Shown here: positions 1 through 33,312 of the stretch, piece by piece
Layout: each line of letters starts with the position of its first letter
Position numbering within the stretch: the stretch's first letter is position 1
Assembly: GCA_046350795.1 (NCBI GenBank)
Contig: JAXLZT010000001.1
Location: 146,468-179,779, forward strand
From: Minisyncoccota bacterium
Lineage (GTDB): Bacteria > Patescibacteriota > Minisyncoccia > Phycocordibacterales > CALRHW01
DNA: 33,312 nt
Direction: 5' to 3'
Position numbers and translations under genes: made by a program
The notes under the pieces: generated by a model
The model's input: the letters and a program-made list of their open reading frames with translations, nothing else
The model's database searches: none
Told to the model about the DNA's origin: nothing

Positions 1-1
1 A

Positions 2-697
2 AAAGCTAAAAACGATATAAATAAAATAATAAAAGATAAGGGAGAAGAAGCTGCTTTTGAATGCGGAGTGCTCAATCTTGATCCAAGAATTATTTCTGTT
101 CTTGGTAGACTTCATTTCCGCACAAGTTATGGACAAAATGTTTTGCAACATTCAGTAGAAATGGCACATATTGCTGGAATGATTGCCGAAGAGCTCGGTG
201 CAAACGTAGCTGTAGCTAAAGCTGGTGCCCTACTACATGACATTGGCAAGGCGCTAGATCACGAAGTCGCCGGCTCTCACGTAGAAATAGGCCGACGTAT
301 CCTACAAAAATTTGGTGCAAGCGAAGAAATAGTAAAAGCAATGCAAGCCCATCACGAAGAATATCCTTATGAAACAATAGAGTCTATTATCGTTCAGACT
401 GCAGACGCTATATCTGGAGGTAGACCAGGTGCAAGACGAGACACTGTAGAAAATTACCTAAAACGCCTAGGAGAACTAGAAGCAATAGCTAATGGATTTA
501 AGGGTGTAGAAAAATCATACGCTCTACAAGCGGGCCGAGAAATCAGAATATTTGTATTCCCTCAGCAAGTTTCTGAAATAGAAGCAAAGGATATGGCGAG
601 AGAAATTGCTCTAAAAATAGAACGTGACCTAAAATATCCAGGAGAAATAAAAGTAAACATCATTAGAGAGTCTCGTTTTGTAGAATTTGCTAGATAA
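2..697 (+). CDS. rny: Ribonuclease Y, C-terminal part (5' end outside window)
   Basis: Frame is open from the window edge (first in-frame codon at nt 2). HD-domain signature ALLHDIGKA...HVEIG...AHHE and an RNase Y-type C-terminus (GGRPGARRDT, KVNIIRESR). Confidence 0.9.
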   Translation, partial: KAKNDINKIIKDKGEEAAFECGVLNLDPRIISVLGRLHFRTSYGQNVLQHSVEMAHIAGMIAEELGANVAVAKAGALLHDIGKALDHEVAGSHVEIGRRILQKFGASEEIVKAMQAHHEEYPYETIESIIVQTADAISGGRPGARRDTVENYLKRLGELEAIANGFKGVEKSYALQAGREIRIFVFPQQVSEIEAKDMAREIALKIERDLKYPGEIKVNIIRESRFVEFAR

Positions 698-783
698 AAA
701 GCCTCCTTGCGCTAAAAAAGCCTTATATTATAATGGGGGCTGTATTATTAGACCATTATAAATAAGCATCTAATAAGAAAAAC

Positions 784-1056
784 ATGAACAAACAAGCTAT
801 CGCTGAAGCGGTTCACGCAAAATTGATGGGAACAAAAGCTCAGGCTGAAGAAGTGGTGGATCTAATCATTGATTCTATAGTTTCAACACTAAAGAAAGGT
901 GACGAAGTATCTATCGCTGGTCTAGGAATCTTTTCTACAAAGACTAGAGCTGCTAGACAAGCTAGAAACCCTCGAACAGGTGAAACTATCTCAGTACCTG
1001 CAATGAGAGTCCCAAAGTTTAGAGCTGCAAAAGCACTAAAAGACGCTGTAAAATAA
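784..1056 (+). CDS. hup: HU family DNA-binding protein
   Basis: 90 aa with the HU/IHF arm motif GLGIFSTKTRAARQARNPRTGETISVPAMRVPKFRAAKALKDAV. Confidence 0.93.
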   Translation: MNKQAIAEAVHAKLMGTKAQAEEVVDLIIDSIVSTLKKGDEVSIAGLGIFSTKTRAARQARNPRTGETISVPAMRVPKFRAAKALKDAVK

Positions 1057-1063
1057 AGACAAA

Positions 1064-1092
1064 CAAAAACACCCTGAGGGTGTTTTTGTTTT
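1064..1092. terminator. Bidirectional intrinsic terminator between convergent hup and adk
   Basis: Perfect 11-bp stem caaaaacaccc / gggtgtttttg with a 3-nt loop. An A-run precedes it and a T-run follows it. Confidence 0.8.
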
Positions 1093-1103
1093 GCCTAAAA
1101 AAC

Positions 1104-1697
1104 TTAAATCCCCAAAGCATTAGTAATATCTTGGTGAACTTTTTCTATGGTCTGATTGCCGTCTATCTTAAAAAACTTACAATAGTCATTTTTTTCAAAA
1201 TACCTTATAGAATCCATCACATTGTCTTCAAACCACTTCAACCTAGATTCTATTTTTTCTTTTTTATCATCATGTCTTCCTCGCGCCAACAATCTTCTTG
1301 TAGCCTCTTCATTGTGCGTATCCAAAAAAATCACGACTGGGTCCGGTCTTTTGAAAAAACGTATTGCCGAATCAAGTATTGGCGCCTCTTCCCCTCTACG
1401 AGCAAGTCCGTCTAGTATCATGTGATTTTTCTCACCAACTGATTCCACAAAGATACTAGCCCACATCCAAATAGGTAAAAAAGCTGGCAAAAGAGAACCG
1501 CTAGTCAAAACCTCTTTAGCCAAAAGAGAAGCATACGAATCGTTTGAAGAAATAAACTTTCTAAATCTCTCCCCTGTTTCTATATAGATGGTTTCGTTCT
1601 CAGGATCTATTTTCTTTAATTTATCAATGAGAAGATTTGCTTGAGTTCCCTTTCCAGCACCAGAACAACCGAAAAATACACATGTTATTTGTTTCAT
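1104..1697 (-). CDS. adk: Adenylate kinase family protein (short-LID type)
   Basis: P-loop GCSGAGKGTQ, ILDGLARR and RGRHDDKKEKIESRL motifs. Start set at MKQITCVFFG because the longer tracked ORF runs into tRNA-Gly. TATAAT (1705-1710 on the + strand) lies 7 nt upstream of the ATG. Confidence 0.85.
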   Translation of the reverse strand: MKQITCVFFGCSGAGKGTQANLLIDKLKKIDPENETIYIETGERFRKFISSNDSYASLLAKEVLTSGSLLPAFLPIWMWASIFVESVGEKNHMILDGLARRGEEAPILDSAIRFFKRPDPVVIFLDTHNEEATRRLLARGRHDDKKEKIESRLKWFEDNVMDSIRYFEKNDYCKFFKIDGNQTIEKVHQDITNALGI

Positions 1698-1727
1698 GCA
1701 TACAATTATAATACAAAAAGAAAAATT

Positions 1728-1801
1728 TGGTGCGGGATGGGAGAATCGAACTCCCACTTACAGTTTGGAAAACTGTCATTCTACCATTAAACTAATCCCG
1801 C
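1728..1801 (-). tRNA. tRNA-Gly (anticodon UCC), CCA encoded
   Basis: Reverse complement reads GCGGGAT...ACAGT-TTTCCAA-ACTGT...GGGAGTTCGATTCTCCC-ATCCCGC-ACCA. Cloverleaf folded by hand. Confidence 0.9.
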
Positions 1802-1832
1802 AACCTCATAAAACCGAACAAAAGTCATATTA

Positions 1833-2132
1833 TCACGGTTTTTTTTGCTTAGCAATTTTGATTATTTCGTCAAAATTATCACGTGGCCAAACTTTATTTT
1901 TTCTAACAAAACCACATTTTTCGCACTTCTGAACCAAATCATACTTCCCCACTATGCCCTCTACAGAGATTGGTTTCATCATTCCTCCACACTCTTCCTG
2001 CCTATCTCCAGGATCCACATCAACATGCTTACTCCAAAGACAGTTGTAGCAATGGTTTGTAAAGCCATTGCCTGAATTATCTGTACCGCAATGTTCACAG
2101 ACAAAATCTTCTACTTTTTTCTTAAAGGCCAT
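1833..2132 (-). CDS. RNHCP-domain zinc-ribbon protein
   Basis: 99 aa from MAFKKKVEDFVCEHCG; motif FTNHCYNCLWSKHVD plus C-terminal CEKCG. The upstream ORF extension overlaps tRNA-Pro and was trimmed. Confidence 0.8.
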   Translation of the reverse strand: MAFKKKVEDFVCEHCGTDNSGNGFTNHCYNCLWSKHVDVDPGDRQEECGGMMKPISVEGIVGKYDLVQKCEKCGFVRKNKVWPRDNFDEIIKIAKQKKP

Positions 2133-2148
2133 ATTAGCAATAAAAATG

Positions 2149-2221
2149 TCGGGGTGCCGGGATTCGAACCCGGAGTCACTTGTTCCCAAAACAAGCATGT
2201 TAGCCGTTACACCACACCCCG
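2149..2221 (-). tRNA. tRNA-Pro (anticodon UGG), no encoded CCA
   Basis: Reverse complement reads CGGGGTG...CTTGT-TTTGGGA-ACAAG...CCGGGTTCGAATCCCGG-CACCCCG-A. The 3' flank is CAT, not CCA. Confidence 0.88.
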
Positions 2222-2271
2222 AAAAACCAATGTAGGTTATCTTAGCACAATACTTGTTATTTCAAAACTTT

Positions 2272-2649
2272 TTACAAATTAATATTCTCAATCATCTTCA
2301 CACCAGCCTGTCGACTTGATGGATCTAGATAGACAGTTACCCCATCTATCTGAAAACGTGTTTCATGTGGAACATTTCTTTTTAATAAATAAACCTGTAT
2401 TGTCCTTTCAATCCTTTGTATCTTGCGAAAATGAATATTATCCTCTGCCCTATAGCCAGCTTTTTCACGTGAAACAGTTTTTACCTCTATAAAATGCAAA
2501 ATACCCCACTTTTCTGCAATAATATCTATTTCTCCACACCTTTGACGGAAGTTTCTCTCTAATAAATCAAACTTCTGACCAACCAAATACCTACAAGCGA
2601 TCTCTTCTCCTAGGGCTCCTATAGTGAGCGTGTTCTTTGTTTGTTTCAT
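2272..2649 (-). CDS. yraN: YraN family (UPF0102) endonuclease-like protein
   Basis: 125 aa with GEEIACRYL...GEIDIIA...HFIEVKT, the typical YraN/Holliday-junction-resolvase-like core. Confidence 0.85.
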   Translation of the reverse strand: MKQTKNTLTIGALGEEIACRYLVGQKFDLLERNFRQRCGEIDIIAEKWGILHFIEVKTVSREKAGYRAEDNIHFRKIQRIERTIQVYLLKRNVPHETRFQIDGVTVYLDPSSRQAGVKMIENINL

Positions 2650-2751
2650 AAATAACGTTTCATGATTAACATTGTTTCACGTGAAACTCTTTTTACAGAC
2701 ATTTCTCGTTTTTTTAATAAAAATCCTTATTTTAAGCCATATTTTAAATAA

Positions 2752-2787
2752 AAAGACACAATAAAAGAGACAGAACAAAGTGTCTTT
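2752..2787 (-). terminator. Possible terminator downstream of the tRNA-Arg/tRNA-Gly pair
   Basis: 8-bp inverted repeat aaagacac / gtgtcttt with a 20-nt loop. On the minus strand it is followed by a T-rich run. The large loop makes this weak. Confidence 0.35.
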
Positions 2788-2890
2788 TATGCACATATCC
2801 CCATAGTTATCCACAATTTTGTGAAAAACTGAACCTTTTTAACTAGCAATTGGACAAAACCCAAAGAAAAACGACATAAGTCTTTAAAGG

Positions 2891-2961
2891 TGCGGGCAGG
2901 GAGAATCGAACTCCCGTCTCGTCCTTGGCAAGGACGTGTTCTACCACTAAACCATGCCCGC
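2891..2961 (-). tRNA. tRNA-Gly (anticodon GCC); only CC of CCA encoded
   Basis: Reverse complement reads GCGGGCA...CGTCC-TTGCCAA-GGACG...GGGAGTTCGATTCTCCC-TGCCCGC-A, followed by CCT. Confidence 0.9.
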
Positions 2962-3028
2962 AATCATCAAATTATAAAGAAACGCTAAAGATTATAACCC
3001 AATCCTGAATAACTGCAAAAACCGCATG

Positions 3029-3100
3029 TGCTCTCGGAGGGATTCGAACCCCCAACAACGGTTCCGAAGACCGGTATGATATCCATTTCACCACGAGAGC
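3029..3100 (-). tRNA. tRNA-Arg (anticodon UCG), no encoded CCA
   Basis: Reverse complement reads GCTCTCG...CCGGT-CTTCGGA-ACCGT...GGGGGTTCGAATCCCTC-CGAGAGC-A. Confidence 0.85.
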
Positions 3101-3123
3101 AATACAAAACATCATACGATAGA

Positions 3124-3153
3124 TTGGCTAAAAATCAAAGGATATACTACAAT
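3124..3153 (+). promoter_or_regulatory. Putative cca promoter (leaderless arrangement)
   Basis: TTGGCT (3124-3129), 18-nt spacer, TACAAT (3148-3153). The ATG at 3160 lies 6 nt after the -10. Confidence 0.45.
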
Positions 3154-3159
3154 TTGCTT

Positions 3160-4650
3160 ATGAAAAAAGCTCCACTACCAGTGGTTTTTAAGTTTGAAAT
3201 ACCAAAAGATGTTTCACGAGTAACAGAAACGCTAGAAAAAGCGGGTTTTGAAGCGTATCTGGTAGGGGGCTGTGTGAGAGATCTGATACTAGGCAGGGAA
3301 CCAAAAGACTGGGACGTCACCACAAACGCTGTACCAGAGGAGATAATCGCCCTTTTTCCAAAAACTTTTTACGAAAATTCATATGGAACAGTCGGTGTAG
3401 TAAATGAAGAAACAGAAAACGAGACACTGAAAGTAATAGAAGTCACTCCATATAGGCTTGAAGCGAGCTATAGTGACAATAGACGACCGGACAGTGTCAC
3501 ATTCAGTAAAAGTATCGAGGACGACTTAAAGCGTCGTGATTTCACGATTAACGCGCTTGCGATAGATTCAAAAGGGGAAGTCGTTGACCTATACGACGGC
3601 ATAAAAGACATTTTATCAAAAACCATTCGCACAGTAGGCAATCCAGAAGAAAGATTTACAGAAGATGGCCTACGCATCATGCGAGCGGTGCGACTTTACG
3701 CTGATCTAGGCTTTGAAATAGAGGCGGGGACGGCAGAAGCTATAAAAAAACTAGCACCAATACTAGAAAAAATTGCAAAAGAACGCATTCGTGATGAGTT
3801 TGTAAGAATCATCATGTCAGATAGACCAGCTTTAGGTATAGAAATGGCTAAAAAGCTGGGTATTTTGAGATATATCGTACCAGAATTAGAGCAGGGTATA
3901 GGTGTCACACAAAACCAAGCCCATGCCTTTGACGTCTGGACTCATTTATTAAAAACCCTACAACACGCTGCGGATAAAAAATGGCCACTTCACATACGAC
4001 TTGCTGCGCTTTTTCACGACATAGGTAAACCAAAAACCAGACGAACAGACGGTAAAAAAGGCGACGTCACTTTTTACGGACACGAAGTCGTCGGCGCTAG
4101 AATGACAGAAAAAATAATGCGTGACCTGAGATTTCCAAATGATTTAAGCGAAAATGTAGTGAAGCTAGTGCGCTGGCATATGTTTTTCTCTGACACAGAG
4201 CAAATCACGCTCTCTGCCGTGCGCCGACTCATTAGCAAAGTAGGCAAGGACAATGTCTGGGATCTCATGAACGTGCGTATCTGCGATCGTATAGGTACAG
4301 GCCGACCAAAAGAAAACCCATACCGTCTGCGAAAATACAAATCAATGGTAGAAGAGGTAATGCGTGATCCTGTCTCTGTAGGAATGCTTGCAATAGATGG
4401 AAAGGGAGTAATGGATACGACCGGTATGCCAGCTGGACCTAAAATCGGGCATATTTTGCATGCACTTTTGGAGGAAGTGCTAGAGGACCCGACACTTAAC
4501 ACTAAAGAATATTTGGGCGAAAAAGCCATAAAACTAGCCACACTTTCTGATAAAGAGCTAGAAGAAATGGGTAAAAAGGGTAAAGAAAAAAGGGAAGAAG
4601 AGGATGAAAAGGGTTTAAAAGAGATACGGGACAAGTATCACGTAGAGTAG
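3160..4650 (+). CDS. cca: CCA-adding tRNA nucleotidyltransferase with C-terminal HD domain
   Basis: GGCVRDLILGREPKDWDV, RRDFTINA and HD motif LFHDIGKP...GHE. Start moved to M45 of the tracked ORF because the upstream part overlaps tRNA-Arg on the opposite strand. Confidence 0.88.
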   Translation: MKKAPLPVVFKFEIPKDVSRVTETLEKAGFEAYLVGGCVRDLILGREPKDWDVTTNAVPEEIIALFPKTFYENSYGTVGVVNEETENETLKVIEVTPYRLEASYSDNRRPDSVTFSKSIEDDLKRRDFTINALAIDSKGEVVDLYDGIKDILSKTIRTVGNPEERFTEDGLRIMRAVRLYADLGFEIEAGTAEAIKKLAPILEKIAKERIRDEFVRIIMSDRPALGIEMAKKLGILRYIVPELEQGIGVTQNQAHAFDVWTHLLKTLQHAADKKWPLHIRLAALFHDIGKPKTRRTDGKKGDVTFYGHEVVGARMTEKIMRDLRFPNDLSENVVKLVRWHMFFSDTEQITLSAVRRLISKVGKDNVWDLMNVRICDRIGTGRPKENPYRLRKYKSMVEEVMRDPVSVGMLAIDGKGVMDTTGMPAGPKIGHILHALLEEVLEDPTLNTKEYLGEKAIKLATLSDKELEEMGKKGKEKREEEDEKGLKEIRDKYHVE

Positions 4651-4672
4651 TTTAAAAAATATTTATTAATAC

Positions 4673-4699
4673 AAAAAAAACCGCGCCCACATTGGACGC
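4673..4699 (-). terminator. Intrinsic terminator of RNA A (minus strand)
   Basis: On the minus strand: GCGUCC-AAUGU-GGGCGC (one G.U pair), then GG and U8. Confidence 0.7.
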
Positions 4700-4911
4700 T
4701 AGCCTCGTGCATGCGTACGTTGTGAAATCGCGGTTGTGAAAGAGTCCGCTCAGTAATCGGATGATCGTGGTCAATATCCCAATGTGGAGGTGTGGATATA
4801 TATTCCTTTGCATCATCAAACCCAAACGACCTTTCTGGAGGTGGCCTACCTCGATAATGAACATAGGGGATTTGTCCTTTTAGTGTCTTTTTAGATTCCT
4901 CCCCGGTTCTG
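4673..4911 (-). ncRNA. Unclassified ~240-nt non-coding transcript candidate (RNA A)
   Basis: GC-rich island in AT-rich DNA, bounded by a sigma70-like promoter (4917-4944) and an intrinsic terminator (4673-4699). The only ORF (4652-4864) reads through the terminator U-tract. Confidence 0.55.
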
Positions 4912-4916
4912 GAAAA

Positions 4917-4944
4917 AGTATATCATGCATAAAAGACATTTCAA
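4917..4944 (-). promoter_or_regulatory. Promoter of RNA A
   Basis: On the minus strand: TTGAAA, 16-nt spacer, TGaTATACT (extended -10). Confidence 0.55.
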
Positions 4945-4979
4945 ATAAATACCTGTGGATAAGATGTCTTTTATAAAAA

Positions 4980-5750
4980 TTAAAACTTTAAATAAAGGAC
5001 AACTGGACAATGATCTGAGCCCGTCACTCTATCTAACATTTCCATTGATTGCACTTTTGGTAAAAATTCTTCAGCAACAAAAAAATAATCTATACGCCAA
5101 CCTACATTTCTTTCACGTGCAAATGTCTTTTGATCCCAGTAGCTGTATGCATCTTTTTTTTCTGGATAAAAATATCGGAAAACATCCACATAACCGTGCG
5201 CGACCACTTTATCCATCCACTCGCGCTCGATAGGGAGGAAGCCGGTGTTTTTTTCATTGGCCTTTGGACGAGCTAGGTCTATTTCATTGTGAGCAGTATT
5301 TACATCTCCGCAAAAAATCACATTTTCACCAGCTTTTCGCAGTCGCTCTATATATTTCAAAAATTCTTTATAAAACTCCAGCTTGTAAGCAAGGCGCTCT
5401 GGACCTCCGCCACCATTGGGAAAATAGACATTTATCAATACAAAATCATCAAAATAAGCGGAGACTAGGCGACCTTCATTGTCGAGAACTGGCACACCCA
5501 TGACATATTCCACCTTATTTGGCTTTACTTTGCTGTAAATTGCGACCCCGCTGTAGCCCTTTTTCTCCTTTGGAAAATCAAAATATGAATGATAGCCATT
5601 TGGTGCAAGCATCTCTGGTGAGAGCTGATCGGGGTTTGCTTTTGTCTCCTGTAAACAAAAGATATCTGGTGATTCGTTTATGAGCCAGTCCCATTGGCCT
5701 TTTTTCTGCAAAGCTCGTATTCCATTTACGTTCCAAGATATTATTTTCAT
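4980..5750 (-). CDS. xth: Exodeoxyribonuclease III (AP endonuclease)
   Basis: MKIISWNVNG...FCLQETK...GVAIY...YFPNGG...GDVNTAH...WRIDY...SDHCPV. Start set at MKIISWN. Confidence 0.92.
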   Translation of the reverse strand: MKIISWNVNGIRALQKKGQWDWLINESPDIFCLQETKANPDQLSPEMLAPNGYHSYFDFPKEKKGYSGVAIYSKVKPNKVEYVMGVPVLDNEGRLVSAYFDDFVLINVYFPNGGGGPERLAYKLEFYKEFLKYIERLRKAGENVIFCGDVNTAHNEIDLARPKANEKNTGFLPIEREWMDKVVAHGYVDVFRYFYPEKKDAYSYWDQKTFARERNVGWRIDYFFVAEEFLPKVQSMEMLDRVTGSDHCPVVLYLKF

Positions 5751-5786
5751 GTTGCTGGTAATTGTAGCACACACCAACTCATAGTA

Positions 5787-5814
5787 TTGACTTTTTATAT
5801 TAAAATGTTATTAT
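5787..5814 (+). promoter_or_regulatory. Promoter of the GC-rich glycine-zipper gene unit
   Basis: TTGACT (5787-5792), 16-nt spacer, TGtTATTAT (-10 at 5809-5814). It lies back-to-back with the xth promoter. Confidence 0.55.
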
Positions 5815-5904
5815 GGCAAATGGAGTGTAGTATACAAAGATAAAGCGGGTAGTGGCTTCCAAAGGAAAGCCCGGTGTCCCGAAACACACACCGAAACCAA
5901 GACC

Positions 5905-6375
5905 ATGGATACAAAATCAGTGATGACAGCGTCATCAGAGTCGTCCTATTCCATCTCAAAGAGATCGATCTGGTCTCTGTTGGGAGTGCTGGCTCTTTCC
6001 GGCTTCATCTACCTTCAAGCTGTGGGGTACATCATCCCAAGCATGAAGGAGTTCGATCATCTCACAAAGGAGAACGCTGACATCAGCAAGATTGGCCTGA
6101 TGTGGGTACCAATCATCAGTTACGTGCTGGTGTCGCTGTGGGTGTGTCTGACAGTCAACATCTTCAGGAAACTGATGACTCGGAAACAGGGTGGTCTCAT
6201 CGATGATCTCATCGAGGGTCTCGTCGTGGGTGTCATCGTGGGTCTTCTAGTCGGGGTTCCAGTCGGGAGTCTCGTCTGGGGTCTCGTCGTGGGTCCCATT
6301 CTGGTTCTCACCAGTAGTCTCAGTGCGGGTCTCGTCTTGGGTCTCTTCAGGGGTCTCAGTAAAGAGTTTTCGTGA
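5905..6375 (+). CDS. Small polytopic membrane protein with glycine-zipper (GxxxG x6) C-terminal half
   Basis: 156 aa with two hydrophobic helices, then GLVVGVIVGLLVGVPVGSLVWGLVVG. Clearly GC-richer than neighbouring genes. Two other frames are also open here, so the coding call rests on the TM-like periodicity. Confidence 0.6.
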   Translation: MDTKSVMTASSESSYSISKRSIWSLLGVLALSGFIYLQAVGYIIPSMKEFDHLTKENADISKIGLMWVPIISYVLVSLWVCLTVNIFRKLMTRKQGGLIDDLIEGLVVGVIVGLLVGVPVGSLVWGLVVGPILVLTSSLSAGLVLGLFRGLSKEFS

Positions 6376-6392
6376 GACAGTCGGTCGCGGTC

Positions 6393-6430
6393 GCGCCGCT
6401 CCATCTTCTGGGGCGGCGCTTTCTTATTTA
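6393..6430 (+). terminator. Intrinsic terminator after the glycine-zipper gene
   Basis: gcgccgc / gcggcgc 7-bp GC stem (6393-6399 and 6413-6419) followed by tttcttattt. Confidence 0.65.
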
Positions 6431-6451
6431 AAAAATTGTGTGTGATTAATT

Positions 6452-7393
6452 TTATTTCCCGCCCTTATTGTGAAACTTTTTATGCACCTCGCGGAGCTGT
6501 TTGTCAGTAATATGAGTATAAATCTGTGTCGTGCCTATATTGGCATGACCCAAAAGCATCTGCACAGATCGCAAATCTGCACCATTTTGTAGCAAATCTG
6601 TAGCAAAACTGTGACGAATAACGTGCGGAGTAACTTTTTTTGTAATACCAGCTTTTATCGCATACTGTTTTACTAGTCTCTCTACAGAACGGGGAGTAAT
6701 AGCCAACTTTTCTGCGTTTTTAGAATTTTTTCCAAACTGAACAAACATAGCATCGTCCATATCCTTACGTTTTGCCAAGTATTTTTTTAAAGCACCCCTT
6801 GCTGAATCCGATAAAAACACCACACGCACCTTTTCTCCTTTTCCTCTTATAGAAAACTCATCTGAATTTAAATCAAGATCACGCGTAAGAGAACAGAGCT
6901 CGGACACACGCAGACCAGTAGAGAAAAGTAGCTCAAGAATAGCCCTATCACGCAAAGATTGCACATCGTCTCCGGACGGAGCGTTCATCAATCTATCTAG
7001 CTCTGCACGAGAGATGAGATCTATAGATCGCTCAGCTACTTTTGCTAGCTCTATTTGATCTGGATGCAGGGAAGACACACGTCGTCGCGCCAGATACTTG
7101 AGAAAAGAGCGTAGGGCAATGAGGTAGTAGTTTTGTGTACGCTTTTTGAGACTTTCGGATGCACCCTGTAGGCCGGGCTGTTTTTTGCCGGATTTTTGTC
7201 GGTTGAGCCAAAGGCGATACTCACGCAAGAGGGTATCCGTGATCTGATCTGGCCGCTTTACCTTTGAAAACTCAAAAAAACGCTCTAAATAATGGTCATA
7301 GTTGGCAACGGTCTTTAGGCTACGACCTTTTTCAATCTCTAAATATTCCAGAAACTCGCGTTTTAATTGTGAAATAGGTGAATTTGTAGACAT
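6452..7393 (-). CDS. Tyrosine recombinase, XerC/XerD-like
   Basis: 313 aa with an N-terminal SAM-like core-binding domain. Catalytic set present: R (GLRVSEL), K (GKGEKVR), HVIRH, LLGH, IYTH. Confidence 0.9.
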   Translation of the reverse strand: MSTNSPISQLKREFLEYLEIEKGRSLKTVANYDHYLERFFEFSKVKRPDQITDTLLREYRLWLNRQKSGKKQPGLQGASESLKKRTQNYYLIALRSFLKYLARRRVSSLHPDQIELAKVAERSIDLISRAELDRLMNAPSGDDVQSLRDRAILELLFSTGLRVSELCSLTRDLDLNSDEFSIRGKGEKVRVVFLSDSARGALKKYLAKRKDMDDAMFVQFGKNSKNAEKLAITPRSVERLVKQYAIKAGITKKVTPHVIRHSFATDLLQNGADLRSVQMLLGHANIGTTQIYTHITDKQLREVHKKFHNKGGK

Positions 7394-7457
7394 TTTTGGG
7401 GAAAATATTTTGCGACGTTATCCTTTTTATAATATCACAACAGATGGGAGATTAAAC

Positions 7458-7488
7458 AAATCACTTGACAAAAAATGTGGGTGTGCTA
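7458..7488 (+). repeat. 31-nt direct repeat, copy 1 (promoter cassette)
   Basis: AAATCACTTGACAAAAAATGTGGGTGTGCTA, identical to 7881-7911. Confidence 0.95.
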
Positions 7489-7492
7489 CAAT
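7465..7492 (+). promoter_or_regulatory. Promoter of RNA C
   Basis: TTGACA (7465-7470), 16-nt spacer, TGcTACAAT (-10 at 7487-7492). Confidence 0.7.
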
Positions 7493-7498
7493 TCTATT

Positions 7499-7864
7499 TA
7501 GCAAGTTCCAGATATAGCACATCCAAGCGAAAGCTTGAGGCCACATCCATCCTGAACAATAATGGGATAGCTGGCTTTGGATAATTCCACAGGGAATTGA
7601 GTGTGCTGTATCGAGTCAATGGCATAGGCACAAGCGACCAAGCCCACCTAGGGGGCAAAGAAGTTGTGTGCCAGAGTCAAATACTCAGGTGCTTGCGGTC
7701 GCTGAAATGCGACCCTAGGGTTCTCAAAAATTGAGCCTCTAGAAAAAGAGTACCGTGCAGTAAAAAGATGATCGGGACGGCCTTCGTCCAAGGTGATGCC
7801 ACCCCACCTTTTAGGGTCGGCACAGGAATGAGAAGCTGCGTCCAACGGCTTCTCTTTTTCTTTT
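7499..7864 (+). ncRNA. Unclassified ~365-nt structured non-coding transcript candidate (RNA C)
   Basis: Consensus promoter and terminator. GC-rich with many local helices, e.g. CAAGC-GAAA-GCTTG (7524-7537) and GGTCGC-TGAAAT-GCGACC (7697-7714). No ORF respects the unit boundaries. Confidence 0.6.
7830..7864 (+). terminator. Intrinsic terminator of RNA C
   Basis: gagaagc / gcttctc stem (7830-7836 and 7848-7854) followed by tttttctttt. Confidence 0.75.
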
Positions 7865-7880
7865 ATATAAACAACCCACT

Positions 7881-7911
7881 AAATCACTTGACAAAAAATG
7901 TGGGTGTGCTA
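7881..7911 (+). repeat. 31-nt direct repeat, copy 2 (promoter cassette)
   Basis: Identical to 7458-7488; the two copies are 423 bp apart in the same orientation. Confidence 0.95.
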
Positions 7912-7915
7912 TACT
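7888..7915 (+). promoter_or_regulatory. Promoter of RNA D
   Basis: TTGACA (7888-7893), 16-nt spacer, TGcTATACT (-10 at 7910-7915). Confidence 0.7.
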
Positions 7916-7921
7916 CTTATA

Positions 7922-8152
7922 CGGATCGGTATACGGTATCCTTCTCTCCTGGCCCAGTATTGGGCCAGCAAGTGAGTAAAAGTAGAGAGAAGGAGAAGGA
8001 TCCTACCAGTACCAACGGACGGAGCCTTGAGCGCAGGCACTGAAGTCCGTGGGTGCAAAAGGACCCAAGAGATTGGAAGTTGGCCGTATGCTCATCAGGG
8101 CCACACCAACCTCGACCCCCCTCTGTCGTGACGACGACACGAGGGGGTTTTT
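7922..8152 (+). ncRNA. Unclassified ~230-nt structured non-coding transcript candidate (RNA D)
   Basis: Consensus promoter and strong terminator. Perfect hairpin CTGGCCCA-GTAT-TGGGCCAG (7949-7968) nested inside pairing of GGTATCCTTCTC with GAGAAGGATCCTACC; ACGGAC/GTCCGT helix near 8012-8050. Confidence 0.6.
8116..8152 (+). terminator. Intrinsic terminator of RNA D
   Basis: CCCCCTC...GAGGGGG outer stem extended by GTCGT/ACGAC, followed by TTTTT. Confidence 0.8.
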
Positions 8153-8181
8153 CATATAAAAATACTAATCTCCCTAAATCC

Positions 8182-8210
8182 TTGCAAAAATAGACTATTT
8201 ATGATAATTT
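8182..8210 (+). promoter_or_regulatory. rpsO promoter
   Basis: TTGCAA (8182-8187), 17-nt spacer, TGaTAATTT (-10 at 8205-8210). The ATG lies 9 nt after the -10, so there is almost no leader. Confidence 0.5.
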
Positions 8211-8219
8211 AGACCCACA

Positions 8220-8492
8220 ATGCTTTCAAAAACAAAGAAACAAAAAATCATAGCGGAAACAAAAATCCACGATGTAGACACTGGTTCTCCAGAGGTTCAG
8301 ATCGCGCTTTTGTCTAAGAGAATAGAGGATTTGGCTGCTCACCTTAAAAAGAACACAAAAGATACTCATTCTCGACGTGGACTTCTACAAATGGTGGCTG
8401 ACAGACAAACTCAAATGAAGTATCTTCAGAAAAAGAGCACAAAAAGATTCAACGCTCTAATGAAGAAGCTTGAAATGAAGAAAAAGGCTTAA
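8220..8492 (+). CDS. rpsO: 30S ribosomal protein S15
   Basis: 90 aa with DTGSPEVQIALLSKRIEDLAAHLKKNTKDTHSRRGLLQMVADRQ. Confidence 0.95.
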   Translation: MLSKTKKQKIIAETKIHDVDTGSPEVQIALLSKRIEDLAAHLKKNTKDTHSRRGLLQMVADRQTQMKYLQKKSTKRFNALMKKLEMKKKA

Positions 8493-8500
8493 GTTTTTGA

Positions 8501-8530
8501 AAAAGCGACCAAAATGGTTGCTTTTTCGTT
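8501..8530 (+). terminator. rpsO terminator
   Basis: aaaagcgacc-aaaat-ggttgctttt stem (one G.U pair) followed by a T-run. Confidence 0.65.
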
Positions 8531-8607
8531 CTTTGAAATCATTATTTGAAATCATTTTTATAAACGCGCGGTTTTATTTTAATAAGAGTTTTTAATTTTT
8601 AATATTC

Positions 8608-9192
8608 ATGACAGTAATCAAACACAAAAACCAAAGAGTTGGTATTTTTATAGACACACAAAATCTATATCACAGTGCAAAAAATTTATACAAATCTAGA
8701 GTAAATTTTGGACAAGTAGTAAAAGATGCTCTTGCGGGACGACAGCTCATACGCGCAGTCGCATACGTCATCACCACAGAAAGTGGGGAAGAGAAGGGTT
8801 TCTTTGAAGCGCTTGAAAAAGTTGGCATAGAAACAAAAACAAAAAATCTGCAAATATTTTCTGGCGGAGCAAAAAAAGCTGACTGGGATGTGGGCCTAGC
8901 GGTAGACGCTATCCAACTCGCACCAAAGCTAGACACTGTAATAATAGTTTCAGGTGACGGAGATTTTATTCCACTACTAGAATACTTGAGAATCAATGAA
9001 GGATGCCAAGTTGAGGTTGTTGCTTTTGGAAAATCATCATCATCAAAACTCATAGAGGTTGCGGATGATTTCATTGACCTAGACGAAAATCCGAGAAAAT
9101 ATTTAATGAACTTTGGACGACCAACAAACAAAAATTCTCAAAACAGAAATACGTCTCTAAGCGAAGCAATAAGTGAACATCTAGAGGAGTAG
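8608..9192 (+). CDS. NYN-domain (LabA/DUF88-like, PIN-fold) protein
   Basis: VGIFIDTQNLY...AVAYV...ADWDVGLAVDA...IVSGDGDFIPLLEYL...VEVVAF. Confidence 0.85.
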   Translation: MTVIKHKNQRVGIFIDTQNLYHSAKNLYKSRVNFGQVVKDALAGRQLIRAVAYVITTESGEEKGFFEALEKVGIETKTKNLQIFSGGAKKADWDVGLAVDAIQLAPKLDTVIIVSGDGDFIPLLEYLRINEGCQVEVVAFGKSSSSKLIEVADDFIDLDENPRKYLMNFGRPTNKNSQNRNTSLSEAISEHLEE

Positions 9193-9228
9193 GAGCGTAA
9201 TATAATTTCCGTTATAATTACGTAGAAT

Positions 9229-10164
9229 ATGGAACCAGAAAAACCTACCCCAAACAAAGAAGAAGTGGGTGCGATACTCAAACCACTGCGCACATACGAG
9301 CGAGATATCGCAGATATGATTCGTGCGCACCAAACCTCTGAGGTTGCTGTAAATTTGGCAAAACAAAAAAAGGAAGAGCAGAAACCAGAAATAAAAATAG
9401 CGGAAGAAAAAAAGAAGTTTGTTTTATCTACACCAAAAGATCGCGTAAATCACAACAAGCTCTACACAAGACTCAGTATTTTATTTATTTTTGTCGGCAT
9501 AACAATGCTAGTCGCAATTTATTTTATAAAATCATCCGAGCCAAAAATAAAAATACCAGAACCGGTCATTAATACTTTTATACCAAACAAAGAAGAGCGT
9601 GTACTGGCATTAGAAAAAATTTCTCAAACACAGATTGCGGAAAATTTTTCTGCGCTTTTAAAAGAAGCTTTACCTGATGACTCCATCACTTATATAAAAA
9701 TAACAATGAAAGGAGCAAGCTCTACAATCGATGCTGACCCAGAAACTTTTTTCAAAAGTGGATTCAAAAATATTCCTGCGTCACTGACACGATCTTTTGA
9801 TAAAAAAATGTTTTCTGGAATATATACAAGAGAAATAAACCATCCATTTTTTATCGTGCAGATAGATTCTTTTGATAAAGCATTTGAAGGAATGCTGGCT
9901 TGGGAAAAAAATATGTATACAGACATAAAACCTTTTTGGAAAGGAAACTCTACAAACAATGAGTCTGAAATAATCACCCAACCACTTGAAAACTTTGACG
10001 ACCTTATATTACAAAATAAAGATACTCGGGTGCTAAAAAATAATCAGGGAGAAACTTTGATCATATATTCTTTCATTGATCAAAAAACTCTTTTTATAGT
10101 AGACAGTGAAATCACTTTTAAAGAGGTTCTGAATAGATTTACCACATCAAAGTTTATACGTTAG
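9229..10164 (+). CDS. Hypothetical single-pass membrane protein
   Basis: 311 aa with an N-terminal LRTYERDIADMI motif, a Lys/Glu-rich linker, one TM (LSILFIFVGITMLVAIYFI) and an extracytoplasmic domain with no family I recognise. Confidence 0.75.
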   Translation: MEPEKPTPNKEEVGAILKPLRTYERDIADMIRAHQTSEVAVNLAKQKKEEQKPEIKIAEEKKKFVLSTPKDRVNHNKLYTRLSILFIFVGITMLVAIYFIKSSEPKIKIPEPVINTFIPNKEERVLALEKISQTQIAENFSALLKEALPDDSITYIKITMKGASSTIDADPETFFKSGFKNIPASLTRSFDKKMFSGIYTREINHPFFIVQIDSFDKAFEGMLAWEKNMYTDIKPFWKGNSTNNESEIITQPLENFDDLILQNKDTRVLKNNQGETLIIYSFIDQKTLFIVDSEITFKEVLNRFTTSKFIR

Positions 10165-10191
10165 CCACAATATTTTAGAGTAGCCAAAGAG

Positions 10192-10219
10192 TTGCGATAG
10201 GTGAGTATTCTGTTATCAT
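10192..10219 (+). promoter_or_regulatory. Promoter of the dksA/traR-like gene (leaderless arrangement)
   Basis: TTGCGA (10192-10197), 16-nt spacer, TGtTATCAT (-10 at 10214-10219). The ATG at 10227 lies 7 nt downstream. Confidence 0.5.
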
Positions 10220-10226
10220 TCTAATC

Positions 10227-10586
10227 ATGATAGATACAAATAAATTTAAAGAGAGTCTTTTAAAAGAGTTGGAGCTAGTAGAAAGTGAGCTAAAAACAGT
10301 GGGTGTACACGATCCAGAAAATCCTAGTGATTGGGAGGCGGTACCACCACCAGCATCAGATGTGCTCGGTGGAGATGAGCATGAGGCTGCCGACAGAATG
10401 GAAACTTATGAAGAAAATGCTGGCATCGTAAAACAACTAGAAATAAGATACAACGAGATAAGAAAGGCTTTGAAAAAAATAGAAGATGGTACATATGGTG
10501 TGTGTGAGGTGAGTGGTGAGCCTATAGAAGTAGAAAGATTGGAGGCAAATCCAGCGGCTACAACTTGTATGAAACACATGAAGTAA
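10227..10586 (+). CDS. DksA/TraR-family protein with degenerate zinc finger
   Basis: C-terminal GTYGVCEVSGEPIEVERLEANPAATTCMKH aligns with the DksA CxxC-N17-CxxC motif, but as CxxS...CxxH. Confidence 0.8.
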   Translation: MIDTNKFKESLLKELELVESELKTVGVHDPENPSDWEAVPPPASDVLGGDEHEAADRMETYEENAGIVKQLEIRYNEIRKALKKIEDGTYGVCEVSGEPIEVERLEANPAATTCMKHMK

Positions 10587-10612
10587 GTTTCACGAAACAG
10601 ATCTAGGAAAAG

Positions 10613-10710
10613 AAAAACATCATTTGAAAAGACTCGCGCAGGCGCGACGGCGCCGAGCGAAGCAGCAATCCAGAGCAGGGATTGACGCGTGCTTTTCAAA
10701 TGATGTTTTT
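10613..10710 (+). other. 98-nt long-stem GC-cored hairpin (complex terminator or small structured RNA)
   Basis: 19 contiguous base pairs, AAAAACATCATTTGAAAAG (10613-10631) with CTTTTCAAATGATGTTTTT (10692-10710), extended by CGCG/CGCG. It encloses two GC-rich hairpins, GGCGC-GACG-GCGCC (10641-10654) and CAATCC-AGAGCAG-GGATTG (10666-10684). Confidence 0.6.
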
Positions 10711-10767
10711 CGTTGCTTAACTTTAAGACCTTAGGGTTTCTTTAGCGTTTCTTTATCCCCGATATGA

Positions 10768-10797
10768 TTGAATACTCAGATTAGTAACAGTTATCAT
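10768..10797 (+). promoter_or_regulatory. Putative comM promoter (leaderless arrangement)
   Basis: TTGAAT (10768-10773), 17-18 nt spacer, TTATCAT. The ATG at 10803 lies 5-6 nt after the -10. Confidence 0.4.
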
Positions 10798-10802
10798 GTT
10801 TC

Positions 10803-12326
10803 ATGAGCTTTTCAAAACTTCATAGCGCGCAAGTCACACTACTACAGGCACACATCATAGATATAGAGGTTGATATCGCCAACGGTCTTCATTCTTTTAC
10901 AATAGTGGGTTTGCCAGATAAAGCTGTGGAAGAATCTCGTGACAGAGTATCTGCTGCTATAAAAAATTCAGGATATAAATCACCCAAACAAAAAAATCAA
11001 AAAGTAACCATTTCACTTGCCCCAGCTGATCTAAAAAAAGAAGGGCCGGCATTTGATCTGCCTATTGCTTTAGCATATCTCTTATCATCAAGAGAGATAT
11101 TTTTTAATCCTGCAAATAAAATTTTTATCGGTGAGCTATCACTTGACGGTGAGCTCCGAGCGGTACAAGGCATCTTGCTACTTGTAAAAGAAGCGAAAGA
11201 AAAAGGATTCAAGGATGTTTTCATACCATATGAAAACAAACAAGAAGCAGCTGTTATTTCGGGTATAAATATTTTTGCTGTAAAAAAACTTTCACAAATA
11301 ATATCTCATTTGGAAAATAAAAATATTATAACTCCCGAGTCGACAACAAAAATAAATTACGAAAAATATTTAAATGATTATTCTTTTGAAGATGTGCGTG
11401 GACAAGAGGGAGCAAAGCGTGGATTAGAAATAGCGGCGGCTGGCGGACACAGTATCGCAATGTCTGGACCACCAGGCACCGGCAAAACAATGTTAGCAAA
11501 AGCTTTTTGTCATCTACTTCCTAAAATGTCTTTTGACGAAATACTTGAGGTCACTGCAATACATTCTGTCGCTGGCACACTGAAAGGCACACTCATAACG
11601 AGCGCTCCTTTTCGAGCACCACACCATACCGCATCATACACATCACTGGTCGGAGGTGGTGCTGTACCAAAACCAGGCGAAATTACACTTGCACACAGGG
11701 GCGTACTTTTTTTAGACGAATTCCCAGAATTTGATAGAAGGGTGATCGACTCTCTGCGTCAGCCACTGGAAGAAAAAGTAATCACTGTATCAAGAGCAAA
11801 AGGTACAGCGCATTTTCCTGCAGATTTTATTTTAATCACAGCAATGAATCCTTGTCCGTGCGGATATCATGGCGTAAAAGGGAAGGAGTGTGTTTGCTCA
11901 CCAATCAATCTAACGCGTTACCGACAAAAAATTTCTGGACCAATAGTCGATAGGATTGATCTGTGGATCAATGTAGAGATCGTTGATCACAAAAGCCTTG
12001 GAGAAAAAAACCAATCAGAAAACTCAAGCGATATAAAAAATCGTGTGGAGCGAGCCAGAAAAATACAGATCGATCGTTTCAAAAAACACAGACTGAATAT
12101 AAAAACAAATTCACAAATACAAAGCAAAAAAATAATAGACGTTGCACCACTTTCAAAAGAAGTAAGCAACATACTAAATATGTCCGCAAAAAAACTAGAT
12201 ATTTCTGCGCGCGCATATCATCGAGTGTGGAGAGTGGCGCGCACCATCGCCGACCTAGATAATGCAAAAGAAATAGAAACAAAGCACATACTAGAAGCCC
12301 TACAATACCGTCCAAAAAAAATCTAA
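10803..12326 (+). CDS. comM: YifB/ComM family Mg-chelatase-like AAA+ ATPase
   Basis: 507 aa with an N-terminal Lon-protease-like domain, Walker A GPPGTGKT, Walker B LFLDEFPEF and a ChlI-type C-terminus (YHRVWRVARTIADLD). Confidence 0.92.
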   Translation: MSFSKLHSAQVTLLQAHIIDIEVDIANGLHSFTIVGLPDKAVEESRDRVSAAIKNSGYKSPKQKNQKVTISLAPADLKKEGPAFDLPIALAYLLSSREIFFNPANKIFIGELSLDGELRAVQGILLLVKEAKEKGFKDVFIPYENKQEAAVISGINIFAVKKLSQIISHLENKNIITPESTTKINYEKYLNDYSFEDVRGQEGAKRGLEIAAAGGHSIAMSGPPGTGKTMLAKAFCHLLPKMSFDEILEVTAIHSVAGTLKGTLITSAPFRAPHHTASYTSLVGGGAVPKPGEITLAHRGVLFLDEFPEFDRRVIDSLRQPLEEKVITVSRAKGTAHFPADFILITAMNPCPCGYHGVKGKECVCSPINLTRYRQKISGPIVDRIDLWINVEIVDHKSLGEKNQSENSSDIKNRVERARKIQIDRFKKHRLNIKTNSQIQSKKIIDVAPLSKEVSNILNMSAKKLDISARAYHRVWRVARTIADLDNAKEIETKHILEALQYRPKKI

Positions 12327-12345
12327 AGTTAAATTTAGCGAAACA

Positions 12346-13530
12346 CTAGAAAGGATTTACCGCTCCTCTAATTTCAAAATGAACATGAGGACCAGTAGAT
12401 TTTCCAGTAGATCCGAGATTACCAATCATCTGACCTTTTTTAACACGTTGTCCAACATATACAATAGTGCGTGACATATGAGCATACAGTGTTTGTGTAC
12501 CGTTATCGTGAGCTATTACAACATATGTACCATAACCTCCATTCCAACCAGTATTTTTACTTACTATTACGACACCGTCAGCCGCAGCCATTAGGGTAGA
12601 GCCAAGCGGAGCAGCTAAATCTACACCGTTATATCCGTGGATACCTTGTGTCTTTCTATAGCTAGCAAGCGGACTTGAATAATAACCATCTGGAACGGAA
12701 CGCATAGGTAAAGGATTTTTTGGAGCTCCATATGAAGAAGGAGGAACTGTCTTTGAGTATGGGTTTACTTTTGTCTGAACAGGAGCCATTTCTCCATCTG
12801 GAACTATAACCTCGTCACCAACAGCCAACTTACCATCAGAAGGAATGTCATTAAACTGCCTTATTTCGTCCACGTCACTTTTATACTTTTTAGCAATACT
12901 TTCAACTGTGTCTCCGGATTTTACTATATGCTTTACACCAGAAATAGGGAGAATAACGAGTGTTTGGCCTACAGATATAGTTCCTCCAGGTAAATCATTG
13001 GCCCAAACAATAGTATTTGTTGTCACACCAAACATTCTTGCTATCTGACCCAAAGTGTCGCCCTTTCGAACAACATACAAGCTAATCTGACCAGGAAGGA
13101 CATCCTCCCCAATACTTCCGATAGCATTCAACTCAGGCATGATAGCGCTATCATCAACTATACTGACCTCACCTCCACCCACAGACGGATTTAAACTAAG
13201 TGGAGCCTGCAAAAGAGGCATAGTCTGAGAGTTGTGTCCGCGTGCAGAAAACTCCTCAGAATTTGAACCGAAAATATTTGAAAAAGCACTAAAAAAGCCA
13301 GCATGAGCTGACGGTGGTGCAATAAAACTAAGCAAAAGCAATACAAGCTCGGCTGTCAAAATGACTCCGAAAACACTCTTTATGGCCTTAATCTTGGGTT
13401 TTTGGATAACAATATCTAAAACGCCAGAGATAAGATTGTATAACAGATGTAAAATAAGCCTAAGATTAATGATAATTTCGTCCTGAATTGGAAATATGGC
13501 TATAATTAGCCATATATTTATATCGGCCAT
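12346..13530 (-). CDS. Secreted LysM-repeat / M23 family peptidoglycan endopeptidase
   Basis: LysM-like repeats (YVVRKGDTLGQIARMFG, HIVKSGDTVESIAKKY) and an M23 core (HGYNGVDLAAP...YAHMS...GSTGKSTGPHVHFEI). Start set at MADIN because a TTGACG-N16-TATAAT promoter lies inside the longer tracked ORF. Confidence 0.85.
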   Translation of the reverse strand: MADINIWLIIAIFPIQDEIIINLRLILHLLYNLISGVLDIVIQKPKIKAIKSVFGVILTAELVLLLLSFIAPPSAHAGFFSAFSNIFGSNSEEFSARGHNSQTMPLLQAPLSLNPSVGGGEVSIVDDSAIMPELNAIGSIGEDVLPGQISLYVVRKGDTLGQIARMFGVTTNTIVWANDLPGGTISVGQTLVILPISGVKHIVKSGDTVESIAKKYKSDVDEIRQFNDIPSDGKLAVGDEVIVPDGEMAPVQTKVNPYSKTVPPSSYGAPKNPLPMRSVPDGYYSSPLASYRKTQGIHGYNGVDLAAPLGSTLMAAADGVVIVSKNTGWNGGYGTYVVIAHDNGTQTLYAHMSRTIVYVGQRVKKGQMIGNLGSTGKSTGPHVHFEIRGAVNPF

Positions 13531-13549
13531 TCTTTCTGGGTATCTAATT

Positions 13550-13577
13550 ATTATACAAGCGGGGGTTGGCACGTCAA
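13550..13577 (-). promoter_or_regulatory. Promoter of the LysM-M23 peptidase gene
   Basis: On the minus strand: TTGACG (13572-13577 on the + strand), 16-nt spacer, TATAAT (13550-13555). Confidence 0.55.
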
Positions 13578-13642
13578 CTCATATGTGCATAGCCTGTGGA
13601 AACCATTTGTCATGATATAGTAGGTCATCAGCCAATAAATAA

Positions 13643-15613
13643 ATGGAAAAAACTTCAGAAAAAAAATTTTTAGGCAATCTAAATGCTCAACAGTTGGAGG
13701 CTGTTGAGACTACCGAAGGTCCGGTGCTAATTGTAGCTGGTGCTGGAGCTGGAAAAACAAAAACAATCACCCACAGAATCCTACATTTAATGGAAAAAGG
13801 GGTGCCACCAAAAGAAATACTGGCCATTACCTTCACCAACAAAGCCGCAAAAGAGATGCGCGAGAGAATAGCACATATCATAGATCAGGATCCTGATATA
13901 AAAATGACCACCCTCAAGCAGGGTACACCTTTTATCAGCACCTTTCATTCACTTGGTGTTTTTTTGTTAAAAGAATATGGCGGACACATCGGCCTGTCTC
14001 GATATTTCAATATTTTCGACAAAAGCGATGGAAAAAGGGCAATAAAAGACGCCCTTATTTCTGCCAACTACGATCCAAAACAGTTTGATCCTGCAAAAGT
14101 AATGCATGCCATATCAAAAGCAAAAGGAGAGGGCATGACCGTGGCAAAATTTAAAGAAACAGCCGGAAACAGCTTTTTCCAAAGAGTTGTGCTGTCTGCC
14201 TGGGAAAAATATGAAGAAATGTTGAAAAAAGAAAACGCCCTAGACTTTGATGATCTTCTTTTAAAAACTGTCGTACTACTAGAACAGTTTGAAGTCGTTC
14301 GTAAGGCCTGCCAAGAAAGATTTAAATATATACATATAGATGAATATCAAGATACCAACGGAGTACAAGATCGCATCGCAGAAATAATTGCCCAAAAGCA
14401 TCGCAACATATGCGTAGTTGGTGACACTGATCAAAATATATACAGTTGGCGTGGAGCAAACATTCAAAACATGCTAAATTTTGAAAAAAAATATCCTGAC
14501 GTAAAAATAGTACGTCTCGAGGAAAATTATCGTTCGACAAAAACAATCCTTGCGGTCGCAAACACAATAATTAAAAAAAATAAATACCGCATTGAAAAAA
14601 ACCTTTTCACCAACAATCCTAGTGGCGAAAAAGTCACCCTGATAGCCAACTACGATGAAGCGCAAGAAGCATACACTATCGCTGGTAAAATACGTGGATA
14701 TATAGAAGCGGGAATACCAGCAGATGAGATAGCCGTGCTTTACCGCGCCAACTTTCAATCGCGCATACTAGAAGAAGCATGCGTGGCTCTCAGTGTGCCG
14801 TACCAAATGATCGGCACAAAATTTTTTGAAAGAAAAGAAATCAAAGACACTCTTTCATATATAAAAGCATCTCTAAATCCAGCAAGTATTTCTGATATTA
14901 GGCGCATCATAAACGTACCAACACGAGGCATAGGTAAAGTAACGGTAGACAAAATACTCGACGGCAAAGAGGGCGAACTCACGGCGCAAGCAAAAAAGAA
15001 AGTAGAAAGTTTCCGTGCAATACTTGCACGCATAAAAGAAGCGTCGCTTAAGCTCGTGCCGTCAGCTCTTATAAAATATGTCATCCAAGAGTCTGGCATA
15101 GAACACGAGCTTGGTCTGGGTAAAAATGATGAAGATGTAGAGCGACTAGAAAACATAAAAGAGCTTGTGACTCTTGCACTCGGATACGATCACTACGGTC
15201 CAGAAGAGGGCATAGACAGACTACTGACAGATGCATCGCTTGCTACAGATGAAGAAGGTGACGTCATACCAGAAAAAGCAGTTAAACTCATGACGGTGCA
15301 TGCAGCAAAAGGGCTAGAATTTGATCATGTGTTTATCACTGGCTTAGAAGAAAATCTTTTTCCACACCGAAAAAATGAAGCAAATCTATCTGCAGAAGAT
15401 GCTGAGGAAGAGCGAAGGCTTTTTTATGTCGCAGTCACTCGTGCGCGCAAAAGGCTTTACCTTTCATATGCACAAATGCGCACCATTTTCGGATCAAGAC
15501 AGGTCAACATACCTTCTGAGTTTATATTCGACATAGAGGATATACACATGGAACGCGAAGAGGGTACTGCCGATGTCGCTCCCAAAAAACCTCTTTTTAG
15601 AATAGACTTCTAG
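13643..15613 (+). CDS. pcrA: UvrD/PcrA-type ATP-dependent DNA helicase
   Basis: AGAGAGKTKT Walker A, ITFTNKAAKEM, IDEYQDTN, VGDTDQNIYSWRGA, LEENYRST, MTVHAAKGLEF, YVAVTRARKRL. Confidence 0.92.
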   Translation: MEKTSEKKFLGNLNAQQLEAVETTEGPVLIVAGAGAGKTKTITHRILHLMEKGVPPKEILAITFTNKAAKEMRERIAHIIDQDPDIKMTTLKQGTPFISTFHSLGVFLLKEYGGHIGLSRYFNIFDKSDGKRAIKDALISANYDPKQFDPAKVMHAISKAKGEGMTVAKFKETAGNSFFQRVVLSAWEKYEEMLKKENALDFDDLLLKTVVLLEQFEVVRKACQERFKYIHIDEYQDTNGVQDRIAEIIAQKHRNICVVGDTDQNIYSWRGANIQNMLNFEKKYPDVKIVRLEENYRSTKTILAVANTIIKKNKYRIEKNLFTNNPSGEKVTLIANYDEAQEAYTIAGKIRGYIEAGIPADEIAVLYRANFQSRILEEACVALSVPYQMIGTKFFERKEIKDTLSYIKASLNPASISDIRRIINVPTRGIGKVTVDKILDGKEGELTAQAKKKVESFRAILARIKEASLKLVPSALIKYVIQESGIEHELGLGKNDEDVERLENIKELVTLALGYDHYGPEEGIDRLLTDASLATDEEGDVIPEKAVKLMTVHAAKGLEFDHVFITGLEENLFPHRKNEANLSAEDAEEERRLFYVAVTRARKRLYLSYAQMRTIFGSRQVNIPSEFIFDIEDIHMEREEGTADVAPKKPLFRIDF

Positions 15614-15614
15614 T

Positions 15615-16415
15615 ATGGATAGACCACATCGCGCAAAAAAATCCCTGGGGCAAAATTTTCTTAAATCAGGTAAATATCTGAGTATGATTGCAGATGTTGC
15701 TCAAATAAATCCTGAAGAAGCCGTGCTTGAAATAGGACCGGGTAAGGGTGCCCTCACATCTAAACTTTTAGAAAAAATAACAGAGGGTGGCACAGTGGTC
15801 GCTGTAGAAAAGGATGATTTACTCATACCGGTATTGCAGGAAACTTTTAAAAAAGAAATCGCCGAGGGGAAGCTACGACTCATTCATGGCGATATATTGG
15901 AAATGACACCGGAGGCACTGGACCTGCCAGCCCCATACAAACTCGTCGCCAACATTCCCTACTACATCACGGGCGCAATACTGCGCATGTTTCTATCTAG
16001 CCAAAATCCACCAAGCAATATGGTACTAATGCTACAAAAAGAAGTTGCGCGACGTATCGTTGCACGTGATGGAAAAGAAAGTTTACTATCACTATCAGTC
16101 AAAGCATACGGTACGCCACGCTATATAGACACAGTAAAAGCAATGTATTTTAGTCCAAAACCAAATGTAGACTCTGCCATATTGCTCATAGAAAATATTT
16201 CAAAAAACTTTTTCCATAGCTTCAGTGAAGAAAAGTTTTTTGATGTAATAAAAGCTGGCTTTGCTCACAAAAGAAAAATCCTAGCGAGAAATCTTGAAAG
16301 TAATTTTGAAAAAGAAAAAATCGCGCGAGCATTTACAGAATGTGATCTAAGTATAAAAAGTAGGGCAGAGGATATTTCCTTGGCACAGTGGAGTGCGCTC
16401 ACAGAAAAACTTTAG
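15615..16415 (+). CDS. rsmA: 16S rRNA (adenine1518/1519-N6)-dimethyltransferase
   Basis: KKSLGQNFL, LEIGPGKGALT, NIPYYIT; 1-nt gap after pcrA. Confidence 0.92.
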   Translation: MDRPHRAKKSLGQNFLKSGKYLSMIADVAQINPEEAVLEIGPGKGALTSKLLEKITEGGTVVAVEKDDLLIPVLQETFKKEIAEGKLRLIHGDILEMTPEALDLPAPYKLVANIPYYITGAILRMFLSSQNPPSNMVLMLQKEVARRIVARDGKESLLSLSVKAYGTPRYIDTVKAMYFSPKPNVDSAILLIENISKNFFHSFSEEKFFDVIKAGFAHKRKILARNLESNFEKEKIARAFTECDLSIKSRAEDISLAQWSALTEKL

Positions 16416-16436
16416 AAACGTCCACAAGATAGATAG

Positions 16437-16796
16437 CTAAGAGGTCCCCACCATTGTCATTATTCCTCGAGTAGGAATTTGATCTGCACAAAATCCATGA
16501 GAATAGTGACCACAACCAACAGGTACACCCGTGTGTAGACCGAGTACCCAATTACCAATTCCTAAAATACGAAAATTTGGGAAAAGCTGTGTTGCTCCGG
16601 GAACATACAAAAAGTTGCCTCCTACTGGACCAGACACAACAACAATAAATCCTGGCACAGGACACTCGCAATAATGTCGATACAGTGTAATTCCGCCAAA
16701 TGGAGAATATACAGCATATACCCTCATAGCTGTTGCAATAAAAATCCCTCCGACCAAAAAAGAAACCAGAAATATCGCTAAAATTTTTCTTTTCAT
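16437..16796 (-). CDS. Small secreted or membrane-anchored Cys/His-containing hypothetical protein
   Basis: 119 aa with an N-terminal signal/anchor (ILAIFLVSFLVGGIFIATA) and CEC...GCGHYSHGFC motifs. 1-nt gap to the upstream gene. Confidence 0.7.
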   Translation of the reverse strand: MKRKILAIFLVSFLVGGIFIATAMRVYAVYSPFGGITLYRHYCECPVPGFIVVVSGPVGGNFLYVPGATQLFPNFRILGIGNWVLGLHTGVPVGCGHYSHGFCADQIPTRGIMTMVGTS

Positions 16797-16797
16797 G

Positions 16798-17826
16798 TTA
16801 AATATTCTTTAGTGTAATTATACTCGGATTTAGTTTGTCACTCACACCGTTTGTGTTAACAACATACATAAACACCGGCATTTCAAAATCTTCATCTATC
16901 TCAAAAAGTTTTTCTAAATCTAAATCATCTGGAGCTTCTATATCAAATTTCAGAGTCTTGCCATCTGAAGAAGAAATATTTTCAAAAACGCCAAGATTTG
17001 TACGCACCATATTGCCGGTAGTTGTAAAATTTTCTCCTGTCACCACGACTTCATCTCCCAGAGAAAGGGTGGTAGGGGAAACGTTACTAATTTTTGGTGC
17101 AACAGAGCTGGTGTTTGTTACAACAAAATATGCGTTGTTTTCACTTTTTCCTGATTGATTTTGTACTTCTACATCATATATTCCAACAGGAATGGAGTTT
17201 GGAATAATAAATTTTATTTTATTTTTACTTTCAGCCGGTACACCGCTTATCACGTGAGAACCGAAATATATTTTATTATCAGTTAAAGAAAAATTATTTC
17301 CAACAATCTCAAGGGTGCTTCCCTGATTTCCATGATCTACAGAAAGAAAGGCAACCTGTACCTCTTTATCAGAGTCAGAAAAAAAGTTGAACGAGGTAAG
17401 TGTGCTTAAATCAAGCGGTGTTTGTGTTGTGGTGGGTAAGGTAGGTGCGGTGACACTAGTGTTTACCTCGTTTCCTATAGAATTCAATTTTGCTCTTGTG
17501 GATAAACCCACAAAGCCGGTGCCATAAAAAAGTCCATTTGGTGTCAAAATCTCATTCGCGTATTTATTTTGAAAAGCAACAACGGCGTTTTTTGTTTTTT
17601 CTCCAAAATAATATGTTTCATTTCCTTTTGATCCCAGACCGCTCAGGCTTACTGCAGTAGATATATCGTTATTTAAAATTTTTTGAAGTTCAAATACGTC
17701 CTCACCGGTATCTCCCAACTTTAAGTTTTTATTAAAAACAAAAGAAGAAGCGTTAGCTACATTATAAAAAAAAGAAGAAGATAAAAAAATAAATACGAAA
17801 TAGGTAATAGTAGATCTTTTAAACAT
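16798..17826 (-). CDS. Secreted protein with a PG_binding_1-like domain and IPT/TIG-like Ig-fold repeats
   Basis: LKLGDTGEDVFELQKILN...KTKNAVVAFQNKY (peptidoglycan-binding-like), then two beta-sandwich-like segments. Start set at MFKRSTI because TGtTACAAT lies 6 nt upstream of that ATG. Confidence 0.75.
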   Translation of the reverse strand: MFKRSTITYFVFIFLSSSFFYNVANASSFVFNKNLKLGDTGEDVFELQKILNNDISTAVSLSGLGSKGNETYYFGEKTKNAVVAFQNKYANEILTPNGLFYGTGFVGLSTRAKLNSIGNEVNTSVTAPTLPTTTQTPLDLSTLTSFNFFSDSDKEVQVAFLSVDHGNQGSTLEIVGNNFSLTDNKIYFGSHVISGVPAESKNKIKFIIPNSIPVGIYDVEVQNQSGKSENNAYFVVTNTSSVAPKISNVSPTTLSLGDEVVVTGENFTTTGNMVRTNLGVFENISSSDGKTLKFDIEAPDDLDLEKLFEIDEDFEMPVFMYVVNTNGVSDKLNPSIITLKNI

Positions 17827-17832
17827 ACAAAC

Positions 17833-17855
17833 ATTGTAACAGAATCTGATATAAT
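17833..17855. promoter_or_regulatory. Back-to-back divergent -10 elements in the 45-bp control region
   Basis: Minus strand: TGtTACAAT (-10 at 17833-17838), 6 nt before the ATG at 17826. Plus strand: TGaTATAAT (17847-17855), 16 nt before the ATG at 17872. Confidence 0.5.
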
Positions 17856-17871
17856 AGAGAAAATTAAACAA

Positions 17872-18864
17872 ATGAGAGGTCCTAGTAAAAAAATAATATT
17901 CATAATCATAACTTGCGCTGTTGTGTTGGGCGGAATATATCTATCATCAAAAGTAAAGAGTGAAAAGGTTTTTACGGCTACAGAAGATAACACACAACTT
18001 TTGCCTGATATCGTCGTAAATGAAAACGTAAAAAATACCTCCACTATAGACACAGACGGAGATGGCCTAAAAGACTGGGAAGAAGTACTGTGGAAAACAA
18101 ACCCATTAAAATCTGACACAGATGGAAATGGTATATCTGATGCAAAAGAAGTAGAAAAAAAACAACTTCAAAACTCCAAGCAAGCAGTGGCGACTGTGGG
18201 AGGAAAAGAGGTGGCGGAAGTCTATGTACCAGAAAATCTTACACTTACAGATAAGGTGGCCATGGAAACATTTGCACAATATGTAAATTACAAACAAACC
18301 GGGGTACCGATTACCCCAGAATTTACACAAAAACTAGTAGATGCTGTCTTTGGAAATGCTACAGAAAAACAGAATTTAGCAAAATTTACATCAAAAAACC
18401 TCTCAAATATAGTGGAAAATGAAAATGCTGACACTATACACAAGTACGGTAATGACTTTTGGGGTATTGTAGCAAAAAACACCCCAAAAACAGCGTTAGA
18501 AAATGAGTATGTGATTTTTCTCAATGCGATCCAAGCAGAAGATGAAAAAGAATTAAAAAAGCTAGATCCATTAGCAGAGGGATATACAAATACAATAAAA
18601 GAAATGCTTGTAATGCCCGTGCCAAGAAGTGCGGTGGAGAGACATCTAGACATTTTAAACAGCATGAATTCTATTTTGGCTCACATAGAGGACATGCGTG
18701 TATATTTCAAAGACCCAACCCGAGGATTCAGAGCGTTAGTATATTACAAAGACAGCGTACCAGAACTACAAAAATCACTAGAAAACCTTATCTCTTATTT
18801 CAAAGAAAAAAATATCACATATGTGGAGGAGGAGAGTGGCTACAGTCTGATGCATAGTATATAA
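17872..18864 (+). CDS. Membrane-anchored protein with thrombospondin-type-3-like Ca-binding repeats
   Basis: N-terminal TM; DTDGDGLKDWEE and DTDGNGISDAKE repeats. The remainder is unassigned. Confidence 0.75.
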   Translation: MRGPSKKIIFIIITCAVVLGGIYLSSKVKSEKVFTATEDNTQLLPDIVVNENVKNTSTIDTDGDGLKDWEEVLWKTNPLKSDTDGNGISDAKEVEKKQLQNSKQAVATVGGKEVAEVYVPENLTLTDKVAMETFAQYVNYKQTGVPITPEFTQKLVDAVFGNATEKQNLAKFTSKNLSNIVENENADTIHKYGNDFWGIVAKNTPKTALENEYVIFLNAIQAEDEKELKKLDPLAEGYTNTIKEMLVMPVPRSAVERHLDILNSMNSILAHIEDMRVYFKDPTRGFRALVYYKDSVPELQKSLENLISYFKEKNITYVEEESGYSLMHSI

Positions 18865-18887
18865 TTAATGGCAAAATAGCTATTAAT

Positions 18888-19859
18888 GTGTCAATAAATT
18901 ACTTTAAAAAAATTGGTTGCGGTATTTTTTTAGTTGCATTTGTTTTCTTTGCACTTTTTTCTAGTTTTACAGCTAATGCACAGGTGGCCGTGCCCGTGGT
19001 GGAAGTCGGAGCACTCCTCACCAACACAATAGCAATAAACGCCAACATTGCTGCAATAACAGAAAACTCTGCCAGACTGTCTGCAAAAGAGACTGGTCTT
19101 GGATATAGGGGGGTGGGCTTGGCTCCAGTAACTGGTATAGAAATAGCCGCTCAATCACAAATAAGTGCTGACTCTATAGCCACAAAAGTAGCAAAGATAG
19201 CCATCTCATCTATTACCACCTCAATAGTAAAATGGATAAATAGTGGTTTTAAGGGTGGACCGCTTTTTGTCACGGATCCAGCCAAGTTTTTCACCGGTGT
19301 GGCTGATAGAGTTGCCGGTAGTTTTATAGAGGGTTCTGATTTGGAATTTTTATGTAAGCCTTTTAAGATATCATTACTTCTTGCTTTAAATCTAAACTAT
19401 TCATACTCATTTAAAGAAAAAATTGGCTGTACTTTGACTGATGTTATTAACAACGTAGAGGGGGCAGCTGTCAGTTTTCAAGATATGGGCTTTGATGGCT
19501 GGTTTAAGATGACACAAAATCCACAAAATAATATCTACGGGGCAAACCTTATGGCAGAAATAGAATTAAAAGAAAGAATAGCTGATGCTGTTGGTATACA
19601 AAAAGCTGAGTTAGATCAGGGTGCTGGATTTCTTTCCTCTAGAGACTGTCTAGAAAGTAATATCGAAACACAAGAGTGTCAAAAGTGGGGCCCAGTAAAA
19701 ACACCAGGAAAAGTAATAGAAACACAACTAAATGAGGCTCTGGGCACCAACCTAAAAGAGCTCCAACTAGCTGACGAATTTGATGAAATAATAAACGCTC
19801 TTATAAATCAAGCTGTACAAAAAATAGTCACTTCTGTGGGTGGACTAAGTGGTGCTTAA
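18888..19859 (+). CDS. Secreted hypothetical protein (GTG start)
   Basis: A GTG start gives a clean signal peptide (IFLVAFVFFALFSSFTANA-Q). Contains paired Cys residues. No family recognised. Confidence 0.7.
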   Translation: MSINYFKKIGCGIFLVAFVFFALFSSFTANAQVAVPVVEVGALLTNTIAINANIAAITENSARLSAKETGLGYRGVGLAPVTGIEIAAQSQISADSIATKVAKIAISSITTSIVKWINSGFKGGPLFVTDPAKFFTGVADRVAGSFIEGSDLEFLCKPFKISLLLALNLNYSYSFKEKIGCTLTDVINNVEGAAVSFQDMGFDGWFKMTQNPQNNIYGANLMAEIELKERIADAVGIQKAELDQGAGFLSSRDCLESNIETQECQKWGPVKTPGKVIETQLNEALGTNLKELQLADEFDEIINALINQAVQKIVTSVGGLSGA

Positions 19860-19874
19860 AATTGACGACAATAC

Positions 19875-21944
19875 ATGATGAATTTATTTAATAAAAAAAA
19901 TGGCATAAGAATATTACTGGCGTCTTTTTTGTTATACATTACACTCTTGCCACATTATGCTTTTGCAGGGTGGTTTGATAGCCCAGCACAGACCATACTT
20001 TCTGGCATAACAACAGCTGTATCAACGGCGCTGTTGCCTATAATAATTCAGTTAACATTGGTTTTACAAATAATAGCCTCATTATTTCTTGGTCTTGCTG
20101 GGTTTATGTTTAGTGCAGTTATAAACCACTCTGTAGTAGGAATGCAAAGTCTTGTAAATAAAATGGTCTTTATAGACACAGCGTGGGCAACATTTAGAGA
20201 TTTAGCAAACATCTTTTTTATTTTCATACTTTTATACGTAGCTATAGGCACCATTTTAAATTTAAACGGTATAAATACAAAAAAAATGCTGGTGAGTGTA
20301 GTGATAACAGCAATATTTTTAAACTTCAGTCTGTTTTTTACAAAAATAGCTATAGATGCATCAAATCTTTTGGCTATTAATATACACAAAAGTATTGTTG
20401 GGGATAGTTGGAATATAGGCTCTCTTTTGATTGGTCAGACCGGAATGCAAACATTTTACACTCTTTTCAGGCCGGGCGTTATTTTAAATCCAACCCAAAC
20501 AATCATAACGCAGTTGGGTTCTTCCATATTTATGTTTATTGCTGCGTTTGTGATATTCTCTGTGGCTTTATTTTTCATAATACGTTTTGTGGTTTTGGTT
20601 TTCCTTATGATACTTTCTCCACTAGCATTTGCTGCAATGGCATTACCAAAAGACGAGTACTCAAAAAAATGGAAAGAGACTCTTATAAGTCAGTGTATAT
20701 TCGCCCCACTTTGTATGGCACTGCTTTGGATTACAGTAAATGTATCGGGAGAGCTAACAAAACAAACACAAAGTAGTGAGGCTTCTTTTGTAGACTTACT
20801 CAATCCCGATTTAAATCCAGCAACTAATCCTGGCCACAACCTAGAGCAAGCAATGATAATGCTTTTCAATTATATTGTTTTAATATCAATGCTCATATTC
20901 TCTTTAGTGATCTCAAAATCTTTTGCATCAAAGGGGGCGGGGCAGATGATGAAAATGGCAGAGTGGGCACAAGGCAAAGCGGGAAGGGCAATGGTGCGTG
21001 GTACTGGTGTAGCATACCTAGACAGAAAATTTGCTGATAGTAAGTTTGGTAAGGGAGTAATAGGAAGAAACATTCGCTCTATGACAACCGGAGCCATAAC
21101 TGGTTTTGATGGCTTTGGTGATAAAAAATCTGTGCAAAAAGTAGATAAAGAAACAAAGAAGCTTAATGAAGAATACGGTAAGAAGATGCGAGAAGATGAT
21201 GAAAAGTCAGATCTCAAGAAACATCGTGAAGATACTATAAAAAATCACCAACAAGAAATAAAACAACACGAGCAAACACAAGTAGAATCTGAACTAAAAC
21301 TACAAGAAGCTGAAGAAAGACTCAGAACTGAGGCGGCCGCAGGACGAGTGTTTGGAAAAGACACCTTGGAGCAAGAAAAAGAAAGGCTAGAAAACATGAA
21401 GAGGGAGTACGCTTCAATGTCTGGTGATGATGGCGGACAGAAAGATAGACTAATAGCAGAACAGGAACAAAAGATAAGAGACTCCGAACAAATACATAAA
21501 ACAATAGAAGAAAATAGAGAAAAACTACAATCATCAGCAGAAGCGCTGCGTGGAAAAGGAAAAGAAAAGGGTCTCTATGACAAAGTAAAAGAGGTAAGGA
21601 TGAGAATGGAAGACAAAGCTGGTGCAAGCACAGATGAGGAGAGGGCGGCTGTAAGGACAGCAATGAGAAAAAGAGCGGATGAATTAGAAAAATCTTGGAG
21701 AACTGGTAAGGGCCTTCTAAGTAAGATACCTGTATTGAGAAAAGTTAAGATTCCAATCGTTAAAGATTTCTTTGAAGACGTGTTGTCTGCAGGAGATGGT
21801 GATGCCGCTGTAAAAGCATACAGAAAAAACAAAGGTAAAGTTAATCTTAAAGAACTAGCCAAAGACATAGAGAGTGGTGGAGTAGAAAGCGGGGGTGACG
21901 ATGGTGGTGGGGGTGATGAAGAAAAAGGTAAAGATGGTAAATAA
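19875..21944 (+). CDS. VirB6/TrbL-like polytopic membrane protein with a long charged coiled-coil C-terminal domain
   Basis: Signal peptide, at least 6 TM segments including the LSPLAFAAMALP segment typical of TrbL/VirB6-type proteins, then ~330 aa of Lys/Glu-rich sequence ending in a Gly/Asp-rich tail. Confidence 0.75.
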   Translation: MMNLFNKKNGIRILLASFLLYITLLPHYAFAGWFDSPAQTILSGITTAVSTALLPIIIQLTLVLQIIASLFLGLAGFMFSAVINHSVVGMQSLVNKMVFIDTAWATFRDLANIFFIFILLYVAIGTILNLNGINTKKMLVSVVITAIFLNFSLFFTKIAIDASNLLAINIHKSIVGDSWNIGSLLIGQTGMQTFYTLFRPGVILNPTQTIITQLGSSIFMFIAAFVIFSVALFFIIRFVVLVFLMILSPLAFAAMALPKDEYSKKWKETLISQCIFAPLCMALLWITVNVSGELTKQTQSSEASFVDLLNPDLNPATNPGHNLEQAMIMLFNYIVLISMLIFSLVISKSFASKGAGQMMKMAEWAQGKAGRAMVRGTGVAYLDRKFADSKFGKGVIGRNIRSMTTGAITGFDGFGDKKSVQKVDKETKKLNEEYGKKMREDDEKSDLKKHREDTIKNHQQEIKQHEQTQVESELKLQEAEERLRTEAAAGRVFGKDTLEQEKERLENMKREYASMSGDDGGQKDRLIAEQEQKIRDSEQIHKTIEENREKLQSSAEALRGKGKEKGLYDKVKEVRMRMEDKAGASTDEERAAVRTAMRKRADELEKSWRTGKGLLSKIPVLRKVKIPIVKDFFEDVLSAGDGDAAVKAYRKNKGKVNLKELAKDIESGGVESGGDDGGGGDEEKGKDGK

Positions 21945-21953
21945 TATATAAAA

Positions 21954-22718
21954 ATGCAGGAGGAAGACTACAAAAAAATACTACAGAATCAAATAAAAAT
22001 ACTACCAGACGATGTAAGGGATTTGATTTTGTCTACAGAACTCGAGAGTAAGATAAACTGGGTTGCAGGAAAATATAACCTATCACCAGATCAAACAGAG
22101 TCACTTAAACAAGAGACTTTATTTGTACTTATCGGACTTACACACCTCATGGAATATACTGACAACATAATGCATGAACTTTCTATACCAAAAGAACAGG
22201 CTCGAATAATAGCACAAGAGATTGGTGCACAGGTATTTTCTGAGGTAAAAGATTCTATCAAAGAGTTAGGTTGGCTTATAGAAATGAAAAGAGAACAGTT
22301 GGGACAATCATCACAAAAATCAACACCAGATACAACACCCGCATCAAACCCAACCATCATTACAAAAAAGGAAGAGATTGTACCAAACGTTCCAATAGCT
22401 GGCGTGCTAATAGAGCAAACAGAAAAAGAAGTTCCTGTATCAGAAAATAAGCCCAGCCGAGCTGTATTACTCGATCAAATAGAAAATCCAACTCTCATAT
22501 CAGAGCACACTGGCACTATAGTAGATCAAAAACTAAGCGGTATTACAAAAATTCCAAGAGAAGAGGTGAAAATAAGTATGCAAAACATGCCAGTGACCGC
22601 TCCAGCACAAGTGACACCACCACAGACAAAGCCGGCGCCGATCACACCACCACCGACAGCACCGACACCCGCAAAAAAATATGATGGCCCAGACCCATAT
22701 CGAGAACCAATACAATAA
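21954..22718 (+). CDS. Hypothetical protein with a Pro-rich C-terminus
   Basis: 254 aa with a helical N-terminal domain, a Pro/Thr-rich tail (PPQTKPAPITPPPTAPTP) and a terminal DPYREPI. Confidence 0.7.
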   Translation: MQEEDYKKILQNQIKILPDDVRDLILSTELESKINWVAGKYNLSPDQTESLKQETLFVLIGLTHLMEYTDNIMHELSIPKEQARIIAQEIGAQVFSEVKDSIKELGWLIEMKREQLGQSSQKSTPDTTPASNPTIITKKEEIVPNVPIAGVLIEQTEKEVPVSENKPSRAVLLDQIENPTLISEHTGTIVDQKLSGITKIPREEVKISMQNMPVTAPAQVTPPQTKPAPITPPPTAPTPAKKYDGPDPYREPIQ

Positions 22719-22723
22719 AAAAT

Positions 22724-23152
22724 ATGAGATTCCAAGTACCACAATTTACAGATGTAGAAGACAAGATCTTTGGACCACTTTCCTTTAGGCAGTTTGTCTA
22801 TTTGGCTGGAGGCGCAGGAGCCTGCGCTATTATTTACTACCTAGTACCATTTAGTGTTGTTGCCTTTATGATTATGGTGCCGGTAGCAATATTTGCTGTG
22901 GCACTTGCTTTTTACAAAGTAAACAACAAACCATTCATAAACGTGGTAGAGGCTTTTTTCAAGTACTCAATCACAAGCAAACTCTACATTTGGAAACATG
23001 AGCCGAAAAAGGTGACGATGGCATCCACACCAAAAGAGCTTTCTCGTAGCTTTTTACCAAAGCTTTCTAGTAGCAAACTAAAAGATATGACCTGGAATCT
23101 AGACATCACAGAAAGCATAAATCCTGTCACAAAAAGCGATACAAATAATTAG
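22724..23152 (+). CDS. PrgI-family (VirB3-like) T4SS membrane protein
   Basis: The N-terminus QVPQFTDVEDKIFGPLSFRQFVYL followed by two TM helices is the PrgI-family hallmark. Lies immediately upstream of the VirB4 genes. Confidence 0.75.
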   Translation: MRFQVPQFTDVEDKIFGPLSFRQFVYLAGGAGACAIIYYLVPFSVVAFMIMVPVAIFAVALAFYKVNNKPFINVVEAFFKYSITSKLYIWKHEPKKVTMASTPKELSRSFLPKLSSSKLKDMTWNLDITESINPVTKSDTNN

Positions 23153-23176
23153 AGAAATAGGATATAATTCTTTTAT

Positions 23177-23824
23177 ATGGCAACAAAAGCAAGAGCCTCC
23201 CAAGAATTTGTTCCTATAAGCGACATAAGAGATGGCGTTGTCACACTCAAAGACGGCTCTCTTCGTGCTATCCTCATGGCTTCATCTCTCAATTTTTCTC
23301 TAAAATCAGATGATGAACGTGCAGCAATACTTTATCAGTTTCAAGATTTTCTAAACTCTTTAGATTTTTCTGTACAAATATCTATACAATCTAGAAAACT
23401 AGATATACGCCCGTACGTAGCCCTTTTAGAAGAGACTGAAAAAAATCAGGTCAATGATCTGATGAAAATACAAGTGCAGGAGTACATCGGCTTTATCAAA
23501 AATTTTACCGAAAGCCACAACATCATGACAAAACACTTTTTTATCATCGTGCCGTATTCACCAGCGACACTGCAGGGTAAAAGTACAGTAAGTGGTATCA
23601 CTGGTATTTTTGGAAAAAAGAAAAGTGTAGACGATCAAAAAATATCAGAAAAAGAAAAATTTGAAGAGCATCGCACACAACTAGAACAGAGGCTGGCGGT
23701 GGTGGAGCAGGGACTAGTGCGATCTGGAATACGTGTGGCACAACTAGGTACAGAAGAGGTGGTGGAGTTATTTTATAAAATATTTAATCCAGGCGATGCG
23801 GAAAAGCCTATTCAACTTCAATAA
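23177..23824 (+). CDS. Hypothetical protein resembling the N-terminal domain of Gram-positive VirB4/Orf16-type ATPases
   Basis: FVPISDIRDGVVTLKDGSLRAILMASSLNFSLKSDDERAAILYQFQDFLNSLDFSVQISIQS follows the pattern I recall from N-termini of conjugative VirB4 homologues. No nucleotide-binding motif. Confidence 0.65.
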   Translation: MATKARASQEFVPISDIRDGVVTLKDGSLRAILMASSLNFSLKSDDERAAILYQFQDFLNSLDFSVQISIQSRKLDIRPYVALLEETEKNQVNDLMKIQVQEYIGFIKNFTESHNIMTKHFFIIVPYSPATLQGKSTVSGITGIFGKKKSVDDQKISEKEKFEEHRTQLEQRLAVVEQGLVRSGIRVAQLGTEEVVELFYKIFNPGDAEKPIQLQ

Positions 23825-23829
23825 AAAAT

Positions 23830-25644
23830 ATGAGCTTTTTTAGTAAATTATTTGGTAGCACAAAAAAAGAGGAAATCAATATTGGCATGCTTCCTCAAGA
23901 AATATACAAAGCGGAGGCTTTGGAGCTAAAAGATATTATCGCACCAAGCGCGCTTAAAATAGGTCCGCGAGAACTCAATCTGGGAGACAAAATAGTGCGT
24001 ACTTTTTTTGTCATTTCTTATCCGCGATTTCTCGGTGAGAGTTGGTTTGCTCCGATCATCAACCTAGATAAGGTTTTTGATGTTTCTATATTTGTCCACC
24101 CAATAGATACAGTAAAGGTGTTGCGCCAATTTCAAAAAAAAGTAGCTGAGGTACAAAGCCAGATACACGAGAGAGAAGAAAAGGGGATGGTGCGTGACCC
24201 AATGCTAGACACAGCTTATCAAGACCTAGAAAATCTCCGTGACAACCTACAGCAGGCACAAGAAAAACTTTTTGACGTGGGCCTATATCTCTCTGTCTAT
24301 GGAGAAAATGAAAATGAACTTGATAAAATAGAATCTGAAATAAAATCTATCTTGGAATCAAAGCTTGTATATGTAAAACCTGCACTTTTCCAACAAGAAC
24401 AGGGATACAAAAGCGTGCTTCCTATCGGCACCGACTTACTAGAAGTACATTCAAAGCTAAATTCCTCTCCACTTTCAAGTCTTTTCCCATTTATTTCTTT
24501 TGACCTCACATCAGACAAGGGAATTCTCTATGGTATCAACCGTCACAATGCCAGCCTCGTACTATTTGACCGCTTTTCACTAGAAAATTACAACTCTATT
24601 ACCTTTGCAAAGTCAGGATCTGGAAAATCATACGCTACAAAGCTAGAGATTTTGCGTACGCTGATGTTTGATACAGAAGTGATAGTGATAGACCCAGAGC
24701 GAGAATATGAATACATGGCTGAGGCGGTGGGTGGCAGGTATTTCAAAATATCACTCAACTCTGAGCACCATATCAATCCATTTGATCTACCTCTACCAGG
24801 AGAAGATGAGTCAGCGGCGAGCGTGTTGCGTAGTACGATTATCAATCTAGTGGGTCTTTTCCGACTGATGCTTGGCGGTCTGACCGCAGAAGAGGACGCT
24901 ATCATGGATCGTGCAATCACAGAGACATACGCACTCAAAGACATCACGGCAGAATCTGATTTTACAAACGTAGATCCACCACTTATGTCAGACTTTGAGC
25001 TGGTGCTCAGTGGTATGGAGGGGGGAGAGTCTTTGGCTCAGCGTCTTTCAAAATATACAAAAGGTACTTGGGCTGGATTTATAAATAGACCAACAAACAT
25101 AGATATAAATAAAAAGTTTATCGTATTCTCTTTGCGTGACATGGAAGACGAGCTTAAGCCTATCGCTATGTATATAGTCATGCACTATATATGGAGTGCT
25201 ATTAGAAAAGAGCTGAAGAAAAGACTTCTTGTGATTGACGAGGCGTGGTGGATGATGAAATCAGAAGACACAGCGTCTTTCCTTCTCAGTCTGGCAAAAC
25301 GTGGACGAAAATATTATTTAGGTCTAGCTACCATCACACAGGACGTGGATGATTTCCTCAAATCTCCATACGGTATGCCTATTATTACCAATTCATCTAT
25401 ACAGGTTTTGCTAAAACAATCCCCAACATCTATCGACAAGCTTCAGCAGACTTTCAATCTCACAGATGAAGAAAAATATTTGCTACTAGAATCATCGGTA
25501 GGAGAGGGAATATTTTTTGCTGGCCTAAAACACGTAGCAATAAAAATAATCGCATCATACACAGAAGACCAGATCATCACCTCAGATCCATCTCAAGTCC
25601 TCTCTATTCAAAAAGCAAAGCGCGATCTAGAAAATTCGCAATAA
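23830..25644 (+). CDS. VirB4/TrbE/PrgJ-family T4SS ATPase
   Basis: Walker A AKSGSGKSY, Walker B LLVIDEAWWMM, and ATITQDVDDF with a downstream motif; VRTFFVISYPRFL in the N-terminal domain. Confidence 0.9.
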   Translation: MSFFSKLFGSTKKEEINIGMLPQEIYKAEALELKDIIAPSALKIGPRELNLGDKIVRTFFVISYPRFLGESWFAPIINLDKVFDVSIFVHPIDTVKVLRQFQKKVAEVQSQIHEREEKGMVRDPMLDTAYQDLENLRDNLQQAQEKLFDVGLYLSVYGENENELDKIESEIKSILESKLVYVKPALFQQEQGYKSVLPIGTDLLEVHSKLNSSPLSSLFPFISFDLTSDKGILYGINRHNASLVLFDRFSLENYNSITFAKSGSGKSYATKLEILRTLMFDTEVIVIDPEREYEYMAEAVGGRYFKISLNSEHHINPFDLPLPGEDESAASVLRSTIINLVGLFRLMLGGLTAEEDAIMDRAITETYALKDITAESDFTNVDPPLMSDFELVLSGMEGGESLAQRLSKYTKGTWAGFINRPTNIDINKKFIVFSLRDMEDELKPIAMYIVMHYIWSAIRKELKKRLLVIDEAWWMMKSEDTASFLLSLAKRGRKYYLGLATITQDVDDFLKSPYGMPIITNSSIQVLLKQSPTSIDKLQQTFNLTDEEKYLLLESSVGEGIFFAGLKHVAIKIIASYTEDQIITSDPSQVLSIQKAKRDLENSQ

Positions 25645-25648
25645 AAAT

Positions 25649-26221
25649 ATGCCAAAAATCTCAATGTTCATGGCTGTACTGTTGGTGACCGTCGCAATTT
25701 TGGTTGACGTCACACAGTCTCTCACGGATCTACTACACTTTATTCCTGTTATTGGAAATGCTTTAGCTGTCATAGTGAGCTGGTTATTAGACATAGCATC
25801 TATATTTTCTTTTTATATCTGGCTCAAATTACTAAATGTGAGTTTTGTAGATCCAAAAAGAGCAATTCGGTTTTTTGGCTTTGCTGGTTGTGAATGGTTA
25901 CCTGTAGTAGACGTACTTCCACTTTGGACAACAGGAATAGCACTCACCATAGCAAGTGTGTGGGCAGAAGAGAGAATACAAACAATGACTGGAGTAAACA
26001 TAGCTATAAATGCACGCCTTGCTGCAGGATCTAAAAAAATCCCCGGTGGTGGATTTGGACCAAACGCAATCAGAACCCCTGGGGGAGGTATGGGTGATAT
26101 TTCTAAATCAATGAAAGATTATGCGGCGTTTAAAAAGAGGAGACATGACATGGGTAGGTCGGTGATGGGTGGAGGAGATATATTATTAGGTAACGGTTCA
26201 GAGGAGGATGCATCGGATTAA
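25649..26221 (+). CDS. Polytopic membrane protein, hypothetical
   Basis: 190 aa with about 4 TM segments and a Gly-rich C-terminal tail. Confidence 0.7.
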   Translation: MPKISMFMAVLLVTVAILVDVTQSLTDLLHFIPVIGNALAVIVSWLLDIASIFSFYIWLKLLNVSFVDPKRAIRFFGFAGCEWLPVVDVLPLWTTGIALTIASVWAEERIQTMTGVNIAINARLAAGSKKIPGGGFGPNAIRTPGGGMGDISKSMKDYAAFKKRRHDMGRSVMGGGDILLGNGSEEDASD

Positions 26222-26229
26222 AGATGTGA

Positions 26230-26257
26230 TTGAATAAAACACCCACCGTGCTAAAAT
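26230..26257 (+). promoter_or_regulatory. Internal promoter in the T4SS-like locus (leaderless arrangement)
   Basis: TTGAAT (26230-26235), 16-nt spacer, TGcTAAAAT (-10 at 26252-26257). The ATG at 26264 lies 6 nt downstream. Confidence 0.5.
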
Positions 26258-26263
26258 TATAGA

Positions 26264-27265
26264 ATGAAAAGAATTTTTTCTACTACACTTTTTATAATAT
26301 TTTTTGGTCTAACTAACATTGCTTATGCACAGACCATACCAGCACAAGACAACTTACAATTCATAGTCACACCAGAATACCCAGGACCAAAAGAAGTAGT
26401 AAACATACAAATAGAAGATTACACACAAAATCTAAATTCACTAGAAATATCCTGGTTTTTGGATGGAAAACTTCAAAAAAAGGGTGTAGGGGATAGAAAA
26501 TTTCAGTTTACAACAGGTGATCTTGGTAGTGTTTCAAAAATAAGTGTATCGTCATCTGCTTTTTCAAAAGAAATGAATATACGGCCGACAGGGCTTGATA
26601 TTGTGTGGCAAACAAAAAGCTATACACCGCCATTTTATAAAGGAAAAGCGCTTTATACATACCAAAGTCTGGTTGATTTTGTGGCAATGCCATCTTTTAT
26701 GACGTCTTCTGGTGCAATGATAGATCCAAAAACCCTTGTATATAAATGGACTCGCAATGGATCTGTGCTGGGGGATAGCTCTGGATATGGTAAGAATGTT
26801 TTTTCTACTAGCGGTGGCGTACTAGCAAAGCCATTACAGGTAGAAGTAGAAGCTTCTACTATAGATGGAAGTATGCGAGCAAAAAAAAGTATTGAATTGC
26901 AAGGCGCACAACCAGAGGTATTTTTGTATGAAAACCATCCGTTATACGGAATATTGTATAATAAAGCTATTGGACCACAGTTTGATCTTAAATCAAAAGA
27001 AATATCTCTGTCTTCTGCGCCGTATTTTTTTGATGTAAATAGAAAAGACGATCCAGCTTTAACATACAACTGGAGTATGAACGGAAAAAAATTATCAAAT
27101 CAAAAAAACCCAGACTCGCTTGTATTGAGAAAACCAGATAACACACAATCCGGATCAGCTTTGGTGGGAGTAAACATACAAAAAATTGGCAGAAGTTTAC
27201 AGTTTAGGGATTTTTCTACAAAAATAAGATTTGAAGTGTCAGATGAAAACACACCAACAATATGA
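26264..27265 (+). CDS. Secreted hypothetical protein (beta-rich, Ig-like repeats likely)
   Basis: Signal peptide FGLTNIAYA-Q. 333 aa. The stop overlaps the next start (ATGA). Confidence 0.7.
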   Translation: MKRIFSTTLFIIFFGLTNIAYAQTIPAQDNLQFIVTPEYPGPKEVVNIQIEDYTQNLNSLEISWFLDGKLQKKGVGDRKFQFTTGDLGSVSKISVSSSAFSKEMNIRPTGLDIVWQTKSYTPPFYKGKALYTYQSLVDFVAMPSFMTSSGAMIDPKTLVYKWTRNGSVLGDSSGYGKNVFSTSGGVLAKPLQVEVEASTIDGSMRAKKSIELQGAQPEVFLYENHPLYGILYNKAIGPQFDLKSKEISLSSAPYFFDVNRKDDPALTYNWSMNGKKLSNQKNPDSLVLRKPDNTQSGSALVGVNIQKIGRSLQFRDFSTKIRFEVSDENTPTI

Positions 27266-28116
27266 TGAAAGTATTTAAAAAAACATTAGCGGTTGTATCT
27301 GCATCAATAGTAATCTTTACTATTTTTGCAATATTACCAAACATTGTTGGTGCAGAAAATGTTGAGTATGTTCCGCTTAGCCCGCTTCCTGACGGGAGTG
27401 GTGGGGTGATGAATAACACCAACATCACCACATACCTTATTGGTATTTTTAAGCTTCTTATTGGTGTGGCTGGAGCACTAGCTGTGGTAATGATAGTGGT
27501 AGGGGGCATACAATACATGTCTACTGATGCAATATATGGCAAAAAAGATGGGAAGGAAAAAATAAATCGAGCACTCGGTGGACTACTTTTAGCCCTAACA
27601 TCATGGCTCATACTCAACACCATAAATCCAAAACTTCTAGAAATAAAAGCCCTAATACCAAAAACAAACTTATCACAACAAGCAACGACACCCGTAAACA
27701 CTCAAACATTTAAAGCAAAAATTATTGTAAATCCACTGAGCGGACCAATAGCACAAGAGACTTTTTGTATTGGATCTTATTCGTCACTTGAGTCGTGCAA
27801 CGCTAATCTTGGCGCCACCGTTCAAATGAATTACCCAGTAACTCAGTACGAGATTGTAGGGACTTATTGTACGACTGGTTGTGTAGCAGCCCAAACACTA
27901 AACAGTGGGGAGTGGGTTGTATACATAAGCAAATACGAAAACGGACCAGCAACTCAATTGTGTTTAGGAAACTTTCCAACTCAAGCGGAGTGCAATGCTG
28001 CCAAGCCTGGTATTGTACAAGAACAGGGTGGTACCACACAACAAGGTGGTCCTGTGACTGTAAACAATTGTGTACAAAAATCTATGTGTCCTCCATCAAA
28101 TGGATCAGGGCAATAA
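27262..28116 (+). CDS. VirB2/TrbC-like T4SS pilin (CPR T4SS_pilin type) with a ~150-aa Cys-rich C-terminal extension
   Basis: Signal peptide, then two hydrophobic helices flanking a QYMSTDAIYGKKDGKEKINRA loop (IGIFKLLIGVAGALAVVMIVVGGIQY...LGGLLLALTSWLILNTINP). The extension carries two C-[IL]-G-x-[YF]-x5-E-C-N-A modules. Confidence 0.75.
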   Translation: MMKVFKKTLAVVSASIVIFTIFAILPNIVGAENVEYVPLSPLPDGSGGVMNNTNITTYLIGIFKLLIGVAGALAVVMIVVGGIQYMSTDAIYGKKDGKEKINRALGGLLLALTSWLILNTINPKLLEIKALIPKTNLSQQATTPVNTQTFKAKIIVNPLSGPIAQETFCIGSYSSLESCNANLGATVQMNYPVTQYEIVGTYCTTGCVAAQTLNSGEWVVYISKYENGPATQLCLGNFPTQAECNAAKPGIVQEQGGTTQQGGPVTVNNCVQKSMCPPSNGSGQ

Positions 28117-28122
28117 AAATAC

Positions 28123-29367
28123 ATGTTAAACAAAATCGTCATCGTAATAGCAATCATTGTACTCGTTATTGGAGGGTTTTTTGGCTATCTATACATCACA
28201 CAAAAAGACTCTGGTGCTGGCGTGAGTGGGGTAGTATCTACAGTAAGAAATTTTTTTCCTTTCGGTAACGAAGCTGATGTGGCAACAACAAATCCACAAA
28301 ACACAAATGAGCCGAGCGCCACAGTCCCTAATGTACCCACAGTACCACAAGACCTCAGACAAATTTACTCTTTTCCAGTAGCTGGCGCAGAAGCTTTTAT
28401 AATAAGTAGCAGTACTGTAGTGCGTTTCCTTGAAAAAAGTACCGGCAACATGTTTGAAGCACAAACAGCTCTGGATACGGTGGACAGAATATCAAACACA
28501 ACCATACCGAAAATCGCTGAGGCTATTTTTATACAAAAAAATTCTGTCTTGTTTAGATACCTAAAAGACGACAGCGATCTCATAGAGACCGTATTTGGTA
28601 CACTATCTACTACAACAAACGCAACAAGCACTACTACCACCTTAGGAGAAATACAAAGTACATATCTCACACCAAATATAAAAGAAATCGCACTGTCTCC
28701 TAAAAAAGATCAGATATTTTACACAGTCCAGTCTGGCTCTGGGTCAATAGGCACTATCTCAAACCCAGATGGTACAAAAAAGGTGCAATTATTTGATTCT
28801 CCAATACGTGAATGGAATATTTCTTGGCCAAAAACAAACACAGTTACAATCACAACCAAGGCTAGTGCTAGCGTACCCGGATATTTATATTTTGTTAACA
28901 CAACCACTGGAAAGATGGAAAGGATTTTGGGTAATGTTTTGGGCCTCACCACCCTCACAAACAGCACAGCATCGAGCACTATATACAACCAGAATGACAG
29001 TGTGGGAAATACGCATCTAAGTCTGTTTGATATAAAAACAAAAACATCTACAAAACTAAACACCATAACATTTACAGAAAAGTGTGTTTGGAGTAAAAAA
29101 AATGTTGGCCTTTTATACTGTGCCGTACCAGAAAACATACCTGGCGGAAGCTATCCTGACGCTTGGTACAAAGGACTCACTTCTTTCTCTGATAGTTTGT
29201 GGAAAATAGACACAACAACAGGTCAAACTGATCTTTTGGTAAATATAAAAGAAGTCTCTGGAAAAGATTTGGATATTATAAACATGTCGCTTAGCGAAAA
29301 AGAAGACTTTTTGGTATTTTCAAACAAAACAGATCTTAGTCTGTGGGGATTTAAGATACCAATGTAG
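28123..29367 (+). CDS. Membrane-anchored hypothetical protein (beta-propeller-like extracytoplasmic domain possible)
   Basis: N-terminal TM IVIVIAIIVLVIGGFFGYLYI. 414 aa. Its 3' end overlaps convergent yidC by 17 nt. Confidence 0.7.
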   Translation: MLNKIVIVIAIIVLVIGGFFGYLYITQKDSGAGVSGVVSTVRNFFPFGNEADVATTNPQNTNEPSATVPNVPTVPQDLRQIYSFPVAGAEAFIISSSTVVRFLEKSTGNMFEAQTALDTVDRISNTTIPKIAEAIFIQKNSVLFRYLKDDSDLIETVFGTLSTTTNATSTTTTLGEIQSTYLTPNIKEIALSPKKDQIFYTVQSGSGSIGTISNPDGTKKVQLFDSPIREWNISWPKTNTVTITTKASASVPGYLYFVNTTTGKMERILGNVLGLTTLTNSTASSTIYNQNDSVGNTHLSLFDIKTKTSTKLNTITFTEKCVWSKKNVGLLYCAVPENIPGGSYPDAWYKGLTSFSDSLWKIDTTTGQTDLLVNIKEVSGKDLDIINMSLSEKEDFLVFSNKTDLSLWGFKIPM

Positions 29368-30115
29368 TGTTTTTTCTAACTCTCTTTAAAAACAACTCCT
29401 GACCTATAGTAAAAAGGTTGCTTGTTACCCAGTACAAAGACACAACAGCAGGGAAGCCAAAAGCAACAAAAGTTAAAATAACTGGCAAGAAATACCTCAT
29501 CTGTAGGTGCATGTTTTTTGCAAACTCTTCTTTTATAGATATTTTGCCGTCCAGATTTGAATTTTTTGGTTTGTTTGGCATCACTATTTTGCTTTGTAAA
29601 AAAGTGGTTATTCCAACAAGCAAGGCTAGACTAGGGCTCTTTTGAGAAATATCTATAAAATTTAAAAAGATCATACTCACAAAATCAGGGACATGAATAA
29701 AACTGTATAGTAAATCTGTGTTTATTTTTGGTAAACCAGAGTGTAAAAAAACACGATACAAAGCAATAATGATTGGGATTTGAATAAAAATCAAAAGAAC
29801 ACTAACAAAGGGACGAATGCCTCTTTCTTTATAAAGATCCATTTGCTTTCTAGCCAACTCCTGTTTGTCATTTTTATATCTCTCCTTAAGTGCCGCCAAC
29901 TCAGGCTCAATAGCTTTCATTTGTATTTGAGTTTTGACCGCTTTCTTTGAGAGGGGAAACAGAAACAACTTTACAATAATAGTAAAGATAATTACCACAA
30001 CACCAGCATCGGCCCAAGGGATAGTGTCTATAAGCAAGACAAGGCCGTTGTAAAGTGGTTGATAAATTAATGTAGTGTATATACCTGATATCATCAGACC
30101 ATTGTAACCCAACAA
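29351..30115 (-). CDS. yidC: Membrane protein insertase YidC (short form)
   Basis: IYQPLYNGLVLL..., FPLSKKAVKTQIQMKAIEPELAALKERYKNDKQELARKQMDLYKERGIRP, and a polytopic C-terminal half. Start could be 30115 or 30094. Confidence 0.88.
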   Translation of the reverse strand: MLGYNGLMISGIYTTLIYQPLYNGLVLLIDTIPWADAGVVVIIFTIIVKLFLFPLSKKAVKTQIQMKAIEPELAALKERYKNDKQELARKQMDLYKERGIRPFVSVLLIFIQIPIIIALYRVFLHSGLPKINTDLLYSFIHVPDFVSMIFLNFIDISQKSPSLALLVGITTFLQSKIVMPNKPKNSNLDGKISIKEEFAKNMHLQMRYFLPVILTFVAFGFPAVVSLYWVTSNLFTIGQELFLKRVRKNTTLVS

Positions 30116-30120
30116 AGAAC

Positions 30121-30450
30121 CTATATCAATCTGGCTTTTTTAAATAGCTTAGTTATTTCCTCTTTTTGTAAATCAAAAGATAGTTTTTTGGCTCCAGTCT
30201 TTAATGAAATAAGGTTTTTTGACGTTGTTTTAATATTAGGAAGTAAATCTCGAACAACAGAATACACCCTGCGACGCATCCTATTTCTATCTACAGCGCT
30301 TTTAGCCACCTTTTTAGATATAAGCACAGCAAAACCCTCTTTTTCTGAGGGTAATATGCGCAGAGTACAGTTTTCTGAGTGATATAGGGTGCCTTTTAGG
30401 AGTATTGACTTAAAAGAATCCTTTGAGATTCTTTTGTTTTTTGGCAACAT
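30121..30450 (-). CDS. rnpA: Ribonuclease P protein component
   Basis: 109 aa with VAKSAVDRNRMRRRV (RNR motif). Sits in the conserved rpmH-rnpA-yidC order. Confidence 0.9.
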   Translation of the reverse strand: MLPKNKRISKDSFKSILLKGTLYHSENCTLRILPSEKEGFAVLISKKVAKSAVDRNRMRRRVYSVVRDLLPNIKTTSKNLISLKTGAKKLSFDLQKEEITKLFKKARLI

Positions 30451-30464
30451 TTTAGTCTTTTTAC

Positions 30465-30599
30465 TTACACAGAGAGTTTTTTTCGACCCTTCTGGCGTCG
30501 GCGCTTTATGGTCTTTTTACCACCAGCAGTTCTTTGTCGTACGAGAAAACCATGAGCCTTTCCTCGTTTTCTTTTTTTAGGTTGATATGTTTGAGACAT
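30465..30599 (-). CDS. rpmH: 50S ribosomal protein L34 (not in supplied ORF track, 44 aa)
   Basis: Hand translation of the minus strand gives [44 protein letters not shown], then a stop. Confidence 0.9.
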
Positions 30600-30656
30600 A
30601 ATAGGGGATTATATAGGAGACTTCTGATTTATTCAAGGCTTTTATAAAAGTTGAGT

Positions 30657-30676
30657 TTATTCACACCTTATACACA
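30657..30676 (+). promoter_or_regulatory. Two DnaA-box-like 9-mers upstream of dnaA
   Basis: TTATTCACA (30657-30665) and TTATACACA (30668-30676), each one mismatch from TTATCCACA. Confidence 0.5.
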
Positions 30677-30771
30677 GAGTATCAACATAACAATGACTTT
30701 TTAACAAGTAGAAACAAGGCTTCCATCATATATAATAATGAGAACAAATTTATTACAGCAAATCTAAAATT

Positions 30772-32118
30772 ATGGATAGTAAAAAACTTTGGGATAGTGT
30801 GCTAGTAGATGTGGAAATGAACGTATCTAAAGCCAACTTCAACACATGGTTTAAAGACACCTTTATATACAAACTTGAAGATGGTGTGGCATACCTTAGT
30901 GTGCCAAATGCCTTTGTACGACAATGGTTAAGCGACAAATACCACTCTTTTATACTAAAATCTCTCAGAAACCTATCAGAAAACATTAGATCACTTGATT
31001 ACATAGTAAATAAAAGTGATGCAAAGAAAAAAGAGCCGGAAATTATAAAAAACATCTTAGAAAGATCAAACGAATTACCTTTAAGTGATTTTTATATAAA
31101 CAAGGACGACAACTTAAACCCTAAATATACATTTGATTCTTTTGTTGTTGGTCCTTTCAATGAGTTAGCTCATGCAGCGGCTCAGGCTATTATAAAAAAG
31201 CCAGGAATAGTATATAACCCACTTTTTATATACGGCAACACTGGTCACGGTAAGACCCACCTTATACAAGCCATAGGTAACCAAATAAAACACAACAACC
31301 CTGAGAAAAAGGTTCATTATGTTACCTCAGAAAAATTTACTATAGACTACATCAATTCCGTCCAAAACCAAAAAGTAAACAATTTTAAGGAGAAATATCG
31401 AAAATACGATGTTTTAATCATGGATGATATACAATTTTTCTCTAAAAAAGAGAGTACCCAAGAGGAACTTTTCCATTTATTCAACCACTTATACGACAAC
31501 AATAAGCAGATTATCTTTTCCTCAGACAAACACCCAAATTACATATCAAACCTAGAAGATCGCCTAAAATCACGCTTTGGGGCAGGAATGATAGTAGATA
31601 TACCACCACCAGACCACGAGTCTAGAGTGACTATATTGCGCTCAAAACTAAAATCAAACAACTTTGATTTATCTGCAGAAGTGGTGGATTATCTAGCGCA
31701 AACATTATCAAGTAATATACGGGAATTAGAGGGTGCTTTAAACAGCATAATCTGCCAAGCACAATTAAAACAAAAAGATTTAACCCTAAATGATGTAAAA
31801 AATCTTATCAAAAACAGTGCGAAACCAAAGAAAAACCTTTCTCCAAAAGAAATAATCAAAGTGGTGGCTGATTTTTACAACATAAACGAAGAAAGTATAT
31901 ACGAAAAAACTAGAAAAAAGGAGATTATTAAACCAAGACAGGTCACTATGTACATATTAAGAGAAGATTTTAATATATCTTACCCATCAATAGGGGAGAA
32001 AATGGGTGGTCGAGATCACACAACAGTCATTCATTCGTGTGAAAAGATAAAAAGTGACTTAAAGTTTGATAATCTGCTTTCACAGGAGATAAATCAGATT
32101 CGATCAATGTTGGTTTGA
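30772..32118 (+). CDS. dnaA: Chromosomal replication initiator DnaA
   Basis: NPLFIYGNTGHGKTHL, DVLIMDDIQF, SNIRELEGAL and the C-terminal DNA-binding domain (GGRDHTTVIHSCEKI). Confidence 0.95.
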   Translation: MDSKKLWDSVLVDVEMNVSKANFNTWFKDTFIYKLEDGVAYLSVPNAFVRQWLSDKYHSFILKSLRNLSENIRSLDYIVNKSDAKKKEPEIIKNILERSNELPLSDFYINKDDNLNPKYTFDSFVVGPFNELAHAAAQAIIKKPGIVYNPLFIYGNTGHGKTHLIQAIGNQIKHNNPEKKVHYVTSEKFTIDYINSVQNQKVNNFKEKYRKYDVLIMDDIQFFSKKESTQEELFHLFNHLYDNNKQIIFSSDKHPNYISNLEDRLKSRFGAGMIVDIPPPDHESRVTILRSKLKSNNFDLSAEVVDYLAQTLSSNIRELEGALNSIICQAQLKQKDLTLNDVKNLIKNSAKPKKNLSPKEIIKVVADFYNINEESIYEKTRKKEIIKPRQVTMYILREDFNISYPSIGEKMGGRDHTTVIHSCEKIKSDLKFDNLLSQEINQIRSMLV

Positions 32119-32142
32119 TATAATTAATGGTTGTGTATAGTA

Positions 32143-32345
32143 TGTGAATAAGTGTGGATTGATGTGAATAAGAACAAAAAATAATTGAGAAAAAACACAT
32201 TATTCACATCTCATAAAAAAATATCCACAAATTATCAAACATCTTTTTTAAAAAATAAGGCTAAAAATATGACTTTTAAAAACTTATCCAGATATCCACA
32301 GCGTTAATAGTAATAATAGTATTTATATATAGTAATTAAATAATA
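32143..32345 (+). other. oriC candidate: DnaA-box cluster plus AT-rich unwinding stretch (dnaA-dnaN intergenic)
   Basis: Boxes: TGTGAATAA 32143-32151, TGTGGATTG 32153-32161, TGTGAATAA 32163-32171, TTATTCACA 32200-32208, ATATCCACA 32221-32229, TTATCCAGA 32284-32292, ATATCCACA 32292-32300. Almost pure A/T follows at 32306-32345. Confidence 0.75.
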
Positions 32346-32352
32346 CAGTTAA

Positions 32353-33312
32353 CATGAAAGTAGAATGCCTTATAGAAAAATTAAGTAAGAATATACTACA
32401 AGCTGAAAAGATAGCTGGTAAAAATCATTCTTTATCCGTTATAAACTGTATTCTTTTAGAAGCTGTAAAAAACACTCTTATTATAAGATCTACAAACTTA
32501 GATTTGGGTATAGAGATAAGTATGCCGGTAAAGGTGATAGAAGAGGGTAGTGTGGCTATACCATCCGGAATACTCGGAGTATTTCTTTCTAGTATTGGAG
32601 GAGATAAAAGTGTTGTTTTAAGCAAAGAAGAAAATGATCTTTTAGTATCTACACAAAAAAACTCAACCCATATAAAAACTCATCCAGTAGATGATTTCCC
32701 TAATATACCAACTGTTGATGGTATAAAGTCTTTCCAAATAAATCCAAAGGATTTTGTAAATGGTTTGAAGTCGGTATGGTACAGTTCTTCTGTTTCTAGT
32801 ATTAAGTCTGAATTATCTAGTGTTTATGTTTACAATGATGAAGAAGATAATTTAGTTTTTGTTGCCACAGATTCTTTTAGATTGGCTGAAAAGAGGGTTA
32901 TGGTAAAAAATATGAAAGATTTCGGTAGTTTGCTTATACCTTTTAAAAATATTCCAGAAATAATTCGTGTTTTGGAAAACGGAAATGAGGTTGTTAAGGT
33001 AAATATTGAGAAAAACCAAATATCCTTCAGTTTTGATGGGGTATATCTAACATCTAGGGTTATAGATGGTGTGTTTCCTGATTATAAACAAATAATCCCA
33101 AAATCAACCACCACAGAGGTGGTGATGTTAAAGCAGGATTTTATAAATTCTTTAAAAATTGCTAATATTTTTTCAAACAAACTAAATCAAATAAATATAA
33201 AAGCAATACCATCAAAAAAGATTTTTGAAATACAAACAAAAAACTCTGATGTTGGTGATAATACTAATAAAATAGACGCAGTGTTTAATGGTGAAGATGT
33301 AGATATTAATTT
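32353..33312 (+). CDS. dnaN: DNA polymerase III beta sliding clamp, N-terminal 320 codons (3' end outside window; absent from ORF track)
   Basis: Hand translation from the ATG at 32353 is open to the window end: MKVECLIEKLSKNILQAEKIAGK...ATDSFRLAEKR...SRVIDGVFPDYKQIIP. Confidence 0.9.

Follow-up and report, generated by a model that had tools for sequence, protein, structure and literature searches.

Two candidate structured RNA genes in the xer-rpsO spacer of an uncultured Paceibacteria bacterium

Genomic context of the two units

The window, by which we mean the whole 33,312-nt stretch of DNA that was analyzed, comes from an uncultured Paceibacteria (Patescibacteria/CPR) bacterium. It includes an 826-nt spacer between the gene for a Xer-type tyrosine recombinase of 313 amino acids (6452 to 7393, minus strand), on its left flank, and rpsO, the gene for ribosomal protein S15 (8220 to 8492, plus strand; Pfam PF00312, E = 1.8e-28), on its right. 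The spacer bears two GC-rich units on the plus strand, which we call unit 1 (7500 to 7864, ~360 nt) and unit 2 (7921 to 8152, ~230 nt), each including its terminator. The same arrangement recurs in two other MAG assemblies (L001/L011 and L002) and is therefore not an assembly artifact.

The recombinase carries Pfam Phage_integrase and SAM-like N-terminal domains and scored about 241 to 249 bits against the NCBIfam XerA, XerD and XerC models, with NF040815 alone above its cutoff. The integron-integrase model TIGR02249 gave 124 bits against a cutoff of 265, and NF011946 gave 80 against 435. An integron, IMEX or dif reading of the locus was rejected: the enzyme is of the Xer type, no dif-like duplication was found flanking the locus, the GC skew shows no switch here, and the modules have their own promoter and terminator, with no attC-like sites seen on reading. 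A conserved motif was seen upstream of xer. Our own reading of repeats at the unit boundaries picked out only the promoter cassette described below and a 9-bp inverted repeat, the latter at chance level and not kept in a relative, L126.

The earlier note had described two structured RNAs next to a recombinase gene as unusual; a link to the recombinase is not supported. The gene order exo-xer-rpsO-NYN is retained in most of about 70 loci (about 70 species) regardless of what the spacer holds, and, since the enzyme is also of the Xer type, we conclude that it is not functionally tied to the RNAs and that its adjacency is incidental. In relatives, the xer-rpsO spacer is between 43 nt and 3.9 kb long and contains other orphan RNA units or small open reading frames (ORFs), M14 peptidases and, judging by an HPFxxGNGR motif, what we take to be a Fic-like gene. 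Within the window, we found nothing whose occurrence co-varies with the presence of the units.

Downstream, rpsO has a promoter of its own (8182 to 8210, plus strand; TTGCAA-N17-TGATAAT), from which the predicted 5' leader would be just a few nucleotides long. A CTTGCAAAAATAG...TATGATAAT/TGCTAT motif upstream of rpsO is conserved in the many spacers of relatives that we read, some of which are merely 110 to 190 nt long, and the promoter is retained in the spacers read, with or without the units.

Shared promoter cassettes and terminators

As the earlier note had claimed, the two units are preceded by an identical 31-nt cassette: AAATCACTTGACAAAAAATGTGGGTGTGCTA occurs exactly twice on the plus strand (7458 to 7488 and 7881 to 7911), 423 nt apart, with no third match at up to 3 mismatches and 0 expected in 100 shuffles. 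The repeat stretches to 40 nt at 90% identity. Copy 1 supplies a -35 element (TTGACA, 7465 to 7470) and an extended -10 element (TGcTACAAT) ending at 7492, and copy 2 supplies a -35 element at 7888 to 7893 and an extended -10 element (TGcTATACT) ending at 7915. The reading of these copies as promoters also stood, each matching TTGACA-16-TATAAT at 11 of 12 positions in addition to the extended -10 TG. No other site within 6000 to 9500 is as promoter-like, and in the whole window no other site fits TTGACA-N13-15-TGnTAnnnT. Judging from spacing, transcription would start near A7500 for unit 1 and near 7921 to 7923 for unit 2.

At the other end of each unit, a hairpin is followed by a T run, in agreement with the terminators proposed earlier. 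The unit 1 terminator (7830 to 7864, plus strand), which was also called by the terminator scan, has a 9-bp stem (7830 to 7854), and that of unit 2 (8116 to 8152, plus strand) reads CCCCCCUCUGUCGU-GACG-ACGACACGAGGGGG followed by UUUUU, the hairpin spanning 8116 to 8147 with an inner stem called by the scan at 8126 to 8142. The promoters and terminators are predictions from consensus matches, and the case for transcription rests on these sequence signals. Each unit would then be an autonomous plus-strand module, made up of a near-consensus promoter that has an extended -10, followed by an RNA body and then an intrinsic terminator, that depends neither on the divergent xer gene nor on rpsO, which has its own promoter.

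The identical cassette would be a duplicated or homogenized sigma-70-type promoter. It probably also serves as a direct repeat through which modules get lost; the junction in L126 is exactly that expected from a cassette-to-cassette deletion of unit 1. There is a practical side to this repeat as well: k=31 Logan contigs of several runs end exactly at the cassette, and an exact 31-nt promoter repeat fragments k=31 assemblies at the xer-rpsO locus. A scan of metagenome contigs with an 18-mer from the cassette showed the same promoter form in front of other genes and orphan long noncoding units.

Noncoding status

The bodies are GC rich, as described previously, with a GC content of 0.50 for unit 1 and 0.56 for unit 2 versus 0.38 for the window, and both fold more stably than shuffled sequences on the plus strand (z = -4.6 and -5.5). 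For unit 1 the minus strand is less favored (z = -2.8), whereas for unit 2 it reaches -6.4, so that thermodynamics cannot discriminate between the strands of unit 2. No ORF fits the unit boundaries, again as claimed: the longest, of 91 amino acids (7768 to 8043), crosses the first terminator and the second promoter. A small-ORF reading was rejected on the grounds that indels in the alignment of unit 2 do not come in multiples of 3, as was a minus-strand ORF with an ATG at 8155, which by eye is not conserved in L124, L126 or L132. In the unit 1 terminator region, by our own reading, 4 of 4 substitutions would alter an amino acid of the overlapping long ORF and yet are compatible with pairing.

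Structure and covariation of unit 1

Unit 1 folds into domain I (7501 to 7696) and domain II (7698 to 7829), followed by the terminator. In domain I, a four-way junction and a long arm, H5 (7613 to 7686), lie within the long-range helix P0 (7501 to 7509 with 7688 to 7696). The junction helices are H1 (7511 to 7522/7601 to 7612), H2 (7524 to 7528/7533 to 7537), H3 (7538 to 7543/7572 to 7577) and H4 (7582 to 7588/7593 to 7599), all on the plus strand. H2 is the GNRA-capped hairpin picked out in the earlier note (CAAGC-GAAA-GCUUG, 7524 to 7537); the hairpin is present, and its GNRA loop is not conserved, L130 having a CGCG loop there. One H1 strand resembles the extended -10 element of the unit's own promoter at 11 of 13 positions, with a weaker resemblance in L130 (about 8 of 13, read by eye).

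A single, diverged homologue of unit 1 was found, in L130, using a covariance model built from the window only (E = 1e-7). Separate minimum free energy (MFE) folds of the two sequences gave the same architecture. In the covariance model alignment of these two lineages, 98.3% of cells pair, a percentage inflated by the fitting of the alignment to the model structure, and 16 of 60 pairs have changed on both sides, compared with 0 to 2 in controls with slid partners. The window and L130 have the same junction strands (ACAUCC, UUUGGAUAAU and UUGAGUGUG), and their central ~180 nt are essentially unalignable (42% identity). Toward the 3' end, a conserved hairpin (7798 to 7821, plus strand) is followed by a conserved ACAGGAAUG; by-eye comparison of its 7-bp stem showed 4 pairs changed on both sides (GCCACCC/GGGUCGGC in the window versus GGAGACC/GGUCUCC in L130). 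This hairpin segment together with the terminator is 78% identical to L130, where the terminator is conserved with stem changes that, by eye, are compatible with pairing. Unit 1 would thus be a domain closed by a long-range helix, with a four-way junction whose strands are invariant and an arm that is hypervariable, and a few hairpins would come after this domain.

Structure and covariation of unit 2

The conserved core of unit 2 (7934 to 8114, plus strand), derived from RNAalifold and a covariance model alignment, has three helical elements as well as unpaired motifs that are invariant. P1 (7939 to 7948/7985 to 7994) has an inner hairpin (7949 to 7955/7962 to 7968) and an A-rich internal loop, P2 (7998 to 8004/8060 to 8066) encloses a long irregular hairpin (8009 to 8056), and P3 (8069 to 8071/8111 to 8113 plus 8075 to 8076/8106 to 8107) carries a hairpin (8081 to 8085/8098 to 8103). 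Among the unpaired stretches, UCCUACCAG, AAAAGGA, CAAGAGAU and a 12-nt loop, (G/A)UA(U/A)GC(U/C)CA(U/A/C)CAG, are invariant; the invariant loops include GUAUGCUCAUCAG (of the 12-nt loop), UCCUACCAG and AUCCUGAAnAAUAA. A long-range 5'/3' helix in the MFE structure was rejected, as it is not conserved and a co-varying SNP pair turns an A-U into a G-A. The picture that we propose for unit 2 is one of three helical elements in a row, together with unpaired motifs that stay invariant.

Three further lineages (L126, L124 and L132 to L134) have a homologue of unit 2 at the corresponding locus. Across the four lineages, 99.1% of cells pair, again inflated by alignment to the model structure, and 15 of 49 pairs have changed on both sides, against 2 to 5 with slid partners and 0/500 shuffles. 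L124, L126 and L132 have an equivalent terminator of different sequence. Covariation thus comes from a small set of lineages (two in the case of unit 1, four in that of unit 2), but the loss of conservation or covariation in relatives that the earlier note named as evidence against structured RNAs is not what we see. Several within-species SNPs do break predicted pairs, e.g., at 7719, 7799/7800 and 7964. With a promoter and terminator of their own, no conserved ORF and compensatory substitutions, the units have the generic properties of stand-alone structured noncoding RNA (ncRNA) genes, and from these sequence features we think it quite probable that both are real accessory genes for structured RNAs, each transcribed on its own.

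G-U pairs (22/342 and 22/173 cells) fit the plus strand, as does the asymmetry in the folding z score of unit 1. This bears on a minus-strand type II hammerhead ribozyme at 8082 to 8155, which was suggested by a cmscan alignment to Hammerhead_II (14.6 bits, E = 7) with the core elements CUGAUGAG and GAAA. The score is far from the gathering score of 37 and the E value is at chance level, the core in L124 reads CUGUUGA with loss of the essential A6, and the promoters, T runs and G-U pairs all point to the plus strand. We rejected the hammerhead on the subthreshold score and the A6 loss, and regard it as vanishingly improbable.

Wherever unit 2 occurs, rpsO lies directly downstream, which raises the idea that unit 2 or both units form a cis-acting rpsO leader or attenuator, e.g., an autoregulatory RNA that binds S15 and controls read-through by its terminator. 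S15 autoregulatory RNAs are structurally diverse between phyla. However, the strong unit 2 terminator ends about 30 nt before the conserved rpsO promoter, which itself lies about 10 nt from the start codon and is kept in unit-less relatives with spacers of about 110 to 190 nt. Since this terminator (8116 to 8152) and a separate promoter stand between unit 2 and the start codon, unit 2 would not be a cotranscribed 5' UTR of rpsO. In addition, L130 and L135 lack unit 2, unit 1 taking its position in L130, and a tandem G-U/G-C step (8021 to 8027/8035 to 8041) is not conserved in L124. A leader function is very unlikely on these grounds.

Comparison with known RNA families

The earlier note had looked for motifs of RNase P RNA, tmRNA and SRP RNA and found none, and neither Rfam nor ARAGORN produced such a match. 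As it had proposed, we ran cmscan against Rfam 15 (4,227 families), which at the gathering score recovered four tRNAs only from the window; with permissive filters and E ≤ 10, positions 7380 to 8260 gave five chance-level matches of at most 16 bits. Four scans of the loci of 36 relatives against Rfam found nothing in any spacer, and ARAGORN reported four tRNAs and no tmRNA in the window. For RNase P, RF00010 and RF00011 were unmatched both at the gathering score and at E ≤ 10, the CR-I (GGAAAGUCC) and CR-IV/V (ACAGAA..GGCUUA) motifs are absent from the sequence, and the unit 1 fold is a local four-way junction without the P4 pseudoknot. There was no match to tmRNA (RF00023) and no tRNA-like end. 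The SRP families had no match at E ≤ 10, and the sole GNRA hairpin (7524 to 7537) is the one not conserved in L130. Likewise, 6S RNA (RF00013) had no match at E ≤ 10, unit 2 being three consecutive local helices and unit 1 a branched domain. GGA motifs of the CsrB/RsmZ type number 5 and 7 triplets, compared with shuffle means of 7.2 and 5.2, and the copies in unit 2 lie in stems.

Highly divergent housekeeping RNAs (RNase P, tmRNA, SRP or 6S) might nonetheless be missed by standard models: CPR RNase P RNAs can need lowered Rfam cutoffs (PMC8172020), lengths of about 360 and 230 nt are in the right size range, and stable RNA genes typically have strong promoters. Against this, no match to any of the four was obtained at E ≤ 10, the best score of any family being 16 bits, and the consensus structures lack P4 pseudoknot strands, a tRNA-like end and a central-bubble rod. 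The locus of close relatives holds one unit, another unit or none, and an identity of 59% for unit 1 beside 98.5% for rpsO is unlike the conserved cores of housekeeping RNAs. We consider divergent housekeeping RNAs highly improbable, marginally more so than an rpsO leader.

Distribution and turnover among relatives

Both units are found in the window, L001 and L002. At the locus, unit 1 only is found in L130 and unit 2 only in L126, L124 and L132; unit 1 is missing at this locus from L124, L126, L129, L132 and L135, with the L129 spacer holding another, 150-nt unit and that of L135 none. L012, the closest GTDB relative, is uninformative, its spacer being a run of 100 N. Among relatives that share 91 to 99% of the flanking recombinase, the spacers hold both units, one, a different one or none. 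Between the window and L130, unit 1 is 59% identical, compared with 98.5% for rpsO and 92.5% for the xer N terminus, and within the species the units differ by 0.8 to 1.9%, compared with 0 to 0.4% for the flanking genes. The units evolve faster than neighboring synonymous sites, which may also reflect weak constraint. DGR-like mutagenesis was rejected, as the strain SNPs are not adenine specific.

Searches further afield were negative. Using nhmmer with units 1 and 2 against 90 loci we retrieved the same species only, and the covariance models for unit 2 (R1 and R2) and for unit 1 (R3), even when run with filters off, added no member to L124, L126, L132 to L134 and L130. The cassette 18-mer scan of metagenomes yielded no homologue of unit 1 or 2, and that of a viral collection yielded 0 matches; a phage BLAST had no match, and motif-pair scans of viral contigs produced 110 loci, all of them chance by nhmmer. 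Candidate distant relatives of unit 2 in L136, L016/L017, L014 and L129 share short motifs (GGUAUCC, AAAGGAnnCAAGAG) and were rejected, since their folds do not match.

The choice left by the earlier note between divergent housekeeping and lineage-specific RNAs thus resolves to the latter, with no Rfam or ARAGORN match and a patchy occurrence among very close relatives. We conclude that the RNAs are accessory and not housekeeping, because at this locus the modules occur singly, paired, replaced or not at all and their sequences outpace the flanks while pairing is kept.

Such turnover would also be expected of decaying or selfish inserts in a recombination hotspot, e.g., remnants of mobile DNA without cellular function whose folds are a by-product of GC content. 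In both length (43 nt to 3.9 kb) and content (small ORFs, the Fic-like gene and M14 peptidases) the xer-rpsO spacer is hypervariable, the units outpace their flanks, and some strain SNPs break pairs. Substitutions are nevertheless biased toward keeping pairs, with 15 and 16 double changes, and fewer than 2% of cells are unpaired in the structure-fitted alignments, whereas controls with slid partners are 23 to 50% paired. The changes affect stems and leave the junction strands, promoters and terminators intact, and there is no homologue in the phage or viral collections searched. We find functionless inserts improbable.

Proposed function

We lean toward the view that the units are two separate, unrelated genes for lineage-restricted structured ncRNAs, our best guess being that they are accessory, trans-acting and protein binding. 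As envisaged here, abundant trans-acting RNAs would adopt a specific three-dimensional fold recognized by a protein partner, for which they may serve as scaffold or decoy; the expression level, the action in trans and the partner are elements that we infer. The combination of variable stems, invariant junction and loop nucleotides and no long conserved single-stranded seeds suggests such a protein-recognized fold, and the units look less like antisense regulators or cis elements than like protein-bound RNAs. Protein binding as the mode of action is nonetheless a tentative proposal.

A competing mode of action is base pairing in trans, the conserved loops (GUAUGCUCAUCAG or UCCUACCAG) pairing with mRNAs elsewhere in the genome. 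The stand-alone promoter and terminator architecture is that of bacterial small RNA (sRNA) genes, there are short invariant unpaired motifs within otherwise variable RNAs, and fast-evolving lineage-specific sRNAs are common. At 230 and 360 nt and with multihelix junctions, however, the units are bigger and more elaborate than typical seed-pairing sRNAs; complements of the two longest conserved motifs have no sites beyond chance in the 33-kb window, and blastn-short gave no extended complementarity. Base pairing is in our judgment rather unlikely, if the least so of the rivals considered.

A more elaborate reading would make the xer-rpsO spacer a dedicated exchange site in Paceibacteria, where promoter-RNA-terminator modules and small ORFs are swapped between lineages by recombination, the cassettes that they share (promoter and terminator) serving as portable ends. 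The RNAs at the site would be under diversifying selection through a part in conflict (e.g., phage defense) or through an interaction with a host or an antitoxin-like partner, and unit 1 would be a conserved scaffold (four-way junction and 3' hairpin) with a hypervariable specificity arm. We offer this as speculation and think it unlikely to be right as a whole.

Two unrelated accessory RNAs, as we favor, would be two new RNA families from the CPR lineage, in which, to our knowledge, almost no ncRNAs have been characterized. CPR/Patescibacteria genomes are tiny and densely coding, so that an 826-nt spacer for two structurally constrained RNAs with strong predicted promoters implies a real cost and a real function. 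The pattern is unusual: pairing is kept, junction nucleotides are invariant, divergence exceeds that of neighboring synonymous sites, and modules are gained, lost or replaced between near-identical genomes. Conflict or accessory systems show such a pattern more typically than classical regulatory RNAs do. Other orphan units at the locus in other Paceibacteria, together with the same promoter form before other long noncoding transcripts elsewhere, suggest that these symbionts have a sizeable stock of unexplored ncRNAs.

Comparison with known systems

The CsrB/CsrC pair offers a model for a structured trans-acting decoy. In Escherichia coli these protein-sequestering RNAs are ~369 and ~245 nt long, and like our units, of about 360 and 230 nt, they are two unrelated-looking, multihairpin, fast-evolving stand-alone RNAs with their own promoter and terminator. 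The units differ in lacking repeated GGA motifs in hairpin loops, their copies lying mostly inside stems, and no CsrA gene was seen in the window. 6S RNA and mycobacterial Ms1, abundant RNA polymerase-binding RNAs of 180 to 300 nt, are also strongly promoted and structured with poorly conserved sequence, but the units lack their rod-like fold and central bubble.

Integron arrays resemble the locus in having a tyrosine recombinase gene divergent from a variable array of short modules. Here, the modules are noncoding and would be self-promoted and self-terminated, no attC-like sites were seen on reading, and the setting is a chromosomal one of conserved gene order. The CPR RNase P RNAs described by Lui et al. 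(2021, PMC8172020) share with unit 1 the CPR lineage, a length of about 360 nt and a multihelix junction. Those RNAs fall below the default Rfam thresholds, are found by RF00010 at lowered ones and keep their conserved core (PMC8172020); unit 1, in contrast, has no RNase P match at E ≤ 10 and is not present at this locus in all relatives. Finally, the orphan structured ncRNA motifs of Weinberg et al. (2017, PMC5737381), such as raiA and ROOL, are likewise intergenic, ORF free and supported by covariation, with their own promoter and terminator and a GC content that stands out in AT-rich genomes; no function has been assigned to them. Compared with these motifs, the units match no Rfam family, have a far narrower, genus-level distribution and turn over much faster.

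Two probable structured RNA genes in tandem behind a repeated promoter

The window has two exact plus-strand copies of the 31-mer AAATCACTTGACAAAAAATGTGGGTGTGCTA, at 7458-7488 and 7881-7911, and no third copy even when up to three mismatches are allowed; chance would yield none. The repeat can be extended to 40 nt at 90% identity, and in both copies of this cassette 16 nt separate TTGACA from an extended -10 element (TGcTACAAT or TGcTATACT). They are the top two promoter-like sites within 6000-9500 (11/12 each) and no other site in the 33-kb window has this form. Downstream of each lie a GC-rich body (0.50 in unit 1, ~7500-7864, and 0.56 in unit 2, ~7921-8152, versus 0.38 for the window) and then a hairpin and T run (7830-7854 plus T; 8116-8147 plus T). 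Open reading frames do not match either unit, and the longest, of 91 aa, crosses terminator 1 and promoter 2. These observations confirm the two tandem units of the earlier note, including the shared cassette, unit boundaries, GC richness, and lack of a fitting ORF that it had described. The two window cassettes share three differences relative to the lone cassette found in the relatives L126 and L130, which indicates a recent duplication or homogenization of the promoter.

Plus-strand folds far exceed those of dinucleotide shuffles (z = -4.6 for unit 1 and -5.5 for unit 2), and the promoters and T runs lie on this strand as well. Unit 1 folds better on the plus strand than on the other (z = -2.8), while for unit 2 the other strand gives -6.4 and the strands are not discriminated by this measure. 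G-U pairs, which would become A-C mismatches if read on the opposite strand, account for 22 of 173 cells in unit 1 and 22 of 342 in unit 2. We consider it highly probable that the units are genuine, independent structured RNA genes, their transcripts being predicted from sequence.

The two-unit arrangement is also found in two other same-species MAG assemblies (L001/L011 and L002). In at least seven sequencing runs, Logan k=31 contigs are interrupted exactly within the cassette, either starting 338 nt upstream of rpsO (L003-L006, L009, and L010) or ending 94 nt upstream of the recombinase gene (L128), the break expected when an exact repeat is as long as the k-mer. Such breaks leave unit 1 alone on a short protein-free contig, invisible to protein-anchored look-ups.

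A hypervariable spacer within conserved synteny

The left neighbor of the units is a 313-aa tyrosine recombinase (xer; 6452-7393, minus strand) that scores ~241-249 bits on XerD, XerA, and XerC models, passing only the XerA-type cut-off, and falls far below the cut-off of the integron-integrase model (124 versus 265). To the right lie rpsO, encoding S15, and then a gene for an NYN-domain protein. A synteny scan of 80 Patescibacteria loci, using one genome per GTDB species and mostly labeled Paceibacteria or Parcubacteria, found the order exonuclease-xer-rpsO-NYN retained in most of them. The adjacency to a recombinase gene, which had been suggested to be unusual, is therefore conserved chromosomal synteny and no feature of the RNAs, and the units are not tied to the recombinase.

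The xer-rpsO spacer itself is hypervariable, ranging from 43 nt to 3.9 kb, with about half of the spacers below 200 nt. By inspection, some long spacers hold small lineage-specific ORFs and others larger inserts, such as M14 peptidases or what we take, from its HPFxxGNGR motif, to be a Fic-like gene. A third type contains ORF-free units of promoter, GC-rich body, and terminator that are unrelated in sequence to units 1 and 2 (L052/L055, L054/L059/L075, L014, L016/L131, L017, L077, L129, and L136); Rfam recognized none of these. Tandem pairs occur among these other Paceibacteria units in L054 and L059, which together with L075 have a conserved 5' end, ACCAGAUGAACCUUG (GCAGGAUGAUCUUUG in L075). 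In the L052/L055 unit, at 81% identity, 3 pairs are compensatory, 8 have one-sided changes that preserve pairing, and none is broken.

The rpsO promoter (CTTGCAAAAATAG...TGATAAT, 8182-8210), whose spacing leaves a leader of a few nucleotides, is retained in the relatives' spacers that we read, some just 110-190 nt long. A cis-acting role on rpsO was rejected for the units: a terminator and this independent promoter intervene, and relatives lacking the units keep the promoter.

At the other end of the spacer, a motif, GTCGCA(A/C)AAT or its complement ATT(G/T)TGCGAC, often adjoining AATATT (7404-7425 in the window), lies ~10-50 nt before the xer start codon in either orientation in most of ~70 species (first 75 nt upstream, L011-L089). 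No full palindrome or dif-like 28-mer was recognized at the motif, which might act as an operator or 5' UTR element or represent half a recombination site.

Covariation in homologous units

Searches with nhmmer matched both units in their own species only, and further homologues came from contigs retrieved through close relatives of the recombinase and of S15. A single unit directly upstream of the rpsO promoter in L126 (recombinase 92% identical), L124 (93%), and L132-L134 (S15 87%) aligns with unit 2 over its full length, and RNAalifold predicts a chain of helices. Across four lineages only, in an alignment fitted to the covariance model, 15 of 49 pairs changed on both sides and 99.1% of 348 cells are standard pairs. 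None of 500 shuffles did as well, and when the partners were slid by 1-3 columns pairing fell to 36-50%, with just 2-5 two-sided pairs. The unpaired motifs UCCUACCAG, AAAAGGA, and CAAGAGAU are invariant, and a 12-nt loop, (G/A)UA(U/A)GC(U/C)CA(U/A/C)CAG, is nearly so. The alignment contains indels of 1, 2, and 4 nt, which excludes conservation of a reading frame.

For unit 1, the homologue is the one unit between xer and rpsO in L130 (S15 99% identical), which has the promoter cassette and terminator of unit 1 and lacks unit 2. A covariance model built from the window species alone finds L130 at E = 1e-7 and, across 21 loci, matches nothing else. Separate minimum-free-energy folds have matching architecture: a long-range helix, P0, closes ~190 nt, within which H1 closes a junction of hairpins H2-H4, followed by a long arm, H5. 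The junction strands ACAUCC, UUUGGAUAAU, and UUGAGUGUG are identical in the two, and AUCCUGAAnAAUAA is kept in the H3 loop. In H1-H4, all 24 comparable pairs are standard in both, 7 having changed on both sides; in the covariance-model alignment, two-sided changes affect 16 of 60 pairs (slid controls, 0-2) and 98.3% of cells pair. Comparison by eye adds four compensatory pairs in the 3' hairpin ahead of the conserved ACAGGAAUG, and four substitutions in the terminator region that are compatible with pairing and would all be nonsynonymous in the overlapping 91-aa ORF. With two lineages only, this evidence is good but thin.

The 3' strand of H1 (UGAGUGUGCUGUA) resembles the extended -10 of its own cassette (TGGGTGTGCTATA) at 11 of 13 positions (7513-7525 and 7598-7610 versus 7476-7488/7901-7913), so that the 5' strand is complementary to that -10. 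The resemblance is lower in L130, about 8/13 as read by eye, and may be a trace of the origin of unit 1 or chance.

Presence, loss, and turnover

In the group defined by a recombinase identity of at least 91% or an S15 identity of at least 87%, the spacer holds both units (window, L001, and L002), unit 1 only (L130), unit 2 only (L126, L124, and L132), a different ~150-nt unit within 335 nt (L129), or just a bidirectional terminator hairpin (L135, whose upstream flank is that of L127). The closest GTDB relative, L012 (recombinase 91% identical), has exactly 100 N at 3901-4000, filling the interval between the recombinase start codon and the rpsO promoter; L129 and L012 are probably one lineage. 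In L126, the flank upstream of the first window cassette is joined straight to unit 2, as would be expected of cassette-cassette recombination or of a state preceding the arrival of unit 1.

The units have diverged disproportionately compared with their flanks. Between the window and L130, nucleotide identity is 98.5% in rpsO and 92.5% at the xer N terminus, versus 59% in the unit 1 body and 42%, effectively unalignable, in its central part. Unit 2 is 81, 72, and 62% identical to the window in L126, L132, and L124, where rpsO is 86, 77, and 85% identical, a similarity ranking incongruent with the flank. Intraspecific differences amount to 0.8-1.9% in the units, 0-0.4% in the flanking genes, and 0-1.1% at third codon positions. 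Of the two options in the earlier note, this patchy presence and divergence rule out slowly evolving housekeeping RNAs and leave lineage-specific structured RNAs standing. Several within-species unit SNPs break predicted pairs, as might be seen in nonfunctional inserts, a reading that we regard as quite improbable; the comparisons point either to recombination replacing alleles or to very rapid change, in each case with pairing preserved. More unusual are the way in which modules come, go, and replace one another at a single conserved spacer and the extent of divergence, which exceeds that of neighboring synonymous sites.

Other units and variable genes

The promoter form TTGACAAAAAAT...TGCTAnnnT (CTTGACAAAAAATGTGGG..TGCTAnAnT) also occurs in unrelated metagenome contigs. 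In L110 (5935-6610), L114 (3838-4400), L118 (4024-4330), and L120 (1554-2000), it precedes long GC-rich terminated predicted transcripts that lack convincing ORFs and have no Rfam match, which hints at a wider pool of orphan RNAs. L114 contains a hydrophobic 14-codon mini-ORF after a perfect Shine-Dalgarno sequence, and in L102 (9221 and 9796) promoter and 5' leader stand in tandem, as two exact copies and a diverged third, ahead of different small ORFs.

Within the window, a third promoter-like site in the style of the cassette (TTGAAA-N14-TGATATACT, 4944-4917, minus strand) and a G+C hairpin with T run near 4670-4700 bound a ~240-nt unit (4652-4944) in the 330-nt gap from the CCA-adding enzyme gene to the exonuclease gene. 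Its fold is ordinary (z = -1.3) and its 70-aa ORF (4652-4864) would read through the terminator; it may encode a small protein or be a further sRNA. Across the recombinase gene from the units lies a second variable islet (5787-6419, plus strand), with a promoter-like site (5787-5814), a 156-aa ORF (5905-6375), and a strong terminator (6393-6419). The ORF, very hydrophobic by eye and without a Pfam or NCBIfam match, likely encodes a membrane protein; just a ~107-aa stretch matches in the same-species MAG L011, at 50% identity, and in L012-L014 the insert is missing and the exonuclease gene abuts the recombinase gene. A 311-aa protein without a family match (9229-10164) is 74% identical between the window and L011, where the recombinase and rpsO genes are 100% nucleotide identical, and is identical in L002; by these comparisons its gene appears hypervariable within an otherwise near-clonal, mosaic region. 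Further along, 22724-28116 encodes a type IV secretion or conjugation-like cluster (a PrgI-family protein, a TraG/VirB4-like P-loop ATPase, and a T4SS pilin-like protein) among ORFs without a family match.

Potential function and comparison with known RNAs

Invariant nucleotides in junctions and loops, alongside stems that vary, are the signature of an RNA with a three-dimensional fold read by a partner. This pattern favors abundant trans-acting RNAs that bind a protein, as scaffold or decoy, which we put forward tentatively as a possible role. Base-pairing sRNAs, ranked next, seem unlikely; no complementarity of the units to other parts of the window was found. The units contain no repeats or GGA enrichment, and no homologues were found in phage and viral collections.

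To our knowledge, almost no ncRNAs have been characterized in the host lineage. In keeping with the earlier failure to find RNase P, tmRNA, or SRP motifs, Rfam 15 at gathering thresholds returned four tRNAs only across the whole window, and a permissive search of 7380-8260 (E ≤ 10) gave only five chance-level matches of at most 16 bits, with none to RNase P, tmRNA, SRP, 6S, OLE, ROOL, GOLLD, raiA, or riboswitches; ARAGORN found no tmRNA. One of these matches, a minus-strand Hammerhead_II at 8082-8155, was rejected (14.6 bits versus a gathering score of 37; E = 7): the alignment is produced by CUGAUGAG, complementary to the conserved loop of unit 2, plus the terminator stem, and core A6 is lost in the homologue L124. 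With lowered thresholds, RF00010 still detects the divergent RNase P RNAs described from CPR bacteria (PMC8172020). It does not detect unit 1. The units are two new RNA families of a known kind, the stand-alone structured ncRNAs of bacteria.

Follow-up and report, generated by a model that had tools for sequence, protein, structure and literature searches.

A 33,312-nt stretch of DNA from a Minisyncoccota bacterium (assembly GCA_046350795.1, contig JAXLZT010000001.1, positions 146,468–179,779; hereafter the window) carries a genuine T4SS gene cluster. The source is an ultrasmall Paceibacteria (CPR) bacterium, and the cluster lies beside its replication origin. Relaxase-less, origin-proximal systems of this kind were described phylum-wide between 2023 and 2025, so the observation, although correct, rediscovers a known system. 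Wang et al. (2023, Cell, PMC10633639) published the T4SS of Candidatus Southlakia epibionticum ML1 (SEML1_0006-0019), and the phylum-wide survey of Quinonero-Coronel et al. (2025, PMC12102498) reported the same parts list, with the relaxase missing, and explicitly described the dnaA/dnaN/rnpA/ksgA/rpmH context in Paceibacteria, so that "undescribed", the word of a first-pass annotation of the window for the function of most of the locus, is outdated. Two smaller points are new: the pilin C-terminal domains are hypervariable among relatives, some bearing an M15-peptidase-like motif, and there is a conserved Paceibacteria accessory set with probable Ig-like and beta-propeller-like members.

Layout and conservation of the locus

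The ORF listing of the window gave 11 co-oriented ORFs between positions 17872 and 29367 (Table 1); the first-pass annotation had counted twelve, but the gaps are too small for a further one. All ORFs of the locus are intact and densely packed, and since nine of the 13 locus proteins carry predicted signal or TM segments, the system is placed in the cell envelope. Profile searches of the window identified rsmA on one side of the block and yidC-rnpA-rpmH-dnaA on the other. The window contains 25 DnaA-box matches against 10.2 ± 3.3 expected, the clusters of which lie 1.3–3 kb from the block, and the GC content at positions 32001–33000 is 29 %. Flanking genes and DnaA-box clusters thus bear out the earlier placement of the locus next to the replication origin, between rsmA and yidC.

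Table 1. Features of the window, in window coordinates.
Feature	Position	Strand	Basis or remark
Xer-type tyrosine recombinase	6452-7393	-	241-249 bits on XerC and XerD models
LysM and M23 peptidase, candidate VirB1-like cell-wall hydrolase	12346-13572	-	Peptidase_M23 3.3e-30, LysM 4.7e-26
Small divergent membrane or secreted protein	16437-16796	-	ORF
Divergent secreted protein with TIG domains and PG_binding_1-like region; variable accessory	16798-17826	-	Pfam
Membrane-anchored protein with bacterial TSP3 (calcium-binding) repeat; first co-oriented gene	17872-18864	+	TSP3_bac 7.6e-9
Conserved secreted protein, short form	18888-19859	+	Conservation; no fold match
Extended VirB6/TrbL-like polytopic protein, 689 aa	19875-21944	+	TrbL matches of homologues and fold match
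Fast-evolving soluble protein with Pro-rich tail	21954-22718	+	Position conserved
PrgI/VirB3-like two-helix membrane protein	22724-23152	+	PF12666
TrsD-like protein, 215 aa, VirB4 N-terminal domain as own gene	23177-23824	+	VirB4-N profile matches
VirB4-type ATPase, CD1110/MPF-FATA type	23830-25644	+	Profile and PDB matches; C-terminal two-thirds of canonical VirB4
Fast-evolving small polytopic membrane protein	25649-26221	+	3-4 hydrophobic segments
Conserved secreted protein 333	26264-27265	+	N-terminal signal-like segment
VirB2-like T4SS pilin	27262-28116	+	Pilin part residues ~1-125; C-terminal extension residues ~126-284
Conserved membrane-anchored extracytoplasmic protein 414	28123-29367	+	N-terminal TM segment
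Two further DnaA boxes	30657-30676		Clustered near-consensus matches
Six near-consensus DnaA boxes, likely oriC	32143-32300	none	AT-rich spacer after dnaA

As relatives we used 80 species loci picked by VirB4 similarity with 10 kb flanks, 45 of which are long loci. A check of synteny beside yidC and rsmA in related CPR genomes, suggested in the first-pass annotation, gave the identical order rsmA...yidC-rnpA-dnaA in all 45 long loci, which come from different Paceibacteria species. VirB4 has a median identity of 82 % over the 80 loci, in genomes where DnaA reaches 64 % and RsmA 52 %, which argues for strong constraint on VirB4, the figure being somewhat inflated by the VirB4-based choice of loci. 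No repeats bound the block in the window except A-rich ones at chance level, and the compact blocks of the 45 relatives hold no inserted ATPase or relaxase and no P-loop ORF of T4CP size. Because it is collinear in 45/45 loci, has no bounding repeats and shares at most 37 % VirB4 identity with the nearest plasmid homologue, the block is a vertically inherited core locus and not an ICE, in line with the first-pass remark that it is not inside an obvious mobile element; a relaxase and coupling protein with att sites or direct repeats bounding the block were not found in the window. The window is not free of integrase-like genes, contrary to what was noted before, as it holds one Xer-type tyrosine recombinase, but about 9 kb with housekeeping genes separates this gene from the locus edge.

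Core components

The T4SS core proposed earlier (VirB6/TrbL-like, PrgI/VirB3-like, VirB4 and VirB2-like proteins) was confirmed by profile, homologue and fold evidence. VirB4 scored 374.8 bits against the NCBIfam CD1110 model (cutoff 325; model positions 181-733 of 752), matched Pfam P-loop_TraG (5.7e-28) and AAA_10 (4.5e-11), and its Walker A (GSGKS) and Walker B (LLVIDEA) motifs are readable in the translation. The PDB match to VirB4 4AG5 (1.6e-41) far outscores that to TrwK, and the TIGR00929 VirB4_CagE model gave 125 bits against a cutoff of 643. The closest plasmid VirB4s, 28–37 % identical, all come from Firmicutes or Actinobacteria. Because it passes the CD1110 cutoff, prefers 4AG5 to TrwK and has these nearest plasmid relatives, the protein is assigned by its sequence to the monoderm CD1110/MPF-FATA type and not to the ComB/MPF-T type. 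VirB4 relatives are present in 578 GTDB species genomes, and among the best 120 homologues (84–100 % identical) every source name given was Parcubacteria, Zambryskibacteria, Minisyncoccota or Patescibacteria. We also considered the archaeal Ced DNA-import ATPase and rejected it, as the CedB equivalog model reached 34.9 bits against a cutoff of 700 and matched the local P-loop region only.

The 215-aa gene ending 5 bases upstream of virB4 had been taken for an orphan, but it encodes a homologue of TrsD, i.e. the VirB4 N-terminal domain. It matched VirB4_plasma (1.8e-9, positions 100-235), CD1110 (1e-6, positions 7-119) and TrsD NF041427 (2.8e-5), carries the precomputed annotation PF26593 TraC-like, and occurs in 76/80 loci with 64 % identity. 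Judged by these profile matches, VirB4 is split over two genes, the TrsD-like N-terminal one and the CD1110-family ATPase. PrgI/VirB3 has two hydrophobic segments, passed the PF12666 cutoff as VirB4 did that of CD1110 (E 5.4e-13; 49.7 bits, cutoff 27), so both calls hold in the profile searches the first-pass annotation had proposed, and is found in 74 of the 80 loci with 52 % identity between species.

Regarding VirB6, the call is indirect for the window copy. The 689-aa protein, present in 45/45 long loci, has about 7–8 TM helices (residues 1-350) followed by a charged coiled-coil C-terminal half of ~320 aa, and the profile scan returned no direct Pfam match for it. Two homologues (P0192 and P0191) are above the TrbL PF04610 cutoff (28.0 and 27.2 against 25.9), and weak TrbL matches were recovered in 3 of 41 orthologues. 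The AF2 model (pLDDT 84.8, pTM 0.75) had chains of R388 TrwI/VirB6 as top Foldseek matches with probability 0.98–1.0, the matches themselves being weak (TM 0.31–0.50, E 0.02–0.1, 12–17 % identity). These homologue and fold matches back the earlier VirB6/TrbL-like call. The best structural match to the membrane domain is the stalk of the R388 Trw T4SS (TrwI/VirB6; PDB 7O3V, 8RT9, 8RTD), from which the protein differs by the additional coiled-coil tail ("extended VirB6" type), and the VirB5 partner of that stalk was not identified at the window locus.

The window pilin fell slightly below the cutoff of Pfam T4SS_pilin (25.7 against 26.6 bits). The family itself is recognised, since T4SS_pilin matched 39 of 40 orthologues and TrbC/VirB2 four, and the proposed pilin therefore holds at family level. 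Conservation in the orthologue alignment is confined to the N-terminal domain; the C-terminal extension is Cys-rich, varies between species and has no Pfam match.

None of the ORFs scanned across the 33 kb window belongs to a relaxase, VirD4 or VirB11 family, in agreement with the first reading, and VirB8, VirB9 and VirB10 families and a VirB7-10 core were likewise not detected there. Inside the block we identified no VirB8-like or clear VirB1-like component. The missing VirB11 is unremarkable because this is a monoderm-type system, in which its absence is normal. The Gram-positive T4SS component list in PMC12857230 also omits it.

With the monoderm MPF-FATA systems (pCF10 Prg/Pcf, pGO1 Trs, CTn2 CD1110) the locus shares a VirB4 passing CD1110, a PrgI-type VirB3, a TrsD-like protein and the lack of both an outer-membrane core and VirB11. 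It differs from them in lacking a relaxase, a T4CP and a PrgB-type adhesin, in having a VirB2-like pilin, which the Gram-positive systems do not, and in being fixed in the chromosome, whereas they reside on plasmids or ICEs. The closest likeness of parts is to the T4SS of S. epibionticum and the Patescibacteria clade, which is also chromosomal, combines VirB4, TrsD, PrgI/VirB3, VirB6 and a VirB2-like pilin without relaxase or coupling protein in the cluster, and adjoins dnaA. In place of the array of six small pilins found there, only one pilin gene is present in the window locus, its product ending in a variable C-terminal domain, and the stretch directly after virB4 lacks the peptidase or lysozyme genes of the published Patescibacteria T4SS.

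Accessory and neighbouring genes

Proteins 330, 323, 333 and 414 form a lineage-specific accessory set left unnamed by Wang et al. (2023) and Quinonero-Coronel et al. (2025). The TSP3 protein is found in 36/45 long loci with 26 % identity, and no PDB relative was found for it. The short-form secreted protein next to it is present in all 45; in its orthologues, domains of adhesin type (F5/8 type C, Ig-like, fn3 or InlB-repeat) are appended at the C-terminus, and DUF4141 covers residues 22-55 of one homologue, while the window copy gave no fold match and an AF2 model of low confidence (pTM 0.31). Protein 333 (45/45 long loci, 34 % identity) is probably an Ig-like or beta-sandwich protein, as suggested by weak family matches to BiPBP_C, Ig_3, PKD and MG4 and a PDB match to Hoc Ig-like (0.003). 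Protein 414, again in 45/45, is probably a beta-propeller judging from weak matches of its family to DPPIV_N, PD40 and DUF5050 and a TolB match (0.095); PG_binding_1 occurs in two members. The two fast-evolving proteins are recognised by position. Profile and hydrophobicity scans gave neither a family match nor a TM segment for the soluble one, whose slot between the 689-aa gene and PrgI is filled by an ORF in 57/60 loci, and profile searches gave no family match for the small polytopic one, the slot from VirB4 to the 333 gene being filled in 56/67.

The divergent pair is less constant. In the larger protein (357 aa; the gene call is 342 aa in near-identical contigs) TIG was confirmed above cutoff (1.3e-7, 32 bits), whereas the peptidoglycan-binding-like domain noted earlier stayed below it (PG_binding_1, 21 against 23 bits), and the gene lies near the locus in 21/80 relatives. 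The smaller one had no family match in profile searches and occurs in merely 4/80; its membership of the T4SS is doubtful. The LysM and M23 hydrolase is linked to the T4SS by association and remains a candidate: it is syntenic in only 8/80 loci, though in others it may sit just beyond the 10 kb flanks examined, and virB4-associated VirB1 homologues with M23/LysM have been reported in Paceibacteria (PMC12102498).

Function of the system

We consider it probable that the locus is the Paceibacteria form of a chromosomal, vertically inherited Patescibacteria T4SS which arose from a monoderm MPF-FATA-like conjugation system and no longer serves conjugation. The two-gene VirB4 (TrsD-like N-domain and ATPase) would dock via the PrgI/VirB3 hairpin onto a channel of extended VirB6 in the cytoplasmic membrane, and its ATPase would supply the energy for extracting the VirB2-like pilin and polymerising it. 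A wall-spanning, surface-exposed part may be formed or stabilised by the lineage-specific envelope proteins (323, 330, Ig-like 333 and propeller-like 414). The pilus or channel would touch the host cell of the epibiont, a lifestyle which we assume from the lineage of the source organism, and move macromolecules between both cells, be it by import of host material or by export of effectors. To our knowledge, no monoderm T4SS has ever been seen to form a pilus. The homologous Saccharibacteria locus, in which neither a relaxase nor a coupling protein can be recognised, is essential for epibiotic growth (PMC10633639), the requirement for host-dependent growth having been shown by Tn-seq for S. epibionticum only.

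A DNA-uptake or host-contact role had been put forward in the first-pass annotation, and the host-contact or uptake hypothesis has also been proposed in PMC12102498 and PMC12857230, so it is plausible as such. A ComB-like machine for natural transformation, passing environmental or host DNA to ComEC and ComM, is in our view unlikely. As in Helicobacter pylori ComB, the locus is chromosomal, not conjugative and has no dedicated relaxase or coupling protein. ComB had been named as the sole known T4SS without a coupling protein, but Bordetella Ptl and Brucella VirB lack one too (PMC12102498). Also in favour are the genes for competence and recombination that neighbour the T4SS in class ABY1 and the proposal of DNA import as one possibility (PMC12102498), as well as the weak local CedB match (E 6.7e-9), which is far below its cutoff. 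Profile search confirmed the comM gene pointed out before, which lies upstream of the locus at ~5.5 kb from its edge, but its link to the T4SS looks coincidental, because just 1/80 relatives has comM close to the locus. Moreover, the MPF-T system of ComB (ComB2-4, 6-10) is diderm and includes an outer-membrane core, whereas the window VirB4 is predicted to be of the monoderm CD1110 type and VirB7-10 were not detected. A simple competence role, and with it the functional analogy with ComB, is disfavoured because S. epibionticum needs comEC for transformation yet can do without this gene, whereas its T4SS is essential (PMC10633639, PMC12857230).

Less probable still is a conjugative system that continues to transfer DNA with a coupling protein and relaxase encoded elsewhere. 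The absence of a T4CP holds for the window, and a T4CP, rarely a relaxase, may be present elsewhere in the genome: VirD4-like homologues occur in 2,918/3,035 CPR genomes, mostly remote from virB4, and t4cp is frequently found beside a relaxase at a distance from virB4 (PMC12102498). However, only 103 of the 3,035 genomes yielded a relaxase, and the t4cp homologue of S. epibionticum is non-essential while its T4SS genes are essential (PMC12102498). The fixed core block beside oriC in 45/45 relatives is also unlike a mobile element.

A decaying, non-functional ICE remnant without relaxase, T4CP and integrase, for which one could cite the absent conjugation-specific parts, the tyrosine recombinase and the several genes without detectable family, is effectively refuted by synteny and conservation, given the intact and tightly packed ORFs, the interspecies identities (VirB4 82 %, TrsD 64 %, PrgI 52 %), the shared gene order without flanking repeats, the distance of VirB4 from its plasmid homologues, and the Xer-type affiliation of the recombinase, set apart from the block by housekeeping genes.

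Components of the locus

The ORF map shows 11 closely packed, co-oriented ORFs at 17872-29367 and a divergent ORF pair at 16437-17871. The first-pass annotation had counted twelve co-oriented genes, but the largest intergenic gap is 43 bases, which leaves no room for a twelfth. Its T4SS assignments (PrgI/VirB3, VirB4, pilin and VirB6-like) were upheld by the profile searches, the VirB6-like one via homologues and a fold match. We are highly confident that the locus is a non-conjugative T4SS of the Patescibacteria type.

The VirB4 ATPase scored 374.8 bits on the NCBIfam model 'VirB4-like conjugal transfer ATPase, CD1110 family' (cutoff 325). Its closest solved structure is the VirB4 domain 4AG5 (1.6e-41), with R388 TrwK far behind (2e-8), and the translation shows Walker A (GSGKS) and Walker B (LLVIDEA). 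The 604-aa ATPase aligns to model positions 181-733 of 752 only, and the 215-aa protein encoded just upstream matches the TrsD family and N-terminal regions of VirB4 family models. VirB4 is thus encoded by two genes (23177-25644), one for a TrsD-like N-domain and one for the ATPase. As expected of proteins that correspond to different parts of VirB4, the two showed no paralogy by BLASTP, and the split arrangement is kept in 76/80 related loci. TrsD is also the most frequent T4SS accessory in Patescibacteria (Quinonero-Coronel et al. 2025, PMC12102498). Among the proteins previously left as orphans, the 215-aa one can thus be placed; the 333-, 414- and 323-aa families yield weak or variable domain hints.

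The window copy of the 689-aa protein has no direct Pfam match. Two of its homologues (P0192 and P0191) exceed the TrbL/VirB6 cutoff with nearly the whole model covered. AF2 modelled the membrane domain well (pLDDT 84.8, pTM 0.75), and the top PDB matches of this model are TrwI/VirB6 chains from the stalk complex of R388 (probability 0.98-1.0, TM up to 0.50, E 0.02-0.1). The protein also has a coiled-coil, charged tail and so fits the 'extended VirB6' type of a 2025 review (PMC12857230). A strong purine skew at 21001-22000 (GC skew 0.335, AT skew 0.405) falls on the coiled-coil C-terminal half, in which 41% of the residues are charged (K+R+E+D).

Signal or TM segments were found in 9/13 locus proteins. 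All-vs-all hhalign of 10 locus families gave no pair at or above 30% probability, so we see neither hidden paralogy between these families nor a VirB8-like candidate. All sizeable window ORFs were scanned against Pfam and NCBIfam, and none belongs to the relaxase, VirD4/TcpA or VirB11 families, in agreement with the earlier reading of the sequence.

Features of the T4SS locus, its surroundings and related pilins (window positions, except where a label marks a related Paceibacteria-group locus)
Feature	Position	Strand	Evidence or remark
Tyrosine recombinase, Xer-type	6452-7393	-	XerC and XerD models 241-249 bits; above XerA/integron-integrase cutoff
LysM + M23 peptidase	12346-13572	-	~4 kb upstream of T4SS locus
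330-aa protein	17872-18864	+	
323-aa secreted protein	18888-19859	+	
VirB6/TrbL-like, 689 aa, polytopic	19875-21944	+	homologues and AF2 fold match
254-aa protein	21954-22718	+	
PrgI/VirB3	22724-23152	+	PF12666, E 5.4e-13
TrsD-like, 215 aa	23177-23824	+	
VirB4 ATPase, 604 aa	23830-25644	+	P-loop_TraG 5.7e-28; AAA_10; NCBIfam CD1110 family
190-aa protein	25649-26221	+	
333-aa protein	26264-27265	+	
Pilin, 284 aa	27262-28116	+	T4SS_pilin 25.7 bits, just below 26.6 cutoff
414-aa protein	28123-29367	+	
Pilin orthologue examples (L007-L052)	L013:13445-14413; L016:12286-13131; L022:13190-14104; L043:11545-12726		two-part pilin

Conservation, mobility and possible role

VirB4 has thousands of homologues. 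The best 120 are 84-100% identical, and the source names given among them are all Parcubacteria, Zambryskibacteria, Minisyncoccota or Patescibacteria. Several metagenome contigs carry an identical VirB4 in an unchanged gene order. Scanning one genome per GTDB species recovered 578 relatives, and 80 loci, with labels such as Paceibacteria, Zambryskibacteria and Taylorbacteria, were fetched. All 45 loci of at least 20 kb share the order 323-689-PrgI-TrsD-VirB4-333-pilin-414-yidC-dnaA; the pilin was detected in 44 of them, rsmA in 41 and the 330-aa gene in 36. The 254-aa and 190-aa slots nearly always hold an ORF of divergent sequence. This shows that all 11 genes of the block, with four unannotated envelope proteins among their products, form a fixed core feature beside oriC in at least 45 species.

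An integrative conjugative element (ICE) was considered as an alternative. The first-pass annotation had listed no integrase; in fact a Xer-type tyrosine recombinase is present. It lies ~9 kb from the locus with housekeeping genes between, and most likely serves in chromosome dimer resolution instead of being an ICE integrase. The block of the relatives measures 10.3-16.6 kb with no gap above ~2 kb; the few larger gaps contain extra secreted proteins or small insertions, and in none is there a P-loop protein of T4CP size. Att-like repeats, direct or inverted, were sought at the block borders, with chance-level A-rich matches as the only result, and the nearest plasmid VirB4s, from Firmicutes and Actinobacteria, are just 28-37% identical. 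The constant order in 45/45 loci, the lack of bounding repeats and the distance from plasmid VirB4s mark the block as an ancient core locus, inherited vertically and of monoderm-type ancestry, and not as an ICE, and the earlier placement among housekeeping genes outside any mobile element holds.

Median identity across loci reaches 82% for VirB4, 64% for TrsD and 52% for PrgI, and is 26-41% among the proteins predicted outside the cytoplasm. DnaA and RsmA of these genomes (80 species) show 64% and 52%, although the choice of loci by VirB4 similarity somewhat favours the VirB4 value. A fixed block with a VirB4 more conserved than DnaA supports an essential role. In two relatives the block, which is rarely interrupted in this way, carries a ~220-aa ORF on the opposite strand between VirB4 and the 333-aa gene (L027:12342-13778 and L034:12684-13352, minus strand). 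The ORF starts 'MSLRKTPFVSGEYYH(V/I)YNRGN' and resembles an IS200/REP-associated Y1 transposase.

Most of the locus had been called undescribed; its kind is already known from publications of 2023 and 2025. In S. epibionticum, Tn-seq showed that epibiotic growth requires the T4SS (SEML1_0006-0019), which resembles Gram-positive conjugative systems, has unusual pilins and lacks coupling and relaxase proteins that could be recognised (Wang et al. 2023, PMC10633639). The survey of Quinonero-Coronel et al. (2025, PMC12102498) found VirB4 in 2,417/3,035 CPR genomes as a monophyletic clade nested in MPF-FATA, together with TrsD, PrgI/VirB3, VirB6 and VirB2-like pilins; relaxases occurred in only 103 genomes and VirD4-like genes mostly lay distant from virB4. 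Its authors propose that DNA or other macromolecules are imported from the host, and the 2025 review repeats this picture and speculates on a pilus conduit (PMC12857230). The window is one more clean Paceibacteria example that leaves the published picture unchanged and adds concrete accessory proteins for study. The Patescibacteria T4SS is one of few molecular handles on host exploitation by the very abundant, uncultivated CPR bacteria.

The host-contact role suggested earlier agrees with these hypotheses. We consider the following mechanism evenly poised between right and wrong: VirB4 would power a VirB6/VirB3 membrane channel, the T4SS would probably build a VirB2-like pilus, and lineage-specific wall and surface proteins would complete a machine mediating macromolecule exchange at host contact, in either direction. 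DNA uptake by analogy to ComB, with a nearby comM gene as a pointer, fares poorly, since comM lies near the locus in only 1/80 relatives, the VirB4 does not belong to the ComB type, other T4SSs likewise have no coupling proteins (PMC12102498), and competence in Saccharibacteria depends on a dispensable comEC whereas the T4SS is essential (PMC10633639, PMC12857230).

Pilin and accessory envelope proteins

A T4SS_pilin match was found in 39/40 pilin orthologues, and TrbC/VirB2 also matched in 4/40. The clade pilin is long (median 322 aa) and conserved over the first ~125 residues only, followed by a C-terminal module of 30-370 aa that is hypervariable between species. The window module (27637-28113) is Cys-rich with two imperfect repeats. 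A SPOR-like C-terminus is not supported for the window pilin, as it had no Pfam match at E <= 0.1.

In ~16/40 relatives the pilin ends in a ~150-aa domain with '(S/T)xHxxGxxxD ... HWH(V)' motifs, which recall M15/LAS zinc peptidases. For these domains there was one weak Pfam match (Peptidase_M15_4, E 8e-4) and none among PDB sequences; the window pilin itself lacks the motif. We treat a putative M15/LAS-like peptidase domain on the relatives' pilins as a lead only. The 2025 survey makes no mention of peptidase-like modules at pilin C-termini (PMC12102498).

The 323-aa family has a conserved, mostly helical, Cys-containing core, to which many relatives add swapped C-terminal adhesin-type domains (F5/8 type C (discoidin), Ig-like, fn3, InlB B-repeat, PKD, SdrD_B). 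The variable domains suggest species-specific surface binding. The window protein is a short form (orthologue median 545 aa), and its AF2 model, of low global confidence (pTM 0.31), matched no other fold. A VirB5-like role is not claimed, its sole basis being one short DUF4141 match in one homologue. We think it improbable that the single pilin of this Paceibacteria group is a display scaffold, with a VirB2-like N-domain and a hypervariable module, such that the pilus carries host-specific adhesins or wall-cutting enzymes while the 323-aa protein swaps lectin/Ig modules likewise. If true, the pilus would stand in for the missing VirB1 as well as for the pilin arrays seen in Saccharibacteria, and would determine host range.

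Regarding the other families, the 333-aa one shows weak Ig-like/beta-sandwich hints, the 414-aa one weak beta-propeller hints and now and then PG_binding_1, and the 330-aa protein carries a TSP3 calcium-binding repeat. Profile searches of the 689, 333, 414, 323 and 330 families against PDB sequences gave no significant match; apart from noise due to coiled coils there were weak hints of Ig and TolB. The LysM + M23 protein may be the wall hydrolase of the T4SS, because M23/LysM-bearing VirB1 homologues go with virB4 in Paceibacteria (PMC12102498). Its gene is syntenic in 8/80 loci only, possibly since it sits about where the 10 kb flanks end.

Flanking genes and the replication origin

The locus is flanked by uvrD and rsmA on the left and by yidC, rnpA, rpmH and dnaA on the right; dnaN presumably follows the dnaA spacer and runs past the window end. 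This is exactly the setting described for Paceibacteria and Microgenomatia, where dnaA, dnaN, rnpA, ksgA and rpmH neighbour the T4SS and a gene-dosage advantage near the origin was proposed (PMC12102498). The 29%-GC spacer after dnaA contains a cluster of six near-consensus DnaA boxes (32143-32300), and another two are found upstream of the gene (30657-30676). With 25 DnaA-box matches observed in the window against 10.2 +/- 3.3 expected, the clusters flanking dnaA probably mark oriC and support the earlier statement that the locus adjoins the origin. Scanning for promoters and terminators was uninformative: shuffled sequence had more promoter-like sites.

Elsewhere in the window, the region of 1728-3100 (minus strand) and 3028-4650 (plus strand) has four tRNA genes (Gly-TCC, Pro-TGG, Gly-GCC and Arg-TCG). 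The GTG start listed for the CCA-adding enzyme / poly(A) polymerase ORF lies within an overlap with tRNA-Arg, so translation of this ORF probably begins farther downstream.
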